Part shown: in pieces, positions 1-64,000 of the stretch
Numbering within the stretch: position 1 is the stretch's first letter
Layout of the letters: every line of letters starts with the position of its first letter
Assembly (NCBI RefSeq): GCF_006345805.1
Contig: NC_043001.1
Location: 18,414,001 to 18,478,000, forward strand
Direction: 5' to 3'
DNA from: Octopus sinensis
Lineage: Eukaryota
Length of the DNA: 64,000 nucleotides
The notes under the pieces: generated by a model
Databases searched by the model: none
What the model saw: the letters and a program-made list of their open reading frames with translations, nothing else
Told to the model about the DNA's origin: nothing
Program-made: the position numbers and the translations under genes

Positions 1-748
1 CAACCACACCCCTTTTATGATAAAACAAAGTCAGTGGGGCCCAATTCTTTAGTTATACCAGATAAAAGACACTGAATAATATAGCCTGGAGTATACTATT
101 CTTGCAAAAGTAAAACAGGATGGTCATAGCTCAAACACTTTTGTTCATAGATCTGCCTGATTAAAGCTGACTTGGGTCTAAACATCAGAAGCTACAACTC
201 ATCAAAAATAATTGAAATTTTATTAAGCATTGGTAAGTATTGCATTCTTCTTTCTACTCTCTTCAGCAAGACGTCCACCATACTTAAGTCTCTCATTACT
301 TTGCATAAAGCCACCTCCCTCAAAACTACTCTGCCCTCAGTTGAGGGGGTTGAGTCTGGCAAGTTACTTAGTGACCTCACTGATGCTGGTACCACCCAGA
401 ATACTCTGTAAAGGGGTTGGTGTAAGGAAGGGTATGCAGCCACAGAAACAATACCAAAGTAGATATTGGAGTTTGATGCAGCCTAGTGGTTTGCCAGTTC
501 CTATTGAATTGTCCAACCCATGCCAGCATGGAAAGTGGATGTTAAATGATGATGTCGATGATGATGAGCTCAAGTTTAAATACTCACTGCATTAAAAATG
601 ATAATACTAACTCAACTAATGTCTAAAAAGAACCAAGAAATCAGAGATAAACAGCAGCAGGAAAGGATCAAATATGAATATATTAAAAAAAAAAGAAGAA
701 AAAAACGAAAAATTACAGAAATATATTTTAAAATTAAAGATTACAAAC

Positions 749-951
749 CCAGGAATTTTGTGGGTCATTCCATTTGTTGAAGTTCCTCCTGCCACATTAC
801 CTTTGGCATCAACAACAATCATACCAATGGTGTCATGGTTGGATTCGGAGATATCAGGTGAACTTTGTGGGTCATGAAATTTGTAAAGAAGGTTGCCACG
901 ATTGGCAGGTTTGTAAGGTCCACAGTGTTTTCTAGGGTCTGGTTCAACATC
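749..951 (-). CDS. AGA: AGA-A exon 5 ([15 protein letters not shown]...[31 protein letters not shown])
   Basis: Acceptor ttcttcaacag, donor gtttgt, 203 nt; contains the catalytic Asp-Thr cleavage site. Confidence 0.95.
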
Positions 952-3900
952 CTGTTGAAGAAATATAATGGTAATTCATAACTATAGCCATGGATAGTTG
1001 TTTCCCGATCTGGGGTGCTAGCCCCCAAGTGGGACCCCTAAATTTATTTCAGGGTGTGCTTGGAATTCAAATCAAACCTTATCTGTATTTAAATGCCTTT
1101 ATGGAATATTTAAGGGGTAGAGTTGGCCAATGTGAAAGGACATCTAAGTGGGTGCTGGACTAACAAAGGTTAGGAGACAATGTGATAGATTTCCATTTTA
1201 ATTATACATATATGGTGTAGGAGTGGCTGTGTGGTAAGTAGGTTGCTTACCAACCACATGGCTCTGGGTTCAGTCCCACTGCGTGGCACCTTGGGCAAGT
1301 GTCCTCTACTATAGCCTTGGGCCGACCAAAGCCTTGTGAGTGGATTTGGTAGACGGAAACTCAAAGAAGCCCATCGTATATATGTATATATATATCACCA
1401 TCATCAATTAACGCCTGTTTTCCATGCTGGGGCATGGATTGGACAGTTTCACTGGTACTGGCAAGCTGGAGGGCTGCACTAGGTTTCAGTCTTTGCTTTG
1501 ATAAGGTTTCTTTACCTGTTTTGGGTTCAGTTCCACTGTATGGAACAGAACCCGAAACCTTGTGGTTGGGAAGCAAACCACTTAACAAACAGCCATGTAT
1601 ATTTTTTTTTAAAGAGCATTGACATTAGGAATGAAGCTATTTGCTATGTAATACATGATCTAAGACACTTACTTTCCAGTAGTTTGGTTGGCATTTACCT
1701 GAACGCCACTTCTTCCATACTGCTATTGATTTATTTGTATGCAAATCTGATTCCTTAAAGCCCATCTGAAGAGCAAATTTCGTGGCTGCAACAAAAGCAG
1801 ATTAAACAATTATAATTCCTGTTTTAATTAATTGTAATGGACAAAGTATATATATAAAATATAATTTGTTATTCTGTTGTGTCTGGGGAGAGTCATTCTC
1901 TTTTAGTGTCTTCTTATTTAACACACTCACCGGTAAAATTTCCACTTTGCAGCCTTTTCAATAGTCTTGACTCTTGAGAGTCTTGACTCTTGAGAGTCAA
2001 GACTATTTTACCGAAAATTTTACCGGTGAGTGTGTTAAATAAGAAGACACTGAAAGAGAATGACTCTCCCCAGACACAACAGAATATGCTTCAACACACG
2101 AACTCACATAAAGAATCTTGCAAACCAAATCCCAAAACGAAACATAATTTGTTATAACAGTTTAAAAAAGGAGAGTTTTAATCAAATTTTCAGTTGTTTC
2201 TTGGGTCTGTCATTCTCTCCCCTTCACATCCATGAAATTCAGCAATTTCTCACAACATGTTCAAGCCTGTTTCTTCTCACAACCAGTAAGAGTAAGTATG
2301 CTGTTATCTTTCAACACACAATTTTCCCCAGCAACGTTTTCATTGACATTGACATACGGCTTTGTAATGTAAAACACATCCCACCCCTGATCCTCACACA
2401 GCAGAACATTGGAAAACTCCTTACTTTGGGTTTGTTTTTCAAGCTACACATACCTAGTTCTATGCCTCTCTTCTGGTTACTTGCAAATATTTCCAGCTAC
2501 TTGATCCATCCATCCTTCCATCCATTTTCTCTAACCACTATTCATGGGAGGGTTGTGGGGTGTAGAGTCTCCAGACACTTCTTCCTTAGGATCCTATAAG
2601 AGGATCTTGTCGGTTTGAACGGCAGATTTTTCTAGCAGTGTCATATGAAATTGTCACCCATAATTATGACCCTAGTATCGATCTATTGCATTTCAATCTG
2701 TTTTAGGGTTAGGGTTAGGGGTGGGGGGAAGGGTATCTTTTCTTCTTCACAAATGTAAATAAACCCAATCTGTTTCTTAAACGAGGGACATATTCATACG
2801 GCACAGAATGTTTTTTTACCTCAATAGACGTCACTGATTGGTTGAAATTGCAGAAATTGAAGAAAAAAAAACCAACTAATATCTTACAAACTATAGAATT
2901 TTCTCAATAAAGCCAAGAGAAAAAGATGTTTTATAAACACATTCTACCAGTATACGAAGTTTAAAATTTTTTAGTTACCTAGAAATTATGTTAAAAACTG
3001 CCGTTCAAACCGAAAAGATCCCTATAAGATGCTATTGTCATTACACTTTCAGGCTAGATTAACAAGTGTTACCAGCTGAGACTATGGATATTAGCCAACC
3101 ATCTTCTTTTAGTCAACCCCTGCATCTCCTGCCAGTTGGCTCAGCTTGCTGAACCCATTTTGTGATTCTTCCTTGTGACATTCTAATCACATGTCCAAAG
3201 TGACCTCTCAATGTGGAGAAGTAGGGGCTTGACCTGGAGAGAATCCCTGACCTGTCAGTTGTGCGCCCCTGTCAAGAGATCTTGATATTGTTCCCAAGTT
3301 AAATCATAACAAATGGATTTTTTAAAGGAAAAAACAAAATAAGCCTGTGATGATTGACCACAGTAAATATCAACCCTCACATTTCCAGCTGACCAAACGG
3401 TTTGATTACTATTCTTATTTCTTTATGTCCACAAGGGGACAAATGAGGACAGACAAAGGGATTAAGTCGATTACATCAACCCCAGTGCATAACTGGTACT
3501 TTTTTTAATTGACCCTGAAAGGATGAAAGGCAAAGTTGACCTCGGCGGAATTTGAACTCAGAACGTAAAGACAGATGAAATACCTATTTCTTTACTACCC
3601 ACAAGGGGCTAAATACAGAGGGGACAAACAAGGACAGACAAACGGATTAAGTCGATTACATCGATCCCTGTGTGTAACTGGTACTTAATTTATCGACCCC
3701 GAAAGGATGAAAGGCAAAGTTGACCTCGGCGGAATTTGAACTCGGAACGTAAAGACAGATGAAATACCTATTTCTTTACTACCCACAAGGGGCTAAACAC
3801 AGAGGGGACAAACAAGGTCAGACAAACGGATTAAGTCGATTACATCGATCCCTGTGCATAGCTGGTACTTAATTTATCGACCCCGAAAGGATGAAAGGTA

Positions 3901-6011
3901 AAGTCGACCTCGGCGGAATTTGAACTCAGAACGTAAAGACAGACGAAATACCACCAAGCATTTTGTCTGGCATGCTAACGTTTCTGCCACCTCGCCGCTC
4001 AGTTTGATTACTATTGTAGTAGAAAGTCCCAATCACTTTTGCTACCAAAGTATTCTTTATTTGTGAAAATTATTGATTGAATATTAAGTGTGAATAAGTC
4101 TATAAATACACAAATGCTTTACTTGGTATATATTTTCAAAATATGTTGTTAATCTTCAAGATAGGTAAACAAACAAGTTAGTAGTATTTGGAAAAATCTT
4201 TAATCATAAGTCTCCTAAATCAATGCTAACATTCACTGAATAACAGAAACAAAAACCAGGCCAACCATTGTAATATTATTAATACAAAATATCTGCAGTT
4301 CTATATTTAAGAGATGAGGAATTATGTACATTATTTACATTCGACAGATGTTTGTCCTCATCTTGTTTGTTGTTAATGCAACGTTTTGGCCATATGCCCA
4401 GAGGCATATGGTGTAGTGGTTAAGAGCGCGGGCTACTAGCCCCAAGATTCTGAGTTCGATTCCAAGCAGTGACCTGAATAATAATAACAATAATAATAAT
4501 AATAATAATAATGATGATGATGATAACAACACCAAAAAATACCTTAGGAATGAGAATCCAGGTTCGAAATTTCCCCAAGACACCTGCAGAAGGCTGGAGG
4601 GTATGTCAGCCAAAACATTGTGTTAACAACAAACAAGATGAGGACAAATATCCGTCAAATGTAAATATTGTAAATAATGTATAAAATATCTGATGAACAA
4701 AGAACAACACTGATTCTTAATTTAGTAATTTTACCTGCATCTCCAACGAGCAGTGTATGCTCAGTATATTTCATCACTGCACGGGCCACAGATATTGCTG
4801 ACTTGACCCTTTTCAGGCCACCAACTGCTCCAACAGAATGAGTGATTCTACAAAATTGATAAAAACATATAAACTAATTGTGCATTTATAAAAAGGCATG
4901 GTTTTATGATTAAGAAGTTCATTTCTTATGGTTAAGAATTTCATTTTGCTCCAGGTCTATTGCATGGCACAGTACCTTGGCCAGAGAAGTGGTTTTGAAC
5001 CATTTTTTTTTCATATATAAATCCCTTTGATTTTTTTTTTTAGTCTGGTGGACCCCGTAGCCAATAGAATATGGTAGGGTCAACAAAACTTTTATGGATA
5101 CTTCTTTCAAAATTTCTATTTTGTCTATCACACATTTTTTTGTGTAGACTGGACTATGTAAAATGTTAAAGAAAGAAATGTAGCTGTTTCTTGAGATAAA
5201 TACATCATCATCATCATCATTGTTTAACATCTGCTTTCCATGCTAGCATGGGTTGGACGATTTGACTGAGGACTGGTGAACCAGATGGCTGCACCAGGCA
5301 GAATCGGATCTGGCAGAGTTTCTACAGCTCGATGCCCTTCCTAATGCCAACCACTCCGAGAGTGTAGTGGGTGCTTTTACGTGCCACCAGCACGAGGGCC
5401 AGTCAGGCGGTACTGGCAATGGCCACGCTTAAATGGTGTTTTTTATGTGCCACCTGCACAAGAGCCAGTCCAGTGGCACTGACAACGACCTCACTCAAAT
5501 GTTTTTTCATGTGCCACCGCTGGTAATGACCACGCTCAAATGGTGCTTTTTATGTGCCACCTGCACGAAATACATCTAAAGCAAAATTTGTTTATGGATC
5601 ATATAAGGACCACAGGGGCTCATACGGACCTTGGGTAGAACCAATGAGTTACAGCGTTTCAACAAGGATTCAGGTTGTCTAATACATTGTGAGTGAAATT
5701 TAGTAAACAGAAAACATGCAGAATCCCACTATACACGTATTTGTGTGTGTTTATCAGCCACAAGTTTGCTGGTATATCAGTGGCAAGTACACAAAATTAC
5801 TTTGAGGTACTCTGTGAGTTATGTCCATTAATGCTGAGGTTATGGAGACGACATAAAAATAAAAAAACAAAAGAGCCCTCTATTACCACAAACAAGTATC
5901 TGTTTTTAACATGGACCACACACTCTTGTTAATTCCATTAGTCATGACCAGACATAGACACTCTCTTAACTCTTACACCATGTAGCTCAGTGACACATCC
6001 AGGTTGTGACA

Positions 6012-6077
<66 letters not shown>

Positions 6078-7555
6078 TGCACCTGTCCTTGATTGGCACA
6101 CAAAAAGAGCTGCTTTCTTCAATGGCACATGTTATCCAGTCTGGAAACTGAACCCACAACCTTATGACTGTGAGTAAAATATGCTAACTACTAGGCTATG
6201 ATTAGTACTAATTCTACCATTGGACTGTTGAACACCAATCACTACAGAGTCCATAACTAATCATTATATATCTAAATGGTGACATAATCTGATCCAAAAA
6301 AAATTATTTGATTTCTTGCCACACAGAATAAATTGCTCATTAATTTCCACTCATTTCCATTTTCATTGAGAAACCTGAATTTATTTTATAAATTTACATT
6401 CCAAAATTCACCAGAGTTTGGTTCTTAGCCTCCTTTTATTTATCATGGTCCTTCAAGCTATAACTGAGAAAGCCTTTGATAGGGACCCCACTCCCTTATC
6501 TAACGGGCAATGCAAAAACTAAGGATAGATGAGTGGTGAGTGAAAGATGTACAAGCCATGTTCAGGGATGCTGTCAGTAAGGTGAGAGTCACAATTGAAT
6601 ATAGAAAGGAGTTTATTGTACAAGTAGGCATTCACCAGGGTTTGGTTCTTAGCCTCCTTTTATTTATCATGGTCCTTCAAGCTATAACTGAGGAATTTAA
6701 GACTGGCTGCCCCTAGGAGCTCCTCTATGCTGATTACATTGTTCTTATTGCTGAATCACTACCAGAACTAGAGAAGAAATTTCAGGTGTGGAAGCAAGGT
6801 CTGGAATTTTATAAATTTATATTCCAAAATTCCACTTCCATTGACTACCAACTGATACTGAAGACTCTGTAAAGTTGTCAGATCTGCTTCAAATAGCAAT
6901 CAAATCTCCCTCAAATCACACCTTAATTGTCATATTGAAAATGGCACAGATACATTGGATAATGCATCTCTGGATAAGGTAAAAGACCCCTTTCGGTCGT
7001 GAATGACTATGGAATTGCACCAATAAAGTTCCCCTCTGAGGTACATGTTCAGACTGTGACATATTGAGATGAATTGCATGGGGTGGCATGTAACAATCTG
7101 TAATTATCACACACATGACGATCAATACGAAATCTTATGTATGGGATGAATATTTAAGTTCCAGTTTGTTTATACATGGAACAAATGATATTATCAACAC
7201 TGATGCATCAACATCAAAATGAAAATCAATGGAAATTGTAGTTGTGATACCCGTGCTGGTGGCACGTAAAAAGCACCATCTGAATGTGGCCGATGCCAGT
7301 GCTGCCTTGACTGGCTTACATGCCGGTGGCATGTAAAAAGCACCAAACAATCGTGGCCATTGCCAGCCTCCTCTGGCCCCTGTGCTGGTGGCACATAAAA
7401 AGCACCCACTACACTCATGGAATGGTTGGCGTTATGAAGGGCATCCAGCTGTAGAAACTCTGCCGGATCAGACTGGAGCCTGGTGCAGCCTCCTGGCTTC
7501 CCAGACCCCAGTTGAACCATCCAACCCATGCTAGCATGGAAATCGGACGTTAAAC

Positions 7556-7588
<33 letters not shown>

Positions 7589-10500
7589 ACATAGAAAGGA
7601 ATATTAGTTGAAATATAAAGCATGTTACCCATCCATTATCATTGCATCGAGAGTTGTTTCTCCATTTTCATCAGGTGATCCACCATATCCAACACTTGAG
7701 CCACATTGTCGATACACGTCACACATGGAGCATCCTTGCTCAACAGCATCTAAAGCAGATCTTCCTTTATTGTTGATCACACTCCAAGCTTTAAAACAGA
7801 TTAAAAAAAAACAAAAGAAAACAAAACTGAGAGAAAGGGTCATTGCAGTTGTCTTCTAGCAACACTCCCAACAGACATTACAGTTACCCCCTGTCATCAC
7901 TTCTCACTGAATAGACATCCGAGATACTTACCGCTATCATTACCCACACATCCCAATCTGTTACCTCCCCCAACCCTTCATCAGCCCTTCATGGTTTGGT
8001 CATACTCTTTGTCATTAATAGGGTGCATCCATTTATGATGTAGCTGTAACCAAGCACTTCCTGAGGTGGCATAAACAGCAAAATAGGTAGCTATAAGTGT
8101 TGATTAGTACAATCAAGTTAGATCTTGAATCAATATATCATCATCATCATCGTTTAATGTCCGCTTTCCATGGGTTGGAAGATTTGACTGAGAACTGGCT
8201 TCACCAGGTGGCTTCACCAGGTGGCTTCACCAGGTGGCTTCACCAGGTGGCTTCACCAGGTGGCTTCACCAGGCTCCAATCTTGATCTGGCAGAGTTTCT
8301 ACAGCTGGATGCTCTTCCTAACGCCAACCACTCTGAGAGTATAGTGGGTGCTTTTACGTGCCACTGGCACGAGGGCCAGTCAGGTGGTACTGGTAATGGC
8401 CACGCTCAAATGGTGTTTTTTATGTGCCACCTGCACAGGAGCCAGTCCAGCAGCACTGGCAACAACCTCACTCGAAAGTTTTTCATGTGCCAGTAAGGCG
8501 ACTCTGGTAACGATCATGCTCGAATAGTGCTTTTTACGTATGAAGGGGTGCGGAAAAGTTCCTGGTTTTAAGGGTATTGTGGAAGCCTAGTTGGAGGCCC
8601 GACCTTTTTAGTCCTTTAACAGGGCTTAGAAAAACTTAAGTACCCCTGCAATAAGTGTGTGAATCTGAGAGGGGAATATGTTGAATAAAATCAAAATTAA
8701 CTGGTCGTCCTGTATTTTCTTTTACCCTGGTTTTAAGGGTTTCGTGGGAGCCTAGTTGGAGGCCCAACATTCCAAGTTCTTTTACAGGAATTAGAAAAAT
8801 TTTAAGGACCATTGCAATAAGTGTGTGAATCCGAGAGGGGATTATGTTGAATAAAATCATAATTAACTGATCCTTTTGTATTTTCTTTTGCCCAAAGTCA
8901 GGTATTTTTCCCCACCCCCTTATATGTCTAGTTCTGGAATATAACTGGTTGACGATCTCGTGTGTTAAAAGTCTGTGATAGTTGAGTCCTGGACGGTTTC
9001 TGTTTCTGATACTGTGGATTTCACAAGCTACAGCCATCTCAATTCATCACAGATAAGCATGGAAATAAGTAAATAGAAACCAAGATTGAAACAAATAGAT
9101 TCAAAGTAACACCAGCTAAACCCTTTATCTCCTTCACCAACCAACCAACCAACCAACCAACCAACCAACCAACCAACCAACCAACCAGCCACACCAAACA
9201 ACATAAAATACAACGAACCATCACATGACACAACATAAACATGTTACACATACGCAAATACAGAAAGTAGGTTTAAATGAATGTTTTGCTTTCTGCACCT
9301 AAATCTCCTCTGAGTTCAGTAACCTCATTCTATCTTCAGCTTCCCTCTCACTTCCCCCTCACCCACTTCTCTTCCCATTTCCACCATTTTCCTTCTTTTT
9401 TTCACTCAATTTCTTTCTCCTCCAGCCTCTTGTTTACAAATGAAACTCTCATTATCTCGTGCCCTTCATCTGGTGCAGTCATTTCCTCCAACATGGCAGA
9501 TGTAAAACTTAGCTGTCTTTCTTTTATTTTCTTTCTATCCTCTTCATCCTGAAGAAGGATTCTGACTGAAATGTAGAATATACTCCAATCTCCATAGTAA
9601 TTTCACTTTATTCTTCTTGTCATTTTTCTACCTAATATCAAATGCTATATTAGATGTGCCATGGATAATGCCCATCTTATCGAGACCTCCAATATCTTCA
9701 CAAGATGTAAAGATTACAATTTAGCAAAATCCAGAATTTCACAGGGTGCAGACAGAAAACCACATTACACAATGAGACAAAAATATACAAAATGAAGAAG
9801 GATTCTTACAAAATGTAAGACAACTTTTACAGATGAAAAACTCAGTTTTTTCCCCAAACTTCATAGACCCTACCACTATCATAGCATCACTATGATATTG
9901 TGCCAAGGACACTTTCCTTCCCACTCAGTCCACACAAAAGACAAACAATAAAACAAACACACATGAAAGTAACAGGGGTATCAGTAATCTATTTAGCCAC
10001 AAACGCTGTGCTGGAATGTACAACACCAGGGATAAATGAAAAGGAGCAACAAAAACTAAGTGGCATATTGGCTGAGTTGTTCGAGCATCTGATAGAAAAC
10101 CTCAAGGTATTTGAAGGTGGCAAGCTGGCAGAAACGTTAACATGCCGGGCGAAATGCGTAGCCGTATTTCATCTGCCGTTAATTCCGAGTTCAAATTCCG
10201 CCCAGGTCGACTTTGCTTTTCATCCTTTCGGGGTTGATAAATAAAGTACCAGTTACACACTGGGATCGATGTTATCGACTTAATCCGTTTGTCTGTCCTT
10301 GTTTGTCCTCTCTGTGTTTAGCCCCTTGTGGGTAGTAAAGAAATAGGTATTTCGTCTGCTGTTACGTTCCGAGTTCAAATTCTGCCGAGGTCGACTTAGC
10401 CTTTCATCCTTTCGGGGGTCAATTAAATAAGTACCAGTTACGCACTGGGGTTGATATAATCGACTTAATCCGTTCGTCTGCCCTTGTTTGTCCCCTCCGT

Positions 10501-13500
10501 GTTTAGCCCCTTGTGGCTAGTAAAGAAATAGGTATTTGTTGTGACTTACTACACTGTGAGTTCAAATCCTGCTGAGGTCAACTTTACCTTTCATGTTTTA
10601 GGAGTCAATAAAGAAGTGCCAATCTAGAGTAGCTGATTGGCAGAGATGTAAGAACATCAGACTAGATGTTTGGAAGTAATTGTTCCAATCCTTTGTGTTC
10701 AAATCCTACCTTAGCCTATTTAGAGGGTAAGCTGAATCTGTTACCCAGTTTAGCACCAACACCTGGTCCAGCATTCACCCTAGGTCTCTAGTTTGATGAT
10801 ATCTTTCCCACTCCAAAGAACTTTGGAGGCCCCTGTAAAGGCTCATGGGTACTGCATTCCCTCCTGAAAAACCTATAGGTGGGCAAGGACAAATTGGACA
10901 GCAGAGAAATTATGACATGCTTAGGCTGCCGGATTGCAGCGTGTATTATAAACTATTTGGCTGTTCAATGTACAGTGTACTTCTTAACTATAGAGAAATA
11001 TGATATTCCTGGAATGCTATATTTACCAATAGACTTCCAGGTATTTTGCTGACTATTCATAAATCATTGGTCTTCTGGGTCAAGGTTAACTGAGCTACAT
11101 AGCAATGATATAAAACAAATATATATATGAATTCGGTTATATATACGAACTACATGGTTCTGGGTTCTGTTCCACTACGTGGCACCTTGGGCAAGTGTCT
11201 TCTACTATATAGCCTCGGGCTGACCAAAGCCTTGTGAGTGGATTTGGTAGACGGAAACTGAAAGAAGCCCGTCATATGTTTGTGTGTGTGTGTGTGTGCA
11301 TGTGAGTGTGTGTGTGTGTGTGCGTGTGTGTATATGTTTGTGTGTCTGTGTTTGTCCTCCCAACATCGCTCGACAACCAATGCTGGTGTGTTTACGTCCC
11401 TGTGACTTAGCAGTTCGGCAAAAAGAGACCGATAGAATAAGTACTAGGCTTACAAAGAATAAGTCCTGGGGTCGATTTGCTCGACTAAAAGCAGTGCTCC
11501 AGCATGGCCACAGTCAAATGACTGAAACAAGTAAAAGAGTAAAGAGTAAAGAGTAATGAACCTGGTGCCTTTCGTGGAAGCTTTTGTCCACTTTTCAGGA
11601 CTGAGTAATTCATGCTCGACTGCCACTGGCATAGCAGAACTCTTCTCCATTTGATCTTCAGAGATCTGCTTTCCATTCTGGCATGGGTTGGACAGTTTGA
11701 TCAGAACTGGTAAGCTGGAGAGCTGCAGCAAGTTCCTGTCTGGTTTGGCATGGTTTCTACAGCTGGATGGCCTTCCTAACACCAACCACTCCAAGAGTGC
11801 AACGGGTGCTTTTTACATGCCACCAGCTTGGGTGCCTTCATGTGCCACTGGCACCTAAGAATTCTCAAGTATGGCATATCACCATGGTCTCAGTCATTTG
11901 TCATCACCTCCATGAAGCCCAACATTTGAAGATCATCCTTCACCGCCTCATCCCATGTCTTCCTGGTCTCCTGCCTCTACAGGTTCCCTCCACAGTTACA
12001 GACTGGCACTTCTTTACATAGTTGTCCTCATCAGCTATGACTATGATTTCACCTGGAAGTTAATATTTATTATACAAATCATTACCCTAGATGCAGGCAG
12101 AGTGGTAAAAAGTCTGCTTCCCAACCACCTGAATTCAGGTTTTGGTCCCACTACATGGCACCTTGGGTAAGTGTCTTCTATTATAACCCTGGGCTGACCA
12201 AAGTATTGTGAGTTGATCTGGTAGATGGAAACTGAAAGAAGTCCATCACATACACATGGAAAGGAAGGTCACCACTTGTATGACAGTGAAACAACTATGT
12301 GTACGTATGTGAGTTACTGTCTTCCTGCCTTCACATCGCATGATAGTTGTAAGTGAGTGTTGTCATCATACAAGCAGTGACCTTCCTTTCCAATCTTCTG
12401 TGTAAACACGTCTGGTCATGGAGAAATATTATTTTAGAGTAGGTTAGGGCTGGCAGCAGGAAGGGCCATTGGCTGCAGAAAATCTTAATCAGCAAACTCC
12501 ATCTAACTCATGTGAACATGGTAAATCATCATCATCATCATTTAACGTCTGCTTTCCATGCTAGCATGGGTTGGACAATGTGACTGAGGTCTGACGAATC
12601 AGATGGCTGCACCAGGCTCCAATCTGATCTGGCAGTTTCTACAGCTGGATGTCCTTCCTAACGCCAACCACTCCGAGAGCGTAGTGGGTGCTTTTACGTG
12701 CCACTGGCATGAGGACCAGTCAGGCGGTACTTGCAATGGCCACAAAAAAAATCGTTTTTTTTCTTTTTATTATTCTACGTGTCACCTGCTATTTCTTTAC
12801 TACCCACAAGGGGCTAAACAGAGAGAGGACAAACAAGGACAGACAAACGGATTAAGCCGATTATATCGACCCCAGTGCGTAACTGGTACTTATTTAATCA
12901 ACCCCGAAAGGATGAAAGGCAAAGTGGACCTCAGCGGAATTTGAACTCAGAACGTAGCGGCAGATGAAATACTGCTAAGCATTTCGCCCGGCGTGCTAAC
13001 GATTCTGCCAGCTCGCCGCCTTGTGTCACCTGCACACTGGCACAAGTGCCAGTAAGGCAACGACGATGCTGGTAAGCGACATTAAATGAGGATGATGATG
13101 ACGACTACTCTCATTTATTATGATGCAAGATTTCTGCCAATACAACGACCAATTTGGAATGCTTGATTTGTTTTCCTTTTTCTGTTCTGCCCATCTATTC
13201 TCCAAATATGTTCCCATACTTAATCAATCATTTGTGATTCAGTAGTTTTCTATTCATTACATGTTCAGTATTTTACTCTTATATTTTTACTCATAAAGAA
13301 GAAAGATATGAGTTCTTAAGTAATGATACATGTAACCCATATAAAGAAACAGGGAACACCAAAAAATAGGAGGAAACCCTAGGGATTGCACCTAGAAAAT
13401 TACTCTTTGAAGCACAAGTCTGGGCAAGGTTCCAGCAGTTGCCCATGCATACCGGCCTCCCCTCTCTACATCACTGATGTCATCCAAGAGAAAGGCAAAG

Positions 13501-16342
13501 GCCTATGCGGCTTGGCACCAGTGATGTCACAACTCATTTCTACAGCTGAGTGAACTGGAGCAACGTGAAATAAGGTGTCTTGCTCAAGAACGTAACATGC
13601 AGTCCGGTCCAGGAATTGAACTCACAACTTCACGATTGTAAGCTTGACGCTCTAGCCACTGAGCCATGTGCCTTCACCTAAAAATTGTTTCATGCTACTT
13701 CATTTTATTAAACACTGTAAGTATTACATCAGTTTTAAAATGTCGAGCAATCTTCAGCCACATATAAAATTTTCCAATTAAACGGACAATGCACATTCTT
13801 ATACCTATTTCATTTGCCAACATTATAAAGAGGGTAGATATATATAGACAGAGAGGTTGATTTCATTCTTAAGTACATGATAGCAGAAAAGAGTAAATTT
13901 ACTACTATCATGTACTTAAGAATGAAATCAACCTCTCTGTCTATATATCTACCCTCTTTATAATGTTGGCAAATGAAATAGGGATAAGAATGTACATTGT
14001 CCGTTTGATTGGAAAATTTCTATAAGTGGCTGAAGATTGCTCGACATTTTAAAACTGATGTAATACTTACAGTGTTTAATAAAATGAAGTAGCATGAAAC
14101 AATTGTACTACTCTACCTCGGATATACTTGTTGCTTATTTTGATTATAATCACTCCATTTGGTGCCTTTGACTTAAGTACCATATTCATCTGAATCTAAA
14201 TTTTACTGAACTTATATATATATTAATATATATATATATATATGTCTGTCTGTCTAGCTATGGGAAATATCTTGGAAACAAGTAAGCCCTGGCAAAAGGA
14301 AGTATATCATCCATAGAAAATCTGCCTTGAATTCCACCTGACCCATGCAAACTCAGTAAAGTGCCAATTAAATGTTGTTGATGATGATGATAGATTTATC
14401 ATTACTTCTTTCTCTGTCACTTTCCCCAAACACTATACAAAGATCTTTGTTCCACTAACATCCTCTGGGCCTAATTCACAGATCCAGCACTTCAGATTGT
14501 CCACCCCTTCTTCTAGTTGTAGACCATACAGTACTCTATGATATGTATTGGTTTATACTCTGTTATCCTTCTTTCTTTACGAGTGGGGCGACTCTGTGAC
14601 CCTTCTGCGTGACCCTTTTGGTCATCTTTTTCATCTTGACTTGCAGAGATGTCATTGACATTCGTTAATTTCCGTAATTTTTTGTTTATTTATTTGCTTT
14701 TGTTTTAAAGTGAAAGAGAGGAGAAAATGAATATGTACGTGTTTGTGAAATTGACGTGTGTGTGTGAGAGAGAGAGATAGAAAGAGAGAGTGAAGGGGTG
14801 TGTTGGCATGTATATGTATATACATAAATACATATGCATATATCTTTTTCTGTGTATGTGTGTGTGAGAGAGAAGGTGTGTGTTCTCATGTATACCATTT
14901 TTTGCAGGTATGTCTAAGTACCACTCTCTCTCTCTCTCATACACACTCGCACATATACATATAAAAAACAAAAGCTGTATGCACATGCATTTATGCATAT
15001 ATGTATACATAACAACACACCACTTCACTGACAAGACTTCCACCCGACCCCCTCAAGAAATCACCCTTAAAAAAAATTTTTTTTTCGACACAAACCCCAC
15101 TTTTCGGCTACGGGGAATACGAATCTAAAAAAAAATTGGCCAAAATTGGCATTTTTAAATTAACCCCCACCCCATTTCTTTCATTTTAAAACTTTTTTCA
15201 GAATTTTTTTTTTCAAAATACGTGGAAAAATACGGAGATTATGATATTCTGAAAAAAATTTCCAAAAACTTTTGTAAAATTGTTTTTAAAGAATTTTTTT
15301 TTGTTTCTAAATATGCGGAAAAATGCGGACATTATGATTCGGACAAAAATTTCAAAACATTTCTATAGTTACGATTAGGATTAGGGGGTTAGTGTTAGTG
15401 TGGGGAAAAAAGTCAAAATTGAAGAATTGGTGGTGGTGGTGGTGGGGATTTAACAATACCGATTTTTGACAATTTTCCGGAACCTCCGTATCCGAAAACG
15501 GGGGTTTTTGGCAAAAAAAAAAAAAAAATTTTAATAAACAAATTTGTGATAAAATGGGCGGGCGGAAGTCTTTCCCGAAGAATGACCAATCTTTTAAGCG
15601 CTTAAGACTGTCATAGGACTTAATCCAGCCCTGGGTCCAGAAATCAAAGCCACAACCTTATGATCCTGATCCCAAGACTCTAAACACCGCATGTCTTTGT
15701 ATGTATTTATGTAGGTCTAAAAGTACACGGAATCACATGAACCTGACGAATGTTGTTTGCACTTTAAAACAATTTGAGCTGGCAGAAACGCTAGCGCACC
15801 GGGCGAAATGCGTAGCCGTATTTCGTCTGCCGTTACGTTCTGAGTTCAAATTCCGCCGAAGTCGACTTTGCCTTTCATCCTTTCGGGGTCGATAAATTAA
15901 GTACCAGTTACGCACTGCGGTCGATGTAATCGACAAATCCCTTTGTCTGTCCCCTCTGTGTTTGGCCCCTTGTGGGTAGTAAAGAAATATATAACAATCT
16001 ATTAGGCGCTTGGCCTCAACAGTTAGTAATATTTGATCTACGATGTATTTTGTTGGAGTTATACTTTATTTTCTTTATTTTCTTTCTATTCTTCCCCTGC
16101 AGATGCTGTTTATGTATTCAATGAAAACGTTAATTTCACATATAAACAATGGTTATTAAAGTTATTTAAACACGAGAAAACAATAACACACTGCAATAAG
16201 AAGAGTAAATGTATATATAAAAGTTACCTTTCGCATTTGCTGTAATAAAAGGCCATGTGTTTACGACTATAGGCAAGTTTGAACTCGAAGATCGAGCGAA
16301 AGAAATAAAGAGGAATAATAATAAACACACCTTCCACGACAT
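749..16342 (-). CDS. AGA: Aspartylglucosaminidase (glycosylasparaginase) paralogue A, exons 1-5; the 3' exons lie beyond the left edge of the window
   Basis: Exons 16228-16342, 7629-7788, 4735-4847, 1673-1785 and 749-951. All have GT-AG boundaries and compatible phases, with no stops. They encode a signal peptide, then [54 protein letters not shown] and the autoproteolysis motif HDTIG..GTSTNG. Confidence 0.95.
1673..1785 (-). CDS. AGA: AGA-A exon 4 ([38 protein letters not shown])
   Basis: Acceptor ttttgttgcag, donor gtaagt, 113 nt. Confidence 0.95.
1870..2086. mobile_element. Foldback/MITE with ~72-bp TIRs and an internal hairpin
   Basis: tattctgttgtgtctgggg...ccggtaaaattt is inverted at about 2014-2086; centre aatagtcttgactct...agagtcaagactatt. 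Confidence 0.75.
2601..3021. mobile_element. MITE with 24-bp TIRs (GGATCTTTTCGGTTTGAACGGCAG) and 8-bp TSDs; further copies at 33779-34181 and 36119-36531
   Basis: TIRs are visible in all three copies. Flanking duplications are ctataaga, tgaatgcg and gagggctg. Confidence 0.85.
3412..3998 (-). mobile_element. Tandem array of tRNA-derived SINE family 1 (ggcggcgagctggcagaaacgttagc...tgtgggtagtaaagaaata)
   Basis: Three head-to-tail units. A-box and B-box (gagttcaaattc) are in the head. Other copies at about 10114-10615(+), 12790-13020(-), 15775-15990(+), 25945-26182(+), 26473-26706(-), 41247-41466(-), 41998-42232(-), 43064-43415 (inverted pair), 46483-46712(+), 55315-55545(+) and 56943-57172(+). 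Confidence 0.85.
4327..4681 (+). mobile_element. tRNA-headed element with an (AAT)n tract, a degenerate minimal hammerhead (4579-4624) and an inverted copy of its 3' end at the left terminus
   Basis: A-box tggtgtagtggttaa and B-box gagttcgattcc; ~65-bp inverted termini. The orthologous copy is at 29405-29774 and a 3' fragment on the minus strand is at 59915-60027. Confidence 0.7.
4735..4847 (-). CDS. AGA: AGA-A exon 3 ([37 protein letters not shown])
   Basis: Acceptor ttttgtag, donor gtaaaa, 113 nt. Confidence 0.95.
6018..6073. repeat. (AG)n microsatellite
   Basis: Perfect dinucleotide run. Confidence 0.95.
6545..6806 (+). mobile_element. Decayed RTE-type LINE reverse-transcriptase fragment
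   Basis: Translates as ...[46 protein letters not shown]..., i.e. the GxxQG..LSP.LF and YADD-like motifs with a stop. Confidence 0.75.
7240..7590 (+). mobile_element. SINE/RTE-tail family 3 (...aaaagcacc..ggaagggcatccagctgtagaaac..gcatggaaagcggacgttaaac(gat)n)
   Basis: More than 20 copies in either orientation, e.g. 5204-5570, 8137-8540, 12528-12750, 19330-19650, 30278-30600, 31195-31390, 31735-32040, 49128-49365, 50277-50560, 52832-53095, 53300-53510, 54797-54990, 58438-58740 and 61420-61830. This family is the source of the recurring [12 protein letters not shown] pseudo-ORFs. Confidence 0.85.
7629..7788 (-). CDS. AGA: AGA-A exon 2 ([20 protein letters not shown]...[11 protein letters not shown])
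   Basis: Acceptor gttttaaag, donor gtaaca, 160 nt. Confidence 0.95.
8545..8880 (+). mobile_element. Two tandem mariner-derived remnants; a related copy lies at about 19670-19870 (-)
   Basis: Terminus gaaggggtgcggaaaagttcc and a transposase C-terminal tail [21 protein letters not shown]. Confidence 0.6.
9136..9188. repeat. (CCAA)n microsatellite
   Basis: Perfect tetranucleotide run. Confidence 0.95.
13683..14104. repeat. Long near-perfect palindrome, ~200-bp arms with a 21-nt spacer
   Basis: 13683-13883 is the reverse complement of 13905-14104 with few mismatches. Confidence 0.9.
16228..16342 (-). CDS. AGA: AGA-A exon 1 ([38 protein letters not shown])
   Basis: ATG at 16342, hydrophobic signal peptide, LPxVVNTWPF motif, donor gtaact. 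Confidence 0.93.
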
Positions 16343-16777
16343 GATTCAAGAAGAAATGAAATTTCAGTATATATGCAAAGAGTTATCTCCCCTTAGGCAG
16401 AATGTGATCATCTCCTGGGAAGGGCAATTAGGAACGGCTTATTTCGACTTTAATTAAACTCGTAATTCATTTTGTTCCAGTGTTTATTCAGTGTTATTTT
16501 TTTAAACATTCCATTGCTTCGTTTTGTAAATTAGTTTCCTGTCTTCTGCAGAAACTCTTAGTTGTAGTTGAAACAATACTCTATATTTTTTTTCACTCGA
16601 AGTGGTATGAGAGAATAGAGTAAAGTTTGCTCGATCACGTAATACCGTTGCGACTGTAAGGGACTTCGAAGCGAAACCTAATTGATTTGATGAATTTATG
16701 AGGTTAAAATACATGAAGTGTGGTGGAAAGTAGAACGTTTTAAGTTAGTAAACTCATGAAACTTCAACTAATATATA

Positions 16778-16828
<51 letters not shown>

Positions 16829-19800
16829 ATATAGGGTGAAATATAATTAATTCGGTTGACTGTTACATTTTATTATTTTTCTCCCTTTTTTTTGCCATAT
16901 GTGAGTTACAAATATTGTTGTCTGTGGAGACATATCTTTATAGTAAAAGGAAATAGCAGTCCTTTGGCTGCTATTTCTAAAATTTTCGGTATGTGGTTAA
17001 GCAACTTGTTGCAAATAACCCTTATTATTATATATATTATATTAAATTAAAGATAAAACCACTATTAGGCAAATCATACAATGAAAAACTTAAGCCAATA
17101 CATAAGATTAATTAATTTATATAAAATTGGATTCAATCCTAAATCTGATTTTTCCCTGTAAGTTTGGATTTATTCCCTAATATTTTATTATTAATTTATA
17201 TATATATATATATAGATATATACTGTGGTAACTTTCATACACTGATCGCAACATTTGGGAATGTCCAGTATGTTTCGGTAATTATTTAGTGACGGCTTTT
17301 GACGTGTGTGTGAGCAACATAATGTAACTTTACTTTAGTACAACCGCTGAGCGTTTATGCTTTATGTAATAAAATTTTAACGAAAGAATGCCTTTAGCTT
17401 ATGTTTGTTTATTCCTCATTATGACGAATGTGCGGAATTTGAATTCCGAGTTAAGGCTTTTTGGTAAAGGTACTTTCCATCTTTGTTCTTGTTACGAAGC
17501 TCGAATATAAAAACTGTCAACCGGCGCCGTATTTTCCATTGTTAGTTTCGCGCTAATCTTCCTTCTTTTGTACAGGAGGGAGCCCCAACGACATAAAGTT
17601 TATTTATCATCTCCATCGTTTTTATATCCGTCTTTTCTCTGCTTGCATGTGTTGGATGGATCTTGAAGAACAAGATTCTTTTTGCCACATGGACTGGACA
17701 CATTTTATCGCACCACTGACGCAGGAGAGAGATTGTCTGGGATATGAGACGTTTTGGCGTTGCTAGTTCGACGCCGACTTATTTGAAACCAAACGTTTTT
17801 ATATTTTTATATTCCTCACGTTTTAATGGTTCTCTCTCTCTTTCCCTCCATCTCTCTGTTTATGTGTGTGAGGGTATTTCTCGATGTGTAAGAGGAGAGG
17901 AACGATAGAGAAAAACCTGTTTCATGCTCAGGACTCAATACAATCTCATATCATCGTGATGTTGTTGATCCACTCAATAGAATCGGATACTGTTGCAATA
18001 CATACTTAAGAAATGATCCTTAAAAGCCGTTTATTGTATCTGGATATCCTTAAAGTATATATATATATATACACACACACACACGTGTGTGTGTATACAT
18101 GTGCATAAGTTATTGTCTCTTTTCCTCGACAGTATTGCTTGATAGTTGTATCACCATGGTACATGTTCTGTCCTCTGTTTTCAATCATCTTGTCATGGAA
18201 ACAGGTGAAGGTTGGCAACACGAAGAGCATCCAGCTGTAGAAAATTCACCTCAGCAAATTCTCTCCAACCCATACATGTATGGGAAAGTGGAAATTCATA
18301 ACGATGATGATAATGAAGATGGTTTGCATGATGATGATGATGCATGCAGCCTGTCAGTGTGTTGTTTATCTCAGCTCCTATCCAATATAGATTTGGGAAA
18401 GATGTTAAACATTCTTTTTACCTGCATTCTTTTTTATTTAGTCCACAGATTGATCAACTAAGTCCACCTTATTAATACAATTATCAGTTTCACAAAACTA
18501 ATGCCTGAAAGCTCTACATTGTTTCAAGAATATTCCTATTTGTGTTGGGGTCATGTAAAAGCGCCCAGTGTACTCTGAAGTGATTGGCATTTGGAAGGGC
18601 ATCCAGTTGTTGAAACCATGCCAAAACAGACGATTGGAACCTGGACAGCTCTCCAACTGGCCAACTCCCGTCAAACCATCCAACTCATGCTAGCATGGAA
18701 CACGGATGTTAAATGATGATGATAACTTCACATTTGCCTCTGCAACTTTTTGTAAACCCAAAGATACAATATGATATATGCTATATTTATATATGTTTCT
18801 AAAACTAAATTTTTTCTTCAGAATGCCTATGCCAGCATTAGTTTATTTTTTAAATATTTAATTTGGGTTTCCTATGCTTACATGGGTTGGATAGTTTTAC
18901 AAATTCATATATTAAGAGGCATAAAAGAAAAAAGAAAGAAGTAGTCAAAGGGAAGATGCTTTTAATTTGCTAGGAACTGTAGCCAAATCTCCCTTAGATT
19001 TTATTTAAAGGAAGGGTATATTGGATAATACAATTTTGGAAATACACGTAACCAAGGTCATCTAGGCAGGAGCATCTGATTAGGTTTGCTCAGATAGAAC
19101 ATCAGAGCTCATCTAAAACTAATTAATACTTTAGCATTCATATTACTCTCACATAGAATGTATATTTATTCACATTGTTTCAAGTTTGATTGCATTGTAC
19201 AGGTACTTTTTACCATGAGCACTATCTAAAATATCATTGAGTTGATCAAGGCCTTGCAAATCCAATTTATTTGACAAAAGCTGTGCAGAAGTTTGTTAGT
19301 ACATCAACATCAAAATAAAAATCAAATGGAAATTGTAGTTGTGATACCTGTGCCGGTGGCATGTAAAAAGCACCATCCAAACGTGGCCGATACCAGCACT
19401 GCCTTGACTGGCTTCTATGCCAGTGGTACATAAAAAGCACCAACCAATCGTGGCTGTTACCAGCCTCCCCTGGCACGTAAAAAGCACCCACTACACTCAC
19501 AGAGTGGTTGGCATTAGGAAGAGCATCCAGCTGTAGAAACACTGCCAGATCAGACTGGAGCCTGGTGCAGCCTCCTGGCTTCCCAGACCCCGGTCAAACC
19601 GTCCAACCCATGCTAGCATGGAAAACGGGCGTTAAACGATGATGATGATGCACAAGGGGATGTTGAACAATTCCTGACTTTGCGTAAAAGAAAATACGGG
19701 AAAATCAGTTAATTACGATTTTATTCAACATATTCCCCTTTCGGATTCACACCTGTTGCAGTGGTCCATTAGTTTTTCTAAGCCCTGTAAAAGAACTCAA

Positions 19801-20212
19801 AAAGTTGGGCCTCCAACCAGGCCTTTTGTGATACCCTTAAACCTAGGAATTTTTCAGCACCCCTTTCATCATATAATAGGGGTTCCCAAACTGTGAATAT
19901 GTTAAAGAAAGGGAAGTCAACCTAGTGAATGAGAGGCATTCATTCATGCTTGTTGGGGAGGAAGTTCCTAAGAATGCTTTCCTCTGGACTTGTGAATGTA
20001 GAACAAACCATTGTGTAAGGTGAATATGCAAACTGAAAGAAGGGCCATAGTGAAATGTAATAAATGGCAAGCAGCAGGCTGGGGAAGTATTTGGTATTTC
20101 TGGTAAATGTTTAACAGTTGTTCACAGAAGTGATCAGCAAGATGACAGCCAGCTTCAATAAATCAATGGCCAACATTGAAAAAACACACAGAAATAATAA
20201 AAGAATAATACA

Positions 20213-20218
20213 TTTATT
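20213..20218 (-). terminator. Candidate polyadenylation signal AATAAA of AGA-B
   Basis: tttatt on the plus strand, about 160 nt downstream of the AGA-B stop and followed by a T/G-rich tract on the minus strand. Confidence 0.5.
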
Positions 20219-20377
20219 TCACTTGTTTTATAAGATATTAGCACCATCCTTCTGCTTCTTTCCTCATGATTAAAATGTGTGGTTAGTTGATGTTCTCATC
20301 TTTACTGTTGCCATTGCGGAATTTTCTTTCGGAACATCTCATGTTGGTAAATGCGTATTGGTAAATGTTGAGTTTGG

Positions 20378-20487
20378 TCAAAATTGGAAATGTTTAGAAC
20401 ACATTAATTTGAAAACAGTTGAGTTTTCCAATGAAGGATTTGTAACTGCGTAGTCAACCGATCCACCAAAGTTATGACAGGCTGCCC
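20378..20487 (-). CDS. AGA: AGA-B last exon ([36 protein letters not shown])
   Basis: Acceptor tcctccctccag; TGA at 20378-20380. Confidence 0.9.
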
Positions 20488-22008
20488 CTGGAGGGAGGAA
20501 ACAAGAAAAGCAAACAATGTTTTGAGGACTTTCTGGCAATGATTTAATACTTACGCTCTTTACTCTTTTACTTGTTTCAGTCATTTGACTGTGGCCATGC
20601 TGGGGCACCGCCTTTAGTCGAGCAAATCGACCCTGGGACATATTCTTTGTAAACCCAGTACTTATTCTATCAGTCTCTTTAGCCGAACCGCTAAGTGACA
20701 GGGACATAAACACACCAGCATCGGTTGTCAAGCAATGCTAGAGGGACAAACACAGACACACAAATACACACACACATACGACGGGCTTCTTTGAGTTTCC
20801 ATGAAAAATGAAGAAATTGGATAGGTAGGAGTAGTGGGGTGGGGTGGGGCAAAAAAGTCTTTCCAAATATAGTAGCTGGAAAACAGGAAAAAAAAACAAA
20901 CTAAAAGCAGTAGAAATGCCCGAACGATTATGGTGGTGCCATGAAGTAAACATGCTTCAGACACACTTGTTTATTCATACAAACGTAACTGAGATGAAAT
21001 ATGTCCTAAATACCTACCATATTCACCAGTGATGGTAGCAGCTATAAGTGCTCCATGAAAATTTGGGTATTTCTTGATTATGGGAAGCAAAGCTTTTCTC
21101 GTTGCTTCTGTTGGACTTAAACCCTCTTGCATCAAGAGAACAACATGGAAGCTGAAAGAACACAATGGAAAAAGGATCATTGGGTGCATTAAGAAAAAAA
21201 TGGTTATGTTGAAATACATTGAGCTGTCAGATAAACTTGTTTCTTTTTTCCCCCTATTAATTGGCACAGGTGTGGCTGTGTGGTAAGATGCTTGCTTCCC
21301 AACCACATGGTTCTGAGTTCAGTACCACTGCGTGACACCTTGGGCAAGTGTCTTTTACTTCAGCTTCAGACCAACCAAAGCCTTGTGAGTGGATTTGGTA
21401 GATGGAAGCTGAAAGAAGCCCCATTGTTTTGGGATCTCCACTACTTTATTATCTCCCCTTCTTCCTAGATCTCCTGTCTGACCACATGTGTTAAGCCATC
21501 ACCATAGTTGACCACTAGCCAACCAAAGCCTTGTGAGTGGATTTGGTACATGGAGGCTGAAAGAAGCCCATTGTGTGTGTATATATATATATATATTTAC
21601 AAGATAAGGGCAAAAGAAAAATTCTAATGCCAAATATGCCGAAAAAAAGACAATAATTGTCAATAAACCATTATAATTTATGTGTTTCCATGGGTATGAG
21701 TAAGTATTTTACTTATATCTCGCGTATTTGCCGCTGAAGAGGGGAAAATTTCTTACGAATTAACCCCGAAATTGGACCAATACGGTAATAACAAATTTTT
21801 TAGAGATTTCGATCGGTTTGTTTCGAGACGCATAAATTATAATGGTTTATTGACAATTGTCTTTTTTTCGGCATATTTGGCATTAGAATTTTTCTTTTGT
21901 CCTTATCTTGTAAATTATTTATAAATTTAACCTTTAAAGGTATTTTTTGATATGCTGGCCATTGATAAAATATTTTTCCCGAAAGAAATTTTATCCTACA
22001 TTAGTTAG

Positions 22009-22057
<49 letters not shown>

Positions 22058-23704
22058 CTAGCAGAGATACCTGGCTTTGCCCGTGTCACATGGAATTGAA
22101 TAATTAGACTTTTCTTTTATATTTTCTCTAATGAACTGGAATACCTTTAATTCGAATTTCATCAAAATTGCAGATTAAGAATTTTAATGAGGGTTCTTAC
22201 CCTCTTTACATACCCTAACAAAATTTATAACCATGACATATTTATCCCATACGACTCATCTTTATGCCCAGATTTCAAAATCCAAATCTTATGAAAACTA
22301 TTGAAAGGATTTTGCTCCTGAAAAATGGAGCAGACAGAGGTCTAAAATGTGGGAATTAAGGCCCCTATCGTGTGTGTGTGGGGGGTGGGGTGGGGTGGAG
22401 GTGAGTGGGTTTCTTAAAGCCAACCAGAGAAGTTGAATTGTTGGGAAGTTTTTTTAATTTGAGTCTTATATCTGTTCAAATTTCTTTGAAATCTGAAATA
22501 TATGAATGTTCACTGGGTTTGTAAAAGGGAGCAAAGCTACAGGAAATCAAGAGGCGAATGATCACAATAAGCAGTCAGCTACCCTACCCTAGTTGTTACC
22601 ACTCCCCAATGTAGGATTCCTCACCATACAGGTGATGGGCACAGCTGTAAGATGCATTACAGATCTATAGCAATTGGAAGGGTGTGACCCAAGTGAAATA
22701 AACTTTAACAACTGTGTGACATGAGGGGTAAGATGAAATGAAAGTGTCACATCTGGAGTTTGTCAATGATCACTATGCTGATAAGTAACTGGACAGAATA
22801 AATTTGCAATCTATAAATCTCTTTGAATCTGGGAAGGCCTTGAAATCAATGTTACCATCTGGGGACTATCTCTGATCCAGTGATAATAAAAAAGACTCAA
22901 AGGAGGTCTGCAACCAAATAACTTCACTCAAAATAACACTTTGCAACTGAATCAGTGGAGGCAAAGATGCCTCTCCTTTACTTGACAATTTATGCACCAC
23001 ATTGCAGAAATCACAATCTAAAGTATATCTGAAAGCAAACTCTTACACTGTTGTACCATTGAATTACAAATAACGTTCACCTTGTATGCTCAGGTGACTC
23101 CACAGCTGCCAAGAGTACAATTGTATTCATCCTGGCTTAGGAAAAATGACTAAATTGTAGGGGTTAGTAAGACCCCATTAAGGGTCTTACTAACTCCTTA
23201 GAAGTTGAAATTTAACCCTTTCATTACCAACCCGGCTCTGGCTCTGTAGTACAAATGTCTTGTTTTCATAAGTTTTGCATCAAAATATACCACCAAACCT
23301 TAGTCGCAATTTATATTCCTAATACTAACTTAATGATAACTAAGTTATTTTACTAAATTCTTTGTTATATTTAAAATAATTGAAAGAAACACAGAACATC
23401 TCAAAATAAATACAGTAATGAAAGGGTTAAGAAATATTACTTCATTTGTGTCTAATATTTATGGTTAAAATTTCATGAGCAGCAAAAATATTGGGATGGC
23501 AACTAAGTTCCCACTGATTTTCTAAAATTTTGGAAATTATTGCATTTTTCAATTTTGGAATCTATTTTTTTCGAGAATTCTATTTTTGAATAATTTAGGA
23601 TCAGTGCAGTAGTTTTTGACTCTATAAGTAACGAGCAAACACACATAAGAACATTGACTTTTATATAATACATATAAATATGCATATTTACATAATGTCT
23701 ATAT

Positions 23705-23742
<38 letters not shown>

Positions 23743-23968
23743 TATATATATCAGTGCTTTTCAAACTTTTTGCTGGAGCGGAACCCCAAGGAAACATTCC
23801 ACTGGCTTGAGGAACCCCTGTGCAATAATTTAATAGTCTTATGCACACAAATCTGCACAGGAGACTTACAAATTACTGCCGATTTTAGCAGTCTTGTAAC
23901 ATCTTGCGGAACCCCTGGACTGTACTGGCAGAACCCTAAGGTTCCGTGGAACCCTGGTTGAAAACCAC

Positions 23969-24021
<53 letters not shown>

Positions 24022-25165
24022 TACACAGAAAGATAAATTGATAGATACAATTGAGTATGCAAACAAAAATTTGAGACACTGCCTAGAAGAAATTTTTGTC
24101 AAATGAATCGACCCCACCCCAGTGCCTTTTTAAAAAAAAATTTGATAAGCCTGGTACTTATTCTATCAGTTTCTTTTTGTCAAACCAGTAAGTTATGGGG
24201 ATGTAAATAAACCAACAGCAGTTGTCAAGCAGTGATGAGGGAGAAACACAGACACAAAGACACACACATACAACTATAAGGGAATTAGGAAGCTGAACTT
24301 GGAGCTGAGCAGTTTCAAGGTGAACTTAACGAAGATGAAACTTTTAATTAGTAGGTGTACATTTGTAGTGTATATATTATTGCTTTACTGACCTTGGTAA
24401 AAATCTCATCATAACGTCTCCATTACCTGTAGCTACAGCACCACCGACTGCGTTGTCCACATAAGCACCAGCACCAACAATAGGTGAATCACCAACTCTC
24501 CTGCAAACGAAGATCTGCTTTGAATTATTCTGTTATGATAAAGAACACTGAAATCTGTTTGAGATTTTTGATAAAAAAAAATATTCTAATTTCGTTTTTC
24601 TATCTCTCCAGACACAACATGGAAGCACTCCGTCGGTTACGACGACGAGGGTTCCGGTTGATCCGAATCAACGGAACAGCCTGCTCGTGAAATTAACGTG
24701 TAAGTGGCTGAGCACTCCACAGACATGCGTAACCTTAACACAGTTCTCGGGGTTATTCAGCGTGACACAGAGAGTGACAAGGCCGGCCCTTTGAAATACA
24801 GGTACAACAGAAACAGGAAGTAAGAGTGAGAGAAAGTTGTGGTGAAAGAGTACAGCAGGGATCACCACCATCCCCTGCCGGAGCGTCGTGGAGCTTGTAG
24901 GTGTTTTCGCTCAATAAACACTCACAACGCCCGGTCTGGGAATCGAAACCGCGATCGTATGACCGCAAGTCCGCTGCCCTAACCACTGGGCCATTGCGCC
25001 TCCACTAGACACAACATAATATTCTTATGACAAACAAAAAAAGTTGAGACTACGAATGACAAAACCTTGAGATAGTTTGAAGGTAATTTTTCTAGGCATT
25101 ATTAACAACAACAACAACAACAACAACACCACCACCACCACCACACCACCACCACCACCACCACC

Positions 25166-25197
<32 letters not shown>

Positions 25198-28095
25198 CAA
25201 CAATCTTTTCCATGCTTGTATGAGTCAAACAAATGTTGTTCGAGTAGATTCTTCTAAAGCCAGGTTCTCTTTCTGCTGCCAACCAACAAATTATTCCAAA
25301 TAAGGCAATATTACCCTTTTTCTTTTGTGTAGGCAGGACATACTTTGGTGGATGGATCCTAAATAAATGACATTTTCCATGTGGATGGAATATGTGAGTT
25401 ATTTATTCTCTAAACCATTTTATTTCTGTCTACCAAACACCGTACCTGCTTGTACATTTATAGTGAAAAGTATACATTTATCTTGGCAAGATAGGCGCGG
25501 GAGTGGCTGTGTGGTAAGTAGCTTGTTTACCAACCACATGGTTCTGGGTTCAGTCCCACTGTGTGGCACCTTGGGCATGTGTCTTCTGCTATAGCCTCGG
25601 GCCGACCAAAGCCTTGTGAGTGGATTTGGTAGACGGAAACTGAGAGAAGCCCGTCGTATATATGTATATATATATATATGCGTGTGTGTGTGTTTGTGTG
25701 TCTGTGTTTGTCCCCCTAGCATTGCTTGACAACCGATGCTGGTGTGTTTATGTCCCCGGCACTTAGCGGTTCGGCAAAAGAGACCGATAGAATAAGTACT
25801 GGGCTTACAAAAAAAAAGAATAAGTCCCGGGGTTGAGTTTGCTCGATTAAAGGCGGTGCTCCAGCATGGCTGCAGTCAAATGACTGAAACAAGTAAAAGA
25901 GTAAAAAAGAGTAAAGCATAGTGAAGGTTATACTTTGTTGATAATAAAGGCGGCAAGCTGGCAGAAACGTTAGCACGCTGGGCGAAATGCGTAGCCGTAT
26001 TTCGTCTGCCGTTACGTTCTGAGTTCAAATTCTGCTGAGGTCGACTTTGCCTTTCATCCTTTCGGGGTCGATAAATTAAGTACCAGTTACTACGCACTGA
26101 GGTCGATATAATCGACTTAATCCCTTTGTCTGTTCTTGTTTGTGCCCTCTGTGTTTAGCCCCTTGTGGGTAATAAAGAAATATATACTTTGTTGATAAAG
26201 TACCACTCATCAAAAATAATTGAAATTTTATTAAGCATTGTTAAGTATTGCATTCTTCTTTCTACTCTCTTCAGCAAGATGTCCACCATACTTAAGCCTC
26301 TCATTACTTTGCATAAAGCCACCTCCCTCAAAACTACTCTGCCCTTAGTTGAGGGGGATCTTGTCTGGCAAGTTACTTAGTGATCTCACTGATGCTGGAA
26401 CCATGCTAAAATCACTCAGAACACTCTGTAAAGGGGTTGGTGTAAGGAAGGGCATCTGGCCACAGAAACAATACCTATTTCTTTACTACCCACAAGGGGC
26501 TTAACACAGAGGGGACAAACAACGACAGACAAAGGGATTAAGTCGATTATATCGACCCCAATGTGTAACTGGTACTTATTTAATAGACCTCGAAGGGATG
26601 AAAGGCAAAGTTGACCTCGGCGGAATTTGAACTCAGAACGCAGCGGCGGACGAAATACCACTAAGCATTTCGCCCGGTGCGCTAAATTTTCTGCCAGCTT
26701 GCCGCTTTCAGAAACAATACCAAAGTAGATATTGGAGTTTGATGCAGCCTAGTGGTTTGCCAGTTCCTATTGAATTGTCCAACCCATGCCAACATGGAAA
26801 GTGGATTTTAAATGATGATGACGATGACGAAGAGTTCAAGTTTTAATACTCACTGCATTAAAAATGATAACACTAACTGAACCAATGTCTAAAAACAGCC
26901 AAGAAATAATCAGAGATAAACAGCAGCAGGAAAGGATCAAACATGAATATATTCAGAGAAAAAAAAATTTACAGAAAGATTACAAACCCATGCATTTTGT
27001 TGGCTAATCCATTTGTTGAAGTTCCTACTGCAACATTACCTTTGGCATCAACACCAATCATACCAATGGTATCGTGGTTAGTTTCGGAGATATCAGGTGA
27101 ATTTTGTGGCTTATGGAATTTGTAAAGCGGGTCATCATGATTGGCAGGTTTGTAAGGTCCACAGTGTTTTTTAGGGTCTGGTTTAACATTCTGTTGAAGA
27201 AATATAATGGTATAATTTATAACTATAGGTATGGATAAATGTCTTCCGATCTGGGGTGGTAGTACCCAAGTGGGACACCTAAATTTATTTCATGGAGTGC
27301 TTGGAATTCAAATTAAACTTTGCCTGCATTTAAATGTCTTTATAGGATATTTAAGGGGTAAGATTAGTCAATGTGAAATGACATCTAAGTAGGTGCTGGA
27401 CTAACATTTGATGTAACGTGCAAGAGAGAAAACTGTGCCGGTATGGCCATGTAATGCATCTAAATGTGCCAATCTCTAATTGTAGAGGGAACATGTGGAA
27501 GGAATAGGAGCAGAAAGATGTGGGACAAAGTAGTGAGAAAGGATCTACAGATGTTGGGACTCACAGAAGGGGTGACAGGGGACTGAGACTTCTGGCAGTT
27601 TGCTGTGCTTAAAAAGACACACTAAGTTAAGTAAAAACATGGTTGCACATGCATACAGGCTTGTCCCCTGCAACCTTCTCCAGGCTTGTAGGTGCTGGTG
27701 CCACATAAAGGGCACCCATGTAAAACGCACTCGTATGCAGCTGGTGCTGTGTAAGAGCATCCAGAACATTCTGTAAAATGGTTGGTGTTAGGAAGGGTTT
27801 TCAAGCATAGAAACCATGCCAAAACAGACATGGGTCCTGAACAGCCCTTTAGCTGGCCACCTCCCGTCAAACCATGAAACCCATGCCAGCGTGGAAAACA
27901 GACATGAAATGATGATGATAATGATGATGATTCCCAGTGTAAAGATAGAGTTAAGTCTACATGTTTAAGAAATTTGTATCCTAGCCGAGTGGTTGAAGGT
28001 TTGATTGCATTGTGCAGCATAGAGGAGCATCAGGTTGACCAATGGCTTCTGAGTAGAAGTTGTTTGAAGGAGTTTGCACAGGAGTTTTTACACAT

Positions 28096-28136
<41 letters not shown>

Positions 28137-29551
28137 GCCACCACCACCACCACCACCACCACCATCATCCTCATCATCATCTTCTTCTTCATCATCATCA
28201 TCATCATCGACATCGTCGTCGTCATCATCATCATCATCATCATCAATTAACGTCTGTTTTCCATGCTGGCATGGGTTGGACAGTTTGACAGGCGCTGGCA
28301 AGCTGGAGGGCTGCGCCAGGTTTCAGTCTTTGCTTTGGTAAGGTTTCTATACCTGTTTCAGGCTCAGTTCCACACAATGTAGTTGGAAAGAAAAAAAACT
28401 ACTTAACAAGCAGCCATGAATATTTCTTCAGGAATAAAGCTATTTGCCATGTAATACATGATTTAAGACTTACTTTCCAGAAGTTTGGTTGGCAGTTACC
28501 CGAACGCCAATTGTTCCACATTGCTATTGAATCATTTGAATGCAAGTCTGATTCCTGAAAGCCCATCTGAAGAGCAAATTTCGTGGCTGCAACAAAACCA
28601 AAACATAAGCAAATTAAACAACTATAATTATATTGTTTTAATTAATTGTAATGGACAAAGTATACATATCTCTCTCTATATAAACGGCAGTTTGTCTGTG
28701 TGTGTTTCTGTGTGTCTATTTTCTTGTACCCTCACCCTGACCACGGCTTTCAACCGATTCTGATGAAACTTGACACACACATAGCCCAATGTCATAATTC
28801 AAAACTAACGCAGCGAACATTTTGAAAAGTTCCCCCAGTTCTGAAAAAAATCGATAAATTCGACATGGGGTCGAGAATCAGAAACACAAACCGCAAACTG
28901 TCTAGGGGACGCAACTCCACCTTTTTTAACTAAAAAAAAATTTACCATCATTTTTTTCCATCTTTTTGCTATTTTTTGGCTATAACTCTCTAAAAATGCT
29001 TTATAGTTATTTCCCTTACAAACCTGAGCAACGCCGGGCGATACTGCTAGTAAAATATAAAATATAGTTAGATATAACAGTTTGAAAAATGGTTTTTTTC
29101 CCTCTTCTAATCACTTTTGCTACCAAAGTATTCTATATTTGTGATAATTATTGATTGAATATTAAGTGTGAATAAGTCTATAAACATGCAAATGCTTTAC
29201 TTGGTATATATTTTCAAAATATGTTGTTAATCTTCAAGATATGTAAACAAACAAGTTAGTAGTGCTTGGAAAAATCTTTAATCATAAGTCTCCTAAATCA
29301 ATGCTAACATTCACTGAATAATAGAAACAAAAACCAGGTCAACCATTGTAATATTATTAATATAAAATATCTGCAGTTCTATATTTAAGAGATGAGGAAT
29401 TATGTACATTATTTACATTATTTACATTTGATGGATATTTGTCCTCATCTTGTTTGTTGTTAACACAACGTTTCGGTCATATGCCTGGGGGCATATGGCG
29501 TAGTCGTTAAGAGCATGGGCTACTAACCCCAAGATTCCGAGTTCAATTCCA

Positions 29552-29625
<74 letters not shown>

Positions 29626-31386
29626 TAATAATAACATCGAAAAATACCTTAGGAATGAGAACCCAGGTTCAAAATTTCCCCAAGACACCTGATGAAGGGT
29701 GGAGGGTATATTAGTCGAAACGTGTTAACAACAAACAAGATGAGGACAAATATCCGTTGAATGTAAATAATGTATAAAATATCTGATAAACAAAGAACAA
29801 CACTGATTTTATTATTTAATAACTTTACCTCCCTCTCCAACGAGCAGTGTATGGTCAGTATATTCCATCACTGCACGGGCCACCGATATTGCTGCCTTCA
29901 CCCTTCTCAGGCCACCAACTGCTCCAGCAGAATGAGTGATTCTACAAAATTGATAAAAATATATAAATTGTGTATTTATAAAAAGGCATGGTTTTATGGT
30001 TAAGAATTTTATTTTGCTCCAGGTCGATTGCATGGCACAGTACCTTGGCCAGAGCAGTGGTTTTCAACCATTTCCTTTTTTCAATATATGAACCCCTTTG
30101 ATCCCTATTTTACTCTGGTGGACCCCCATAGCCAATCGAATATGGTGGGGTCAACAAAACTTTTATGGATACTTCTTTCAAATTTTTTTATTTTGTCTAT
30201 CGCACATTTCTTTGTGTAGGCCGAACCATGCAAAATGTTAGAGAAAGAAATGTAGTTATTTCTTGCCTTAAATACATCATCATCATCATCATCATCGTTT
30301 AATGTCCGTTTTCCATGTTAGCATGGGTTGGACGGTTCATCCGGGGTCTGGGAAGCCAGGACACTGCGACAGGCTCCAGTCTGATCTGGCAGTGTTTCTA
30401 CAGCTGGATGCCCTTCCTAACACCAACCACACCGTGAGTGTAGTGGGTGCTTTTTACGTGCCACTAGCACAGGAGCCAGAGGAGGCTGGCAAACGGCCAC
30501 GATCGGTTGGTGCTTTTTATGTGTCAATGGCATGGACGCCAGCCAGGCGGCGCTGGCATCAGCTACGTTAGGACGGCGCTTTTTACGTATCACCGGCACG
30601 TGTATTTTGACTACAATTTCTATTTGAGCTGATGTTGACGTACTTGACTCAATAGGTCTCCTCAAGAACAGCGGGTCACTCTAAATAAAAATTTGTTTAT
30701 GAACCCATAAAATACTATTGCGGACCCACTTTACTATTTTCCTTGTGTGAACCTTCCAAAATCTTATATATGGACCACAAGGGTTCATACGAACCCTGGT
30801 TGAGAACCACTGAGCTAGCCTTTCAACAAAGATTCAAGTTGATTAATACGCTGTGAGTGAAATTTAGAAAACAGGAAACGTACGGAATCCTATCATACGC
30901 ATGCAGGAGTCTGTGTGTGCGTGTGTGTGTGTGTTTATCGGCAACAAATTTGCTGATATATATCAGTGGCAAGCACAAAATTACCTTACGGGACTATGCG
31001 AGTTACGTCCCTTTATGCCGAGGTTATAGAGAGGACATTAAAGAGCAAAAGAGCCCTCTGTCACCCAAGAATAAAGATGCGTTATAACATGGACCATGCT
31101 CTTGTTAATTGCATATAAAATGTTTTTTAAAAGACTATTTGCATAGAATTCAAACACAAGGGGCATTTTCCTTGTTTCTGCCTGTCTCTGTCTCTCTTGT
31201 GGCACGTAAAAAGCACCCACTACACTCACGGAGTGGTTGGCGTTAGGAAGGGCATCCAGCTGTAGAAACTCTGCCGGATCAGACTGGAGCCTGGTGCAGA
31301 CTTCTGGCTTCCCAGACCCCAGTTGAACCGTCCAACCCATGCTAGCATGGAAAACGGACGTTAAACGATGATGATGATGATGATGA

Positions 31387-31443
<57 letters not shown>

Positions 31444-32653
31444 AAATAGTTTGGCATCAAAGAGGAGGAAAGGCAGCCCTTGATCTTTTTCACCTCCACA
31501 GAGACTGAGTGGATTTATCGTCAGACTGCGACATATTGTGATCAATTGCATGGGGTGGCATGTAACAATGTGTAATTATCTGTAATTATCACACACATGA
31601 TGGTCAATACGAAATCTTATGTATGGGACGAATATTTAAGTTCCAGTTTGTTTATACATGGAACAAATGATATTATCAACACTGATGCATCAACATCAAA
31701 ATGAAAATCAATGGAAATTGTAGTTGTGATACCCGTGCTGGTGGCACGTAAAAAGCACCATCTGAATGTGGCCGATGCCAGTGCTGCCTTGACTGGCTTA
31801 CATGCCGGTGGCACCAACTGATTGTGGCCACTGCCAGCCTCCTCTGGCCCCTGTACCGATGGCACGTAAAAAAGCACCCGCTACATTCATGGAATGGTTG
31901 GCGTTAGGAAGGGCATCCATCTGTAGAAACACTGCCAGATCAAGATTGGAGCCTGGTGTCGCCATCTGGTTCACCAGTCCTCAGTCAAATCATCTAACGC
32001 ATGCTAGCATGGAAATCGGACATTAAACGATGATGATGATACATAGAAAGGAATATTAGTTGAAATATAAAGCATGTTACCCATCCATTATCATTGCATC
32101 GAGAGTTGTTTCCCCATCTTCATCTGGTCTTCCACCATATCCAATACTTTTGCTGCACTGTCGATATCTTTCACACATGGAGCATCCTTGCTCAACAGCA
32201 TCTAAAGCAGATCTTTCTTTATTGTTGATCACACTCCAAGCTTTAAAACAGATTAAAAAAACAAACAAACAAAAAAAAATTGAGAGAAAGGGTCATCGCT
32301 GTTATCTTCTAGCACCACTCCCAACAGACATTACAGTTACCCCCTGTCATCACTTCTCACTGAATAGACATCAGAGATACTTACCGCTATCACTACCCAC
32401 ACATCCCAATCTGTTACCTCCTCCAACCCTTCATCAGCCACCTCAACACACCTGTTGGTTTGGTCGTGCACTTTGTCATTAACGGGGTGCATCCATTTAT
32501 GATGTAGTTGTATCCAAACACTTCCTGAGGTGGCATAAACGGCAAGATAGGTAGCTATAAATGTTGATTAGTACAATCAAATTAGATCTTGAACACACAC
32601 ACTCAGGTGTCATGTAGTGGGACAGAACCCAGAACTATGTAGTTGAAAGCTCA

Positions 32654-32688
<35 letters not shown>

Positions 32689-35600
32689 ATATATATATGT
32701 GCATTCATATTTATGAGTTAGAGGTTAGACAACCATCTAAGGGATAATAAATATTCAATATACTACTGGATGTATGCCTATATATATCCAAGTATTTACT
32801 GTTGTAGGGCAATAGTGCAATTGAATAATAGGTATGTGTGGAGGCAAAGTTATTACGAATAGAGGTTGCAACCAAATCACCGGTTGAAAGGGCTTTGAGG
32901 CCAATATGGAAAGAAGTAAACTACCTCACCTGAGGAAGGAAATATGCAACAGTGGAGGTGCAGTTTGCGCCGGAGGCTTTGCCCAGGTAGTATGCCGTGA
33001 CTCCCCTCAAAACGGACGAGGTGGTCCTTCTACCCATCTACCTGGGAAGGCGTGCTTTTAGGGAAAGGGTAGAAGAGACCCCTCCTGAGGTGGATGTTGC
33101 CTGGCTGGTAGCCGCCATCCTGTTGGGAATGGAGGACTAGATTGCGAACCTCCAAGCCAAAAGAGTACCACCAAGGAATTGGCAAGACCAGGACCTGGAA
33201 ATGATAATCCAGGCCACCCCGGAAGATTTGGAGAGGATGGTGGAAACCACCACAATTGGAGAGGATGTAAAGCTGAGAGTCATGGTGGAGGGCACGACGT
33301 CACGATGCTTTAAATGTGGCCAAAATGGTCACACAAAAGCAGAATGTTCTCCACCTACCGCAAAGAAATCAATGAAAGAGGCCGCACCTCGACCTCTTGC
33401 GAGTCGTGTGTGAGCGTAAAGGAGCTGGAGAAGGAGGAAGAGAACCAAGAGGCTGAAGAGAAAGAAGGATGGAATACAGCATCGAAAAAACGGAAAAGAG
33501 GGAAAAGAAACCAAGGCGAAAATGTGAACCCCTACCCTACTCCCACGCATCTCCCAACCTGTCCCACACCGTTCCATCTTACCCCTGTAGTCACCAACCC
33601 TCATCCCTCCCCTGCTGACACAGACACAATGACAAACACAAAATTCCCCCATCCCTACCCCCAAAAGAGAGAAAAAAATGCATGCTATTTTGTTTAGCAA
33701 TATAACAAGAGGGGAAAATCAACTCTCAAGTGTCGGTAGACATTTCAAATAAGGGATGGCCCGAGCACGTTGAATGCGGAATCTTTTCGGTTTGAACGGC
33801 AGTTTTTAAAATAATTTCCACGTAACTAAACACTTTTAAACTTCGTATACTGGTAGAATGTGTTTATAAAACATCTTTTTCTCTTGGCTTTCTTGAGAAA
33901 ATTCTGTAGTTTGTAAGCTATTTGTTGTTTTTTTCTGCAATTTCTGCAATTTCAACCAATCAATGACGTCTATTGAGGTGAAAACATTCTGTGCCGTATG
34001 AATATGTCTCTCGTTTAAGAAACAGATTGGGTTTATTTACATTTGTGAAGAAAAAAAAATACCCTTCCCCCTAACCCTAAAACAGATTGAAATGCAATAG
34101 ATCGATACTAGGGTCATAATTATGGGTGACAATTTCATATGACACCGCTAGAAAAAACTGCCGTTCAAACCGAAAAGATCATGAATGCGTAATAGTAAGC
34201 AACGAAGAGTGGCGATCGTGGACTCAGATTAAGAGATAGACTTAAGTAAGCTACCACCAAAGGTGGCCTTTCATCACCTTGAATTCAGTAACTATTTGTA
34301 ACAAATTAATGTTGTAAAAAAAAGTGTGTCAAAAGAGTTAATGAGGTCACTCGGATGTGAGGTCGAGTGGCCTTCATTCCATTTTTCATTCTTCATATCC
34401 ATCTTTTCCATTCGTTTTCCTTTCCCCCCATTTATGTTTGTCTGTCCTTGTATCGTCCCTCTTTGTAGGCCCATGTGGGTATTAAAGAATAATCTTTTAC
34501 CTCAGGCCAGAGACCATATGCAATTACCGCCGTTCTAATGACGCTTGCCTAGCAGATTTCAGACCACCATCATTTTCACGACGTATATCCAACAGCTATC
34601 ATTATATCCTGCGTTACCATGGCGATTTGTTCAGCGGCTAATTCTACCGCCACAGCCTATTCAACATTGGCTTGTCATGTTACCAATTTTGTTGACACCT
34701 GCTATGAACTTGTAACAGAACTGAATATGTTTCCCGTTTAAGCCTCACACACGATACCGCATTCACGTTTCTGATACCCTTGCAATTTTGTCTCACGACT
34801 AGCTAGCGTTTACTTGTTATTCAAAAAGGATTCACATGTTAATATTTGATTTCTTACGTTCTATCAAAAGCTGTTTGAATAATCTATCCCAAATAAAGGC
34901 GATCTTTCGTCTCTAGTAGACCTTTCCGTCGATTTCCGTAAAAATTTTTTTTTTTTTACATATGGGCTTGCGGGAACTTTTGAAGTAATATACATACATA
35001 TACACATACACCGAGTAAAAAATTTCAGTTATCTCTCTCTTTCACACATTACTCTGTCTCTTCACACACACTAACAGAAGCACTTCACTTACACAACATA
35101 CTGTCTGTCTCCCACAACCCATCAAACACACACATGTACATCAATGCTTCCCATGCACGGTAACTTCAAAAGAACTTCCCTCCTCATACAATCGCTTTCT
35201 CTTAGTCTCTTTCGCTCTCATTACTTCAAAAGTTCCCGCAAGCCCATATGTAAAAAAAAATTTTTTTACGGAAATCGACGGAAAGGTCTACTAGAGACGA
35301 AAGATTGCCCTAATAAATTCTATTTAATATTGACTGGAGTCTAATCTTCCTTCCATGACAGAATACTGTTATACAACTTAATACTACATGGCCATCTCTA
35401 CACTACTGAGTTTGGTGTAATGTCATGGCTGTACCCTGCTAAAGCACTATGTTGTGGTGCATGTGTATAAATGGGTGTAGGCATGCAGGTTTGTGTATGA
35501 ACATTGAGGGGAAAAGATTTTCTGTTTTGTTTTACAAACAAAATACAGAGCAGTGCATAAATAGGTCAGCGTGCGAAGTAAGAAAGATTCTGCAGACATT

Positions 35601-38600
35601 CAAAAGGAAAACATGTAACGAGAGAAAAAAGCAACAACAACAAAACAATGTGTTTGAAAGAATTGTACATGTGTGCAAAAACGTGCAATGCCAGTGGCCA
35701 ACGAGGAAAAAAATATTATAGAATTCGGCTTTCAAAAACGAATGATGGTGTGAAGGGCTAACAAAAGAGAACGAAATAAGTAAACGTTTGAAATACAAAA
35801 ATATGTGTATGTACAGAAAGTTCAAGTCTAGGTACAGCAGGACTGGTTTGAAAAATCTGTGACTGTGGAGAACGTTGCATGTGCGGGCTTTTCATTTAGG
35901 TGGTTTTTTTGGTCGGATGGTTGTAGAAATGTTGCGTTTATTGATTGTAGATGCTTCCTTCGTGGATCTGTGCAACGTAGTGGAGTGCATTCTGTGGCAG
36001 GTTGAAAGTGCATGGTGGGTTCTTTTCCTTTTTGCTGTGTGACAGTCGAACGAAAACTGTGTGTAGTGAAAGTTGTTATTCTTGTCTTTAATGTGACGAA
36101 CATGAGATGTGAGGGCTGGGATCCATTTGGTTTGAACGGCAGTTTTTTAAAAATAATTTCCACGTAACTAAACACTTTTAAACTTCGTATACTGGTAGAA
36201 TGTGTTTATAAAACATCTTTTTCTCTTGGCTTTATTGAGAAAATTCTATAGTTTGTAAGATATTTGTTGTTTTTTTTTCTGCAATTTCTGCAATTTCAAC
36301 CAATCACTGACGTCTATTGAGGTAAAAAACATTCTGTGCCGTATGAATATGTCCCTCGTTTAAGAAACAGATTGGGTTTATTTACATTTGTGAAGAAAAA
36401 AAGATACCCTTCCCACCACCCCTAACCCTAAAACAGATTGAAATGCAATAGATCAATACTAGGGTCATAATTATGGGTGACAATTTCATATGACACCGCT
36501 AGAAAAAACTGCCGTTCAAACCGAAAAGATCCGAGGGCTGTAATTCTTGAGCTCGGGTCACCAGAATGTAGCGACGAAATGGAAAATTTAACAGCAGAAC
36601 AAAAAATTGTCTTCATCTTCCAAATGCAATGAAGTTGGTGAAGTAGAACCAAATGTGTATTAGAACGTCGGGAAGCATATGAGGCAACGGTTGTTGGAGC
36701 GAAGGCTGTACATCTTTTAGCTCAGGGTCACCACTTGTAGTGGTCGTTTGGTGAAGGCCGTATTTGTTTTCACGAAGTGGTGCGATGCAGCGAACTGATG
36801 TGCAATGTAACGGATATAGAACATATAAAATCACATCGGGGTCACCAATTATAGCAGCTGAAGTGAGATGCCTTGTCATATCACATCGATATGATGTCGC
36901 TCAGTGCTTCTCAAACTATCTGATATGGCATACCGGCAGTTTTTTTTTCCAATGTGTCAGGGATCGGTAATATTTCTTAATGATATTAATTTATACTGGA
37001 AACAATATATATAATAAACAATATATACAATTTTAAAATCTTATATATTTATTTTGGAAACAAAAAATATAATATTACACAAGCAATTAAAAACATTTTG
37101 TAATGTTTCGTTCTTTTCTGGAAACTCGCCGCGTACCGGCAGTTGATGGCACGCGGATCGGAACCGGTCCTCGTACCACCACTTTGAGTAGCGCTGCTGT
37201 AGCCGACTACCAAATGTAGCATGTAGATATAACGCTTGAAGGAAGAAATATTATGTAGTTAGAGATACAGCAATAATTGTAGTGACAGTGACAAGTTCGC
37301 TCGCTGGTTGGTAGTCGATAGTATAGTAGAGGCTGCTGTCTACCAGTAGAAAGTGAAAGAGTAAGGAATGCACGGTGTTGACTAGAAAGGATAAAGGTGA
37401 CATCGTCTTTCTTGTAGCCGAAAGCTTCTCTTCGTATGTCGAGCGAAGGGTGAAGGGAAATGTTGCTCGTTGTTCTGCTAATACAAAAGTGGGTGCTGCT
37501 CCTTGGTCATGATTGATACAAAGGCAGAGATAAAGAAATGCTCTCTGTTATGTAATGTAGGTCAAACCCTAAACAAAGGTCTGACCTTTCCTTGACCAGC
37601 ACAGGTCCTTGAGGGTCAAGTGTCTCCCCATCAAACATCTGATGTAGAGAAGATTACCTGCTTGTTTTGACAAGTAACAAGTGGGTAGATTTGGTTTCAA
37701 ATCTCAGACAGGGCCAAGCGAGGTCCCTACTGTTTGAATGAGAAACGATGCTCCACCCACCATATTCGCCGGCCATTACCCCATCTGATTAACATTTATT
37801 TCACAGTCTTCAAAATCATTTGAACGGAAAAATATGAATTCTGTAGACGAGATTAGAACAGTAGTGGAGGAGTTTTTTCGTCACAGACAAGTGAATTTTG
37901 GAAGAAGGGCCTTGCAAGTCTACCAGATAAATGGAAGAGCATTGTAGAAAATGAAGGAAAGTATCTTAAATTTGAAAAATAAAAGGAGTATAAAAACCGG
38001 ATTATTTATGGGATGACCCAATATAAAGGCTACTAAATAAATTATGTTTTTGGCAAGACTCTTTTTTACTACTAAAATAACCTCGGAAACGAGGTCAGGC
38101 AGCACAATTTTGAGGTCATTTTCCGGCAATATTTCGGTTTGCTTCTAATGTTTCAGTTTCGTCTGATGTTTCATGCATGTATAGAATTCTGCTCTGACAA
38201 ACATTTATGAAAATGTACACATAAATATTGTATTAAAATAAGCCACAATCAAAAGAATTTCATTAAAAGACATCCATTTCTCTATATGTTATGACGAAAT
38301 ACAGTCACACACACACACTTTCTCACATGCACACGCACACATATGTACAAAAAAGATGTATACATATTTATGTACGTGTATAAGAAAGATGTGTGTGTGT
38401 GTGAGAGAGTACCACTTACACATACATGCAAAAAAATACGACACACCTTCACACACAAACACACACACTCATTCTCTCTCTCTCTCTTACGCACACACAC
38501 ATGTTCATTTCATATACACGTACATACATCGTTCGCTTTCTGCTCTCACTTCAAAGCAAATGTTACTTTTTCACTTTCTCCTCTCTTTCAATTTCTGCTC

Positions 38601-40110
38601 TCTTCAAGGCATAAAGAAATAAAAGAATTTTTACGGAAATTAACGAACAATCCTATGATCCCATATGATCAAGTTGACAACTTTGATGCTTCAGACGAAA
38701 GACTGCTATAAAAGCTATAAAATAACTTCCTTTCACACACACACACGCACACGCACGCGCGCGCGCGGCAAGACTTCTGTATGAACTATGTTGTTTCTTG
38801 CTGTGTGCACGCGCAAAATTACGGCTCAAATCCTATTGAAATGACCTTTTTCTATTCTGTAATTTGTGTTCGTGATGAGCGTATTTAAAAACTTGATTTT
38901 CGATATAAACTTAAAAGGAAGCTTTCCCAGAAATCCTGTCCTTAACCTGTTGTTTCTAGCATGTTCAAGGTGACATTTGTGCCTCCACCCTCCTTATTTT
39001 TTTTCCAAAATTTCTTCCGATTTCTGTTTTAGGAGATTAGGATTTTGCCTCTCAAAATACATTCTTAATATTTTAATTTTTTTCCTCCCCACTCTAATTT
39101 CTTCATTTTCACTTTTTTCCAAGTTTTTTTTTCTTGGTAATCCGCGGAGAAAAAATCAGAGAGTACGAATCTTTAAGAATTTTCTTCTTCCTTTTTTCTT
39201 AAAGAAGCACTAAAATCTCCTTCCCAACCATCCACCCATCACCTCATCACTTTCAAAAAGCTACAAACCCCCAATGTTCCACTTTTAGCTTTTTGGAAAG
39301 CGGGGACGTTTCTTCAGAAATAATGTCGTTTACCTGTTGTTTCTAGCATGTCAGGATTTCTGGTATTTTTTACGTCTGCTATTTCACTACAATTCTACGC
39401 ATGCGTGAAACATCAGACAAAAGTGAAACATTGAAAGGTTTTAGCTTTTTGAAAGCAGATAGGTGATGGGTGGGAGATATGTTAAACTTTAAAAAAATAT
39501 ATGTATATTTCTCAAATTCGTAATCTTACTTGAATAAAAAAAAAAAATCGAAAAAGTTACAAATTAAGAAATTGTGGTGGGGACGGGTAGAAATTAAAAC
39601 TTCGGAAATGTGATTTCTGGGCAAAATTGTATTAGCCCCATTTTATACGATGGAACAATAAATAGTTTGTGATCCTTCTTAAGAACAGAAAGCACTTTCA
39701 TGTAAAGCCATGCAAATTGTACCCTCCCCTTCACTTTTAAAGAAAACAATAACTTCCATTTCGCCAGTAACCCAGTTCACTATACATCAGCTGAGCCGAT
39801 TCTGCCTCTAAGAAAGGAACAAATAATACAATGTGGCTGCAGGTCATAACACCTAGCAACGCCGGGATGCATTACTAGTGTGTGTGTGTGTGTATTAGGC
39901 TGAAACACCTGTAAGTGATTTTAATAATTTATATTCATGTTTTTTTTTTTAATAACTACTTGTATTCTCATCTTATATGAATTGAATAATATACTATATG
40001 TATGTATGTTATTCTGGTTGTCGTTTTGATAAATAAATAAGTCAACATTTTAATATCCTAAAGTGGAATAAACCAACTAATACGCTTCTCCATTTTCTTA
40101 TTTGCAATAT

Positions 40111-40147
<37 letters not shown>

Positions 40148-40522
40148 TTTAGGAAGCGCTCCGTCGGTTACGACGACGACGAGGGTTCCGGTTGATCCGA
40201 ATCAACGGAACAGCCTGCTCGTGAAATTAACGCGTAAGTGGCTGAGCACTCCACAGACACGTGTACTCTTAACGTAGTTCTCGGGGATATTCAGCGTGAC
40301 ACAGAGAGTGACAAGGTCGGCCCTTTGAAAATACAGGTACAACAGAAACAGGAAGTAAGAGTGAGAGAAAGTTGTGGTGAAAGAGTACAGCAGGGATCAC
40401 CACCATCCCCTGCCGGAGCCTCGTGGAGCTTTTAGGTGTTTTTGCTCAATAAACACTCACAACACCCGGTCTGGGAATCGAAACCGCGAGTCCGCTGCCC
40501 TAACCACAGGGCCATTGCCCCT

Positions 40523-40582
<60 letters not shown>

Positions 40583-40599
40583 ATATAATATACATATAC

Positions 40600-40656
<57 letters not shown>

Positions 40657-40665
40657 ATATATATA

Positions 40666-40703
<38 letters not shown>

Positions 40704-43700
40704 TATATATATAAAATCATTTAATCATTTAACGTCCGTTGTTCTCGGTGGTAAGGGTTGGACTACATACATACATACGTACACACACACACACAGACGC
40801 ACACACACAGACACACACATATAATCATCATCATCATTATCATTTAATGTCTGCCTTCCTTGCTGACATGGGTGGGGTGACTTGACAGGAGCTGGTGAGG
40901 TACAAGACAGCACCAGACTTCTGTGTCTGTTTTGGCAGGGTTTTTACAGCTGGATGCCCTTCCTAACACCAACCACGAGGACAGAAACATGTGTGCTGCT
41001 GTAAAAGAGATACATGGCCACTCAACCTGAGAGAAGAGCAGGAGAGAGAGAGAGAAAGAAAGAAAGAGAGAGAAAGGGGGGAGGGGGGAGAGAGAAAGTA
41101 TGGGAGACAGCAGGATAGAGATGGTGGCAAGTGTCAGGGCATACCTGTGAGGTTCGAAGTTCATAATATAAGTGACAGGACACTGCTAAAAAAACGCGAT
41201 TAAAGAGTGCGGAGAGGTATGCAGTGAGTGGTAAAAAACCTATGTATACCTATTTCTTTACTACCCACAAGGGGCTAAACACAGAGGGGACAAACAAGGA
41301 CAGACAAACGGATTAAGTCGATTACATCGACCCCAGTGCGTAACTGGTACTTAATTTATCGACCCCGAAAGGATGAAAGGCAAAGTCGACCTCGGCGGAA
41401 TTTGAACTCAGAACGTACGGCTACGCATTTCGCCCAGCGTGCTAGCGTTTCTGCCAGCTCGCCACCTTATGGTGAATAACCTATGTATATAGAGTGGTGG
41501 TGCTGGTGGGGCTATCGGATAACAATGATAGAGAGAAACAGGGCCGTGAGGATAGGGTAGAGAGTGAGAGGTAAGTATAGTGCATGATACTATGAAAGAG
41601 GAAATGTGAGGAAGAGATGTAGTTTGGTTTGTTGGGGTAGGGTGTGTGAAAAATTTTCTTGTTACGTGTAGGCAGAACACACAGGTCGGTGTGGGGTGAG
41701 GTTGTAGGGAATAGCAATGATATACTGAAACAGGGCCAAGAGGAAAGGATTGAAGAGTGGGAGGCAAGCATGGTGCATGAAAGAGGAAATGTGAGGAAGA
41801 GAAGAGAGTTGGAGATGCAGTGTGGCTTGTTGGTGGTAGGGTGGCACAAGGCTAGTAATTTTAGGGGGAATGAGATTAGTTGGTTCCATTGACCTCAGTA
41901 CTTTATTGGTACTTCATTTTATTGGCCTTGGAGGGATGAAAAAGGCAAAGCTGAACTTGGCAGGACTTGAAATCACAATGTAAAGAATCAGAACAAATAC
42001 CTATTTCTTTACTATCCACAAGGGGCTAAACATAGAGGGGACAAACAAGGATAGACAAGCGGATTAAGTCGATTATATCGACTCCAGTGCGTAACTGGTA
42101 CTTATTTAATCGACCCCGAAAGGATGAAAGGCAAAGTTGACCTAGGCGGAATTTGAACTCAGAACGTAGCGGCAGACAAAATACGGCTACGCATTTCGTC
42201 CGGCGTGCTAACGTTTCTGCCAGCTCGCCGCCCTTTCAGAACAAATACCACAAAGCGTTTTTTCCAACACTCTAATGATTTTGCTAGCTCACAACATTTT
42301 ATAACACTGGTTTCAGATTTTGGCACAAGGCCAGCAATTTTGGGGGAGGGGAAATGTCGATTACATCGGCCCAACGTATAACTGGTACTTATTTTATCGA
42401 TCCCTGCAAAGATGAAAGCAAAGTCGACCTCGGTGGAATTTGAATTGTCTGCTAGTTGGAGTTCAGCATACATTCGTGAATAAGTTAATCAGTTAATCTT
42501 TGGGAAGATTTGTGTCGAGTAAGTGTGGAATTGTGATGTTAAAAATTTGAAATTGCGAAAAATTTCCTTCAGAATCGCAACCTCTATATTTTAAAAAGTG
42601 TAATTTGCTATAAAAAAAAGAAGAAAAAATGGTAAAAGTTTAAAAAAACCTGGAGCAGCAGGTGGGCAAAACTTTTGGAAATTGGAAAGCAGCAATATTT
42701 CGGTATTAGTATATGACGTAGGTCATGAGTGAATGTGTGTGTGAGTGTATTTGTGATTGACTGTTCAACTCTGTCAAGCAGATGAAACAAAATGTCACAC
42801 ACTCACTCATGACGTCATAGACTTTTACCGAAAGACTGTCTGGAAAGCTTTTTGTTGTAGAATCAAAATCTCTGATATTGAAAACGAGGGGATCCGGAGT
42901 AATTTCTGAGAGAAGGATTAAAAAGTATTAAAAAAAATTTAGGAGTAGGGCGACTCTGATAGTCCTGCGTGTATCTACCCATCTATTACACCCATAGACG
43001 CTTCTCGTGAGCGAGTATGACTGAGTAGCATGCCTTCGCTAATTGTTTTGGTGAGCCTTCATATATTTCTTTATTGCCCACAAGAGGCTAAACATAGAGG
43101 GGACAAACAAGGACAGACAAAGGGATTGAGTCGCTTACATCGACTCCAGTGTGTAACTGGTACTTAATTTATCGACCCCGAAAGGATGAAAGACAAAGTC
43201 GACCTCAGCGGAATTTGAACTGGGAACGTATCGTATTTCGTCTGGCATTACGTTCTGAGTTCAAATTCCGCCGAGGTCGACTTTGTCTTTCATCCTTTCG
43301 GGGTCGATTAAATAGGTACCACTTACGCACTGGGGTCGATGTAATCGACTTAATACCTATGTCTGTCCTTGTTTGTCCCCTCTGTGTTTAGCCCCTTGTG
43401 GGTAGTAAAGAAATATGTTTTAGTGAGCCTATATGATGACGAGCAGATATTGACAGCATCTCGACCTACACTCCCATCCTTTGATCCAAAGGAACGAGAA
43501 GGATGAGGCAACTGGAAAGGGACAGGGTGCAGGGTTGCACCAGTTGTAGTCTGGTTTGATACCCATTTTCAGTTGAGAGGACTGGAGCAATGTGAAAAAA
43601 GGGTCTCGATGAAGGACACAACGCACCGTCTGGTCCAAGCAGCGCTAGATTAATCAATAAGCAAAATAAGCAAAAAAGTGCTTCGGATATCACGAGAAAT

Positions 43701-44104
43701 GAGGGGCGGGCACCACAGAAACGGTAAAAGCTGTCATTTAAAACTTGCTAAAATAATATTCGAAATGGTTTATACGATCAGAAATATAATTTCGAAGTAT
43801 TCATGGACTTAAGATGTATTCTGTTGGAATTGTAGTTTATCGTTTCTTTGTTTTCTCGCTATTTCTTCCCATGGGACACACTGTTTATGTATGGCAATAA
43901 AAATGTTAATTTGGCACATAAACGATAATTATTTAAGTTATTACATACTTTTACATTGCAATAAGAAGAGTAAAAGTATTTGTAAAAGTTACCTTTCGCA
44001 TTTGGTGTAATAAAAGGCCACGTATTTATGACTAGAGGTAAGTTTGAACCTGCAGCTCTAGCGACGACAATTAGGAGGAATAACAAACACACCTTCTGTG
44101 ACAT
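20378..44104 (-). CDS. AGA: Aspartylglucosaminidase paralogue B, complete; 8 coding exons, 1053 nt, 350 aa
   Basis: Exons 43993-44104, 32081-32240, 29829-29941, 28474-28586, 26988-27190, 24393-24500, 21018-21151 and 20378-20487. Boundaries are GT-AG and the phases join into one open frame ending in TGA. Motifs NTWPF, HDTIG, GRVGDSP, ATGNGD, RFLPS and GAAC are all present. Confidence 0.97.
21018..21151 (-). CDS. AGA: AGA-B exon 7 ([45 protein letters not shown])
   Basis: Acceptor ttctttcag, donor gtaggt, 134 nt. Confidence 0.95.
21596..21914. mobile_element. Foldback element with ~85-bp terminal inverted repeats around the hammerhead (Penelope-like derivative)
   Basis: 21596-21682 is the reverse complement of 21831-21914 except for one mismatch and small indels. 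Attribution to Penelope-like elements is inferred from the hammerhead. Confidence 0.7.
21728..21788 (+). ncRNA. Type I hammerhead ribozyme motif inside a foldback element
   Basis: Stem I TTGCCG/CGGTAA; core CTGAAGA (21734-21740); stem II GGGG/CCCC; GAAA (21768-21771); stem III ATTG-GAC-CAAT; cleavage triplet AUA (cut after 21782). Confidence 0.75.
23212..23430. mobile_element. piggyBac-type MITE (TTAA-CCCTTTC...GAAAGGG-TTAA); further copies at about 59130-59347 and 59371-59574
   Basis: CCC/GGG termini flanked by TTAA; three similar copies in the window. Confidence 0.75.
23752..23970. mobile_element. hAT/Charlie-type MITE; related elements at about 30056-30812 and 36902-37196
   Basis: TIR cagtgcttttcaa...ttgaaaaccact. 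Confidence 0.6.
24393..24500 (-). CDS. AGA: AGA-B exon 6 ([35 protein letters not shown])
   Basis: Acceptor gtttgcag, donor gtcagt, 108 nt; carries the substrate-binding Arg and Asp of RVGD. Confidence 0.96.
24620..25005 (-). mobile_element. tRNA-derived SINE family 4 (gtggaggcgcaatggcccagtggttagggcagcggact...gtaaccgacggagtgcttcc)
   Basis: Near-identical copies at about 40150-40525(-) and 46888-47205(+, internally deleted); A-box and B-box in the head. Confidence 0.85.
25495..25915 (+). mobile_element. tRNA-derived SINE family 2 with a CORE-like ccttgggcaagtg segment and a (gagtaaa)n tail
   Basis: Near full-length copies also at about 50770-51185(-), 55795-56210(+) and 56495-56900(-). Partial copies at about 1214-1390, 11150-11555, 12105-12245, 20555-20790, 21265-21420, 58755-58915, 62060-62210 and 63775-63930. 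Confidence 0.85.
26988..27190 (-). CDS. AGA: AGA-B exon 5 ([15 protein letters not shown]...[31 protein letters not shown])
   Basis: 203 nt, with the same boundaries as the copy A exon. Confidence 0.96.
28096..28245. repeat. Compound (CCG)n-(CCA)n-(TCA)n trinucleotide tract
   Basis: Read directly from the sequence. Confidence 0.95.
28474..28586 (-). CDS. AGA: AGA-B exon 4 ([38 protein letters not shown])
   Basis: 113 nt, GT-AG. Confidence 0.96.
28675..29051 (+). mobile_element. Non-autonomous Helitron-like element
   Basis: 5' tctatataaa followed by a (ctgt/gt)-rich tract; 3' gcaacgccgggcgatactgCTAGt. Similar 3' ends at about 39855-39878(+) and 22057-22085(-). Confidence 0.6.
29405..29774 (+). 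mobile_element. Second copy of the tRNA-head/hammerhead element (AGA-B intron 3)
   Basis: Same structure. CTGATGA at 29689-29695 and GAAAC at 29717-29721; the left inverted arm retains GAAACGTTGTGTT. Confidence 0.7.
29829..29941 (-). CDS. AGA: AGA-B exon 3 ([37 protein letters not shown])
   Basis: 113 nt, GT-AG. Confidence 0.96.
32081..32240 (-). CDS. AGA: AGA-B exon 2 ([54 protein letters not shown])
   Basis: 160 nt, GT-AG. Confidence 0.96.
32840..33720 (+). mobile_element. Decayed LINE ORF1/gag-like fragment with a CCHC zinc knuckle
   Basis: [14 protein letters not shown] (CX2CX4HX4C) in ORF 33201-33413, followed by an acidic/basic tail ([15 protein letters not shown]); interrupted by stops and frameshifts. 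Confidence 0.65.
34898..35309. mobile_element. Foldback element with ~90-bp TIRs
   Basis: 34898-34989 is inverted at 35220-35309. Confidence 0.75.
37753..37975 (+). mobile_element. mariner transposase C-terminal remnant
   Basis: [23 protein letters not shown] ... [24 protein letters not shown], matching the mariner YSPDLAPSD motif region. Confidence 0.8.
40525..40712. repeat. Long (TA)n-rich microsatellite
   Basis: Read directly from the sequence. Confidence 0.95.
43993..44104 (-). CDS. AGA: AGA-B exon 1 ([37 protein letters not shown])
   Basis: ATG at 44104, signal peptide, donor gtaact. Confidence 0.95.
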
Positions 44105-44554
44105 GATTCAAGAAGAAATGAAATTCAAGTATGGGCTTAGAGTTATCTCCCCTTAGAGGGAAGGTCAGCCATGCAACGAGCTTCGAGGAAAGGGTAATTC
44201 GAAACGACTCCTTATTTCGACTTTAGACTCGTAATTCTTGTTGTTCCATTGTTTATTCTGTGTTGTTTTAACATGTATTTGCTTTGTTTTGTAAATGGGT
44301 TTATTGCCTTCTCCAGAAACTCTTAGTTGATGTTGAAATGTATTGAAAACTATTTGTTTTTCGCTCGAAGTGTTATGAACGAACGGAGTAAAAGTTTGAT
44401 CGATCACGTAATTACCTTTGCGACTGTAAGGGACTTCGAAGCGAAACCTAATTGATTTGATGAATTTATGAGGTTAAAATACATGAAGTGTGGAAGCAAA
44501 TAGAACATTTTTAAAGTTATCAAACCCATGAAACTTCAACTGGCATATATATAC

Positions 44555-44591
<37 letters not shown>

Positions 44592-44716
44592 CTAAGTAAT
44601 TAAGGGTTTAGCAACGATTTGCTCCTTGAATGGGGCTTTTACATGCCGAAATCTACTTGGTGAAATTGATGATTATTCCAAATTAATTAATTTCACCCTA
44701 TATTATTATTGGTAAT

Positions 44717-44762
<46 letters not shown>

Positions 44763-44893
44763 TAAATTAGAGATAAAACCACTATTAGGCAATCAAACAA
44801 TGAAAAACTTAAGCCAATACATAAAATTAATTAATTTATATTATTTTAAATATATATCAAAAGTATTAAAAGTTTAATAAAAGATAATGAGTA

Positions 44894-44930
<37 letters not shown>

Positions 44931-47331
44931 TATACTGTGGTAACCTTCATACACTGACCGCAACATTTGGAAATAGCCTGTGTTTCGGTAATTATTTATA
45001 GTGACGGCTTTTAAGTGAAATTAAAACACTGTATAATATATGTGTGTGTGTATATAAAGTGTGTAAATTGTGTGTGAAACTTGATGTATTTGATGTACTT
45101 TGAGTCGACACCGCTGAGCGTTTAAGTCTTATGTAATACAATTTAAATGGTTGTAAATTTATTTATTATATATATATATGCGTTACATTGAATCTCAAAT
45201 TTGTTGACTGGGGAATATATATGATTCCATACTGAATTTTAAGTTTAGTATGGTATTTTATAACGTGCATATGTTTGTTTATTCCTCGTTATGACGAATC
45301 TTCCCATCTTTGTTCTTGTTACGAAGCTCGAATATAAAACTCAACCGGCGCCGTATTTTCCATTATTAGTTACTCGCTAATCTTCCTTCTTTTGTACAGG
45401 AGGGAGCCCCAACGACATAAAGTTTATTTATCATCTCCATCGTTTTTATATCCGTCTTTTCTCTGCTTACATGTGTTGGTGGATCTTGAAGAACAAGATT
45501 CTTTTTGCCACATGGACTGGACACATTTTATCGCACCACTGACGCTAGAGAGAGATTGTCTGGGATATGAGACGTTTTGGCGTTGCTGGTTCGATGCCGA
45601 CTTATTTGAAACCAAACGTTTTTATATTTTTATATTCCTCACGTTTTAATGGTTCTCTCTCTTTCCCTCCATCTCTCTGTTTATGTGTGTGAGGGTATTT
45701 CTCGATGTGTAAGAGGAGAGGAAAATTGTTTATGTCAATTGTCTTCCTTGAATAGATTATAATGTCTCTCTCCCTCACTCTATCTATATGTGTATATTTC
45801 TGTTCGTGCATACATGTGTGTGTTCGTGCATTTACTTCCAACACCAGTATTGTCACCAAAACAAGCTGAATGTCCAGTCAGTCATACCAAATTGTCAGCA
45901 TCAGTCCATAGATGTAGATTTTCCTCTACCCTTTTTGGAGAATTCTATATTTTATCTGGAGTTAGTGCCTTCATAGGTGAGGGGTTTTTTTTTGTGATAC
46001 TACGGGTAGAGACCATATATCCTTCAGTCATCATCATCATTTAATGTCCATCTTCCATGCATGGGTCGGACAGTTCACAGGAGCTGGTGGGGTTGAAAAA
46101 CTGCCCTAGGCTACTGTGTCTGTTTTGGCAGCGTTTTTTATGGCTGGATGCCCTTCCTAACATCAACCACTCTGTACAGTGGACTCAGTGCTTTTTACGT
46201 GGCACTAGCATAGGCGAGATTAGTTATAGCATGATTTTTACAGCTGGATACCCTTCCAAATGCCAACCACTTTACAGTGTGGACTGGATGCTTTTACATG
46301 GCATCAGCACTGGCAGGGTCACCAAGTAACTCACAAGAATGGAATTATGAGAGGAGCAGGGGTATTTGAAGAGGGGAACTTGTGTGAGAGGGTGAAAGGT
46401 TAGAGTGTGATAAAAAGGCAGAGACAGAAACAGGTGTCTTGCTATAATGGAGGGGACATTGGAAGACGTGATCCAATATTACGGCGAGCTGGCAGAAACG
46501 TTAGCACGCCGGGTGAAATGCTCAGCAATATTTCATCTGCCTTTACGCTATGAGTTCAAATTCCGCCGAGGTCGACTTTGCCTTTCATCCTTTCGGAGTC
46601 GATAAATTAAGTACCAGTTACGCACTGGGTCGATATAACTGACTTAATCCGTTTGTCTGTCCTTGTTTGTCCTCTCTGTGTTTAGCCCCTTGTGGGTAGT
46701 AAAGAAATAGGTAATGTGTATCATATGTGATGTATGGATGCTGAGGAAATATGTCCTGTGTATCATATGATATATAGTAAAGGCAGAGGGTTAAGAAGGA
46801 CATCAAATGTATTACTCTCACCAATCTTAGAAGACTAAGATATCCTTGTTGACAAGCCCCTTCCTCTAGATGTAGCTATTAAATAACGTGGAGGCACAAT
46901 GGCCCAGTGGTTAGGGCAGCGGACTCGCGGTCATAGGATCGCGGTTTCGATTCCCAGACCGGGCGTTGTGAGTGTTTATTGAGCGAAAACACCTAAAAGC
47001 TCCACGAGGCTCTGGCAGGGGATGGTGGTGATCCCTGCTGTACTCTTTCACCACAACTTTCTCTCACTCTTACTTCCTGTTTCTGTTGTACCAGCACGTG
47101 TCTGTGGAGTGCTCAGCCACTTACACGTTAATTTCACGAGCAGGCTGTTCCGTTGATTCGGATCAACCGGAACCCTCATCGTCGTAACTGACGGAGTGCT
47201 TCCACTATTAAATAACATAAATTCTCTAAACACATTGATGGAACATTAGGATTAAGGGTTAGAAAGAGCAAGGCTAGTTGATAATTGTTTAATAAAATAA
47301 TTTAGAAAGTTTTCTTTCTTTTCAGTTAACA

Positions 47332-47511
47332 ATGTTGAAGCAATTGAAAGCCTTTGCCAAAAATTACACGGTGCTGCTTGTTATGATCCCTTCAGTAATT
47401 GCCGTACATGTTGGTTGGTACTATATGCAATTTAATCCTGATTTAGTTGAGCCTGAAAGACAAGAGATTGGGATTTTGGGAAAATTAATCAAGAAAACCC
47501 CAAAAGAATAA
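47332..47511 (+). CDS. 59-aa single-TM microprotein, homologue of the MKKS upstream ORF uMKKS1 (MLKQLKAFAKNYTVLLVMIPSVIAVHVGWYYMQFNPDLVEPERQEIGILGKLIKKTPKE*)
   Basis: Lies wholly inside exon 47326-47535 (acceptor ttttctttcttttcag, donor gtaagt). ATG has A at -3. NYTVLLVMIPSVIAVHVGWY matches human uMKKS1 DYKVLVVMVPLVGLIHLGWY as recalled; no database search was run. Confidence 0.88.
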   Translation: MLKQLKAFAKNYTVLLVMIPSVIAVHVGWYYMQFNPDLVEPERQEIGILGKLIKKTPKE

Positions 47512-47989
47512 ATAAGAAACTCCAAATTACCCAAAGTAAGTTAATGTTTGTCATAATTATTGGAAAAAACCCCAATTCCTTAAAATTTTTTTTTTGTTTA
47601 ATTTGTTTTCTGTCTGATATCAAGTGAGGGCTAAATTATTAAGGAACATGGCCTAGTGGTTAGGCTGCTGTACTCATGATTGTGAGATCTTGGTTTCAAT
47701 TTCTGGACTGGGTGGTGTGTTGTGTTCTTGAGTAAGCCACATTATTTCATATAGCTCTGCAGTCACCTCAACATCTGATGTTTGGCACACTATGCACCTG
47801 TACAGGTAATGTTGATTTGATGGAGGGACTGAGCTAATATGTAACATGAACATTTTAGCACTACAAGCAAATAGTCTCTGTGATGGTTGCTAAGCAAGTT
47901 GTTGTGGGACCCTCATCTATCTTTTATGACTGGATAATCCACAAACTATCGTAACCAGACTTACATCATTTTAAGGGTATTTTAAGAAA

Positions 47990-48545
47990 TTATAATAATA
48001 ATGAAATTATTGTATACGGTGCTCAGGTGCACCACAACTTGTCAAAAGTGTGTATAAAGCATATGCAGTAATGTACAAATGCCTGCAAAGTGAACAATGT
48101 ATGAGTCAGATACATGCTTGTGTGTGTATGGAGGGGAGAAAATCAGGTGTAGTGTTGGCGAATCTCAGAAAGCATGGAAGTTTTGAAGGATGCAGTGCTC
48201 CGACAACTAACAACTGATGATGGCAGTTTGTTCCATACTTCAGCAACTCTTAGCGTGAAAAAATGTTTCCGAAAGTCATGGGAGCTGTACTGTTTTCTGA
48301 CTTTGTAATCATGCCCACGGGTGTTAGATGGGTGGAGTTTGAAAAGGTGCTCAGAGTTATTGTTAGTAAGATGGTTAATAATTTTATGGGTGTCTGCCAA
48401 GTCAGCTGCCAGACGTTGGAGTTTGAAGGTATCCATGTCCAGGGAAGTAAGGCATTCAGAATATGGCAAATGCCTGATGGAGGGTATTGTCTTGGTTGCA
48501 CGTCGCTAAACAGTTTCCAGACAATATCCTGGGCAAGATAGGGGT
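47990..48545 (-). mobile_element. CR1/L2-type LINE 3' fragment
   Basis: ORF 48143-48469 ends TRGHDYKV..RKHFFTLRVAEVWNKLPSSVV..S..SFK, followed by a 3' UTR with an (att)n tail. Confidence 0.85.
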
Positions 48546-49495
48546 TCCAGACTGGTGATGCAAATTATTTCTACTATTTCAACTTTACTACTTTCTAACC
48601 ACAAAATAATTAATCACTCACTTTGGAGCAGCTATGAAATGAGTCATTCTAGTAATGTATTACATTAAAATTTTGATGTGAATTCATAATGAACTTTGGC
48701 AAGTTAGGCATGAATGTCTGTTTCCACCCCATTAACTTAGTTGATAAGGATTCCTAGGTATCTAAGGTTATCCATATCATCTTGTGCAGTCATGGACAAA
48801 CTACAGTCCGCAGGCCACGTATCTTTCTGAATGACACCTTCAACAAAATAATTACCTTGAATTTTATAATAGTGTGTCTCACCTGATGATGAGCCCTGTC
48901 TCATGTAGCCTGCTTCTTGTAAAATGTTGCCCATGACTGGTCTAGTGGTTTGCCATTGGCAGTGATAGTTGATGGGCTGTTTATGTGCATGATTTGTGTT
49001 TTTGATGAAGATTCTGTTTGCATTGCATAATTGTTCAGCCTATGAATTCTCTTAAGTCAATGATTTCTCTTTGAAGAGAGGGTTGCCAAATCAGGAAGAG
49101 ACTGGGAAAGAGTATACAGCCATCTCATCATCATCATTGTTTAACGTCCGTTTTCCATGCTAGCATGGGTTGGACGGTTCGACTGGGGTCTGGGAAGCCA
49201 GGAGGCTGCACCAGGCTCAGTCTGATCTGGCAGTGTTTCTACAGCTGGATGCCCTTTCTAATGCCAACCACTCCATGAGTGTAGTGGGTGCTTTTTACAT
49301 GCCACCGGCACAGGTGCCAGGCGAGGCTGGCAACGGCCACTTTCGGTTGGTGCTTTTTATGTGCCCAATCTGGATTTCATTGAAAACTATTGAGAGAGTT
49401 TCTTCTTAATTATCAAATTGCATTAAGAAATCTTATACACCACTGATATTAAATTTATATATATATATATTTTTCAATTCTAGGATTTGCCAAAC

Positions 49496-49660
49496 ATGTC
49501 TCTAAGAACAGTTTTCCAGTCGGCTGCTAATTGGGCCCATAGCAACAAGTTTGTTTCCTTGATAGTCATCACATCTGTTATGTACTTAGCAACATATCCA
49601 TTGAAAACTCCAAAAATCGCTACTTCTGAAGAGAGAATTGCTAAATCATCACCAAAATAA
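49496..49660 (+). CDS. 54-aa single-TM microprotein, probable homologue of uMKKS2 (MSLRTVFQSAANWAHSNKFVSLIVITSVMYLATYPLKTPKIATSEERIAKSSPK*)
   Basis: Lies inside exon 49484-49663 (acceptor ttttcaattctag, donor cag|gttagt). ATG has A at -3. Gapless W-x3-N-x13-L-x-T-Y-x-L pattern shared with recalled human uMKKS2 (WIRKNWLLVAGISFIGVHLGTYFL). Confidence 0.78.
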   Translation: MSLRTVFQSAANWAHSNKFVSLIVITSVMYLATYPLKTPKIATSEERIAKSSPK

Positions 49661-51288
49661 CAGGTTAGTTACAAATTTCAAAAATATTTTAATTGCTTTA
49701 ATTTTGTATTCAGGGACTGATCTTCAAAAACTATTCTTTATAGATTAGCAAATGAAAATTGTTTATTTTATTTTTTGTTCCTCTTGGCTTTTAAAAATTG
49801 TATGTGGAAATGGTTGTGTAGTTCTCCTTGTAGTATAAGATATGGATTCAGAGAATTGTGTGGCTATCATAGAAAGCTCTTCTAACAGATTTGGCTAACA
49901 GACCACATAGTAATGCAGAATGAATATCCATGCAGCTGGATACCCTTCTTAATGCCAACCACTGGCAATGGCACTAGATATGATTACTAAGTGACTTGCA
50001 AGACATGACCCCTCAACTGAGAGGGGACTAGTATTGAGGGTGGTGGTTTTATTGCAGAGGATGCGAGGTTGAAATATGATGGAGGAGGTAGGTGTGTGTC
50101 AGGGAGGTAATAGGTGGCAGCAGAGACAACCCCTAATATACATATTAGGAGAAGCCAACATAGGAAGCTTCATGCAGTCACTCAGACTAGAAAACAACAG
50201 GGAATCTTCTTCAAATCACAATCTACTGTATTAAACAAAACATTTTAGGTAATGTAGGGATCACAAATTGATCACATCATCATCATCATCATCGTTTAAT
50301 GTCCGTTTTCTATGCTAGCATGGGTTGGATGGTTTGACCGGAGTCTGGGAAACCAGGAAGCTGCACCAGGCTCCAATCTGATCTGGCAATGTTTCTACAG
50401 CTGGATGCCCTTCCTGATGCCAACCATTCCGTGAGTGTAGTGGGTGCTTTTTACGTGTCACTGGCACAGGGGCCTGAGGAGGCTGGCAACTGGCCACAAT
50501 CGGTTGGTGCTTTTTACGTGTCACCGACACAGACGCTAGTCAGGCGGTGCTGGCATATCCATGAATATCTTTACTCATGGCTCTACTCAATTAGAATTGA
50601 CCTGTAGCAGTAAGACTACAGTAGCAGATATAGCTAAAATTATTGCAAAGTATATTTTACTTGTGAGATTGTCTGTCTCACAATATTTATAGAAAGATTT
50701 TCTTAAATTAAAATTATCAATTATATGAAAAAAAAAAAAAAACTCTGTTCTTTAAAGATTTTTCTATACTCTCTCTTTTACTCTTTTACTTGTTTCAGTC
50801 ATTTGACTGCGGCCATGCTGGAGCACCACCTTTAATCGAGCAACTCGACCCCGGGACTTATTCTTTTGTAAGCCCAGTACTTATTCTATCGGTCTCTTTT
50901 GCCGAACCGCTAAGTAACGGGGACATAAACACACCAGCATCGGTTGTCAAGCAATGCTAGGGGACATACAGACACACAAACACACACACGCATATATATA
51001 TATATATATATATACATATATACGACGGGCTTCTTTCAGTTTCCGTCTACCAAATCCACTCACAAGGCTTTGGTCGGCCCGAGGCTATAGTAGAAGACAC
51101 TTGCCCAAGGTGCCACGCAGTGGGACTGAACCCGGAACCATGTGGTTGGTAGACAAGCTACTTACTACACAGCGACTCCTGCGCCTATATGGTTAATAAT
51201 TTTTAATTTAAGAAAATTTTTCTTCAAACATATATTTGCATATAATATGTGTGTGTATATATTTCATGTGTTTATATGTGTATGTATG

Positions 51289-51321
<33 letters not shown>

Positions 51322-51548
51322 TTACATACATACCTCTCTGTCTCTATATATGTATATATCTGTTTGTGTGTATGTGTATATATATCATCATCATCATCAT
51401 CGTTTAGCATCCACTTTCCATGCTAGCATGGGTTGGACGGTTCAACTGGTGTCTGGGAAGCCAGAAAGCTGCACCAGGCCCAGTCTGATCTGGCAATGTT
51501 TCTACGGCTGGATGCCCTTCCTAACGCCAAGATGCCCTTCTTAACGCC

Positions 51549-51579
<31 letters not shown>

Positions 51580-51621
51580 TACATACATACCTCTCTGTCT
51601 GTATATATGTATATATCTGTC

Positions 51622-51665
<44 letters not shown>

Positions 51666-51810
51666 AGTACATTCTCTGTCTCTATATATGTATATATCTG
51701 TTTGTGTGTGTATATATATATATATATATACACAAGCACACGTTTACCTGTCTGTCTGTTTATATATATATATATATATCTGTATATATTTCAGAGTATA
51801 TAATTGAATA

Positions 51811-52801
51811 ATGCAGGAAGTTACTGAAACTAAACTCCTACGTGGCAAACTCACAGACAAGGAAACAGTGCACCAACTCAATTCACTTAGGCATTTATTT
51901 TCCACCACAGTTGGCCCTTATGGAGGCATTAAGCTACTGCGTAATAACTGCGGGGGTCATGTCACACTGACAAGTTCATCATCCAGGTTGCTGGCTGCTC
52001 TGCGACCTACAAATCCTTTAGCACGACTCATAATTGAAGCCTGTTCAAAGCATTCACATACCTACGGGGATGGGGCTCTCTTCATGGCTCATTTTATCCT
52101 AATTCTGATAGACAAAGCTTTGAAACTTGATTTAGATCATAGGTTGATTACCAAAGTAAATTCTTTTCTTCTTGAATTATTTCTTAGTCATTTAAAATCA
52201 GATGATTTCTCCTGTAAAATGGCTGTAGAAATATCTGATGTTAATTCTTTGTGTCAGGTGGCCAGTACGATGTTGTCATCAAAACCATTGTACCAGCTAG
52301 ACGAGCAGCTGCTAAAGTTGATGAGTTCTGTACTCTTAGAAACCTTCATTAGAAGCCTTCCTTCTGAAAGACAGGACAGTTCCTTAAGACCCATCTTAGA
52401 CAATATACATATCATTGGCATTCCTGGTGAAGAAACACATAATTCTTTCTGTTGTGAAGGATTATTGCTTGAGGCTACAAACATCAAAGAAGTGCTGTCA
52501 TGGCAAACACAGAGAGAATCTCTGGAGAATATTTGTACAGTTGTAGTAAATGTATCTATGGCAGGAGATTCTATAGAGCTACCTCAGTTGACTTATGCCA
52601 GTACCAGCCTTAAAGAACTTGAGCAAAGCTTTCTTTCTCATTTGGAGTCATTCTGTTCTGGACTCATATCAAAAGGCATTAGAATTTTATTCTGCCAGAA
52701 AGTGGTTCACCCTTGTCTAAAAGACCAACTGAGAAGAAACGGTGTATTGGTTTTTGATCGTCTTGGTGCTTTGCTGTGCTCCAAAGTTATCAATTTAACA
52801 G
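51811..52801 (+). CDS. MKKS: MKKS coding exon 1
   Basis: Long ORF from MQEVTETK; donor g|gtaatt at 52802. Confidence 0.95.
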
Positions 52802-55800
52802 GTAATTAGTTAATTATTTTAAACTGACATTTATCATCATCATTATCATTTAGCGTCCGCTTTCCATGCTAGCATGGGTTGGACAGTTCAACTTGGGTCT
52901 GGGAAGCCAGAAGGCTGCACCAGGCCCAGTCTGATCTGGCAATGTTTCTACGTCTGGATGCCCTTCCTAACGCCAACCACTCTGTGAGTATATTGGGTGC
53001 TTTTTACGTGCCACCGGCACAGGTCCCAGACGGGGTTGGAAAACGGCCACGGTCGGATGGTGCTTTTTACGTGCCACCAGCACGGGGACCAGGCGGGTTG
53101 TATTAAATTATGTTTAATATGTCCTTATAATAAATGAACAAGAGCCAATGTTAGCTTTGGCTAAGTTTCTACAGTTGGATGCTCTTTCTCATGTCAATCA
53201 CTAGATGCTTTTTTCCATGTCACCATTCCTAGTGAGGTCTCTAAAAGAACAGGAAAATAATAAAAACTCCTTTGATTATGTGTGTGTGTGTGAACATGGC
53301 TGTTGCTAGTACTGCCTGACTGGCCCTCGTGCTGGTGGCACGTAAAAGCACCCACTACACTCTCGGAGTGGTTGGCGTTAGGAAGGGCATCCAGCTGTAG
53401 AAACTGCCAGATCAGATTGGAGCCTGGTGCAGCCACCTGGTTCACCAGTCCTCAGTCAAATCGTCCAACCCATGCTAGCATGGAAAGCGGAGGTTAAACG
53501 ATGATGATGATATGTGTGTGTGTGTGTGTTTGGTGAGGAGTATTTGAAAGAGTGGGGAGGTTGTTTTATGCTGGATGTTGAGAGGTTGAAGTGTGATAGT
53601 CTTGCTATAGAGGAAATAAATGGCTATGCCATATATAATGGTGGATGGGAGTTACCGGAAAGAAGGTAGAGATGCTGGTGACTAGATACCAGACCATCTC
53701 AAAATACAAGGAGAGTGTAAGAGAGGATAGAGGCAGTGAATGGGGGTGGGAGGGTAATAGTTAGAAATAGGGGTAGAAGTGAATGTAATGAGTGAACAAG
53801 AATGGATATGCAATTGATGGGGAATACCAGGATGGAGAGGGAATAGGGTTAGAGAGATAGAAGTGGCTCAAGAAAGAGAATGTATCAGAAAATAGGGTTG
53901 TAGGGGTGTGATGTGCATGAGGATGTAGCGGTGGGGAGGGAGATGTAGGGATAAATAATAGGTGATGCATGATGGGTGATATGGTAGGGTGTTGAGAATG
54001 ATAGTAGATATGAGAGATGTTAAGACAGGGTATGGCAGAGGAAAGAGTGCAATGGCTGAAGGTACAGAAAAGGGAGCAATGAAAATAGTGTGGGGAAAGA
54101 ATCATAATGAAATGAGAGATGGAAGGGGGTTCCAAGAGGGAAGGGAGGTAACTGGAAGTACAAAGAAAAATTTAGATGGAATATGTGTTGGTTTTGCTCT
54201 CAAGTGATTGCCGCAGCAGGGTAGTGCCATAGACAGAGGAGTGATGATTGCCAGAGAATGAAATGTGGGGAATGCTTGACAGGGTAGAAAGGCAGCGCTC
54301 CGGTCAGGTTTGACTTGGGGCTGGATGCCCTTTCTGATGCTGATCACTAGATGCTTTTTTCATGTCACCATCCCTAGTGAGGTCTCTAAGTAACTTGCAA
54401 GATAAAAAAAGAACAAAAAAAAAAAAAACTCCCTTGATTATGCATGTGTGGGGGTGAGTATTTGTGAGAGTGGGGAGATGGGACCAAACAACAACAATGC
54501 TAGCAGTGATTTAATCTTGATGGTCTATACTGTTTAAAATATATTTTCAGATTCCGTTCCAATTAGTTCATTTTCATCAGCTTGCTCTCCAGATCAATTA
54601 GGGAAAATCAGTAAATTCTCGGTCATGGATGTTTTCGGAAAGCAGTGGCTTCATCTGAATCAGATATCCAGCAGTTTAACTACCCTTGTAGTTTGTAGTC
54701 AAATGGAAGAACAGCTTGAAGAATTAAAGGTTGGTTTGTCTCCTTTCTATAAGTGTTAGAATTGCAAGGAATTCTTTCCTTTTATTGATTTCATGATCAT
54801 CATCATCGTTTAACGTCCGCCTTCCATGCTAGCATGGGTTGTACGGTTCGATTGGGTTCTGGGAAGCCATGAGGCTGCACCAGGCCCAGTCTGATCTGGC
54901 AGTGTTTCTACAGCTGGATGCCCTTCCTAATGCCAACCACTCCGTGAGTGTAGTGGGTGTTTTTTATGTGCCACCGGCACAGGGGCAATATTTTAATTTC
55001 ATCATCACCATTTAATGTCCATCTTTCCATGCTTGTGTGGGTTGGCTGGATTTTGTTGGGGTGGATTTTTTACTGCCAGATGCCCTTCCTGTTGCTAACC
55101 CTTATCTATTTCCAAGTAAGGTAATATTTCCCCATGTCTAAAATTCTCTCAGAAGATTGGAAATGGACACTGCTTGTAGTACAGTGACACTTGTTTACAA
55201 CTATCACAAAATGTCAAGGCTAAAAGACAGTAACACACACACACACGAGGACTTCCTTTCATTTTCCATTTAGCATATTCTCTCACAAGGCTTTGGTTGA
55301 CCCAAGGTAGTGTAGCGGGGAGCTGGCAGAAATGTTAGCACGCTGGGCGAAATGCTTTGTGGTATTTTATCTGTTGCTGCGTTCTGAGTTCAAATTCTGC
55401 CGAGGTCGACTTTGCCTTTCATCCTTTCGGGGTCGATAAATTAAGTACCAGTTACGCACTGGGGTCGATGTAATTGACTTAATCCGTTTGTCTGTCCTTG
55501 TTTGTCCCCTCTATGTTTAGCCCCTTGTGGGCAATAAAGAAATAAGGTATTGTAGAAATTTACCCAAGGTGCTACACAATGCAACTGAACCTGGAACCAT
55601 GTAGTTAGGAGGTAAAGTGCCTACTTTTATTAATGTTTATAAATACTTTTGCTCCTCAAGAATAGCTGGACTTGTACTGCTTCCACTTTGGCTATCTTAT
55701 CTCATTAGTCTCTTCTCTTCCTGCCATCATTCTTGTTGTACCTCTTAGTGTTTGTCGTTTATACAACAAGTGACAGACGAAAAAGGGAGTATATAGGTGC

Positions 55801-58800
55801 ATGGGTGGCTGTGTGGTAAGTAGCTTGTTTACCAACCACATGGTTCCGGGTTCAGTCCCATTGCGTGGCACCTTGGGCAAGTGTCTTCTACTATAGCCTC
55901 GGGCCGACCAAAGCCTTGTGAGTGGATTTGGTAGACGGAAACTGAAAGAAGCCCGTCGTATATATGTATATATATATATGTGTGTGTGTATATGTTTGCA
56001 TGTATGTGTTTGTCCCCCTAGCATTGCTTGACAACCGATGCTGGTGTGTTTATGTCCCTGTCACTTAGCGGTTCGGCAAAAAGAGACCGATAGAATAAGT
56101 ACTGGGCTTAGAAAAAGAATAAGTCCCGGGGTCGAGTTGCTCGATTAAAGGCGGTGCTCCAGCATGGCCACAGTCAAATGACTGAAACAAGTAAAAGAGT
56201 AAGAGTAAGAGTAATATGAGAAACTTTATTGCTCGCAACGATTGTTTCGATCTGTTCTGCATTGATTTCTTGTGACGATGCACCACAACCAGTTGTACCG
56301 TATCCCACCCGTGAGGGATCAACTGATTCTTGTTTTATAGACCACAAATTGATGAAAGGCAAAATTGACTTCAGCAGTATTTGTAGTCAGAACATAAAGC
56401 TGGAAGAAATGCTGTTAGGCCTTTTGTCTGGCATGCTAACGATTCTGCCAGCTTGCTGCCTTCCGTAGTATTGTTCATATACACACATAATATATATTCT
56501 TTTACTCTTTTACTTGTTTCAGTCATTTGACTGTGGCCATGCTGGAGCACCGCCTTTAGTCGAGCAAATGAACCCCAGTACTTATTCTTTGTAAGCCCAG
56601 TACTTATTCTATCGGTCTCTTTTGCCGAACCGCTAAGACGTAAACACACCAGCATCGGTTGTCAAGCAATGCTAGGGGGACAAACACAGACACACAAACA
56701 TATACACACACACTTACATATATATATACATATATATGACAAGCTTCTTTCAGTTTCCGTCTACCAAATCCACTCACAAGGCATTGGTTGGCCCGAGGCT
56801 ATAGTAGAAGACACTTGCCCAAGATGCCACGCAGTGGGACTGAACCCAGAACCATGTGGTTGGTTAGCAAGCTACTTACCACACAGCCACTCCTGCGCTT
56901 ATATATATATACACACACGCACGCACGCACGCATGCGCGCGCGGCAGCGAGCTGGCAGAAACGTTAGCACGTCGGGCGAAATGCTTAGTGGTATTTCGGC
57001 TGCCGTTACGTTGTGAGTTCAAATTCCGCCGAGGTCGACTTTGCCTTTCATCATTTCGGTGTCGATAAATTAAGTACCAGTTACGCACTGGGGTCGATGT
57101 AATCGACTTAGTACCTATGTCTGTCCTTGTTTGTCCCCTCTATGTTTAGCCCCTTGTGGGTAATAAAGAAATAGTATTGTTCATATTGCATCTCAACAGT
57201 AACACTATATGGGAACAGACTGTGTATCAATAGTTAGCTGGAAAAGATGTTTTCCTGGGGCTTAAACAACAGTAGCATCGTCCTGTACAGGACTGCCACA
57301 TTCTGTTGGCAAATAAACTTTACTATTTGGTACTGTTACTGTGTATCTCTCACTGAGAGATTTAAAAAGAAGCTGTTTTAAGAGATCAACGACTGTGTTG
57401 CTTGACTATATAGTGTTTACGAGTGGAGAAAGCTTTTATCAACAGCCATTTATTGTCTCACACTGAGGACGGGTAACCACCCAGAAACCATGGTCGTCGT
57501 CGTTGTTAAGCAACAAGACGGGTAAGGGTGATTAGGTGATGGTCTAGGGCTTAGGGGCTGGAGATCCCAGACCTTGGAAAAAAACAAAAAACTTTGGTCA
57601 TCTTGTTGTAGTCGAGGGCTCTTCGTTGATGCCCGATATCACTGGGAGGTGGTCCTCGAAGTTGCTGGAAATGGAGATCTCCAGGTCCAAATTCTTGAAC
57701 GGCGAAACCATGGTCTGTAAGTATTATGTAAGGCTGGAGATGGGAGTGATGAGTGACCTCCCTTGCAAACACTATGTGGTCACAGACTGTTTGATAACCA
57801 GATGGAAAAGATGTTTTGGGGCTTAAACAAAAGTAACATCACCCTTTATAGGACCACCACATTCTGTTGGTAAATAAACTTTACTATATATATATATATT
57901 ATATATATATATATATATATAATATATATATATTGTTGGTATTTTACAAAAGTGTCATAAGTCCAAAACATTGCTTTTTCAGAAAGTGAAAAAATAGTTT
58001 CACCATTCCATAGCAAAACCATTGTACTACACTTTGACAATTTTTGATATCTTGGCATCTGAAGTAGCTGGAGATGTGACAGTTTTACCCAAAGAACCAT
58101 CTATTCCAAGCAAAAATAAATATTGAAAAAAATGCATTTGGCCAAATTTTGACAGATGACAGTTAAGCATAATAGCAACATTAAATGATGATGGTATAAA
58201 GCTTTTAGAATGCCAAATGTTAAAAGAACAGTAGTGGAATGTGAATATTTAGATAAGAAAAATATTTAGAGAAGTGTTGTTTATAATTCATTAATTTTTA
58301 AAATAAAATTTATTAGAATTCTATTTTCTTTTCTGAAATATTACTAACAAAAGATTAGAAGGGAAAATATTGCATGGTAGCAAAATACTTCAGTTTTTAT
58401 AGAGCCACATTTTTAAGATACTAGTATATTTATGAGATCATCATCATCATCGTTTAACGTCGGCTTTCCATGCTAGCATGGGTTGGACGATTTTGACCGA
58501 GGGCTGGCGAACCAGATGGCTGAATCAGGCTCCAATCTTGATTTGGCAGAGTTTCTACAGCTGGATGCCCTTCCTAACGCCAACCACTCTGAGAGTGTGG
58601 TGGGTGCTTTTTACGTCCTACCAGCACGGGGGCCAGTCAGGTGGTACTGGCAACGACCTTGCTCAAATCTTTTTGCACATGCCCCCAGCATGGGTGCCAG
58701 TATGGCGATGTTGTTAATGATCACGCTTGAATGGTGCCAAATATTTTATAGGTGTGGGTCTAGCTGTGTGGTTAAGACAGGTGTTTCCCAGTCATATGGT

Positions 58801-61800
58801 TGGGTTCAGTCCCACTGCATGGCATCTTGGGCAAGTGTCTTCTAATACATCCCAGGGCCGACCAAAACCATCCTCTGTCAATTTGGTAGATGGAAACTGA
58901 AAGAAGCCTATTGTACGTGTGTTGTGTGTGTGTGTGTTTACCCATGTCTTGACATGTGATGATTGTAAATCAGCCTTCTAAGAAACATATGTCAGGTTTT
59001 GGGGAAATATTACCTTACCTGGAAACAGGTGGAGGTTGGTGATAGAAACAGGTGGAGGTTGGCTGTAGGAAACCTGCCTCAACAAATTCTGTCCTATTCA
59101 TTCTGCCATGTAAAAGTAGACATTAATGTTACCAAGCCGGCTGAAACTGACTCTGGCTCTGTAGTACAAATGTCTTGTTTTCATAAGTTTTGAATTAAAA
59201 ATCTTCCACCAAACCTTAGTCACAATTTATGTTCCTAACACTAGCTTAATGATTACTAAGTTATTTTACTAAATTCTTTGTTATATTTAAAATTAATTGA
59301 AAGAAACACAGAGCATCTCAACAGAAATATGGTCGCAAAAGGGTTAAAATATATAATAGAGAAACAACTCTTAACCCTTTCGTTACCAACCCAGCTGAAA
59401 CCGGCTCTGGCTCTGAGTACAAATGTCTTGTTTTCATAAGTTTTGAATTAAAATCTTCCACCAAACCTTAGTCACAATTTATGTTAAGTTATTTTACTAA
59501 ATTCTTTGTTATCTTTAAAGTAATTGAAAGAAATACAGAGCATCTTAAAATAAATACAGTAATGAAAGGGTTAAAGCAACAAGGATGAATGTATTCATTT
59601 CTCTAAATTCCATCAATCATGAAACAGAAGTGACACTCAGTGATAATCCTTCTAAAGTAGGATAAGTTGGTATTTGTAAGCCTGTGGAATGTCTTTGAAT
59701 GGATTTTAAGTCGAGAGAGGTATTTATGTAGTTCATGTTTAATTCCATTGGTTTTTTTATTTTATGTATTTTGTTCAATTTTAACAGGTGAATTGCAACA
59801 ATGTGATGTTAGCATTCCAGCACCTTCTCAGGACACCGGCTGTACTGCACGGTGGGGGCTGCTGGCAGTTCACTTTGGCTAACAAGCTTAGAGTTGAGGT
59901 AAAACTATTTTCTCTGCATTATTTACATTATTTACATTCAACAGATATTTGTCCTCATCTTTGTTCTTAACACAATGTTTTAGCTGATATACCCTCCAGC
60001 CTTCTTCAGGTGTCTTGGGGAAATTTCATACTATTTTCTCTATTGGTTACTTGGAATATTTTCTTATTTGTTCTATCCTTTACTCATCTCTTCAGTATTT
60101 AGTCTCCAACTCATCTTCTCTTGAAATATTTATCATACACTTCCTTGCTTCCCATCTACAAGGATTCAGGGTCAGTCCCACTGCATGACATGTTGGGCAA
60201 ATGTCTCCTGTTATAGCATCTAGCTGACCAAAGCCTTATGAGTGAGTGGATTTGGTTGGTGGAAATTGAAAGAAGCCTGTTTGGTGTATGTGTGTGTGTG
60301 CATGTATCATCATGATCATCATCATTTAACATCCGGTATGGCTTGGACTCTTTTACCAGGGTTGGTAAGCTGAGGGGCTGCACCAGACTCCAGTCTGATT
60401 TGGCATGGTTTCTACGGCTGGATGCACTTCCTAATGCCAACCATTCCAAGAGTGTAATGAATGCTTTTGTGTGCCACCAGCATGTGTGCCATTTGCGTGA
60501 CACCAGAATCTGCCATGACTATAATTTTACTTGGCTTCATGAGTCTTCTACTGAAGCATGGCAAATTGCTAAAGGAAGGTCTCAGTGATAATTTCTTTTT
60601 GGTTGGTAGAAATTGAAAGAAGCTCTTGCTTGGGATGGAAACTGAAAGAAGCCTATTGTACATGTGTTGTGTGTGTGTGTTCACCCATGTCTTGGCATGT
60701 GATAATTGTAAATCAACCTTCTAAGAAACACGTCAGGTCTTGTGGTGAGCTGGTAGAATTGTTAGCAAACCAGACAAAATACATGTAACAGACTTGGTAA
60801 GATCTGGTACTCAAACCCTCCGCCCGCGTTAAAAGTTAAAATATTTAGAACACTGATTGAGCCAGTCCTTCTCTATGGATCAGGGACCTTGACCTTATTG
60901 GCTCCCTTAGAAAAGCAACTAAATGGAACATATACCAACCTGCTCAGAAAGATACAGAACATCAGTTGGAGATCACTCCCAACACTTAGTAACATTTATG
61001 GAAATCTGATAGCAATATCCCTCAAGAGCAGAAACGGCTACAATTTACTGACCACTGTCATCGAGCAGAGAAAAAGGTTATCTCATCCCTATTCTTATGG
61101 CATCCCTCTGGAAGTGTTTTCTCCAGGAAACTGACATTTCCAGGTACTATATCACAGAACTCATGGCTGGATATTAGAGAGTTTCAATGGAGTTCTGACC
61201 AACCATAGGCTGGTCGAAGGAAGGTGATGATGATGATGAAAGGTCTAGGTCATATGTCATTGCCTCTGCGTGGCCCTATGCTTGAAAGGTGCTTCTCACC
61301 TGCCATAGGCATGGGTGCTAGTTACACGGCACCAGCATCAGCCACATTGCCTCTGTGAGGTCACACACACACATATATATATCATAGTTGTGGTTGATGC
61401 TAGTGTCACATATTGTTTCTCATCATCATCATTGTTTAACGTCTGCTTTCCATGAGGGCTGGTGAACCAGATGGCTGCACCAGGCTTCAATCTTGATCTG
61501 GCAGAGTTTCTACAGCTGGATGCCCTTCCTAACACCAACCACTCTGAGAGTGTAGTGGGTGCTTTTACATGCCACCAGCACGGGGCCAATCAGGCGGTAG
61601 TGGCAACGACCTTGCTGTAATCTTTTACACATGCCACCGGCACAGGTGCCTGTAAGGTGACGCTGGTAATGATCACGCTTGAATGGTGTCTTTTATGTGC
61701 CATCGGCACGGAGGCCAGATAGCCGCTCTGGCAACGATCACGCCTGAATTGTGCTCTTTAAGGTGACACTGGTAACGATCACCCTCAAATGGTGCCTTTT

Positions 61801-62423
61801 AAGTGCCACTGGCACAGAAGCTGGTTAGCCGCTGTGCTATTCTATCTATTCTCCAGCATTCAGATTTCTGTGTCAAATGTGATGCTTATTTATTTACATT
61901 GTCTTGAATTAATTGTCTGTTATCTCATAGATTCAAGATTTCGGTGATGTGGTTGTTTATTTTTAGAATGACATTGAAGGGTAGGTGTGAGAGGCTGGAC
62001 CTGACTTTTTCCAACATAATACAGAATATTTGAGTCTAATATTGCTTGCAAAGACCTGTTGAATATTTCCGTCTACCAAATCTACTCACAAGGCTTTGGT
62101 CGGCCCAAGGCTACAATAGAAGATACTTACCCAAGGTGCCACACAATGGGACTGAACCCAGAACCGTATAGTTGGGAAGCAAAATTCTTACCACACAGTC
62201 ATACCTGCACCTATATTGTATGTTTTTAAATGGCTAATAGTATTTTATGATTATTTTTAATAATGTATTCTAGTTTTGGAGAGACCAGTGTCATTGGTAA
62301 AATGGAATTAAAAGATATTCTTAATATTTATTTGTTAGTTGTTTTTTATGCATATTTGCACTGGTGTGATTGTGGTAAGAAGCTTGCTTCCCAACCATAT
62401 GGTTTCAGTCTTATTATTATTAC

Positions 62424-62462
<39 letters not shown>

Positions 62463-62483
62463 TATTATTATTATTATTATTAC

Positions 62484-62519
<36 letters not shown>

Positions 62520-62622
62520 TATTATTATTATTATATTATTATTATTATTTTTATTATTATTATTTTTATTATTATTATTATTATTATTATTGTTTTTATT
62601 ATTATTATTATTGTTATTATTA

Positions 62623-62657
<35 letters not shown>

Positions 62658-63144
62658 TTTTTGCCTATTTCAGGTTTCTGAAAATTTAGAAAGCTTCTCC
62701 AGTAAACTGGATTGTTCCGAGTCCCAGTTATTGCAGCTGTGTGATTATCTATGCACAAGTTTGGAACAAGCTGTTTCCCCATCTTCTCAGCAGGGCAAGA
62801 AATGTTTCACCCATCCTTCAGCTGGTCATCTTTGGATACAGGATGACCATGAAGTTAACGCAGAAAAAACTTGTTCATGTGGTGTGCTTTGTTGTAGTTT
62901 GTCAGATTTGAAACTTCAACCTTTAGAACATTCTCCTTCATTTGACAGATTTTCTAAGAAAGAGCTTTATGGCTCTTATAAACCTCTTGATACAATATCC
63001 AGTTCTGAACCTCCTAAGAAACCTCTTCTAATGGACTGCTTTATTCCATGGCAAACTGCTGTAGAAATATCGGTACTTCTAGCCAATATGGCTCTTAGTA
63101 CCAATCAGTTTATCTTTGACACCAACTGTAAACCATCAACATAG
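51811..63144 (+). CDS. MKKS: McKusick-Kaufman/Bardet-Biedl syndrome 6 chaperonin-like protein; 4 coding exons, 1752 nt, 583 aa
   Basis: Exons 51811-52801 (acceptor at 51794), 54551-54729, 59788-59898 and 62674-63144 join in frame. Motifs GP.G.IK..N..GGHV.LTS.SS.LL, GDGALF, LSSKP, CQKVVHP.LK..L....DRLG, GGGC, GHLW, CSCG and LMDC are present. The exon pattern (991/179/111/471) parallels human MKKS as recalled. Confidence 0.93.
54551..54729 (+). CDS. MKKS: MKKS coding exon 2 (DSVPISSFSSACSPDQLGKI...VVCSQMEEQLEELK)
   Basis: Acceptor attttcag, donor gttggt; phase 1 in, phase 0 out. Confidence 0.88.
59788..59898 (+). CDS. MKKS: MKKS coding exon 3 (VNCNNVMLAFQHLLRTPAVLHGGGCWQFTLANKLRVE)
   Basis: Acceptor ttttaacag, donor gtaaaa, 111 nt, GGGC motif. 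Confidence 0.92.
60797..61240 (+). mobile_element. Decayed RTE-like LINE C-terminal fragment
   Basis: KIWYSN..LKVKIFRTLIEPVLLYGS..LT....LNGTYTNLLRKIQNISW. Confidence 0.65.
62413..62657. repeat. (ATT)n tract of about 245 bp just upstream of the last MKKS acceptor
   Basis: Read directly from the sequence. Confidence 0.95.
62674..63144 (+). CDS. MKKS: MKKS last coding exon (VSENLESF...IFDTNCKPST*)
   Basis: Acceptor ttttttgcctatttcag; ends in TAG at 63142-63144. Confidence 0.92.
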   Translation, partial: VSENLESFSSKLDCSESQLLQLCDYLCTSLEQAVSPSSQQGKKCFTHPSAGHLWIQDDHEVNAEKTCSCGVLCCSLSDLKLQPLEHSPSFDRFSKKELYGSYKPLDTISSSEPPKKPLLMDCFIPWQTAVEISVLLANMALSTNQFIFDTNCKPST

Positions 63145-63676
63145 TATTTCATTTCAGTGGTGTACTTGCAAGGCAGGTGATTTAATCTGAAGCCATGTGT
63201 CGAGACTAAAACAATTACAGCATGGAAGGCACATATTTAGCTATCGAAAACCATACAAAAACTGTTAGTTTCATTTAAACATTCATCGTTTAATGTCAAA
63301 ATTTTCATCACATCAGTTGTGATGAAATCACTGCCACAGTTTCATTGCATCTCTGCGCAGTGGAACAGTATCAACGACCAGATCACAGATGTTGCAACAA
63401 AAATTTTGACCACAAATGGTAAATGTTTAAGTGAAGTCAAGTCTTTGTGTGTTTTTAAATGGCTAATAGTATTTTATGATTATATTTAATATTGTATTTT
63501 AGTTTTGGAGAGACCAGTGTTGTTTTCATCTTCATAAATCTAAAATTGTTTACATCAGGGTTGGCAGATTCTACTCCAAGAGTAATGTTTTATTTCACAA
63601 ATATTGATGAGAGTTGGTAAATATTGAGTCTGAATTTATAAATTTATGTAATTTATATTCTTTGGATATAAAGTGA

Positions 63677-63682
63677 AATAAA
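63677..63682 (+). terminator. Candidate polyadenylation signal AATAAA of MKKS
   Basis: AATAAA about 530 nt after the MKKS stop, followed by T-rich sequence. Confidence 0.35.
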
Positions 63683-64000
63683 TTTAAACTTGTTAATATT
63701 TGGATATGGTAAAATGGAATTAAAAGATATTCTTAATATTTATTTTTAGTTGTTTATTTTTTGCTTATTTGTACAGGTGTAATTGTGGTAAGAGACTTAC
63801 TTCCCAACCACATGGTTTCAGGTTCAGTCTTACTGCATGACACTTTGGGTCAGTGTCTTTTACTGTAGTCCAAGGTCAGCCAAAGCCTTGTGTATAGATT
63901 TGGTAGTTAGAAATTGAAAGAAGCCTATTTTGTATATATATATATATATATATATCATCATCATCATCATCATCATTTAACGTCCGCTTTCCATGCTAGC

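Follow-up and report, generated by a model that had tools for sequence, protein, structure and literature searches.

In Octopus sinensis, transcription of the MKKS gene very probably sets out from a leader exon near 44.1 kb, and splicing would then give a three-cistron mRNA carrying uORF1 (uMKKS1), uORF2 and the MKKS chaperonin in this order, of which the two microproteins should be the main products. The whole stretch of DNA analysed, referred to here as the window, comprises 64,000 nt of the forward strand (assembly GCF_006345805.1, NC_043001.1:18,414,001-18,478,000). Its features are as follows:

44131..44193, plus strand: exon 0, the 3′ part of an upstream 5′ leader exon; donor 44193/GTAATT, as in Octopus vulgaris model P0001.
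47326..47535, plus strand: exon 1, which holds uORF1; acceptor TTTCAG/, donor /GTAAGT, both junctions in O. vulgaris P0001.
47332..47511 including the stop, plus strand: uORF1, 59 aa, ATG 47332; uMKKS1 orthologue by BLASTP and profile.
49484..49663, plus strand: exon 2, which holds uORF2; acceptor TTCTAG/ (used by P0001), donor /GTTAGT.
49496..49660 including the stop, plus strand: uORF2, 54 aa, ATG 49496; conserved in Sepia, identical in O. vulgaris.
51795..52801, plus strand: exon 3, a 16 nt leader, the MKKS/BBS6 ATG at 51811 and the first 330 codons; acceptor TTTCAG/, donor /GTAATT.
54559..54732 (approximate limits), plus strand: MKKS coding exon 4, by tblastn with Sepia MKKS residues 338-395.
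59794..59913 (approximate limits), plus strand: MKKS coding exon 5, by tblastn with Sepia MKKS residues 397-436.
62671..63123 (approximate limits), plus strand: last MKKS coding exon, by tblastn with Sepia MKKS residues 431-585.

The earlier note had described three plus-strand exons with canonical splice sites, ORFs of 59 aa and 54 aa followed by the start of MKKS, and spliced spacers of 36 nt (uORF1 stop to uORF2 ATG) and 19 nt (uORF2 stop to MKKS ATG), and the sequence bears out each of these points. The start contexts of uORF1, uORF2 and MKKS are AACAATGT, AAACATGT and AATAATGC, respectively, with A at −3 in all three, as had also been claimed. The donor of exon 2 sits 3 nt past the stop codon of uORF2, the MKKS frame is open for 330 codons from ATG 51811 to the donor, and the rest of the MKKS exons lie inside the window according to tblastn with Sepia MKKS. 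In the region of the leader exon there are ATGs at 44103, 44118, 44131 and 44171, and the one at 44131, once spliced, reads in frame with uORF1; fusing octopus 44131-44193 to 47326 onward reproduces O. vulgaris P0001 exactly. An AATAAA at 47507 overlaps the stop codon of uORF1.

The assignment of the main ORF to MKKS/BBS6, made in the earlier note, is supported by sequence comparison. The ORF of exon 3 matches the Pfam family Cpn60_TCP1 (PF00118, E 4.4e-34, 118 bits), and frog MKKS heads the named matches of the octopus main ORF with 121-126 bits, compared with at most 44 bits for the best CCT, thermosome or ancestral chaperonin chain of the PDB (BBS10 and BBS12 being outside this comparison).

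Octopus uORF1 is a robustly identified orthologue of human uMKKS1 (micro-MKKS63), with which it shares 15/42 identical residues in BLASTP (36.6 bits, E 2e-10). When a uMKKS1-family profile made without octopus was run on the window's 518 ATG-ORFs of 25 aa or more, uORF1 was the sole significant match (34.2 bits, E 4.5e-10), the next-best ORF scored 4.0 bits, and 0 of 2000 shuffles reached the score of uORF1. The family itself comprises 50 clusters, obtained from a uORF1-only profile search of all representative proteins, and H26 and W29 of uORF1 are invariant across 34 diverse members. With its motif VLxVMxP...H-x-G-W-Y, uORF1 fits the family size of about 55-80 aa and the single hydrophobic helix ending in H-x-G-W(Y). 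The Kyte-Doolittle maximum (2.35) falls on residues 14-28, and the AF2 model gives helices at 2-11 and 13-33 (pLDDT 84), so that the product is predicted to be a single-pass membrane microprotein. A single-sequence word-indexed search with uORF1 matched O. vulgaris P0001 alone, this kind of search being too insensitive for such a peptide, and no Pfam family matches uORF1 or uORF2.

O. vulgaris is too close to test selection (97-99.8% identity in introns, with uORF2 identical), and Sepia esculenta was used instead. The identity between octopus and Sepia is 47% for uORF1, 50% for uORF2 (whose Sepia counterpart is an ORF of 50 aa in the same position) and about 42-43% for MKKS. Both small ORFs are conserved in Sepia, and pN (0.34) is far under pS (0.74-0.80; 0.74 for uORF1). 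For uORF2 the identity by codon position is 0.62/0.72/0.32. Between octopus and Sepia, third codon positions are near random and synonymous sites are saturated. When the predicted octopus mRNA is aligned with the Sepia mRNA at the nucleotide level, just a piece of MKKS aligns, and a base-by-base comparison does not extend to the junctions. The selection check proposed earlier across cephalopods, made here on the octopus-Sepia pair, shows purifying selection on both peptides. Because uORF1 has its profile match and both ORFs are conserved in the cuttlefish with saturated synonymous sites, they are not chance ORFs.

By prediction, uORF2 is a second single-pass membrane microprotein in the position of vertebrate uMKKS2, and its conservation can be demonstrated by sequence within cephalopods only. 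A small ORF with a TM segment between uMKKS1 and the MKKS ATG is also found in Sepia, in X. tropicalis (L009 9642-9797), in a marine metatranscriptome contig of metazoan origin and in a metazoan represented by the contigs SRR326223xx, SRR16709595, SRR14865067 and SRR26159591 (hereafter the SRR-contig metazoan). The identification of uORF2 with uMKKS2 by sequence was non-significant in five of five ways, namely BLASTP, hhalign, the vertebrate HMM, the HMM of the SRR-contig metazoan, and the cephalopod HMM run on other taxa. It is a serious possibility, a little short of an even chance, that uORF2 is not an orthologue of uMKKS2, the second cistron having arisen independently per lineage or diverged beyond recognition, and uMKKS2 itself being a duplicate of uMKKS1. 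BLASTP of uORF2 against vertebrate uMKKS2 gives E 0.085 over just 9 residues, the uMKKS2 HMM gives uORF2 0.2 bits, which 337 of 2000 shuffles equal, and a cephalopod uORF2 profile made from octopus, Sepia and the ORF of the marine contig, compared with uMKKS2 by hhalign, yields P 0.052 and a probability of 1%. The same cephalopod profile matches none of the second-cistron ORFs of other taxa, and a thrips lacks a second cistron. In addition, vertebrate uMKKS2 looks, at the level of sequence, more like a paralogue of uMKKS1: its profile fits the uMKKS1 family with hhalign P 2.9e-4 (36% identity over 28 columns), and on octopus uORF1 it reaches 12 bits, which 0 of 2000 shuffles attain. On the other side, the second cistrons of vertebrates, cephalopods and the two other metazoans agree in position, in size, in having a single hydrophobic segment and in their net positive charge, and the weak hhalign match of uORF2 and uMKKS2 is collinear (W...N...L-x-T-Y, identical spacing). 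The case for homology with uMKKS2 is one of position alone. The second cistron evolves too fast for tracking by sequence. Of the earlier claim that both peptides and their order are kept in a mollusc, the part concerning uORF1 stands, as does a second TM cistron in the same position, conserved from octopus to Sepia; the identity of that cistron with uMKKS2 is unproven, and the proposed profile comparison, which picked out uORF1, was not significant for uORF2 against uMKKS2.

As for the linkage of the cistrons, uORF1, uORF2 and MKKS lie on the same RNA in Sepia esculenta, separated by 54 and 18 nt, according to RNA-seq (24 contigs, with two runs traced by way of PMC10571815). Spliced tricistronic RNAs of the SRR-contig metazoan occur in more than 10 libraries, together with a genomic contig with introns, and its MKKS has 30-33% identity to every MKKS compared; the marine metatranscriptome contig is likewise tricistronic. 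In a thrips, a spliced RNA carries two cistrons, uORF1 and, 49 nt downstream of it, MKKS, without a second small ORF. O. vulgaris P0001 uses the junctions 44193/47326 and 47535/49484, so that, of the joins among the three exons, it contains exon 1-exon 2 only. The splice sites, this model (for exon 1-exon 2) and the Sepia RNA point to the three octopus exons lying on one mRNA, in which exon 2 would be joined to exon 3.

It is unlikely that the small exons belong to a microprotein gene of their own beside MKKS, with transcripts ending before MKKS and MKKS having its own start site, which would make the arrangement one of conserved synteny and not a polycistronic mRNA. The O. vulgaris annotation does cut the locus into two gene models, an AATAAA lies at 47507, the human MKKS locus yields short uORF-only isoforms (PMC13577902; Akimoto et al., as relayed by PMC11837024), and in Aedes a member of the uMKKS1 family stands alone, with MKKS-like sequence absent within 10 kb either side. 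However, a good donor closes exon 2 just past the uORF2 stop, a good acceptor opens exon 3 16 nt ahead of the MKKS ATG, the cistrons share single spliced RNA contigs in Sepia, thrips, the SRR-contig metazoan and the marine metatranscriptome, and short isoforms could exist alongside a polycistronic one.

According to the polycistronic model, transcription would start from the leader exon near 44.1 kb and splicing would give a tricistronic mRNA. Its first cistron, uORF1, would encode the mollusc uMKKS1, a predicted small single-pass membrane protein; the second, uORF2, another putative small membrane protein, conserved in cephalopods; and the third, the MKKS chaperonin, would begin just 19 nt beyond uORF2. 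Scanning ribosomes would reach both upstream ATGs before that of MKKS, and since these come earlier and each has A at −3, the microproteins would be expected to be the main products. uORFs of 59 and 54 codons with spacers of 36 and 19 nt are poor reinitiation substrates. By analogy with human reporters, for which this was shown, MKKS would come only from a minority of ribosomes, which leak past both ATGs or reinitiate. Given the AATAAA at 47507 and the human uORF-only isoforms, some octopus transcripts may never reach MKKS. Translation and mitochondrial location of both peptides, as well as repression of MKKS, would be expected in octopus.

That the upstream ORFs are only translational brakes on MKKS, with irrelevant peptide products, is highly improbable: human uORFs do lower the translation of MKKS reporters (Akimoto et al. 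2013, as relayed by PMC11837024; PMC7530721), but amino acids are conserved though synonymous sites are saturated, the His and Trp are invariant in the 34 diverse family members, the family persists as a stand-alone gene in mosquitoes, and the human peptide is abundant and required for respiration (PMC13577902).

Among uORFs that encode a real protein, the human MKKS locus provides a textbook example. Its uMKKS1 has 63 aa (micro-MKKS63, NCBI LOC128706665, Ensembl ENSG00000285508) and its uMKKS2 has 50 aa (Akimoto et al. 2013, as relayed by PMC11837024). uMKKS1 is translated and found on mitochondrial membranes in human cells (PMC7066179, PMC13577902), and recent work reports that this 63-aa microprotein dominates over MKKS among the products of the locus and that respiration depends on it (PMC13577902). 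Human and mouse MKKS resemble the octopus locus in the order of small ORF, small ORF and MKKS on one strand, in the single-pass, positively charged nature of both upstream products (predicted in octopus) and in an MKKS ATG within a large downstream exon; human uMKKS1 and octopus uORF1 are, in addition, homologous, with a TM helix followed by H-x-G-W-Y. Unlike human and mouse, octopus gives each uORF its own exon, with introns of about 2 kb between them, has very short spacers (36, 19 nt) and has a uORF2 without significant similarity to uMKKS2. The octopus peptides are known here from sequence, whereas mitochondrial location, translation and repression are human data. MIEF1-MP (the uORF of MIEF1) and the SLC35A4 uORF also place a conserved small protein ahead of an unrelated main ORF and have the potential to act both as functional peptide and as translational brake (PMC7530721, PMC11837024), but they belong to other protein families, to which no homology was seen, with one upstream cistron and not two. 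As in the delayed reinitiation of ATF4/GCN4, octopus has two serial uORFs, the second near the main ATG; its uORFs, however, are long (59, 54 codons), end ahead of the main ORF and code for conserved proteins. A stress-dependent control of octopus MKKS like that of ATF4/GCN4 would be pure speculation by analogy.

Since uORF1 is a clear uMKKS1 orthologue, its coupling to MKKS predates the split of mollusc, insect and vertebrate. uORF1 and MKKS share a spliced RNA in cuttlefish, thrips and two other metazoans, which together with vertebrates represent all three bilaterian superclades. It is reasonably probable that the MKKS mRNA has encoded a uMKKS1-family microprotein from the last bilaterian common ancestor or earlier, and that in most cases a second membrane microprotein lies between it and MKKS. 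In the earlier note this age was claimed for both peptides, and it is the uORF1-MKKS part that the RNAs uphold, the second peptide being unproven. The note's remark that no description outside vertebrates is known agrees with the literature, in which no such account was found, with the qualification that the taxonomic range given for the MKKS uORF by ESUCA (Fig. 2a, Table S2) may include invertebrate matches. The evolutionary extension beyond vertebrates is real and was not found in the literature, and the kind of system is already known.

If the microprotein has indeed shared the MKKS mRNA since that ancestor, the arrangement would rank among the most ancient stable polycistronic ones that code for proteins in animals, and it would imply that there is a functional reason why a mitochondrial microprotein is linked to a ciliary chaperonin. 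With the spliced RNAs of cephalopods and an insect, a feature described as mammalian or vertebrate becomes an ancient, selectively maintained architecture, and invertebrate models are now indicated for studying why the genes of the microprotein and MKKS are coupled. The survival of the mosquito microprotein without an adjacent MKKS suggests that the microprotein is the more indispensable product. The family profile, with its invariant His and Trp, lets an overlooked protein be annotated in invertebrate genomes, and the O. vulgaris gene model is shown to be mis-annotated.

The octopus locus is well supported as a real feature and as an orthologue of the known polycistronic MKKS locus, in which two small ORFs, uORF1 and uORF2, precede the ORF of the chaperonin MKKS (BBS6); a single octopus mRNA carrying all three is predicted from the exon sequences. 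The layout described by the earlier note is reproduced from the sequence, that is, its coordinates, the A at -3 of all three ATGs and the predicted spliced spacers of 36 nt (uORF1 to uORF2) and 19 nt (uORF2 to MKKS).

Features of the octopus MKKS locus (window positions)
47326-47535, plus strand: exon 1, acceptor TTTCAG, donor GTAAGT
47332-47511, plus strand: uORF1 from ATG to end of stop, 59 aa, in exon 1
49484-49663, plus strand: exon 2, acceptor TTCTAG, donor GTTAGT
49496-49660, plus strand: uORF2 from ATG to end of stop, 54 aa, in exon 2
51795-52801, plus strand: exon 3, acceptor TTTCAG, donor GTAATT
51811, plus strand: ATG of MKKS, 16 nt into exon 3, 330 open codons to the donor
About 54559-54732, 59794-59913 and 62671-63123, plus strand: remaining MKKS coding exons

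First of all, the main ORF, already called MKKS in the earlier note, is MKKS by similarity. The exon 3 ORF matches Pfam Cpn60_TCP1 at 4e-34, and its named matches in a search of 5.8 billion proteins are frog MKKS at 121-126 bits, whereas the best CCT, thermosome or ancestral chaperonin chains of solved structure reach only 44 bits.

Profile comparison likewise identifies uORF1 as uMKKS1 (micro-MKKS63), as had been proposed. Human uMKKS1, which was taken with uMKKS2 from the supplement of PMC7066179 (also PMC8448870), matches octopus uORF1 at 36.6 bits (E 2e-10). The uMKKS1-family HMM left octopus out and drew on sequences of human, a rodent, Xenopus, thrips and further metazoans. When the 518 ATG-ORFs of the window (≥25 aa) were scanned with it, 47332-47511 scored 34.2 bits (E 4.5e-10), which 0 of 2000 shuffles reached, and no other ORF rose above 4 bits. 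When 1.84 billion representative proteins were searched with a profile, 50 family clusters appeared at E ≤1e-3, with named members from marsupials, a bird, a lizard, a frog, teleosts, a flea, a sand fly, Aedes mosquitoes and a beetle, all of them labelled "uncharacterized"; Pfam has no family for this type of microprotein. Across 34 diverse members, His26 and Trp29 (numbered as in octopus) never vary; the consensus is F.K.Y.VLIVM.P...LIH.GWY..Q.N..FV. The hydropathy of uORF1 shows a single transmembrane-like segment, and the AlphaFold2 model from the family alignment has helices at 2-11 and 13-33 with high confidence (mean pLDDT 84). Several of the database entries (P0047-P0051, clusters of the uORF1 of one further metazoan) differ only by P>F/L, A>V, S>F and H>Y; since these differences fit C-to-T conversion, the entries are probably artefacts from assemblies of bisulfite-converted reads.

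The coupling of uORF1 to MKKS is demonstrably ancient, the linkage being present in Deuterostomia (with mammals), Lophotrochozoa and Ecdysozoa. In cuttlefish, 24 RNA contigs contain the family member P0082. On the four examined (L011-L014), a uORF1 of 58 aa is followed after 54 nt by a uORF2 of 50 aa and, 18 nt further on, by an MKKS of 589 aa, which shares 43% identity with the octopus exon 3 product; Sepia esculenta larvae are the source of two of the RNA-seq runs (SRR23936182, SRR25097173; PMC10571815). In the further metazoan, RNA contigs L001/L002 contain an 81-aa ORF, a 75-aa ORF and a 572-aa MKKS, and align to the genomic contig L004 only with introns removed; a 186-nt intron of L004 separates the uORF1 exon from one that combines uORF2 with the start of MKKS, and more than 10 libraries show the same structure. 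Marine metatranscriptome contigs L016-L018 show a 69-aa uORF1, a 64-aa TM ORF and a 571-aa MKKS. In RNA of the thrips Megalurothrips usitatus, a 68-aa family member (…LMHYGW…) precedes an MKKS-like ORF of 559 aa by 49 nt, with no second cistron between them, and in the genome two introns split this uORF, which is spliced onto the MKKS exons. In X. tropicalis, uMKKS1 (64 aa, annotated) and uMKKS2 (51 aa, missing from the gene calls for the locus) both lie in the 1 kb upstream of MKKS. Aedes albopictus departs from this pattern: its family gene stands alone (L015, KQ562974.1 44728-64934; gene at 10001-10207), and the 10 kb on either side contain no MKKS-like sequence. The mosquito family gene encodes 68-71 aa, and the A. 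aegypti copy is AAEL006255.

The Sepia esculenta contigs also occur in two forms, which differ by about 130 nt between uORF2 and the MKKS ATG (502-645 of L012/L013, compared with L011/L014). The insert begins with GTATGG and its end lacks AG, so a simple retained intron is ruled out; the long form has extra upstream ATGs and an N-terminal extension of MKKS.

Coding selection is seen between octopus and Sepia. Amino acid identity is 47% for uORF1, 50% for uORF2 and 42% for the N-terminal 330 aa of MKKS; identity by codon position is 0.60/0.74/0.40 in uORF1 and 0.62/0.72/0.32 in uORF2, and pN is 0.34 against a pS of 0.74-0.80 in the small ORFs. Therefore, the protein sequences of both uORF1 and uORF2 are constrained no less strongly than that of MKKS.

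The second cistron is another matter, and here the claim of an ancient linkage holds for uORF1 and MKKS in cuttlefish, thrips and vertebrates; the equation of uORF2 with uMKKS2 is unproven, as no significant similarity was found. BLASTP of octopus uORF2 against vertebrate uMKKS2 gives E 0.085 over 9 aligned residues; the vertebrate uMKKS2 HMM (7 sequences) scores octopus uORF2 at 0.2 bits, equalled by 337 of 2000 shuffles; and a cephalopod uORF2 profile (from octopus, Sepia and the second ORF of the marine contig) aligns to the vertebrate profile by hhalign at P 0.052. The cephalopod profile detected none of the second-cistron ORFs of other taxa. Since the residues of the weak hhalign match (W…N…L-x-T-Y) fall in the same order and at equal spacing in both profiles, and position, size, a single hydrophobic segment and net positive charge are common to both peptides, orthology of uORF2 and uMKKS2 is possible but unproven. 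Moreover, the vertebrate uMKKS2 alignment (A7) resembles that of the uMKKS1 family (A9) at hhalign P 2.9e-4, with 36% identity over 28 columns and a TM followed by H-x-G-x-Y, and its profile scores octopus uORF1 at 12 bits (0 of 2000 shuffles equal this). This better fit suggests that uMKKS2 is an old duplicate of uMKKS1, that is to say, in vertebrates the two may form a pair of tandem paralogues. A 125-aa protein of the teleost Liparis tanakae (P0055, TNN27614.1) joins a uMKKS1-like and a uMKKS2-like half, and could be a true fusion or an artefact of annotation or assembly.

In the first search, uORF1 matched a single database protein, P0001 of Octopus vulgaris (79 aa, named "hypothetical predicted protein"). 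It is rebuilt exactly from window 44131-44193 + 47326-47413 + 47494-47535 + 49484 onward, so the annotation uses the junctions 44193|47326 and 47535|49484; its segments are the upstream leader exon 0, uORF1 codons 1-27, the end of exon 1 read in a different frame, and exon 2, likewise out of frame. Because the 80-nt GT..AG mini-intron within uORF1 (47414-47493) is invented by the annotation and exon 2 is out of frame, P0001 is a mis-modelled reading of the octopus MKKS leader (window 47326-49530; O. vulgaris locus L003 10001-15441). Over most of the 24 kb that align, the window and O. vulgaris chromosome OX597818.1 share 92-97% identity (86% in one short block), as befits close relatives. O. 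vulgaris has an identical uORF2 and a uORF1 one conservative residue apart; the introns are as similar as the uORFs, so this pair has no power to test selection. In exon 0, ATG 44131 would, once spliced, be in frame with uORF1 without a stop between, lengthening the microprotein by 23 residues; the three other ATGs are at 44103, 44118 and 44171. Upstream on the opposite strand lies an Asparaginase_2-domain gene (L003 1-9974, minus strand; window up to about 44080), whose called range stops 27 bp short of the P0001 model start, a gap that suggests a bidirectional promoter common to this gene and the MKKS leader.

As for translation, the scheme for octopus MKKS is drawn by analogy with the human reporter work on MKKS uORFs (summarised in PMC11837024; also PMC7530721): ribosomes would initiate mostly at uORF1 and uORF2, and MKKS would be translated through leaky scanning or reinitiation. 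Only one out-of-frame ATG (47408) lies between the uORF1 and MKKS ATGs, which would leave leaky scanning feasible, and the 36-nt and 19-nt spacers would make reinitiation inefficient. An AATAAA at 47507-47512 overlaps the uORF1 stop codon and recalls the intra-5′UTR polyadenylation sites of human MKKS; it may be an internal polyadenylation signal that yields transcripts with uORF1 alone, of the kind reported for human MKKS, or a coincidence in AT-rich DNA.

According to the papers covered, uMKKS1 and uMKKS2 are either conserved in mammals or "highly conserved". In agreement with the earlier note, which knew of no description outside vertebrates, no mention of them in invertebrates was found in the literature searched; the taxonomic range of the MKKS uORF was worked out in the ESUCA paper, in a figure and a table, so an earlier published notice of invertebrate matches is possible.

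Long TA/CA/TG microsatellite tracts at 51240-51790 abut the acceptor of the MKKS start exon and give numerous spurious low-complexity entries in the ORF list. A SINE-like repeat with the core CGTCCGTTTTCCATGCTAGCATGGGTTGGA has 15 copies in the window against 0 expected, at 49145, 50300, 51408, 52854 and 11 other sites, introns 1, 2 and 3 of the MKKS gene included. Intron 1 also contains a 108-aa minus-strand ORF (…FRKHFFTLRVAEVWNKLPSSVV…, 48143-48469), which may derive from the C-terminal region of a reverse transcriptase of retrotransposon type.

Follow-up and report, generated by a model that had tools for sequence, protein, structure and literature searches.

A probable octopus orthologue of the human leader microprotein uMKKS1, encoded upstream of the MKKS chaperonin gene

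The closest described system to the locus reported here is the 5' leader of the human gene MKKS, in which an upstream open reading frame (uORF) encodes the 63-aa microprotein uMKKS1 (LOC128706665; "alternative protein MKKS", Q9HB66 according to PMC11837024). As Akimoto 2013 is summarised in PMC11837024, human uMKKS1 is translated in vivo and is found in mitochondrial membrane fractions, the uORFs repress the translation of MKKS, and polyadenylation within the 5'UTR gives rise to short uORF-only transcripts. The HA-tagged products of human MKKS uORF1 and uORF2 were found in mitochondria (PMC7066179), and uMKKS1 was detected by mass spectrometry (PMC8448870). A frameshift in the human MKKS conserved-peptide uORF raises reporter expression, i.e., the repression is partly sequence-dependent (PMC7530721). 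Most of the human localisation data were obtained with tagged, over-expressed proteins (PMC11837024), and the link of LOC128706665 to complex IV components or assembly factors comes from coevolution and deep-learning prediction only (bioRxiv 10.1101/2024.10.01.615885). Reviews describe uMKKS1 as conserved across mammals (PMC11837024).

Comparable small proteins encoded together with a larger coding sequence, either in its leader or next to it, include MIEF1-MP and SLC35A4-MP (both from bicistronic mRNAs), BRAWNIN/UQCC6 and mitoregulin; they are often single-pass proteins of mitochondrial membranes, and some are respiratory-chain assembly factors. The octopus reading frame considered below has no sequence relationship to any of them. 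Unlike these cases, the MKKS locus contains two such frames in series, in a layout common to protostomes and deuterostomes.

We analysed a window of Octopus sinensis DNA (the whole stretch of 64,000 nt, contig NC_043001.1, positions 18,414,001 to 18,478,000; all coordinates below are those of the window unless a contig is named). The reading frame extends on the plus strand from the ATG at 47332 to the TAA at 47509-47511 (47332-47511; 59 aa plus stop; start context aacaATGt, with A at -3). Its translation is exactly the peptide quoted in the sequence-only reading from which this study started, which had placed a 59-aa microprotein at this site. The entire frame is contained in an exon of 210 nt, which we designate leader exon 2 (47326-47535, plus strand; acceptor tttcag/, donor AAA/GTAAGT); a polypyrimidine tract ending in ...tttcag precedes the exon, and both its boundaries match exon joins in the database model P0001, a 79-aa Octopus vulgaris entry named "hypothetical predicted protein" and the only database protein to overlap this region. 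The description of this region as a clean 210-nt exon in otherwise repeat-filled DNA is borne out: the exon is single-copy with AG/GT splice sites, and a self-comparison of the window finds no second copy of exons 2 and 3, while 46% of the interval 44000-52000 has one. Unlike human uMKKS1, the octopus frame is alone in its exon. The earlier designation "unannotated" stands only for the intact frame, which is not modelled; its first 27 codons are used by P0001. Exact-sequence look-ups among called genes found neither this frame nor the second leader frame described below.

The encoded peptide has the build that had been read from its letters, namely, a basic N-terminus free of acidic residues, one hydrophobic segment and a charged tail. 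Residues 1-12 include three Lys and no Asp or Glu, a single hydrophobic stretch covers approximately residues 13-32, and the tail is of mixed charge. The most hydrophobic 19-residue window corresponds to residues 14-32 (VLLVMIPSVIAVHVGWYYM), with a Kyte-Doolittle value of 1.77; the value for human uMKKS1 at the matching place is 1.83. An AlphaFold2 model based on 41 family members has helices at residues 2-11 and 13-33 (pLDDT 88-95) and a disordered tail. Judging from this model, the product is predicted to be a single-pass membrane microprotein.

The human uMKKS1 sequence (MSLRNLWRDYKVLVVMVPLVGLIHLGWYRIKSSPVFQIPKNDDIPEQDSLGLSNLQKSQIQGK) was taken from Suppl. Table 1 of PMC8448870 and the Suppl. 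Data of PMC7066179, and the human fragment given in the sequence-only reading agrees with the published protein. The gapless alignment proposed there is reproduced by BLASTP, with 15/42 residues identical and 27/42 positive (36.6 bits, E 2e-10 for the pairwise comparison). The Smith-Waterman score of the octopus and human peptides is 83; shuffles of the human peptide give 22 +/- 4.2, and 0 of 5000 reach 83. With the hydrophobic block held in place and shuffled only internally, z is 10.6; therefore, transmembrane composition does not account for the match to uMKKS1.

Reciprocal similarity, by which the original proposal was to stand or fall, was found: searches from the octopus side recover vertebrate members of the family, including a RefSeq fish protein. 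The octopus peptide alone, compared by phmmer with 1.84 billion representative proteins, matches about 17 proteins of 56-87 aa (E 2e-6 to 1e-3), among them the "uncharacterized protein" XP_072772547 of the pipefish Nerophis (E 4.6e-4). A search with the family profile gives 98 matches, most of which are vertebrate proteins about 63 aa long, entered as "uncharacterized LOC128706665 homolog", "PNAS-117" or "MKKS"; dozens of the "LOC128706665 homolog" entries have E values of 1e-10 to 1e-17. The same search yields two invertebrate "hypothetical proteins", P0039 of Lamellibrachia satsuma and P0044 of Nucella lapillus. A word-indexed protein search with the single octopus peptide had returned P0001 as its only match; the exhaustive HMMER search found more. 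The octopus peptide, human uMKKS1 and uMKKS2, and the family profile were also compared with the Pfam, NCBIfam and PDB collections, with no meaningful match.

In an alignment of 41 sequences, Val14 and Val17 are almost constant and His26 and Trp29 entirely so; the latter two are also invariant in an alignment of 19 sequences. The motif H-x-G-W-Y, of which they are a part, is 70-90% conserved and lies inside the transmembrane helix. The human and octopus proteins are alike in length, in their location in the MKKS 5' leader on the same strand, in the basic N-terminus, in the single hydrophobic helix with Y-x-V-L-x-V-M-x-P ... H-x-G-W-Y followed by Pro, and in being succeeded by a second uORF of membrane type. 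The C-terminal tails are unrelated: octopus and the other spiralians have Q-F-N-P-x-(L/F)-V ... G, whereas vertebrates have K-S-x-P-x-F-Q-x-P. All the features of sequence and position by which the family is recognised are thus present, which supports the assignment of the 59-aa frame as the octopus orthologue of uMKKS1.

The positional part of this assignment depends on the gene downstream. The ORF 51811-52809 (332 aa) encodes a TCP-1/cpn60 domain (Pfam Cpn60_TCP1, 4.4e-34), and its closest named relatives are the McKusick-Kaufman/Bardet-Biedl chaperonins of Argonauta hians (75% identity) and Xenopus. The MKKS exons were mapped by tblastn with the Argonauta protein, and the whole coding sequence occupies 51811-63144 on the plus strand in four exons. 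The first (51795-52801) is defined by the Cpn60_TCP1 match and splice sites and has its start codon at 51811 in the context aataATGc; it is followed by exons at 54544-54735 and 59785-59901, both with approximate bounds, and by the last coding exon, through the stop codon, at 62671-63144, with an approximate 5' bound. The microprotein exon is located 4.3 kb upstream of the MKKS start and on the same strand, so that the octopus frame occupies the position that uMKKS1 has in the human gene.

Long simple repeats adjoin the MKKS exons: an ATT/CTT-type run at 62263-62670 (plus strand), which reads as poly-Ile/Leu, precedes the last coding exon, and TA/CA microsatellites at 51440-51790 reach the acceptor of the first one. 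Interspersed repeat copies are scattered across the window on both strands. A tRNA-like stretch at 47650-47720 was considered and set aside; no tRNA is predicted there by ARAGORN, and the stretch lacks a close second copy.

Between the microprotein exon and MKKS lies leader exon 3 (49484-49663, plus strand, 180 nt; acceptor ctag/, donor CAG/GTTAGT), which contains a second uORF, and the junction of exons 2 and 3 reproduces the P0001 residues ...ITQ-R-FAKHV. In the spliced leader, the stop codon of the first uORF (uORF1) is separated from the AUG of the second (uORF2) by 36 nt, and the stop codon of uORF2 from the AUG of MKKS by 19 nt; all three AUGs have A at -3. A putative non-coding exon 1 is placed at 44105-44193 (plus strand); its 3' end, before GTAATT at 44193, is firm only as a junction of P0001, the N-terminus of which maps to 44131-44190 and joins 47326 in frame. 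We infer the splicing of the octopus leader from the splice sites and P0001, and exon 1 from this automatic model alone. The block 43986-44110, which is conserved with Argonauta, was examined as exon 1 or the promoter of MKKS and rejected, since it proved to be the initial coding exon of a minus-strand Asparaginase_2-family gene; exon 1 is therefore drawn from P0001 only. The putative exon 1 also contains an ATG at 44131 (44131-44193, plus strand), which the splice joins to uORF1 in the same frame and which would give an 82-aa form with the N-terminus of P0001. As a normal start it was rejected: it is not conserved in Argonauta and may precede the real transcription start.

The neighbouring gene is Asparaginase_2/aspartylglucosaminidase-like. 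Its first exon, which encodes a signal peptide (43859-44104, minus strand), and the MKKS leader are arranged head-to-head, and Argonauta has the same arrangement. A segment of about 600 nt comprising this exon and the shared promoter region is duplicated 28 kb away (43810-44398 versus 16039-16629, 75% identity); the duplicate copy of the first exon is at 16166-16342 (minus strand), and a later exon of the Asparaginase_2 family is at 20971-21306 (minus strand).

The earlier reading had staked its proposal on coding-type conservation among cephalopods as well, and it was observed. In the genome of Argonauta hians (contig L001), a 59-codon frame with the same stop codon is present at 6945-7124 and is 71% identical to that of octopus; the second frame (54 codons) is at 8817-8981, and MKKS starts at 10001. 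By the Nei-Gojobori method, dN between the octopus and Argonauta uORF1 is 0.157 and dS is 1.01 (omega 0.155), and the differences by codon position are 14/3/23. For uORF2, omega is 0.166, and the first MKKS exon gives 0.11. Exon 2 and both its splice sites are kept in Argonauta, and the flanking introns have diverged.

Direct evidence in a cephalopod is provided by larval RNA-seq contigs of Sepia esculenta (the runs were assigned to this species through the accession list of PMC10571815), in which a uMKKS1-like frame of 58 aa, a second frame of 50 aa and MKKS (589-595 aa, 43% identical to octopus MKKS) are found on one mRNA. The Sepia spacers are 54 nt and 18 nt (contig L005). The annelid Lamellibrachia has an intact uMKKS1-like frame of 55 codons in its own exon, a second frame of 56 codons, and MKKS downstream; in the gastropod Nucella, the model P0044 combines uMKKS1-like and uORF2-like sequences in one protein. 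Xenopus tropicalis has a uMKKS1-like frame of 64 aa, a second frame of 51 aa, which is clearly uMKKS2 by comparison with human, and then MKKS. The same order of uORF and MKKS is found in further transcripts or contigs (L006, L011 and L014), and a uMKKS1-like frame is linked to MKKS in five or more lineages.

One of these contigs, L006, comes from an activated-sludge wastewater metagenome and belongs to a eukaryote. It carries a uMKKS1-like frame at 1022-1222 and an intron-less MKKS-like frame of 517 aa at 1244-2797; the former stops 21 nt before the latter, with no second uORF between them. In the thrips Megalurothrips usitatus (L016, about 9588-9800, plus strand), an open frame (...FVGYLGLMHYVWAKLQESPLVNEGQR...) is found about 400 nt upstream of an MKKS-like gene. 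It scores 14.4 bits against the uMKKS1 HMM (E 1.3e-4 among 102 fragments) and is without an ATG; the frame, perhaps spliced or with a non-AUG start, hints that the family may extend to insects.

The second frame of the octopus leader (49496-49660, plus strand; 54 aa, MSLRTVFQSAANWAHSNKFVSLIVITSVMYLATYPLKTPKIATSEERIAKSSPK) has one hydrophobic helix and corresponds to uMKKS2 in position. Its conservation extends to Argonauta, Sepia, Nucella and Lamellibrachia, among which residues W13, K18, S21, Y30, P35, P39, T43 and R47 do not vary. Human uMKKS2 (50 aa) is likewise placed between uMKKS1 and the MKKS start, and the two are alike in build: each starts with a basic, Trp-containing N-terminus, continues with one hydrophobic helix and ends in a polar tail. 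The agreement is one of position and architecture only, and the similarity is not significant: comparison of octopus uORF2 with vertebrate uMKKS2 gives E 0.012 with a probability of 3.6% in hhalign and a Smith-Waterman z of 0.7, and the HMM of spiralian second frames scores 0.3 bits against human uMKKS2. The uMKKS1-family HMM gives human uMKKS2 a score of 14.5 bits, which only 1 of 2000 block-preserving shuffles reaches; Xenopus uMKKS2 (L013, 9642-9797) scores 8.4 bits against the same HMM, and vertebrate uMKKS2 contains ...ISFIGVHLGTYFLQ.... Because human uMKKS2 weakly resembles the uMKKS1 family, the spiralian and vertebrate second frames may not be orthologous. Vertebrate uMKKS2 may have arisen from uMKKS1 by tandem duplication and divergence, and the second frame of spiralians may constitute a distinct family.

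We consider it highly probable that the 59-aa frame is the octopus uMKKS1 orthologue in the MKKS/BBS6 leader and encodes a mitochondrial-membrane microprotein, the translation of which also limits that of MKKS. According to this proposal, the first conserved start encountered by scanning ribosomes would be the AUG of uORF1, with its A at -3, and translation from it would yield a protein of about 60 aa, with a short basic N-terminus, one transmembrane helix bearing His26 and Trp29, and a charged tail of variable sequence. Given its homology to human uMKKS1, the octopus product most likely inserts into a mitochondrial membrane. Ribosomes that have passed uORF1 and the 54 codons of uORF2 would have to reinitiate within 36 nt and 19 nt; for this reason, both uORFs would also throttle the translation of the MKKS chaperonin, as in the human leader. 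A dual role is thus presumed in octopus, with the microprotein acting in the mitochondrial membrane and the translation of the two uORFs limiting the number of ribosomes at the MKKS AUG. The geometry of the octopus leader, i.e., the A at -3 of three AUGs and the two spacers, is compatible with repression of the human type, which is itself known from human reporters only.

Translation, localisation and repression were demonstrated for human uMKKS1 only; for octopus, we infer translation, mitochondrial targeting, MKKS repression and the exact transcription start. Points against the proposal are the charged tail, which lacks conservation between octopus and vertebrates, and the N-terminus of 12 residues, which is too short for a classical presequence.

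The alternative that survives best is that a separate short transcript, terminated at a poly(A) site immediately past the frame, is the main source of the microprotein, which would then in effect be a separate gene sharing the MKKS promoter. An AATAAA hexamer (47507-47512, plus strand) overlaps the stop codon of uORF1, could serve as the poly(A) signal of such a uORF-only transcript, and is kept across the stop codon in Argonauta (GAATAAAT; L001, about 7119-7124). The short transcripts of human MKKS (Akimoto 2013, as summarised in PMC11837024) speak for the same possibility. However, the hexamer is located 24 nt ahead of the conserved splice donor, and nearly every Sepia contig with uORF1 is 2-5 kb long and includes MKKS. 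As the main source of the protein, a short transcript therefore seems unlikely to us, while still deserving attention; it complements the explanation by a uMKKS1 orthologue in the MKKS leader and does not replace it.

It could also be supposed that uORF1 acts purely in cis, as a conserved-peptide uORF whose nascent chain stalls or slows ribosomes for the control of MKKS, and that the released peptide is functionless. The effect of the frameshift in the human reporter (PMC7530721) agrees with this, as do the short spacers, which are of similar size in octopus and Sepia. Such a mechanism would usually involve C-terminal residues acting in the exit tunnel, but the conservation is found in the hydrophobic helix with its invariant His and Trp; moreover, the human product has been detected by mass spectrometry and is mitochondrial (PMC8448870, PMC7066179 and the summary in PMC11837024). 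We regard a purely cis-acting role as improbable, although cis and trans roles of uORF1 can coexist and are not mutually exclusive.

Even less can be said for the idea that the frame forms just the beginning of a longer coding sequence assembled by splicing to downstream leader exons, which is how P0001 of octopus and P0044 of Nucella present it; we assign this reading a very small probability. Two automatic annotations do make such fusions. P0001 consists of an upstream exon, codons 1-27 of uORF1 and an out-of-frame continuation into the next exon; it requires an invented intron inside exon 2, which removes the invariant Trp29 and the G-W-Y of the motif and keeps His26 only. In contrast, the full frame of 59 codons with its stop is kept in Argonauta, and Sepia mRNAs show two separate frames, each with a stop of its own. 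The Lamellibrachia satsuma model P0039 (L015, 10001-11316) likewise overlooks an intact 55-codon frame. Taken together, the three automatic models (P0001, P0044 and P0039) evade the microprotein stops by invented introns or by fusion of uORF1 and uORF2, and intact short frames are present in the DNA of the octopus window and of Lamellibrachia L015. Exact-sequence look-ups of octopus uORF2 and Nucella P0044 found no record. Finally, a chance frame resembling uMKKS1 through shared transmembrane composition is regarded as refuted: short hydrophobic peptides often match spuriously and no Pfam, NCBIfam or PDB family serves as an anchor here, but none of the 5000 shuffles reaches the observed score, even with the hydrophobic block preserved, and there is purifying selection, significance of the matches against whole libraries, and a kept position upstream of MKKS in many lineages.

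The uMKKS1 orthologues ahead of MKKS in octopus, argonaut, cuttlefish, gastropod and annelid indicate that the linkage already existed in the common ancestor of protostomes and deuterostomes. The multi-ORF MKKS leader thus appears, from these comparisons, to predate the protostome-deuterostome split, and to be at least as old as the mollusc-vertebrate ancestor. We did not find this age stated in the texts consulted; the taxonomic ranges that the ESUCA survey (Takahashi et al. 2020, PMC7530721) tabulates for the MKKS uORF may already record it. The linkage was kept despite large changes in intron structure, which argues that the coupling itself, and not the peptide alone, has been selected.

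A further-reaching version is offered tentatively, and we hold it to be somewhat more doubtful than probable: an ancestral bilaterian tricistronic gene would have kept two single-pass membrane microproteins together with the ciliary chaperonin MKKS on a shared mRNA for over 500 million years (in molluscs, annelids, vertebrates and possibly insects), with the spiralian uORF2 (W-A-x-x-N-K-F-V-S-L ... Y-x-A-T-Y-P ... T-S-x-E-R) as an undescribed family and vertebrate uMKKS2 as a diverged copy of uMKKS1. If so, a mitochondrial microprotein, possibly linked to complex IV, would be in obligatory regulatory or functional coupling with BBSome assembly.

The alignment of diverse sequences with the invariant His and Trp can serve the prediction of structure and interactions, and the invertebrate orthologues offer models for the study of function. 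The finding flags three mis-modelled proteins (Octopus P0001, Nucella P0044 and Lamellibrachia P0039), and it supports the annotation of microprotein frames in cephalopod genomes. Few uORF products have been demonstrated as genuine proteins in human cells, and uMKKS1 is among them. MKKS is a cilia-disease gene, and ahead of it on the same mRNA both human and, as we presume, octopus encode a tiny membrane protein.

What the first reader, a model, noticed from the sequence alone, without database searches (positions are those of the whole stretch)
49496..49660. Unannotated 54-aa microprotein, probable uMKKS2 homologue
Sequence: MSLRTVFQSAANWAHSNKFVSLIVITSVMYLATYPLKTPKIATSEERIAKSSPK. It has a presequence-like N-terminus, one TM segment and a basic tail. 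Over 25 gapless positions it shares W, N, L, T, Y and L with recalled human uMKKS2 (WAHSNKFVSLIVITSVMYLATYPLK vs WIRKNWLLVAGISFIGVHLGTYFLQ). Identity is low, so the syntenic position between uORF1 and MKKS is an essential part of the evidence. The TM ends of both peptides (HVGWY and YLATY; HLGWY and HLGTY in human) resemble each other, which hints that they are ancient tandem paralogues.
Basis: partly seen in the sequence, partly recalled or inferred. Interest (0 to 1): 0.85.

Follow-up and report, generated by a model that had tools for sequence, protein, structure and literature searches.

The report
Conserved membrane microprotein upstream of octopus MKKS
A 54-codon reading frame just upstream of the octopus MKKS gene is a real, selectively conserved gene for a tiny membrane protein of an unnamed invertebrate family; it sits where vertebrates have uMKKS2, but its sequence does not show that the two are related.

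Summary
The ORF is exactly as described: 49496..49660 (+), 54 aa. It fills its own 180-nt exon (49484..49663) in the 5' leader of MKKS, after the uORF1 exon and 19 nt (spliced) before the MKKS AUG.

It is coding. Argonauta hians has the same 54-codon ORF with the same exon borders (38/54 identical, dN/dS 0.17, introns unalignable). An Octopus vulgaris gene model uses the same exon junction. A full-library phmmer search found seven unnamed relatives (E 3e-8 to 7e-4) sharing W-x3-NKF-x-S, a TM segment, Y-x-A-[TS]-x-P-x3-P and ER.

The uMKKS2 homology claim is not supported by sequence:
- I recovered real uMKKS1 and uMKKS2 from Xenopus and a hedgehog-like transcript.
- Octopod uORF1 is a clear uMKKS1 orthologue (hhalign E 4e-10).
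- A vertebrate uMKKS2 HMM picks octopod uORF1 first and ranks this ORF 39th of 419.
- hhalign gives E about 0.1.

Position, exon order, size and topology do match uMKKS2. I read it as a new microprotein family in the uMKKS2 slot. Orthology is unresolved (about 0.35). Mitochondrial localisation and translational gating of MKKS are inferred, not shown.

The parts
49484..49663 (+). Exon 3 of the MKKS 5' leader (180 nt). It holds the whole uORF2 plus 12 nt before it and 3 nt after it.
   Evidence: The acceptor is ttctag| and the donor is |gttagt. The borders are the same in Argonauta (L001 8805..8984). It is the only unique colinear conserved block in this stretch between the two species. It is 180/180 identical to O. 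vulgaris, against 96.5-97.3% in the flanking introns. The O. vulgaris model P0001 splices 47535 directly to 49484.
49496..49660 (+). uORF2 coding sequence: 54 codons plus TAA. It is a member of an unnamed invertebrate microprotein family (alignment A1).
   Evidence: Searches confirm the ORF. dN/dS against Argonauta is 0.166, versus 0.79-0.89 in the other two frames, which also carry 4-5 stops. phmmer gave hits at E 3e-8 to 7e-4. A family HMM built without the octopods scores it 80.8 bits, E 1e-24.
49553..49603 (+). Codons 20-36: the predicted single transmembrane segment VSLIVITSVMYLATYPL.
   Evidence: This is the best 17-residue hydropathy window (mean 1.74), and it falls at the same place in all family members. 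It contains the conserved S21, Y30, A32, T33 and P35.
47326..47535 (+). Exon 2 of the leader, carrying uORF1 (47332..47511, 59 aa), the octopod orthologue of vertebrate uMKKS1.
   Evidence: Searches give the ORF and exon. hhalign of the octopod pair against the vertebrate pair gives Prob 96.7%, E 4.3e-10. A vertebrate uMKKS1 HMM ranks it first, E 7e-10. dN/dS against Argonauta is 0.155.
44131..44193 (+). Putative first leader exon, known only from the coding part of an annotated model. The transcription start is unknown.
   Evidence: The N-terminus of O. vulgaris protein P0001 maps here and is spliced to exon 2. This exon is not conserved as such in Argonauta. The conserved block next to it (43986..44110) belongs to the divergently oriented Asparaginase_2 gene.
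51795..52801 (+). First coding exon of MKKS. The ATG is at 51811, 19 nt downstream of the uORF2 stop in the spliced mRNA.
   Evidence: The acceptor is tttcag|AGTATA. The 19-nt spacing is the same in Argonauta. The assembled 583-aa protein is 99% identical to O. vulgaris MKKS and carries PF00118.
54551..54729 (+). MKKS coding exon 2.
   Evidence: Splice sites and reading frame are consistent. The assembled protein matches P0002 over 100% of its length.
59788..59898 (+). MKKS coding exon 3, which contains the GGGC chaperonin motif.
62674..63144 (+). MKKS last coding exon.

Best explanation
The ORF is a genuine protein-coding cistron. It occupies its own small exon, the third exon of the octopod MKKS transcript. 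The spliced mRNA reads uORF1 (the uMKKS1 orthologue), 36 nt, uORF2, 19 nt, then MKKS.

It encodes a 54-residue single-pass membrane microprotein with three parts:
- a short N-terminal juxtamembrane region with an invariant W and N-K;
- a moderately hydrophobic helix carrying conserved S, Y, A-T and P;
- a basic tail with P...P and E-R.

It belongs to a previously unnamed family with at least seven other members in public invertebrate-like data.

Inferred function:
- The peptide is inserted into a membrane and acts in trans. By analogy with uMKKS1 and uMKKS2, the membrane is most likely mitochondrial.
- In cis, translation of uORF2 together with uORF1 limits MKKS synthesis. A ribosome that terminates 19 nt before the MKKS AUG is unlikely to reinitiate, so MKKS would depend on leaky scanning or on skipping of the two cassette-like uORF exons.

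Evolutionarily, it is the positional counterpart of vertebrate uMKKS2 but a distinct sequence family. Common descent with uMKKS2 is possible and not demonstrated.

Shown here: the ORF, its exon, purifying selection, family membership, and synteny with a true uMKKS1 and MKKS. Inferred: translation, membrane insertion, mitochondrial location, and the effect on MKKS translation.
For: - ORF and splice sites.
- Argonauta hians has a 54-codon ORF with identical exon borders. It shares 38/54 residues, dN/dS is 0.166, Fisher P is 1.5e-6, the other frames are neutral and full of stops, and the introns are unalignable.
- The exon is 180/180 identical to O. vulgaris while the flanking introns differ by about 3% (P = 0.003).
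- O. vulgaris model P0001 joins the uORF1 exon to this exon at the predicted sites.
- Family evidence: seven real phmmer hits out of 1.84 billion proteins (an eighth is a repeat artefact). The invariant residues in alignment A1 are W13, N17, K18, S21, P35, P39 and E46. The leave-octopods-out HMM scores the ORF 80.8 bits.
- A single TM segment with basic flanks is seen in all members.
- Synteny anchors: uORF1 equals uMKKS1 at E 4.3e-10. The MKKS protein is 99% identical to O. vulgaris MKKS.
- The 19-nt uORF2-stop to MKKS-AUG spacing is conserved in Argonauta.
- Xenopus also has uMKKS1 on its own exon, followed by an intron and then the exon with the second microprotein.
- Human uMKKS1 and uMKKS2 are reported to be translated, to lie in mitochondrial membrane fractions, and to repress MKKS translation (PMC11837024; PMC13577902; PMC7530721).
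Against: - There is no RNA-seq, Ribo-seq or proteomic evidence for octopus in these tools. Transcript evidence is one annotated gene model, and its CDS is mis-framed.
- The organisms and genomic context of the seven family members are unknown. It is therefore not shown that the family is generally tied to MKKS.
- No localisation signal could be tested. The N-terminus is not a canonical presequence.
- The statement that the family is distinct from uMKKS2 rests on negative results with only two vertebrate uMKKS2 sequences.
The thrips uORF also resembles this family's N-terminus (permutation P about 0.005, uncorrected). Both hint at a deeper relationship.
Confidence: 0.75

Rival explanations
1. 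The ORF is the true orthologue of vertebrate uMKKS2. On this reading, the bilaterian ancestor already had the tricistronic uMKKS1-uMKKS2-MKKS gene, and the second cistron diverged beyond profile detection in the lineage leading to octopods.
For: - The order of cistrons and exons is the same in octopods and Xenopus. In both, uMKKS1 has its own exon, an intron follows 21-31 nt after its stop, and the next exon carries the second TM microprotein.
- Size is similar (50-51 versus 54 aa), both have a single TM segment, and both flanks are basic, unlike the neutral tail of uMKKS1.
- The best gapless register aligns W, N, T and Y at identical spacing.
- A non-vertebrate, non-cephalopod transcript (L003) has a uMKKS2-like second uORF (permutation P <= 0.0015, hhalign E 0.012). 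The duplication may therefore predate vertebrates.
Against: - hhalign of A1 against vertebrate uMKKS2 gives E 0.098, Prob 0.6%. Octopods alone give E 0.11, in a different register.
- The vertebrate uMKKS2 HMM ranks this ORF 39th and 52nd of 419 random ORFs, and picks octopod uORF1 first.
- The reverse HMM ranks uMKKS2 at 75-215.
- Permutation P is about 0.2.
- The family evolves slowly yet lacks the K-N-aromatic ... H-x-G-x-Y signature. uMKKS2 has kept that signature well enough to hit octopod uORF1 at E 4.5e-6.
- L003's uMKKS2-like ORF shows no similarity to this family.
Confidence: 0.35
2. The exons 44131..49663 form a separate small gene or short transcript that encodes the microproteins independently of MKKS. 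The ORF would then not be a uORF of the MKKS mRNA in practice.
For: - The O. vulgaris annotation models these three exons as a gene separate from MKKS.
- In human, alternative polyadenylation and isoforms lacking the main ORF produce uMKKS-only transcripts (PMC11837024; PMC13577902).
Against: - The donor site after the ORF (AACAG|gttagt) is conserved in Argonauta (TAACAA|gtttgg).
- The MKKS start exon has an acceptor 16 nt before its ATG, giving a 19-nt spliced spacing in both species. That points to splicing onward into MKKS.
- No AATAAA is visible in the first ~120 nt of the intron.
- The two possibilities can coexist.
Confidence: 0.2
3. The peptide matters only in cis. On this reading it is a conserved-peptide regulatory uORF whose nascent chain stalls ribosomes to tune MKKS, with no free-standing protein function.
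For: - The sequence-dependent repressive effect of the human MKKS conserved uORF was reported in PMC7530721.
- The ORF ends 19 nt before the MKKS AUG.
- The C-terminal T-S-x-E-R is conserved.
Against: - Conservation spans the whole peptide and is strongest in the N-terminal W/NKF motif and the hydrophobic helix. That pattern is typical of a membrane protein rather than an arrest peptide.
- Relatives occur as separately called small ORFs on seven other sets of contigs.
Confidence: 0.1
4. It is a chance ORF in a non-coding 5' UTR exon, and the exon is conserved for RNA-level reasons.
Against: - Differences from Argonauta are concentrated at third codon positions (12/10/26). dN/dS is 0.17 in frame and about 0.8-0.9 out of frame. 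Length, start and stop are all retained.
- Protein-level homologues exist at 39-55% identity.
Confidence: 0.03

Closest known systems
uMKKS2 (vertebrate MKKS upstream ORF 2 microprotein, 50 aa in human, UniProt V9GZ13)
   Same: It is the second small ORF in the MKKS 5' leader, downstream of uMKKS1 and upstream of the MKKS AUG. It sits on the exon that follows the uMKKS1 exon. It is about 50 aa with one TM segment and basic flanks.
   Different: There is no significant sequence similarity by hhalign, HMM or permutation. It lacks the K-N-W ... H-x-G-T-Y signature that links uMKKS2 to uMKKS1. It has its own invariant residues (W13, N17, K18, S21, P35, P39, E46). In octopods it ends 19 nt before the MKKS AUG, against 171-203 nt in the hedgehog-like transcript and Xenopus.
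uMKKS1 / micro-MKKS63 (63 aa in human, UniProt Q9HB66)
   Same: It comes from the same locus and is the same kind of product, a uORF-encoded single-TM microprotein. The neighbouring octopus uORF1 is its orthologue.
   Different: uORF2 shows no significant similarity to the uMKKS1 family (E 0.13-0.67; permutation not significant). Only the N-terminal third of the thrips uMKKS1-like uORF resembles it weakly.
Other uORF-encoded or small-ORF mitochondrial membrane microproteins (MIEF1-MP, SLC35A4-MP, mitoregulin, BRAWNIN, STMP1)
   Same: They share its size class, a single hydrophobic helix of moderate hydrophobicity, and encoding on a polycistronic or 'non-coding' transcript (review PMC11837024).
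   Different: No sequence relationship was found. There are no Pfam hits at E <= 10, and the only solved-structure matches are non-significant (E >= 1) to unrelated large proteins. Localisation of the octopus peptide is untested.

Membership tests
uMKKS2 (vertebrate MKKS uORF2 microprotein) | Encoded in the MKKS 5' leader between uMKKS1 and the MKKS start codon, on the same strand. | tested here: met
   The order is uORF1 (47332..47511), this ORF (49496..49660), then the MKKS ATG at 51811. uORF1 equals uMKKS1 at hhalign E 4.3e-10. The MKKS protein is 99% identical to O. vulgaris MKKS.
uMKKS2 (vertebrate MKKS uORF2 microprotein) | Significant sequence similarity to vertebrate uMKKS2 (profile or HMM). 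| tested here: not met
   hhalign gives E 0.098 and 0.11. The uMKKS2 HMM gives 0.1 bits, rank 39/419. The reverse HMM ranks uMKKS2 at 75-215. Column-permutation P is about 0.18-0.23. Only two vertebrate sequences were available.
uMKKS2 (vertebrate MKKS uORF2 microprotein) | Paralogue signature shared with uMKKS1 (K-N-aromatic, TM, H-x-G-[WT]-Y). | tested here: not met
   Vertebrate uMKKS2 against octopod uORF1 gives E 4.5e-6. This ORF's family against uMKKS1 gives E 0.13-0.67.
uMKKS2 (vertebrate MKKS uORF2 microprotein) | About 50 aa, with a single transmembrane helix. | tested here: met
   The ORF is 54 aa, against 50-51 aa in vertebrates. It has one hydropathy peak, and both flanks are net positive, as in uMKKS2.
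uMKKS2 (vertebrate MKKS uORF2 microprotein) | Translated in vivo and found in mitochondrial membrane fractions. | not testable with these tools
   This is reported for human in PMC11837024. No octopus expression or proteomic data were reachable.
Unnamed invertebrate microprotein family (alignment A1: P0015, P0016, P0017, P0019, P0020, P0021, P0022/P0024, Argonauta ORF) | Motif W-x3-N-K-F-x-S, about 13 hydrophobic residues ending Y-x-A-[TS]-x-P, then x3-P ... E-R. Total length is 50-66 aa. | tested here: met
   All motif positions are present. phmmer E values run from 3e-8 to 7e-4 against 1.84 billion proteins. The HMM built without the octopod sequences gives 80.8 bits, E 1e-24.
Unnamed invertebrate microprotein family (alignment A1) | Location upstream of MKKS in the other members. 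| not testable with these tools
   The members come from unnamed Logan, JGI, ENA and NCBI contigs. Their contigs could not be fetched. A pattern scan of metagenome contigs found none.
Conserved-peptide uORF (CPuORF) acting on main-ORF translation | Purifying selection on the encoded peptide of a uORF. | tested here: met
   dN/dS is 0.166, Fisher P = 1.5e-6.
Conserved-peptide uORF (CPuORF) acting on main-ORF translation | Sequence-dependent repression of the downstream ORF. | not testable with these tools
   Only the geometry is known: 19 nt from the stop to the MKKS AUG, conserved in Argonauta.

The most novel reading that the evidence does not exclude
MKKS has been a tricistronic gene since the bilaterian ancestor. 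On this reading, the invertebrate family found here is the protostome form of uMKKS2. Both second cistrons, together with uMKKS1, descend from one ancestral membrane microprotein by tandem duplication. A pair of (mitochondrial) membrane microproteins would then have been co-encoded with a ciliopathy chaperonin for more than 500 million years.
Probability: 0.3. Interest if true: 0.75.

Novelty: new variant of a known kind. Interest (0 to 1): 0.55.

Why it matters
- The MKKS locus is a textbook example of a vertebrate mRNA that encodes functional microproteins besides its main protein. A 2026 study reports that uMKKS1 is the dominant product of the locus in human brain and is needed for microglial respiration (PMC13577902).
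- This window shows that the multi-cistron architecture is not a vertebrate peculiarity. A cephalopod has a clear uMKKS1 orthologue and a second, strongly constrained membrane microprotein in the same slot. A thrips has a weaker uMKKS1-like uORF.
- The second cistron defines a microprotein family that carries no name in any source I could query.
- It provides a natural comparison for asking why membrane microproteins are kept physically coupled to MKKS.
- The papers I read describe uMKKS conservation only for mammals or as 'highly conserved'. I found no mention of invertebrate homologues, but this was not an exhaustive search.

Tried and rejected
1. A word-indexed search with the 54-aa peptide found nothing. 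With uORF1 it found only the mis-framed O. vulgaris model P0001.
2. The supplement of PMC7530721 is not held, and searching for V9GZ13 gave only the review. I therefore took real uMKKS sequences from genomic and transcript loci instead.
My first hand-typed DNA pattern had one N too many. The corrected pattern hits the window and Argonauta but found nothing in metagenome contigs.
4. Carassius: no GWY or GTY motif lies within 10 kb upstream of MKKS. The lamprey MKKS has no contig on record.
5. There were no Pfam hits at E <= 10 for the A1 family, and only sub-threshold chance-level matches for two of the other uORF peptides (uMKKS2 to FAM209, E 0.082; L003 ORF-A to VPg, E 0.11). The PDB sequence search with the A1 profile gave only non-significant matches, E >= 1.
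6. Stop-codon readthrough fusing uORF1 and uORF2: the two are in frame in this window (36 nt) but not in Argonauta (43 nt). I rejected this as coincidence.
7. P0018 (1023 aa, 10 stretches) is a low-complexity repeat artefact and was excluded.
8. The organism behind transcript L003 could not be identified. A paper search for the run accession gave nothing, and the cluster members are unnamed.
9. The contigs of the family members found by the representative search were not looked up.

Full report
**Observation**

The ATG ORF at 49496..49660 (+) exists and translates to exactly the 54 residues quoted. It lies inside a textbook internal exon.
- A pyrimidine-rich tract and ttctag precede 49484, and AACAG|gttagt follows 49663.
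- The exon holds the ORF plus 12 nt before the ATG and 3 nt after the TAA.
- The exon itself is not repeated elsewhere in the window. Only the flanking SINE-like sequence is.

**Context**

Four exons assemble into a 583-aa protein: 51795..52801 (ATG at 51811), 54551..54729, 59788..59898 and 62674..63144.
- The protein is 99% identical to Octopus vulgaris MKKS and 72% identical to Argonauta hians MKKS. It carries PF00118.
- The window is therefore an Octopus MKKS locus. Intron divergence of about 3% from the O. vulgaris assembly suggests a sister species or a divergent haplotype.
- A second small exon, 47326..47535, holds uORF1 (47332..47511, 59 aa, with HVGWY).
- An O. vulgaris 'hypothetical protein' (P0001, 79 aa) was the only database hit to uORF1. 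It is a gene model that runs from an exon at 44131..44193 into the uORF1 exon and then splices 47535 directly to 49484. It uses a cryptic internal intron and the wrong frames.
- The CDS of that model is wrong, but its exon junction is exactly the one predicted from the sequence. This is the only transcript-level evidence I could reach.
- In the spliced leader, uORF1 stops 36 nt before the uORF2 ATG, and uORF2 stops 19 nt before the MKKS ATG.

**Conservation within octopods**

The Argonauta hians locus (L001) has both ORFs in the same order upstream of MKKS.

| Measure | Result |
|---|---|
| uORF2 length in Argonauta | 54 codons, as in the window |
| Amino-acid identity | 38/54 |
| Exon borders | 12 nt before the ATG and 3 nt after the stop, as in the window |
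| uORF2 stop to MKKS ATG, spliced | 19 nt in both species |
| Differences by codon position | 12 / 10 / 26 |
| Nei-Gojobori dN/dS, in frame | 0.166 |
| dN/dS in the other two frames | 0.79-0.89, with 4-5 stops each |
| Synonymous versus non-synonymous, Fisher P | 1.5e-6 |

- Across the roughly 8-kb 5' region, the only unique colinear blocks shared by the two species are the uORF1 exon, the uORF2 exon, the MKKS exon and the first exon of the divergent Asparaginase_2 neighbour.
- Against O. vulgaris the exon is 180/180 identical while the flanking introns differ at about 3% (P = 0.003).
The second (exon absent from transcripts) is contradicted only by the annotated model.

**A family**

The word-indexed search found nothing. 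A full phmmer pass over 1.84 billion representatives found eight proteins at E <= 1e-3.
- One, P0018, is a repeat artefact.
- The other seven are P0015, P0016, P0017, P0019, P0020, P0021 and P0022 (with its 59-aa member P0024). The cores of these hits are 50-66 aa.
- They share [SA]A-x-W-x3-N-K-F-x-S, a hydrophobic stretch ending Y-x-A-[TS]-x-P, then x3-P-x-V-x-T-x2-E-R.
- They come from Logan, JGI, ENA and NCBI contigs, and no source gives a name or an organism.
- An HMM built from them without the octopod sequences scores the window ORF at 80.8 bits (E 1e-24) and the Argonauta ORF at 71.8 bits. The next ORF among about 425 scores 5.6 bits.
- There are no Pfam hits at E <= 10, and the only solved-structure matches are non-significant (E >= 1) to unrelated large proteins.

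**Testing the uMKKS2 interpretation**

I recovered real vertebrate sequences by fetching DNA around MKKS genes.

| Source | uMKKS1 | uMKKS2 |
|---|---|---|
| Xenopus tropicalis (L002) | 9035..9229 | 9642..9797, MIKKQTWLRKNWLWVAGISFLGIHFGTYFIQK... |
| Mammalian transcript (L004), whose MKKS clusters with Erinaceus | 306..497 | 559..711, MKNTSWIRKNWLLVAGVSFIGVHLGTYLLQR... |

The tests gave the following.

| Comparison | Result |
|---|---|
| Octopod uORF1 vs vertebrate uMKKS1 (hhalign) | Prob 96.7%, E 4.3e-10 |
| Same pair, column permutation | P < 5e-4 |
| Invertebrate family (A1) vs vertebrate uMKKS2 (hhalign) | E 0.098, Prob 0.6%, 7 columns |
| Octopod uORF2 pair alone vs vertebrate uMKKS2 | E 0.11, in a different register |
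| Vertebrate uMKKS2 HMM vs all 419 ATG-ORFs of >= 35 aa in the window plus the Argonauta locus | Argonauta and Octopus uORF1 rank 1 and 2 (E 5.5e-4, 0.011); uORF2 ranks 39 and 52, about 0 bits |
| Vertebrate uMKKS2 vs octopod uORF1 | hhalign E 4.5e-6; permutation P < 5e-4 |
| Vertebrate uMKKS2 vs whole uMKKS1 family | E 2.4e-5, with a 2-residue indel in the helix |
| A1 vs uMKKS1-type sequences | Nothing (E 0.13-0.67) |

- The synteny anchor is therefore solid.
- 'Ancient tandem paralogues' is a good description of vertebrate uMKKS2 and uMKKS1.
- That description does not extend to this ORF.

**Other taxa**

- A thrips transcript (L009) has a single 68-aa uORF 49 nt before MKKS. Its helix end and following residues match uMKKS1 (H-x2-W-x6-P; hhalign E 0.0023; permutation P < 5e-4).
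- The N-terminal third of that thrips uORF weakly resembles the new family (hhalign E 0.012; permutation P about 0.005, uncorrected for about a dozen comparisons).
- A Logan transcript from an unidentified animal (L003) has two upstream ORFs. Its MKKS is 27-32% identical to the octopus, frog, lamprey and thrips proteins.
- The second upstream ORF in L003 (74 aa, one TM) resembles vertebrate uMKKS2 at the expected register (permutation P <= 0.0015; hhalign E 0.012). It does not resemble the new family.
- In Xenopus genomic DNA, uMKKS1 has its own exon with a donor 21 nt after the stop. A roughly 350-nt intron separates it from the exon that carries uMKKS2. This is the same exon order as in octopods.
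- These points keep common descent possible. They also show that a recognisable uMKKS2 type exists outside vertebrates, which makes 'diverged beyond recognition' less comfortable for a family that is otherwise slowly evolving.

**Mechanism (inferred)**

- All members have one hydropathy peak of moderate strength (mean 1.3-2.1 over 17 residues). The N-terminal flank is net positive in all members and the C-terminal flank in all but one (P0019, net 0).
- Conservation covers the N-terminal W/N-K motif, polar and small residues on the helix (S21, Y30, A32, T33), P35 at the helix end, and P39 ... E46-R47 in the tail.
- That pattern fits a membrane-inserted peptide that packs against a partner helix. 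It does not fit a nascent-chain arrest peptide.
- By analogy with uMKKS1 and uMKKS2, a mitochondrial membrane is the most likely destination (PMC11837024; PMC13577902). The N-terminus is not a canonical presequence, because relatives carry D and E there.
- In cis, both uORF AUGs have A at -3 and T at +4 in Octopus and Argonauta. The MKKS AUG follows the uORF2 stop by 19 nt in both species.
- MKKS synthesis should therefore depend on leaky scanning past two uORFs, or on skipping of the two cassette-like exons.
- Nothing here measures translation, localisation or repression.

**Verdict**

- The 'uMKKS2 homologue' label is supported only by position and architecture. The sequence test that defines membership was run and not met.
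- I therefore file the ORF as the founding octopod member of an unnamed invertebrate microprotein family in the uMKKS2 slot.
- I put the probability at about 0.35 that it is a diverged orthologue.
- In the papers I could search, uMKKS conservation is described for mammals or simply as 'highly conserved'. I found no report of invertebrate homologues, but the search was limited to the held library.

Noticed in passing
window 47332..47511 (+), exon 47326..47535: uORF1 (59 aa) is a clear orthologue of vertebrate uMKKS1/micro-MKKS63. It shares a gapless KNY.VL.VM......VH.GWY....NP motif, and hhalign gives E 4.3e-10. The uMKKS1 cistron therefore predates the protostome-deuterostome split.
   Followed up: yes
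L002 9642..9797 and L004 559..711 versus window 47332..47511: Vertebrate uMKKS2 is significantly similar to the uMKKS1 family, with a 2-residue shorter helix. It matches octopod uORF1 (E 4.5e-6) better than vertebrate uMKKS1 (E 0.018). This suggests an old tandem duplication.
   Followed up: partly
L009 4096..4302 (Megalurothrips usitatus transcript): A thrips has a single 68-aa uORF 49 nt before MKKS. Its C-terminal half is uMKKS1-like, and its N-terminal third weakly resembles the new invertebrate family (uncorrected P about 0.005). It may be a bridging form.
   Followed up: partly
L003 3..161 and 250..474 (Logan transcript SRR16709595, organism unknown): A non-vertebrate, non-cephalopod MKKS transcript has two upstream ORFs. 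The second (74 aa, one TM) resembles vertebrate uMKKS2. The first is cut at the contig end, right after a ...LAGW... motif.
   Followed up: partly
window 44131..49530 (O. vulgaris protein P0001; L012 10001..15441): The annotated O. vulgaris 'hypothetical protein' of 79 aa is a mis-framed model. It threads through the uORF1 and uORF2 exons using a cryptic GT-AG intron inside uORF1. Neither real microprotein is annotated.
   Followed up: yes
window 47509..49498 (spliced): In this window uORF1 and uORF2 are in the same frame, separated by one TAA and 12 sense codons. Readthrough would give a two-helix fusion. The spacing is 43 nt in Argonauta, so this is probably coincidence.
   Followed up: yes
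window 44131..44193 joined to 47326: An upstream ATG in the putative first exon is in frame with uORF1 and would give an 82-aa N-terminally extended form. The transcription start is unknown, and the extension is not seen as a conserved block in Argonauta.
   Followed up: partly
window 43986..44110 (-); L001 1..4471 (-); L012 1..9974 (-): An Asparaginase_2-family gene lies head to head with the MKKS leader in Octopus and Argonauta. Vertebrate MKKS instead faces a UPF0492 (PF15744) family gene (L002, L011).
   Followed up: no
window 49124..49370, 50277..50530, 51385..51530, 52870..53100 and many others: There are numerous copies of a SINE-like repeat (catcatcat...gtttaacgtccgttttccatgctagcatgggttggacgg...) in the MKKS introns, also shared with Argonauta. 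Long TA/CA microsatellites lie at about 50950..51790.
   Followed up: no
window 62400..62660: A long ATT/TTA-type simple repeat, read as poly-I/poly-L/poly-Y in the three frames, lies immediately upstream of the last MKKS exon.
   Followed up: no
window 48143..48469 (-): A 108-aa ORF (...HDFRKHFFTLRVAEVWNKLPSSVV...) in the intron between the two uORF exons looks like a fragment of a retroelement. It was not searched.
   Followed up: no
L011 1..10000 (Carassius carassius): No uMKKS1-type (GWY) or uMKKS2-type (GTY) motif lies within 10 kb upstream of the carp MKKS start codon. The uORFs may be further away, diverged or lost in cyprinids.
   Followed up: partly
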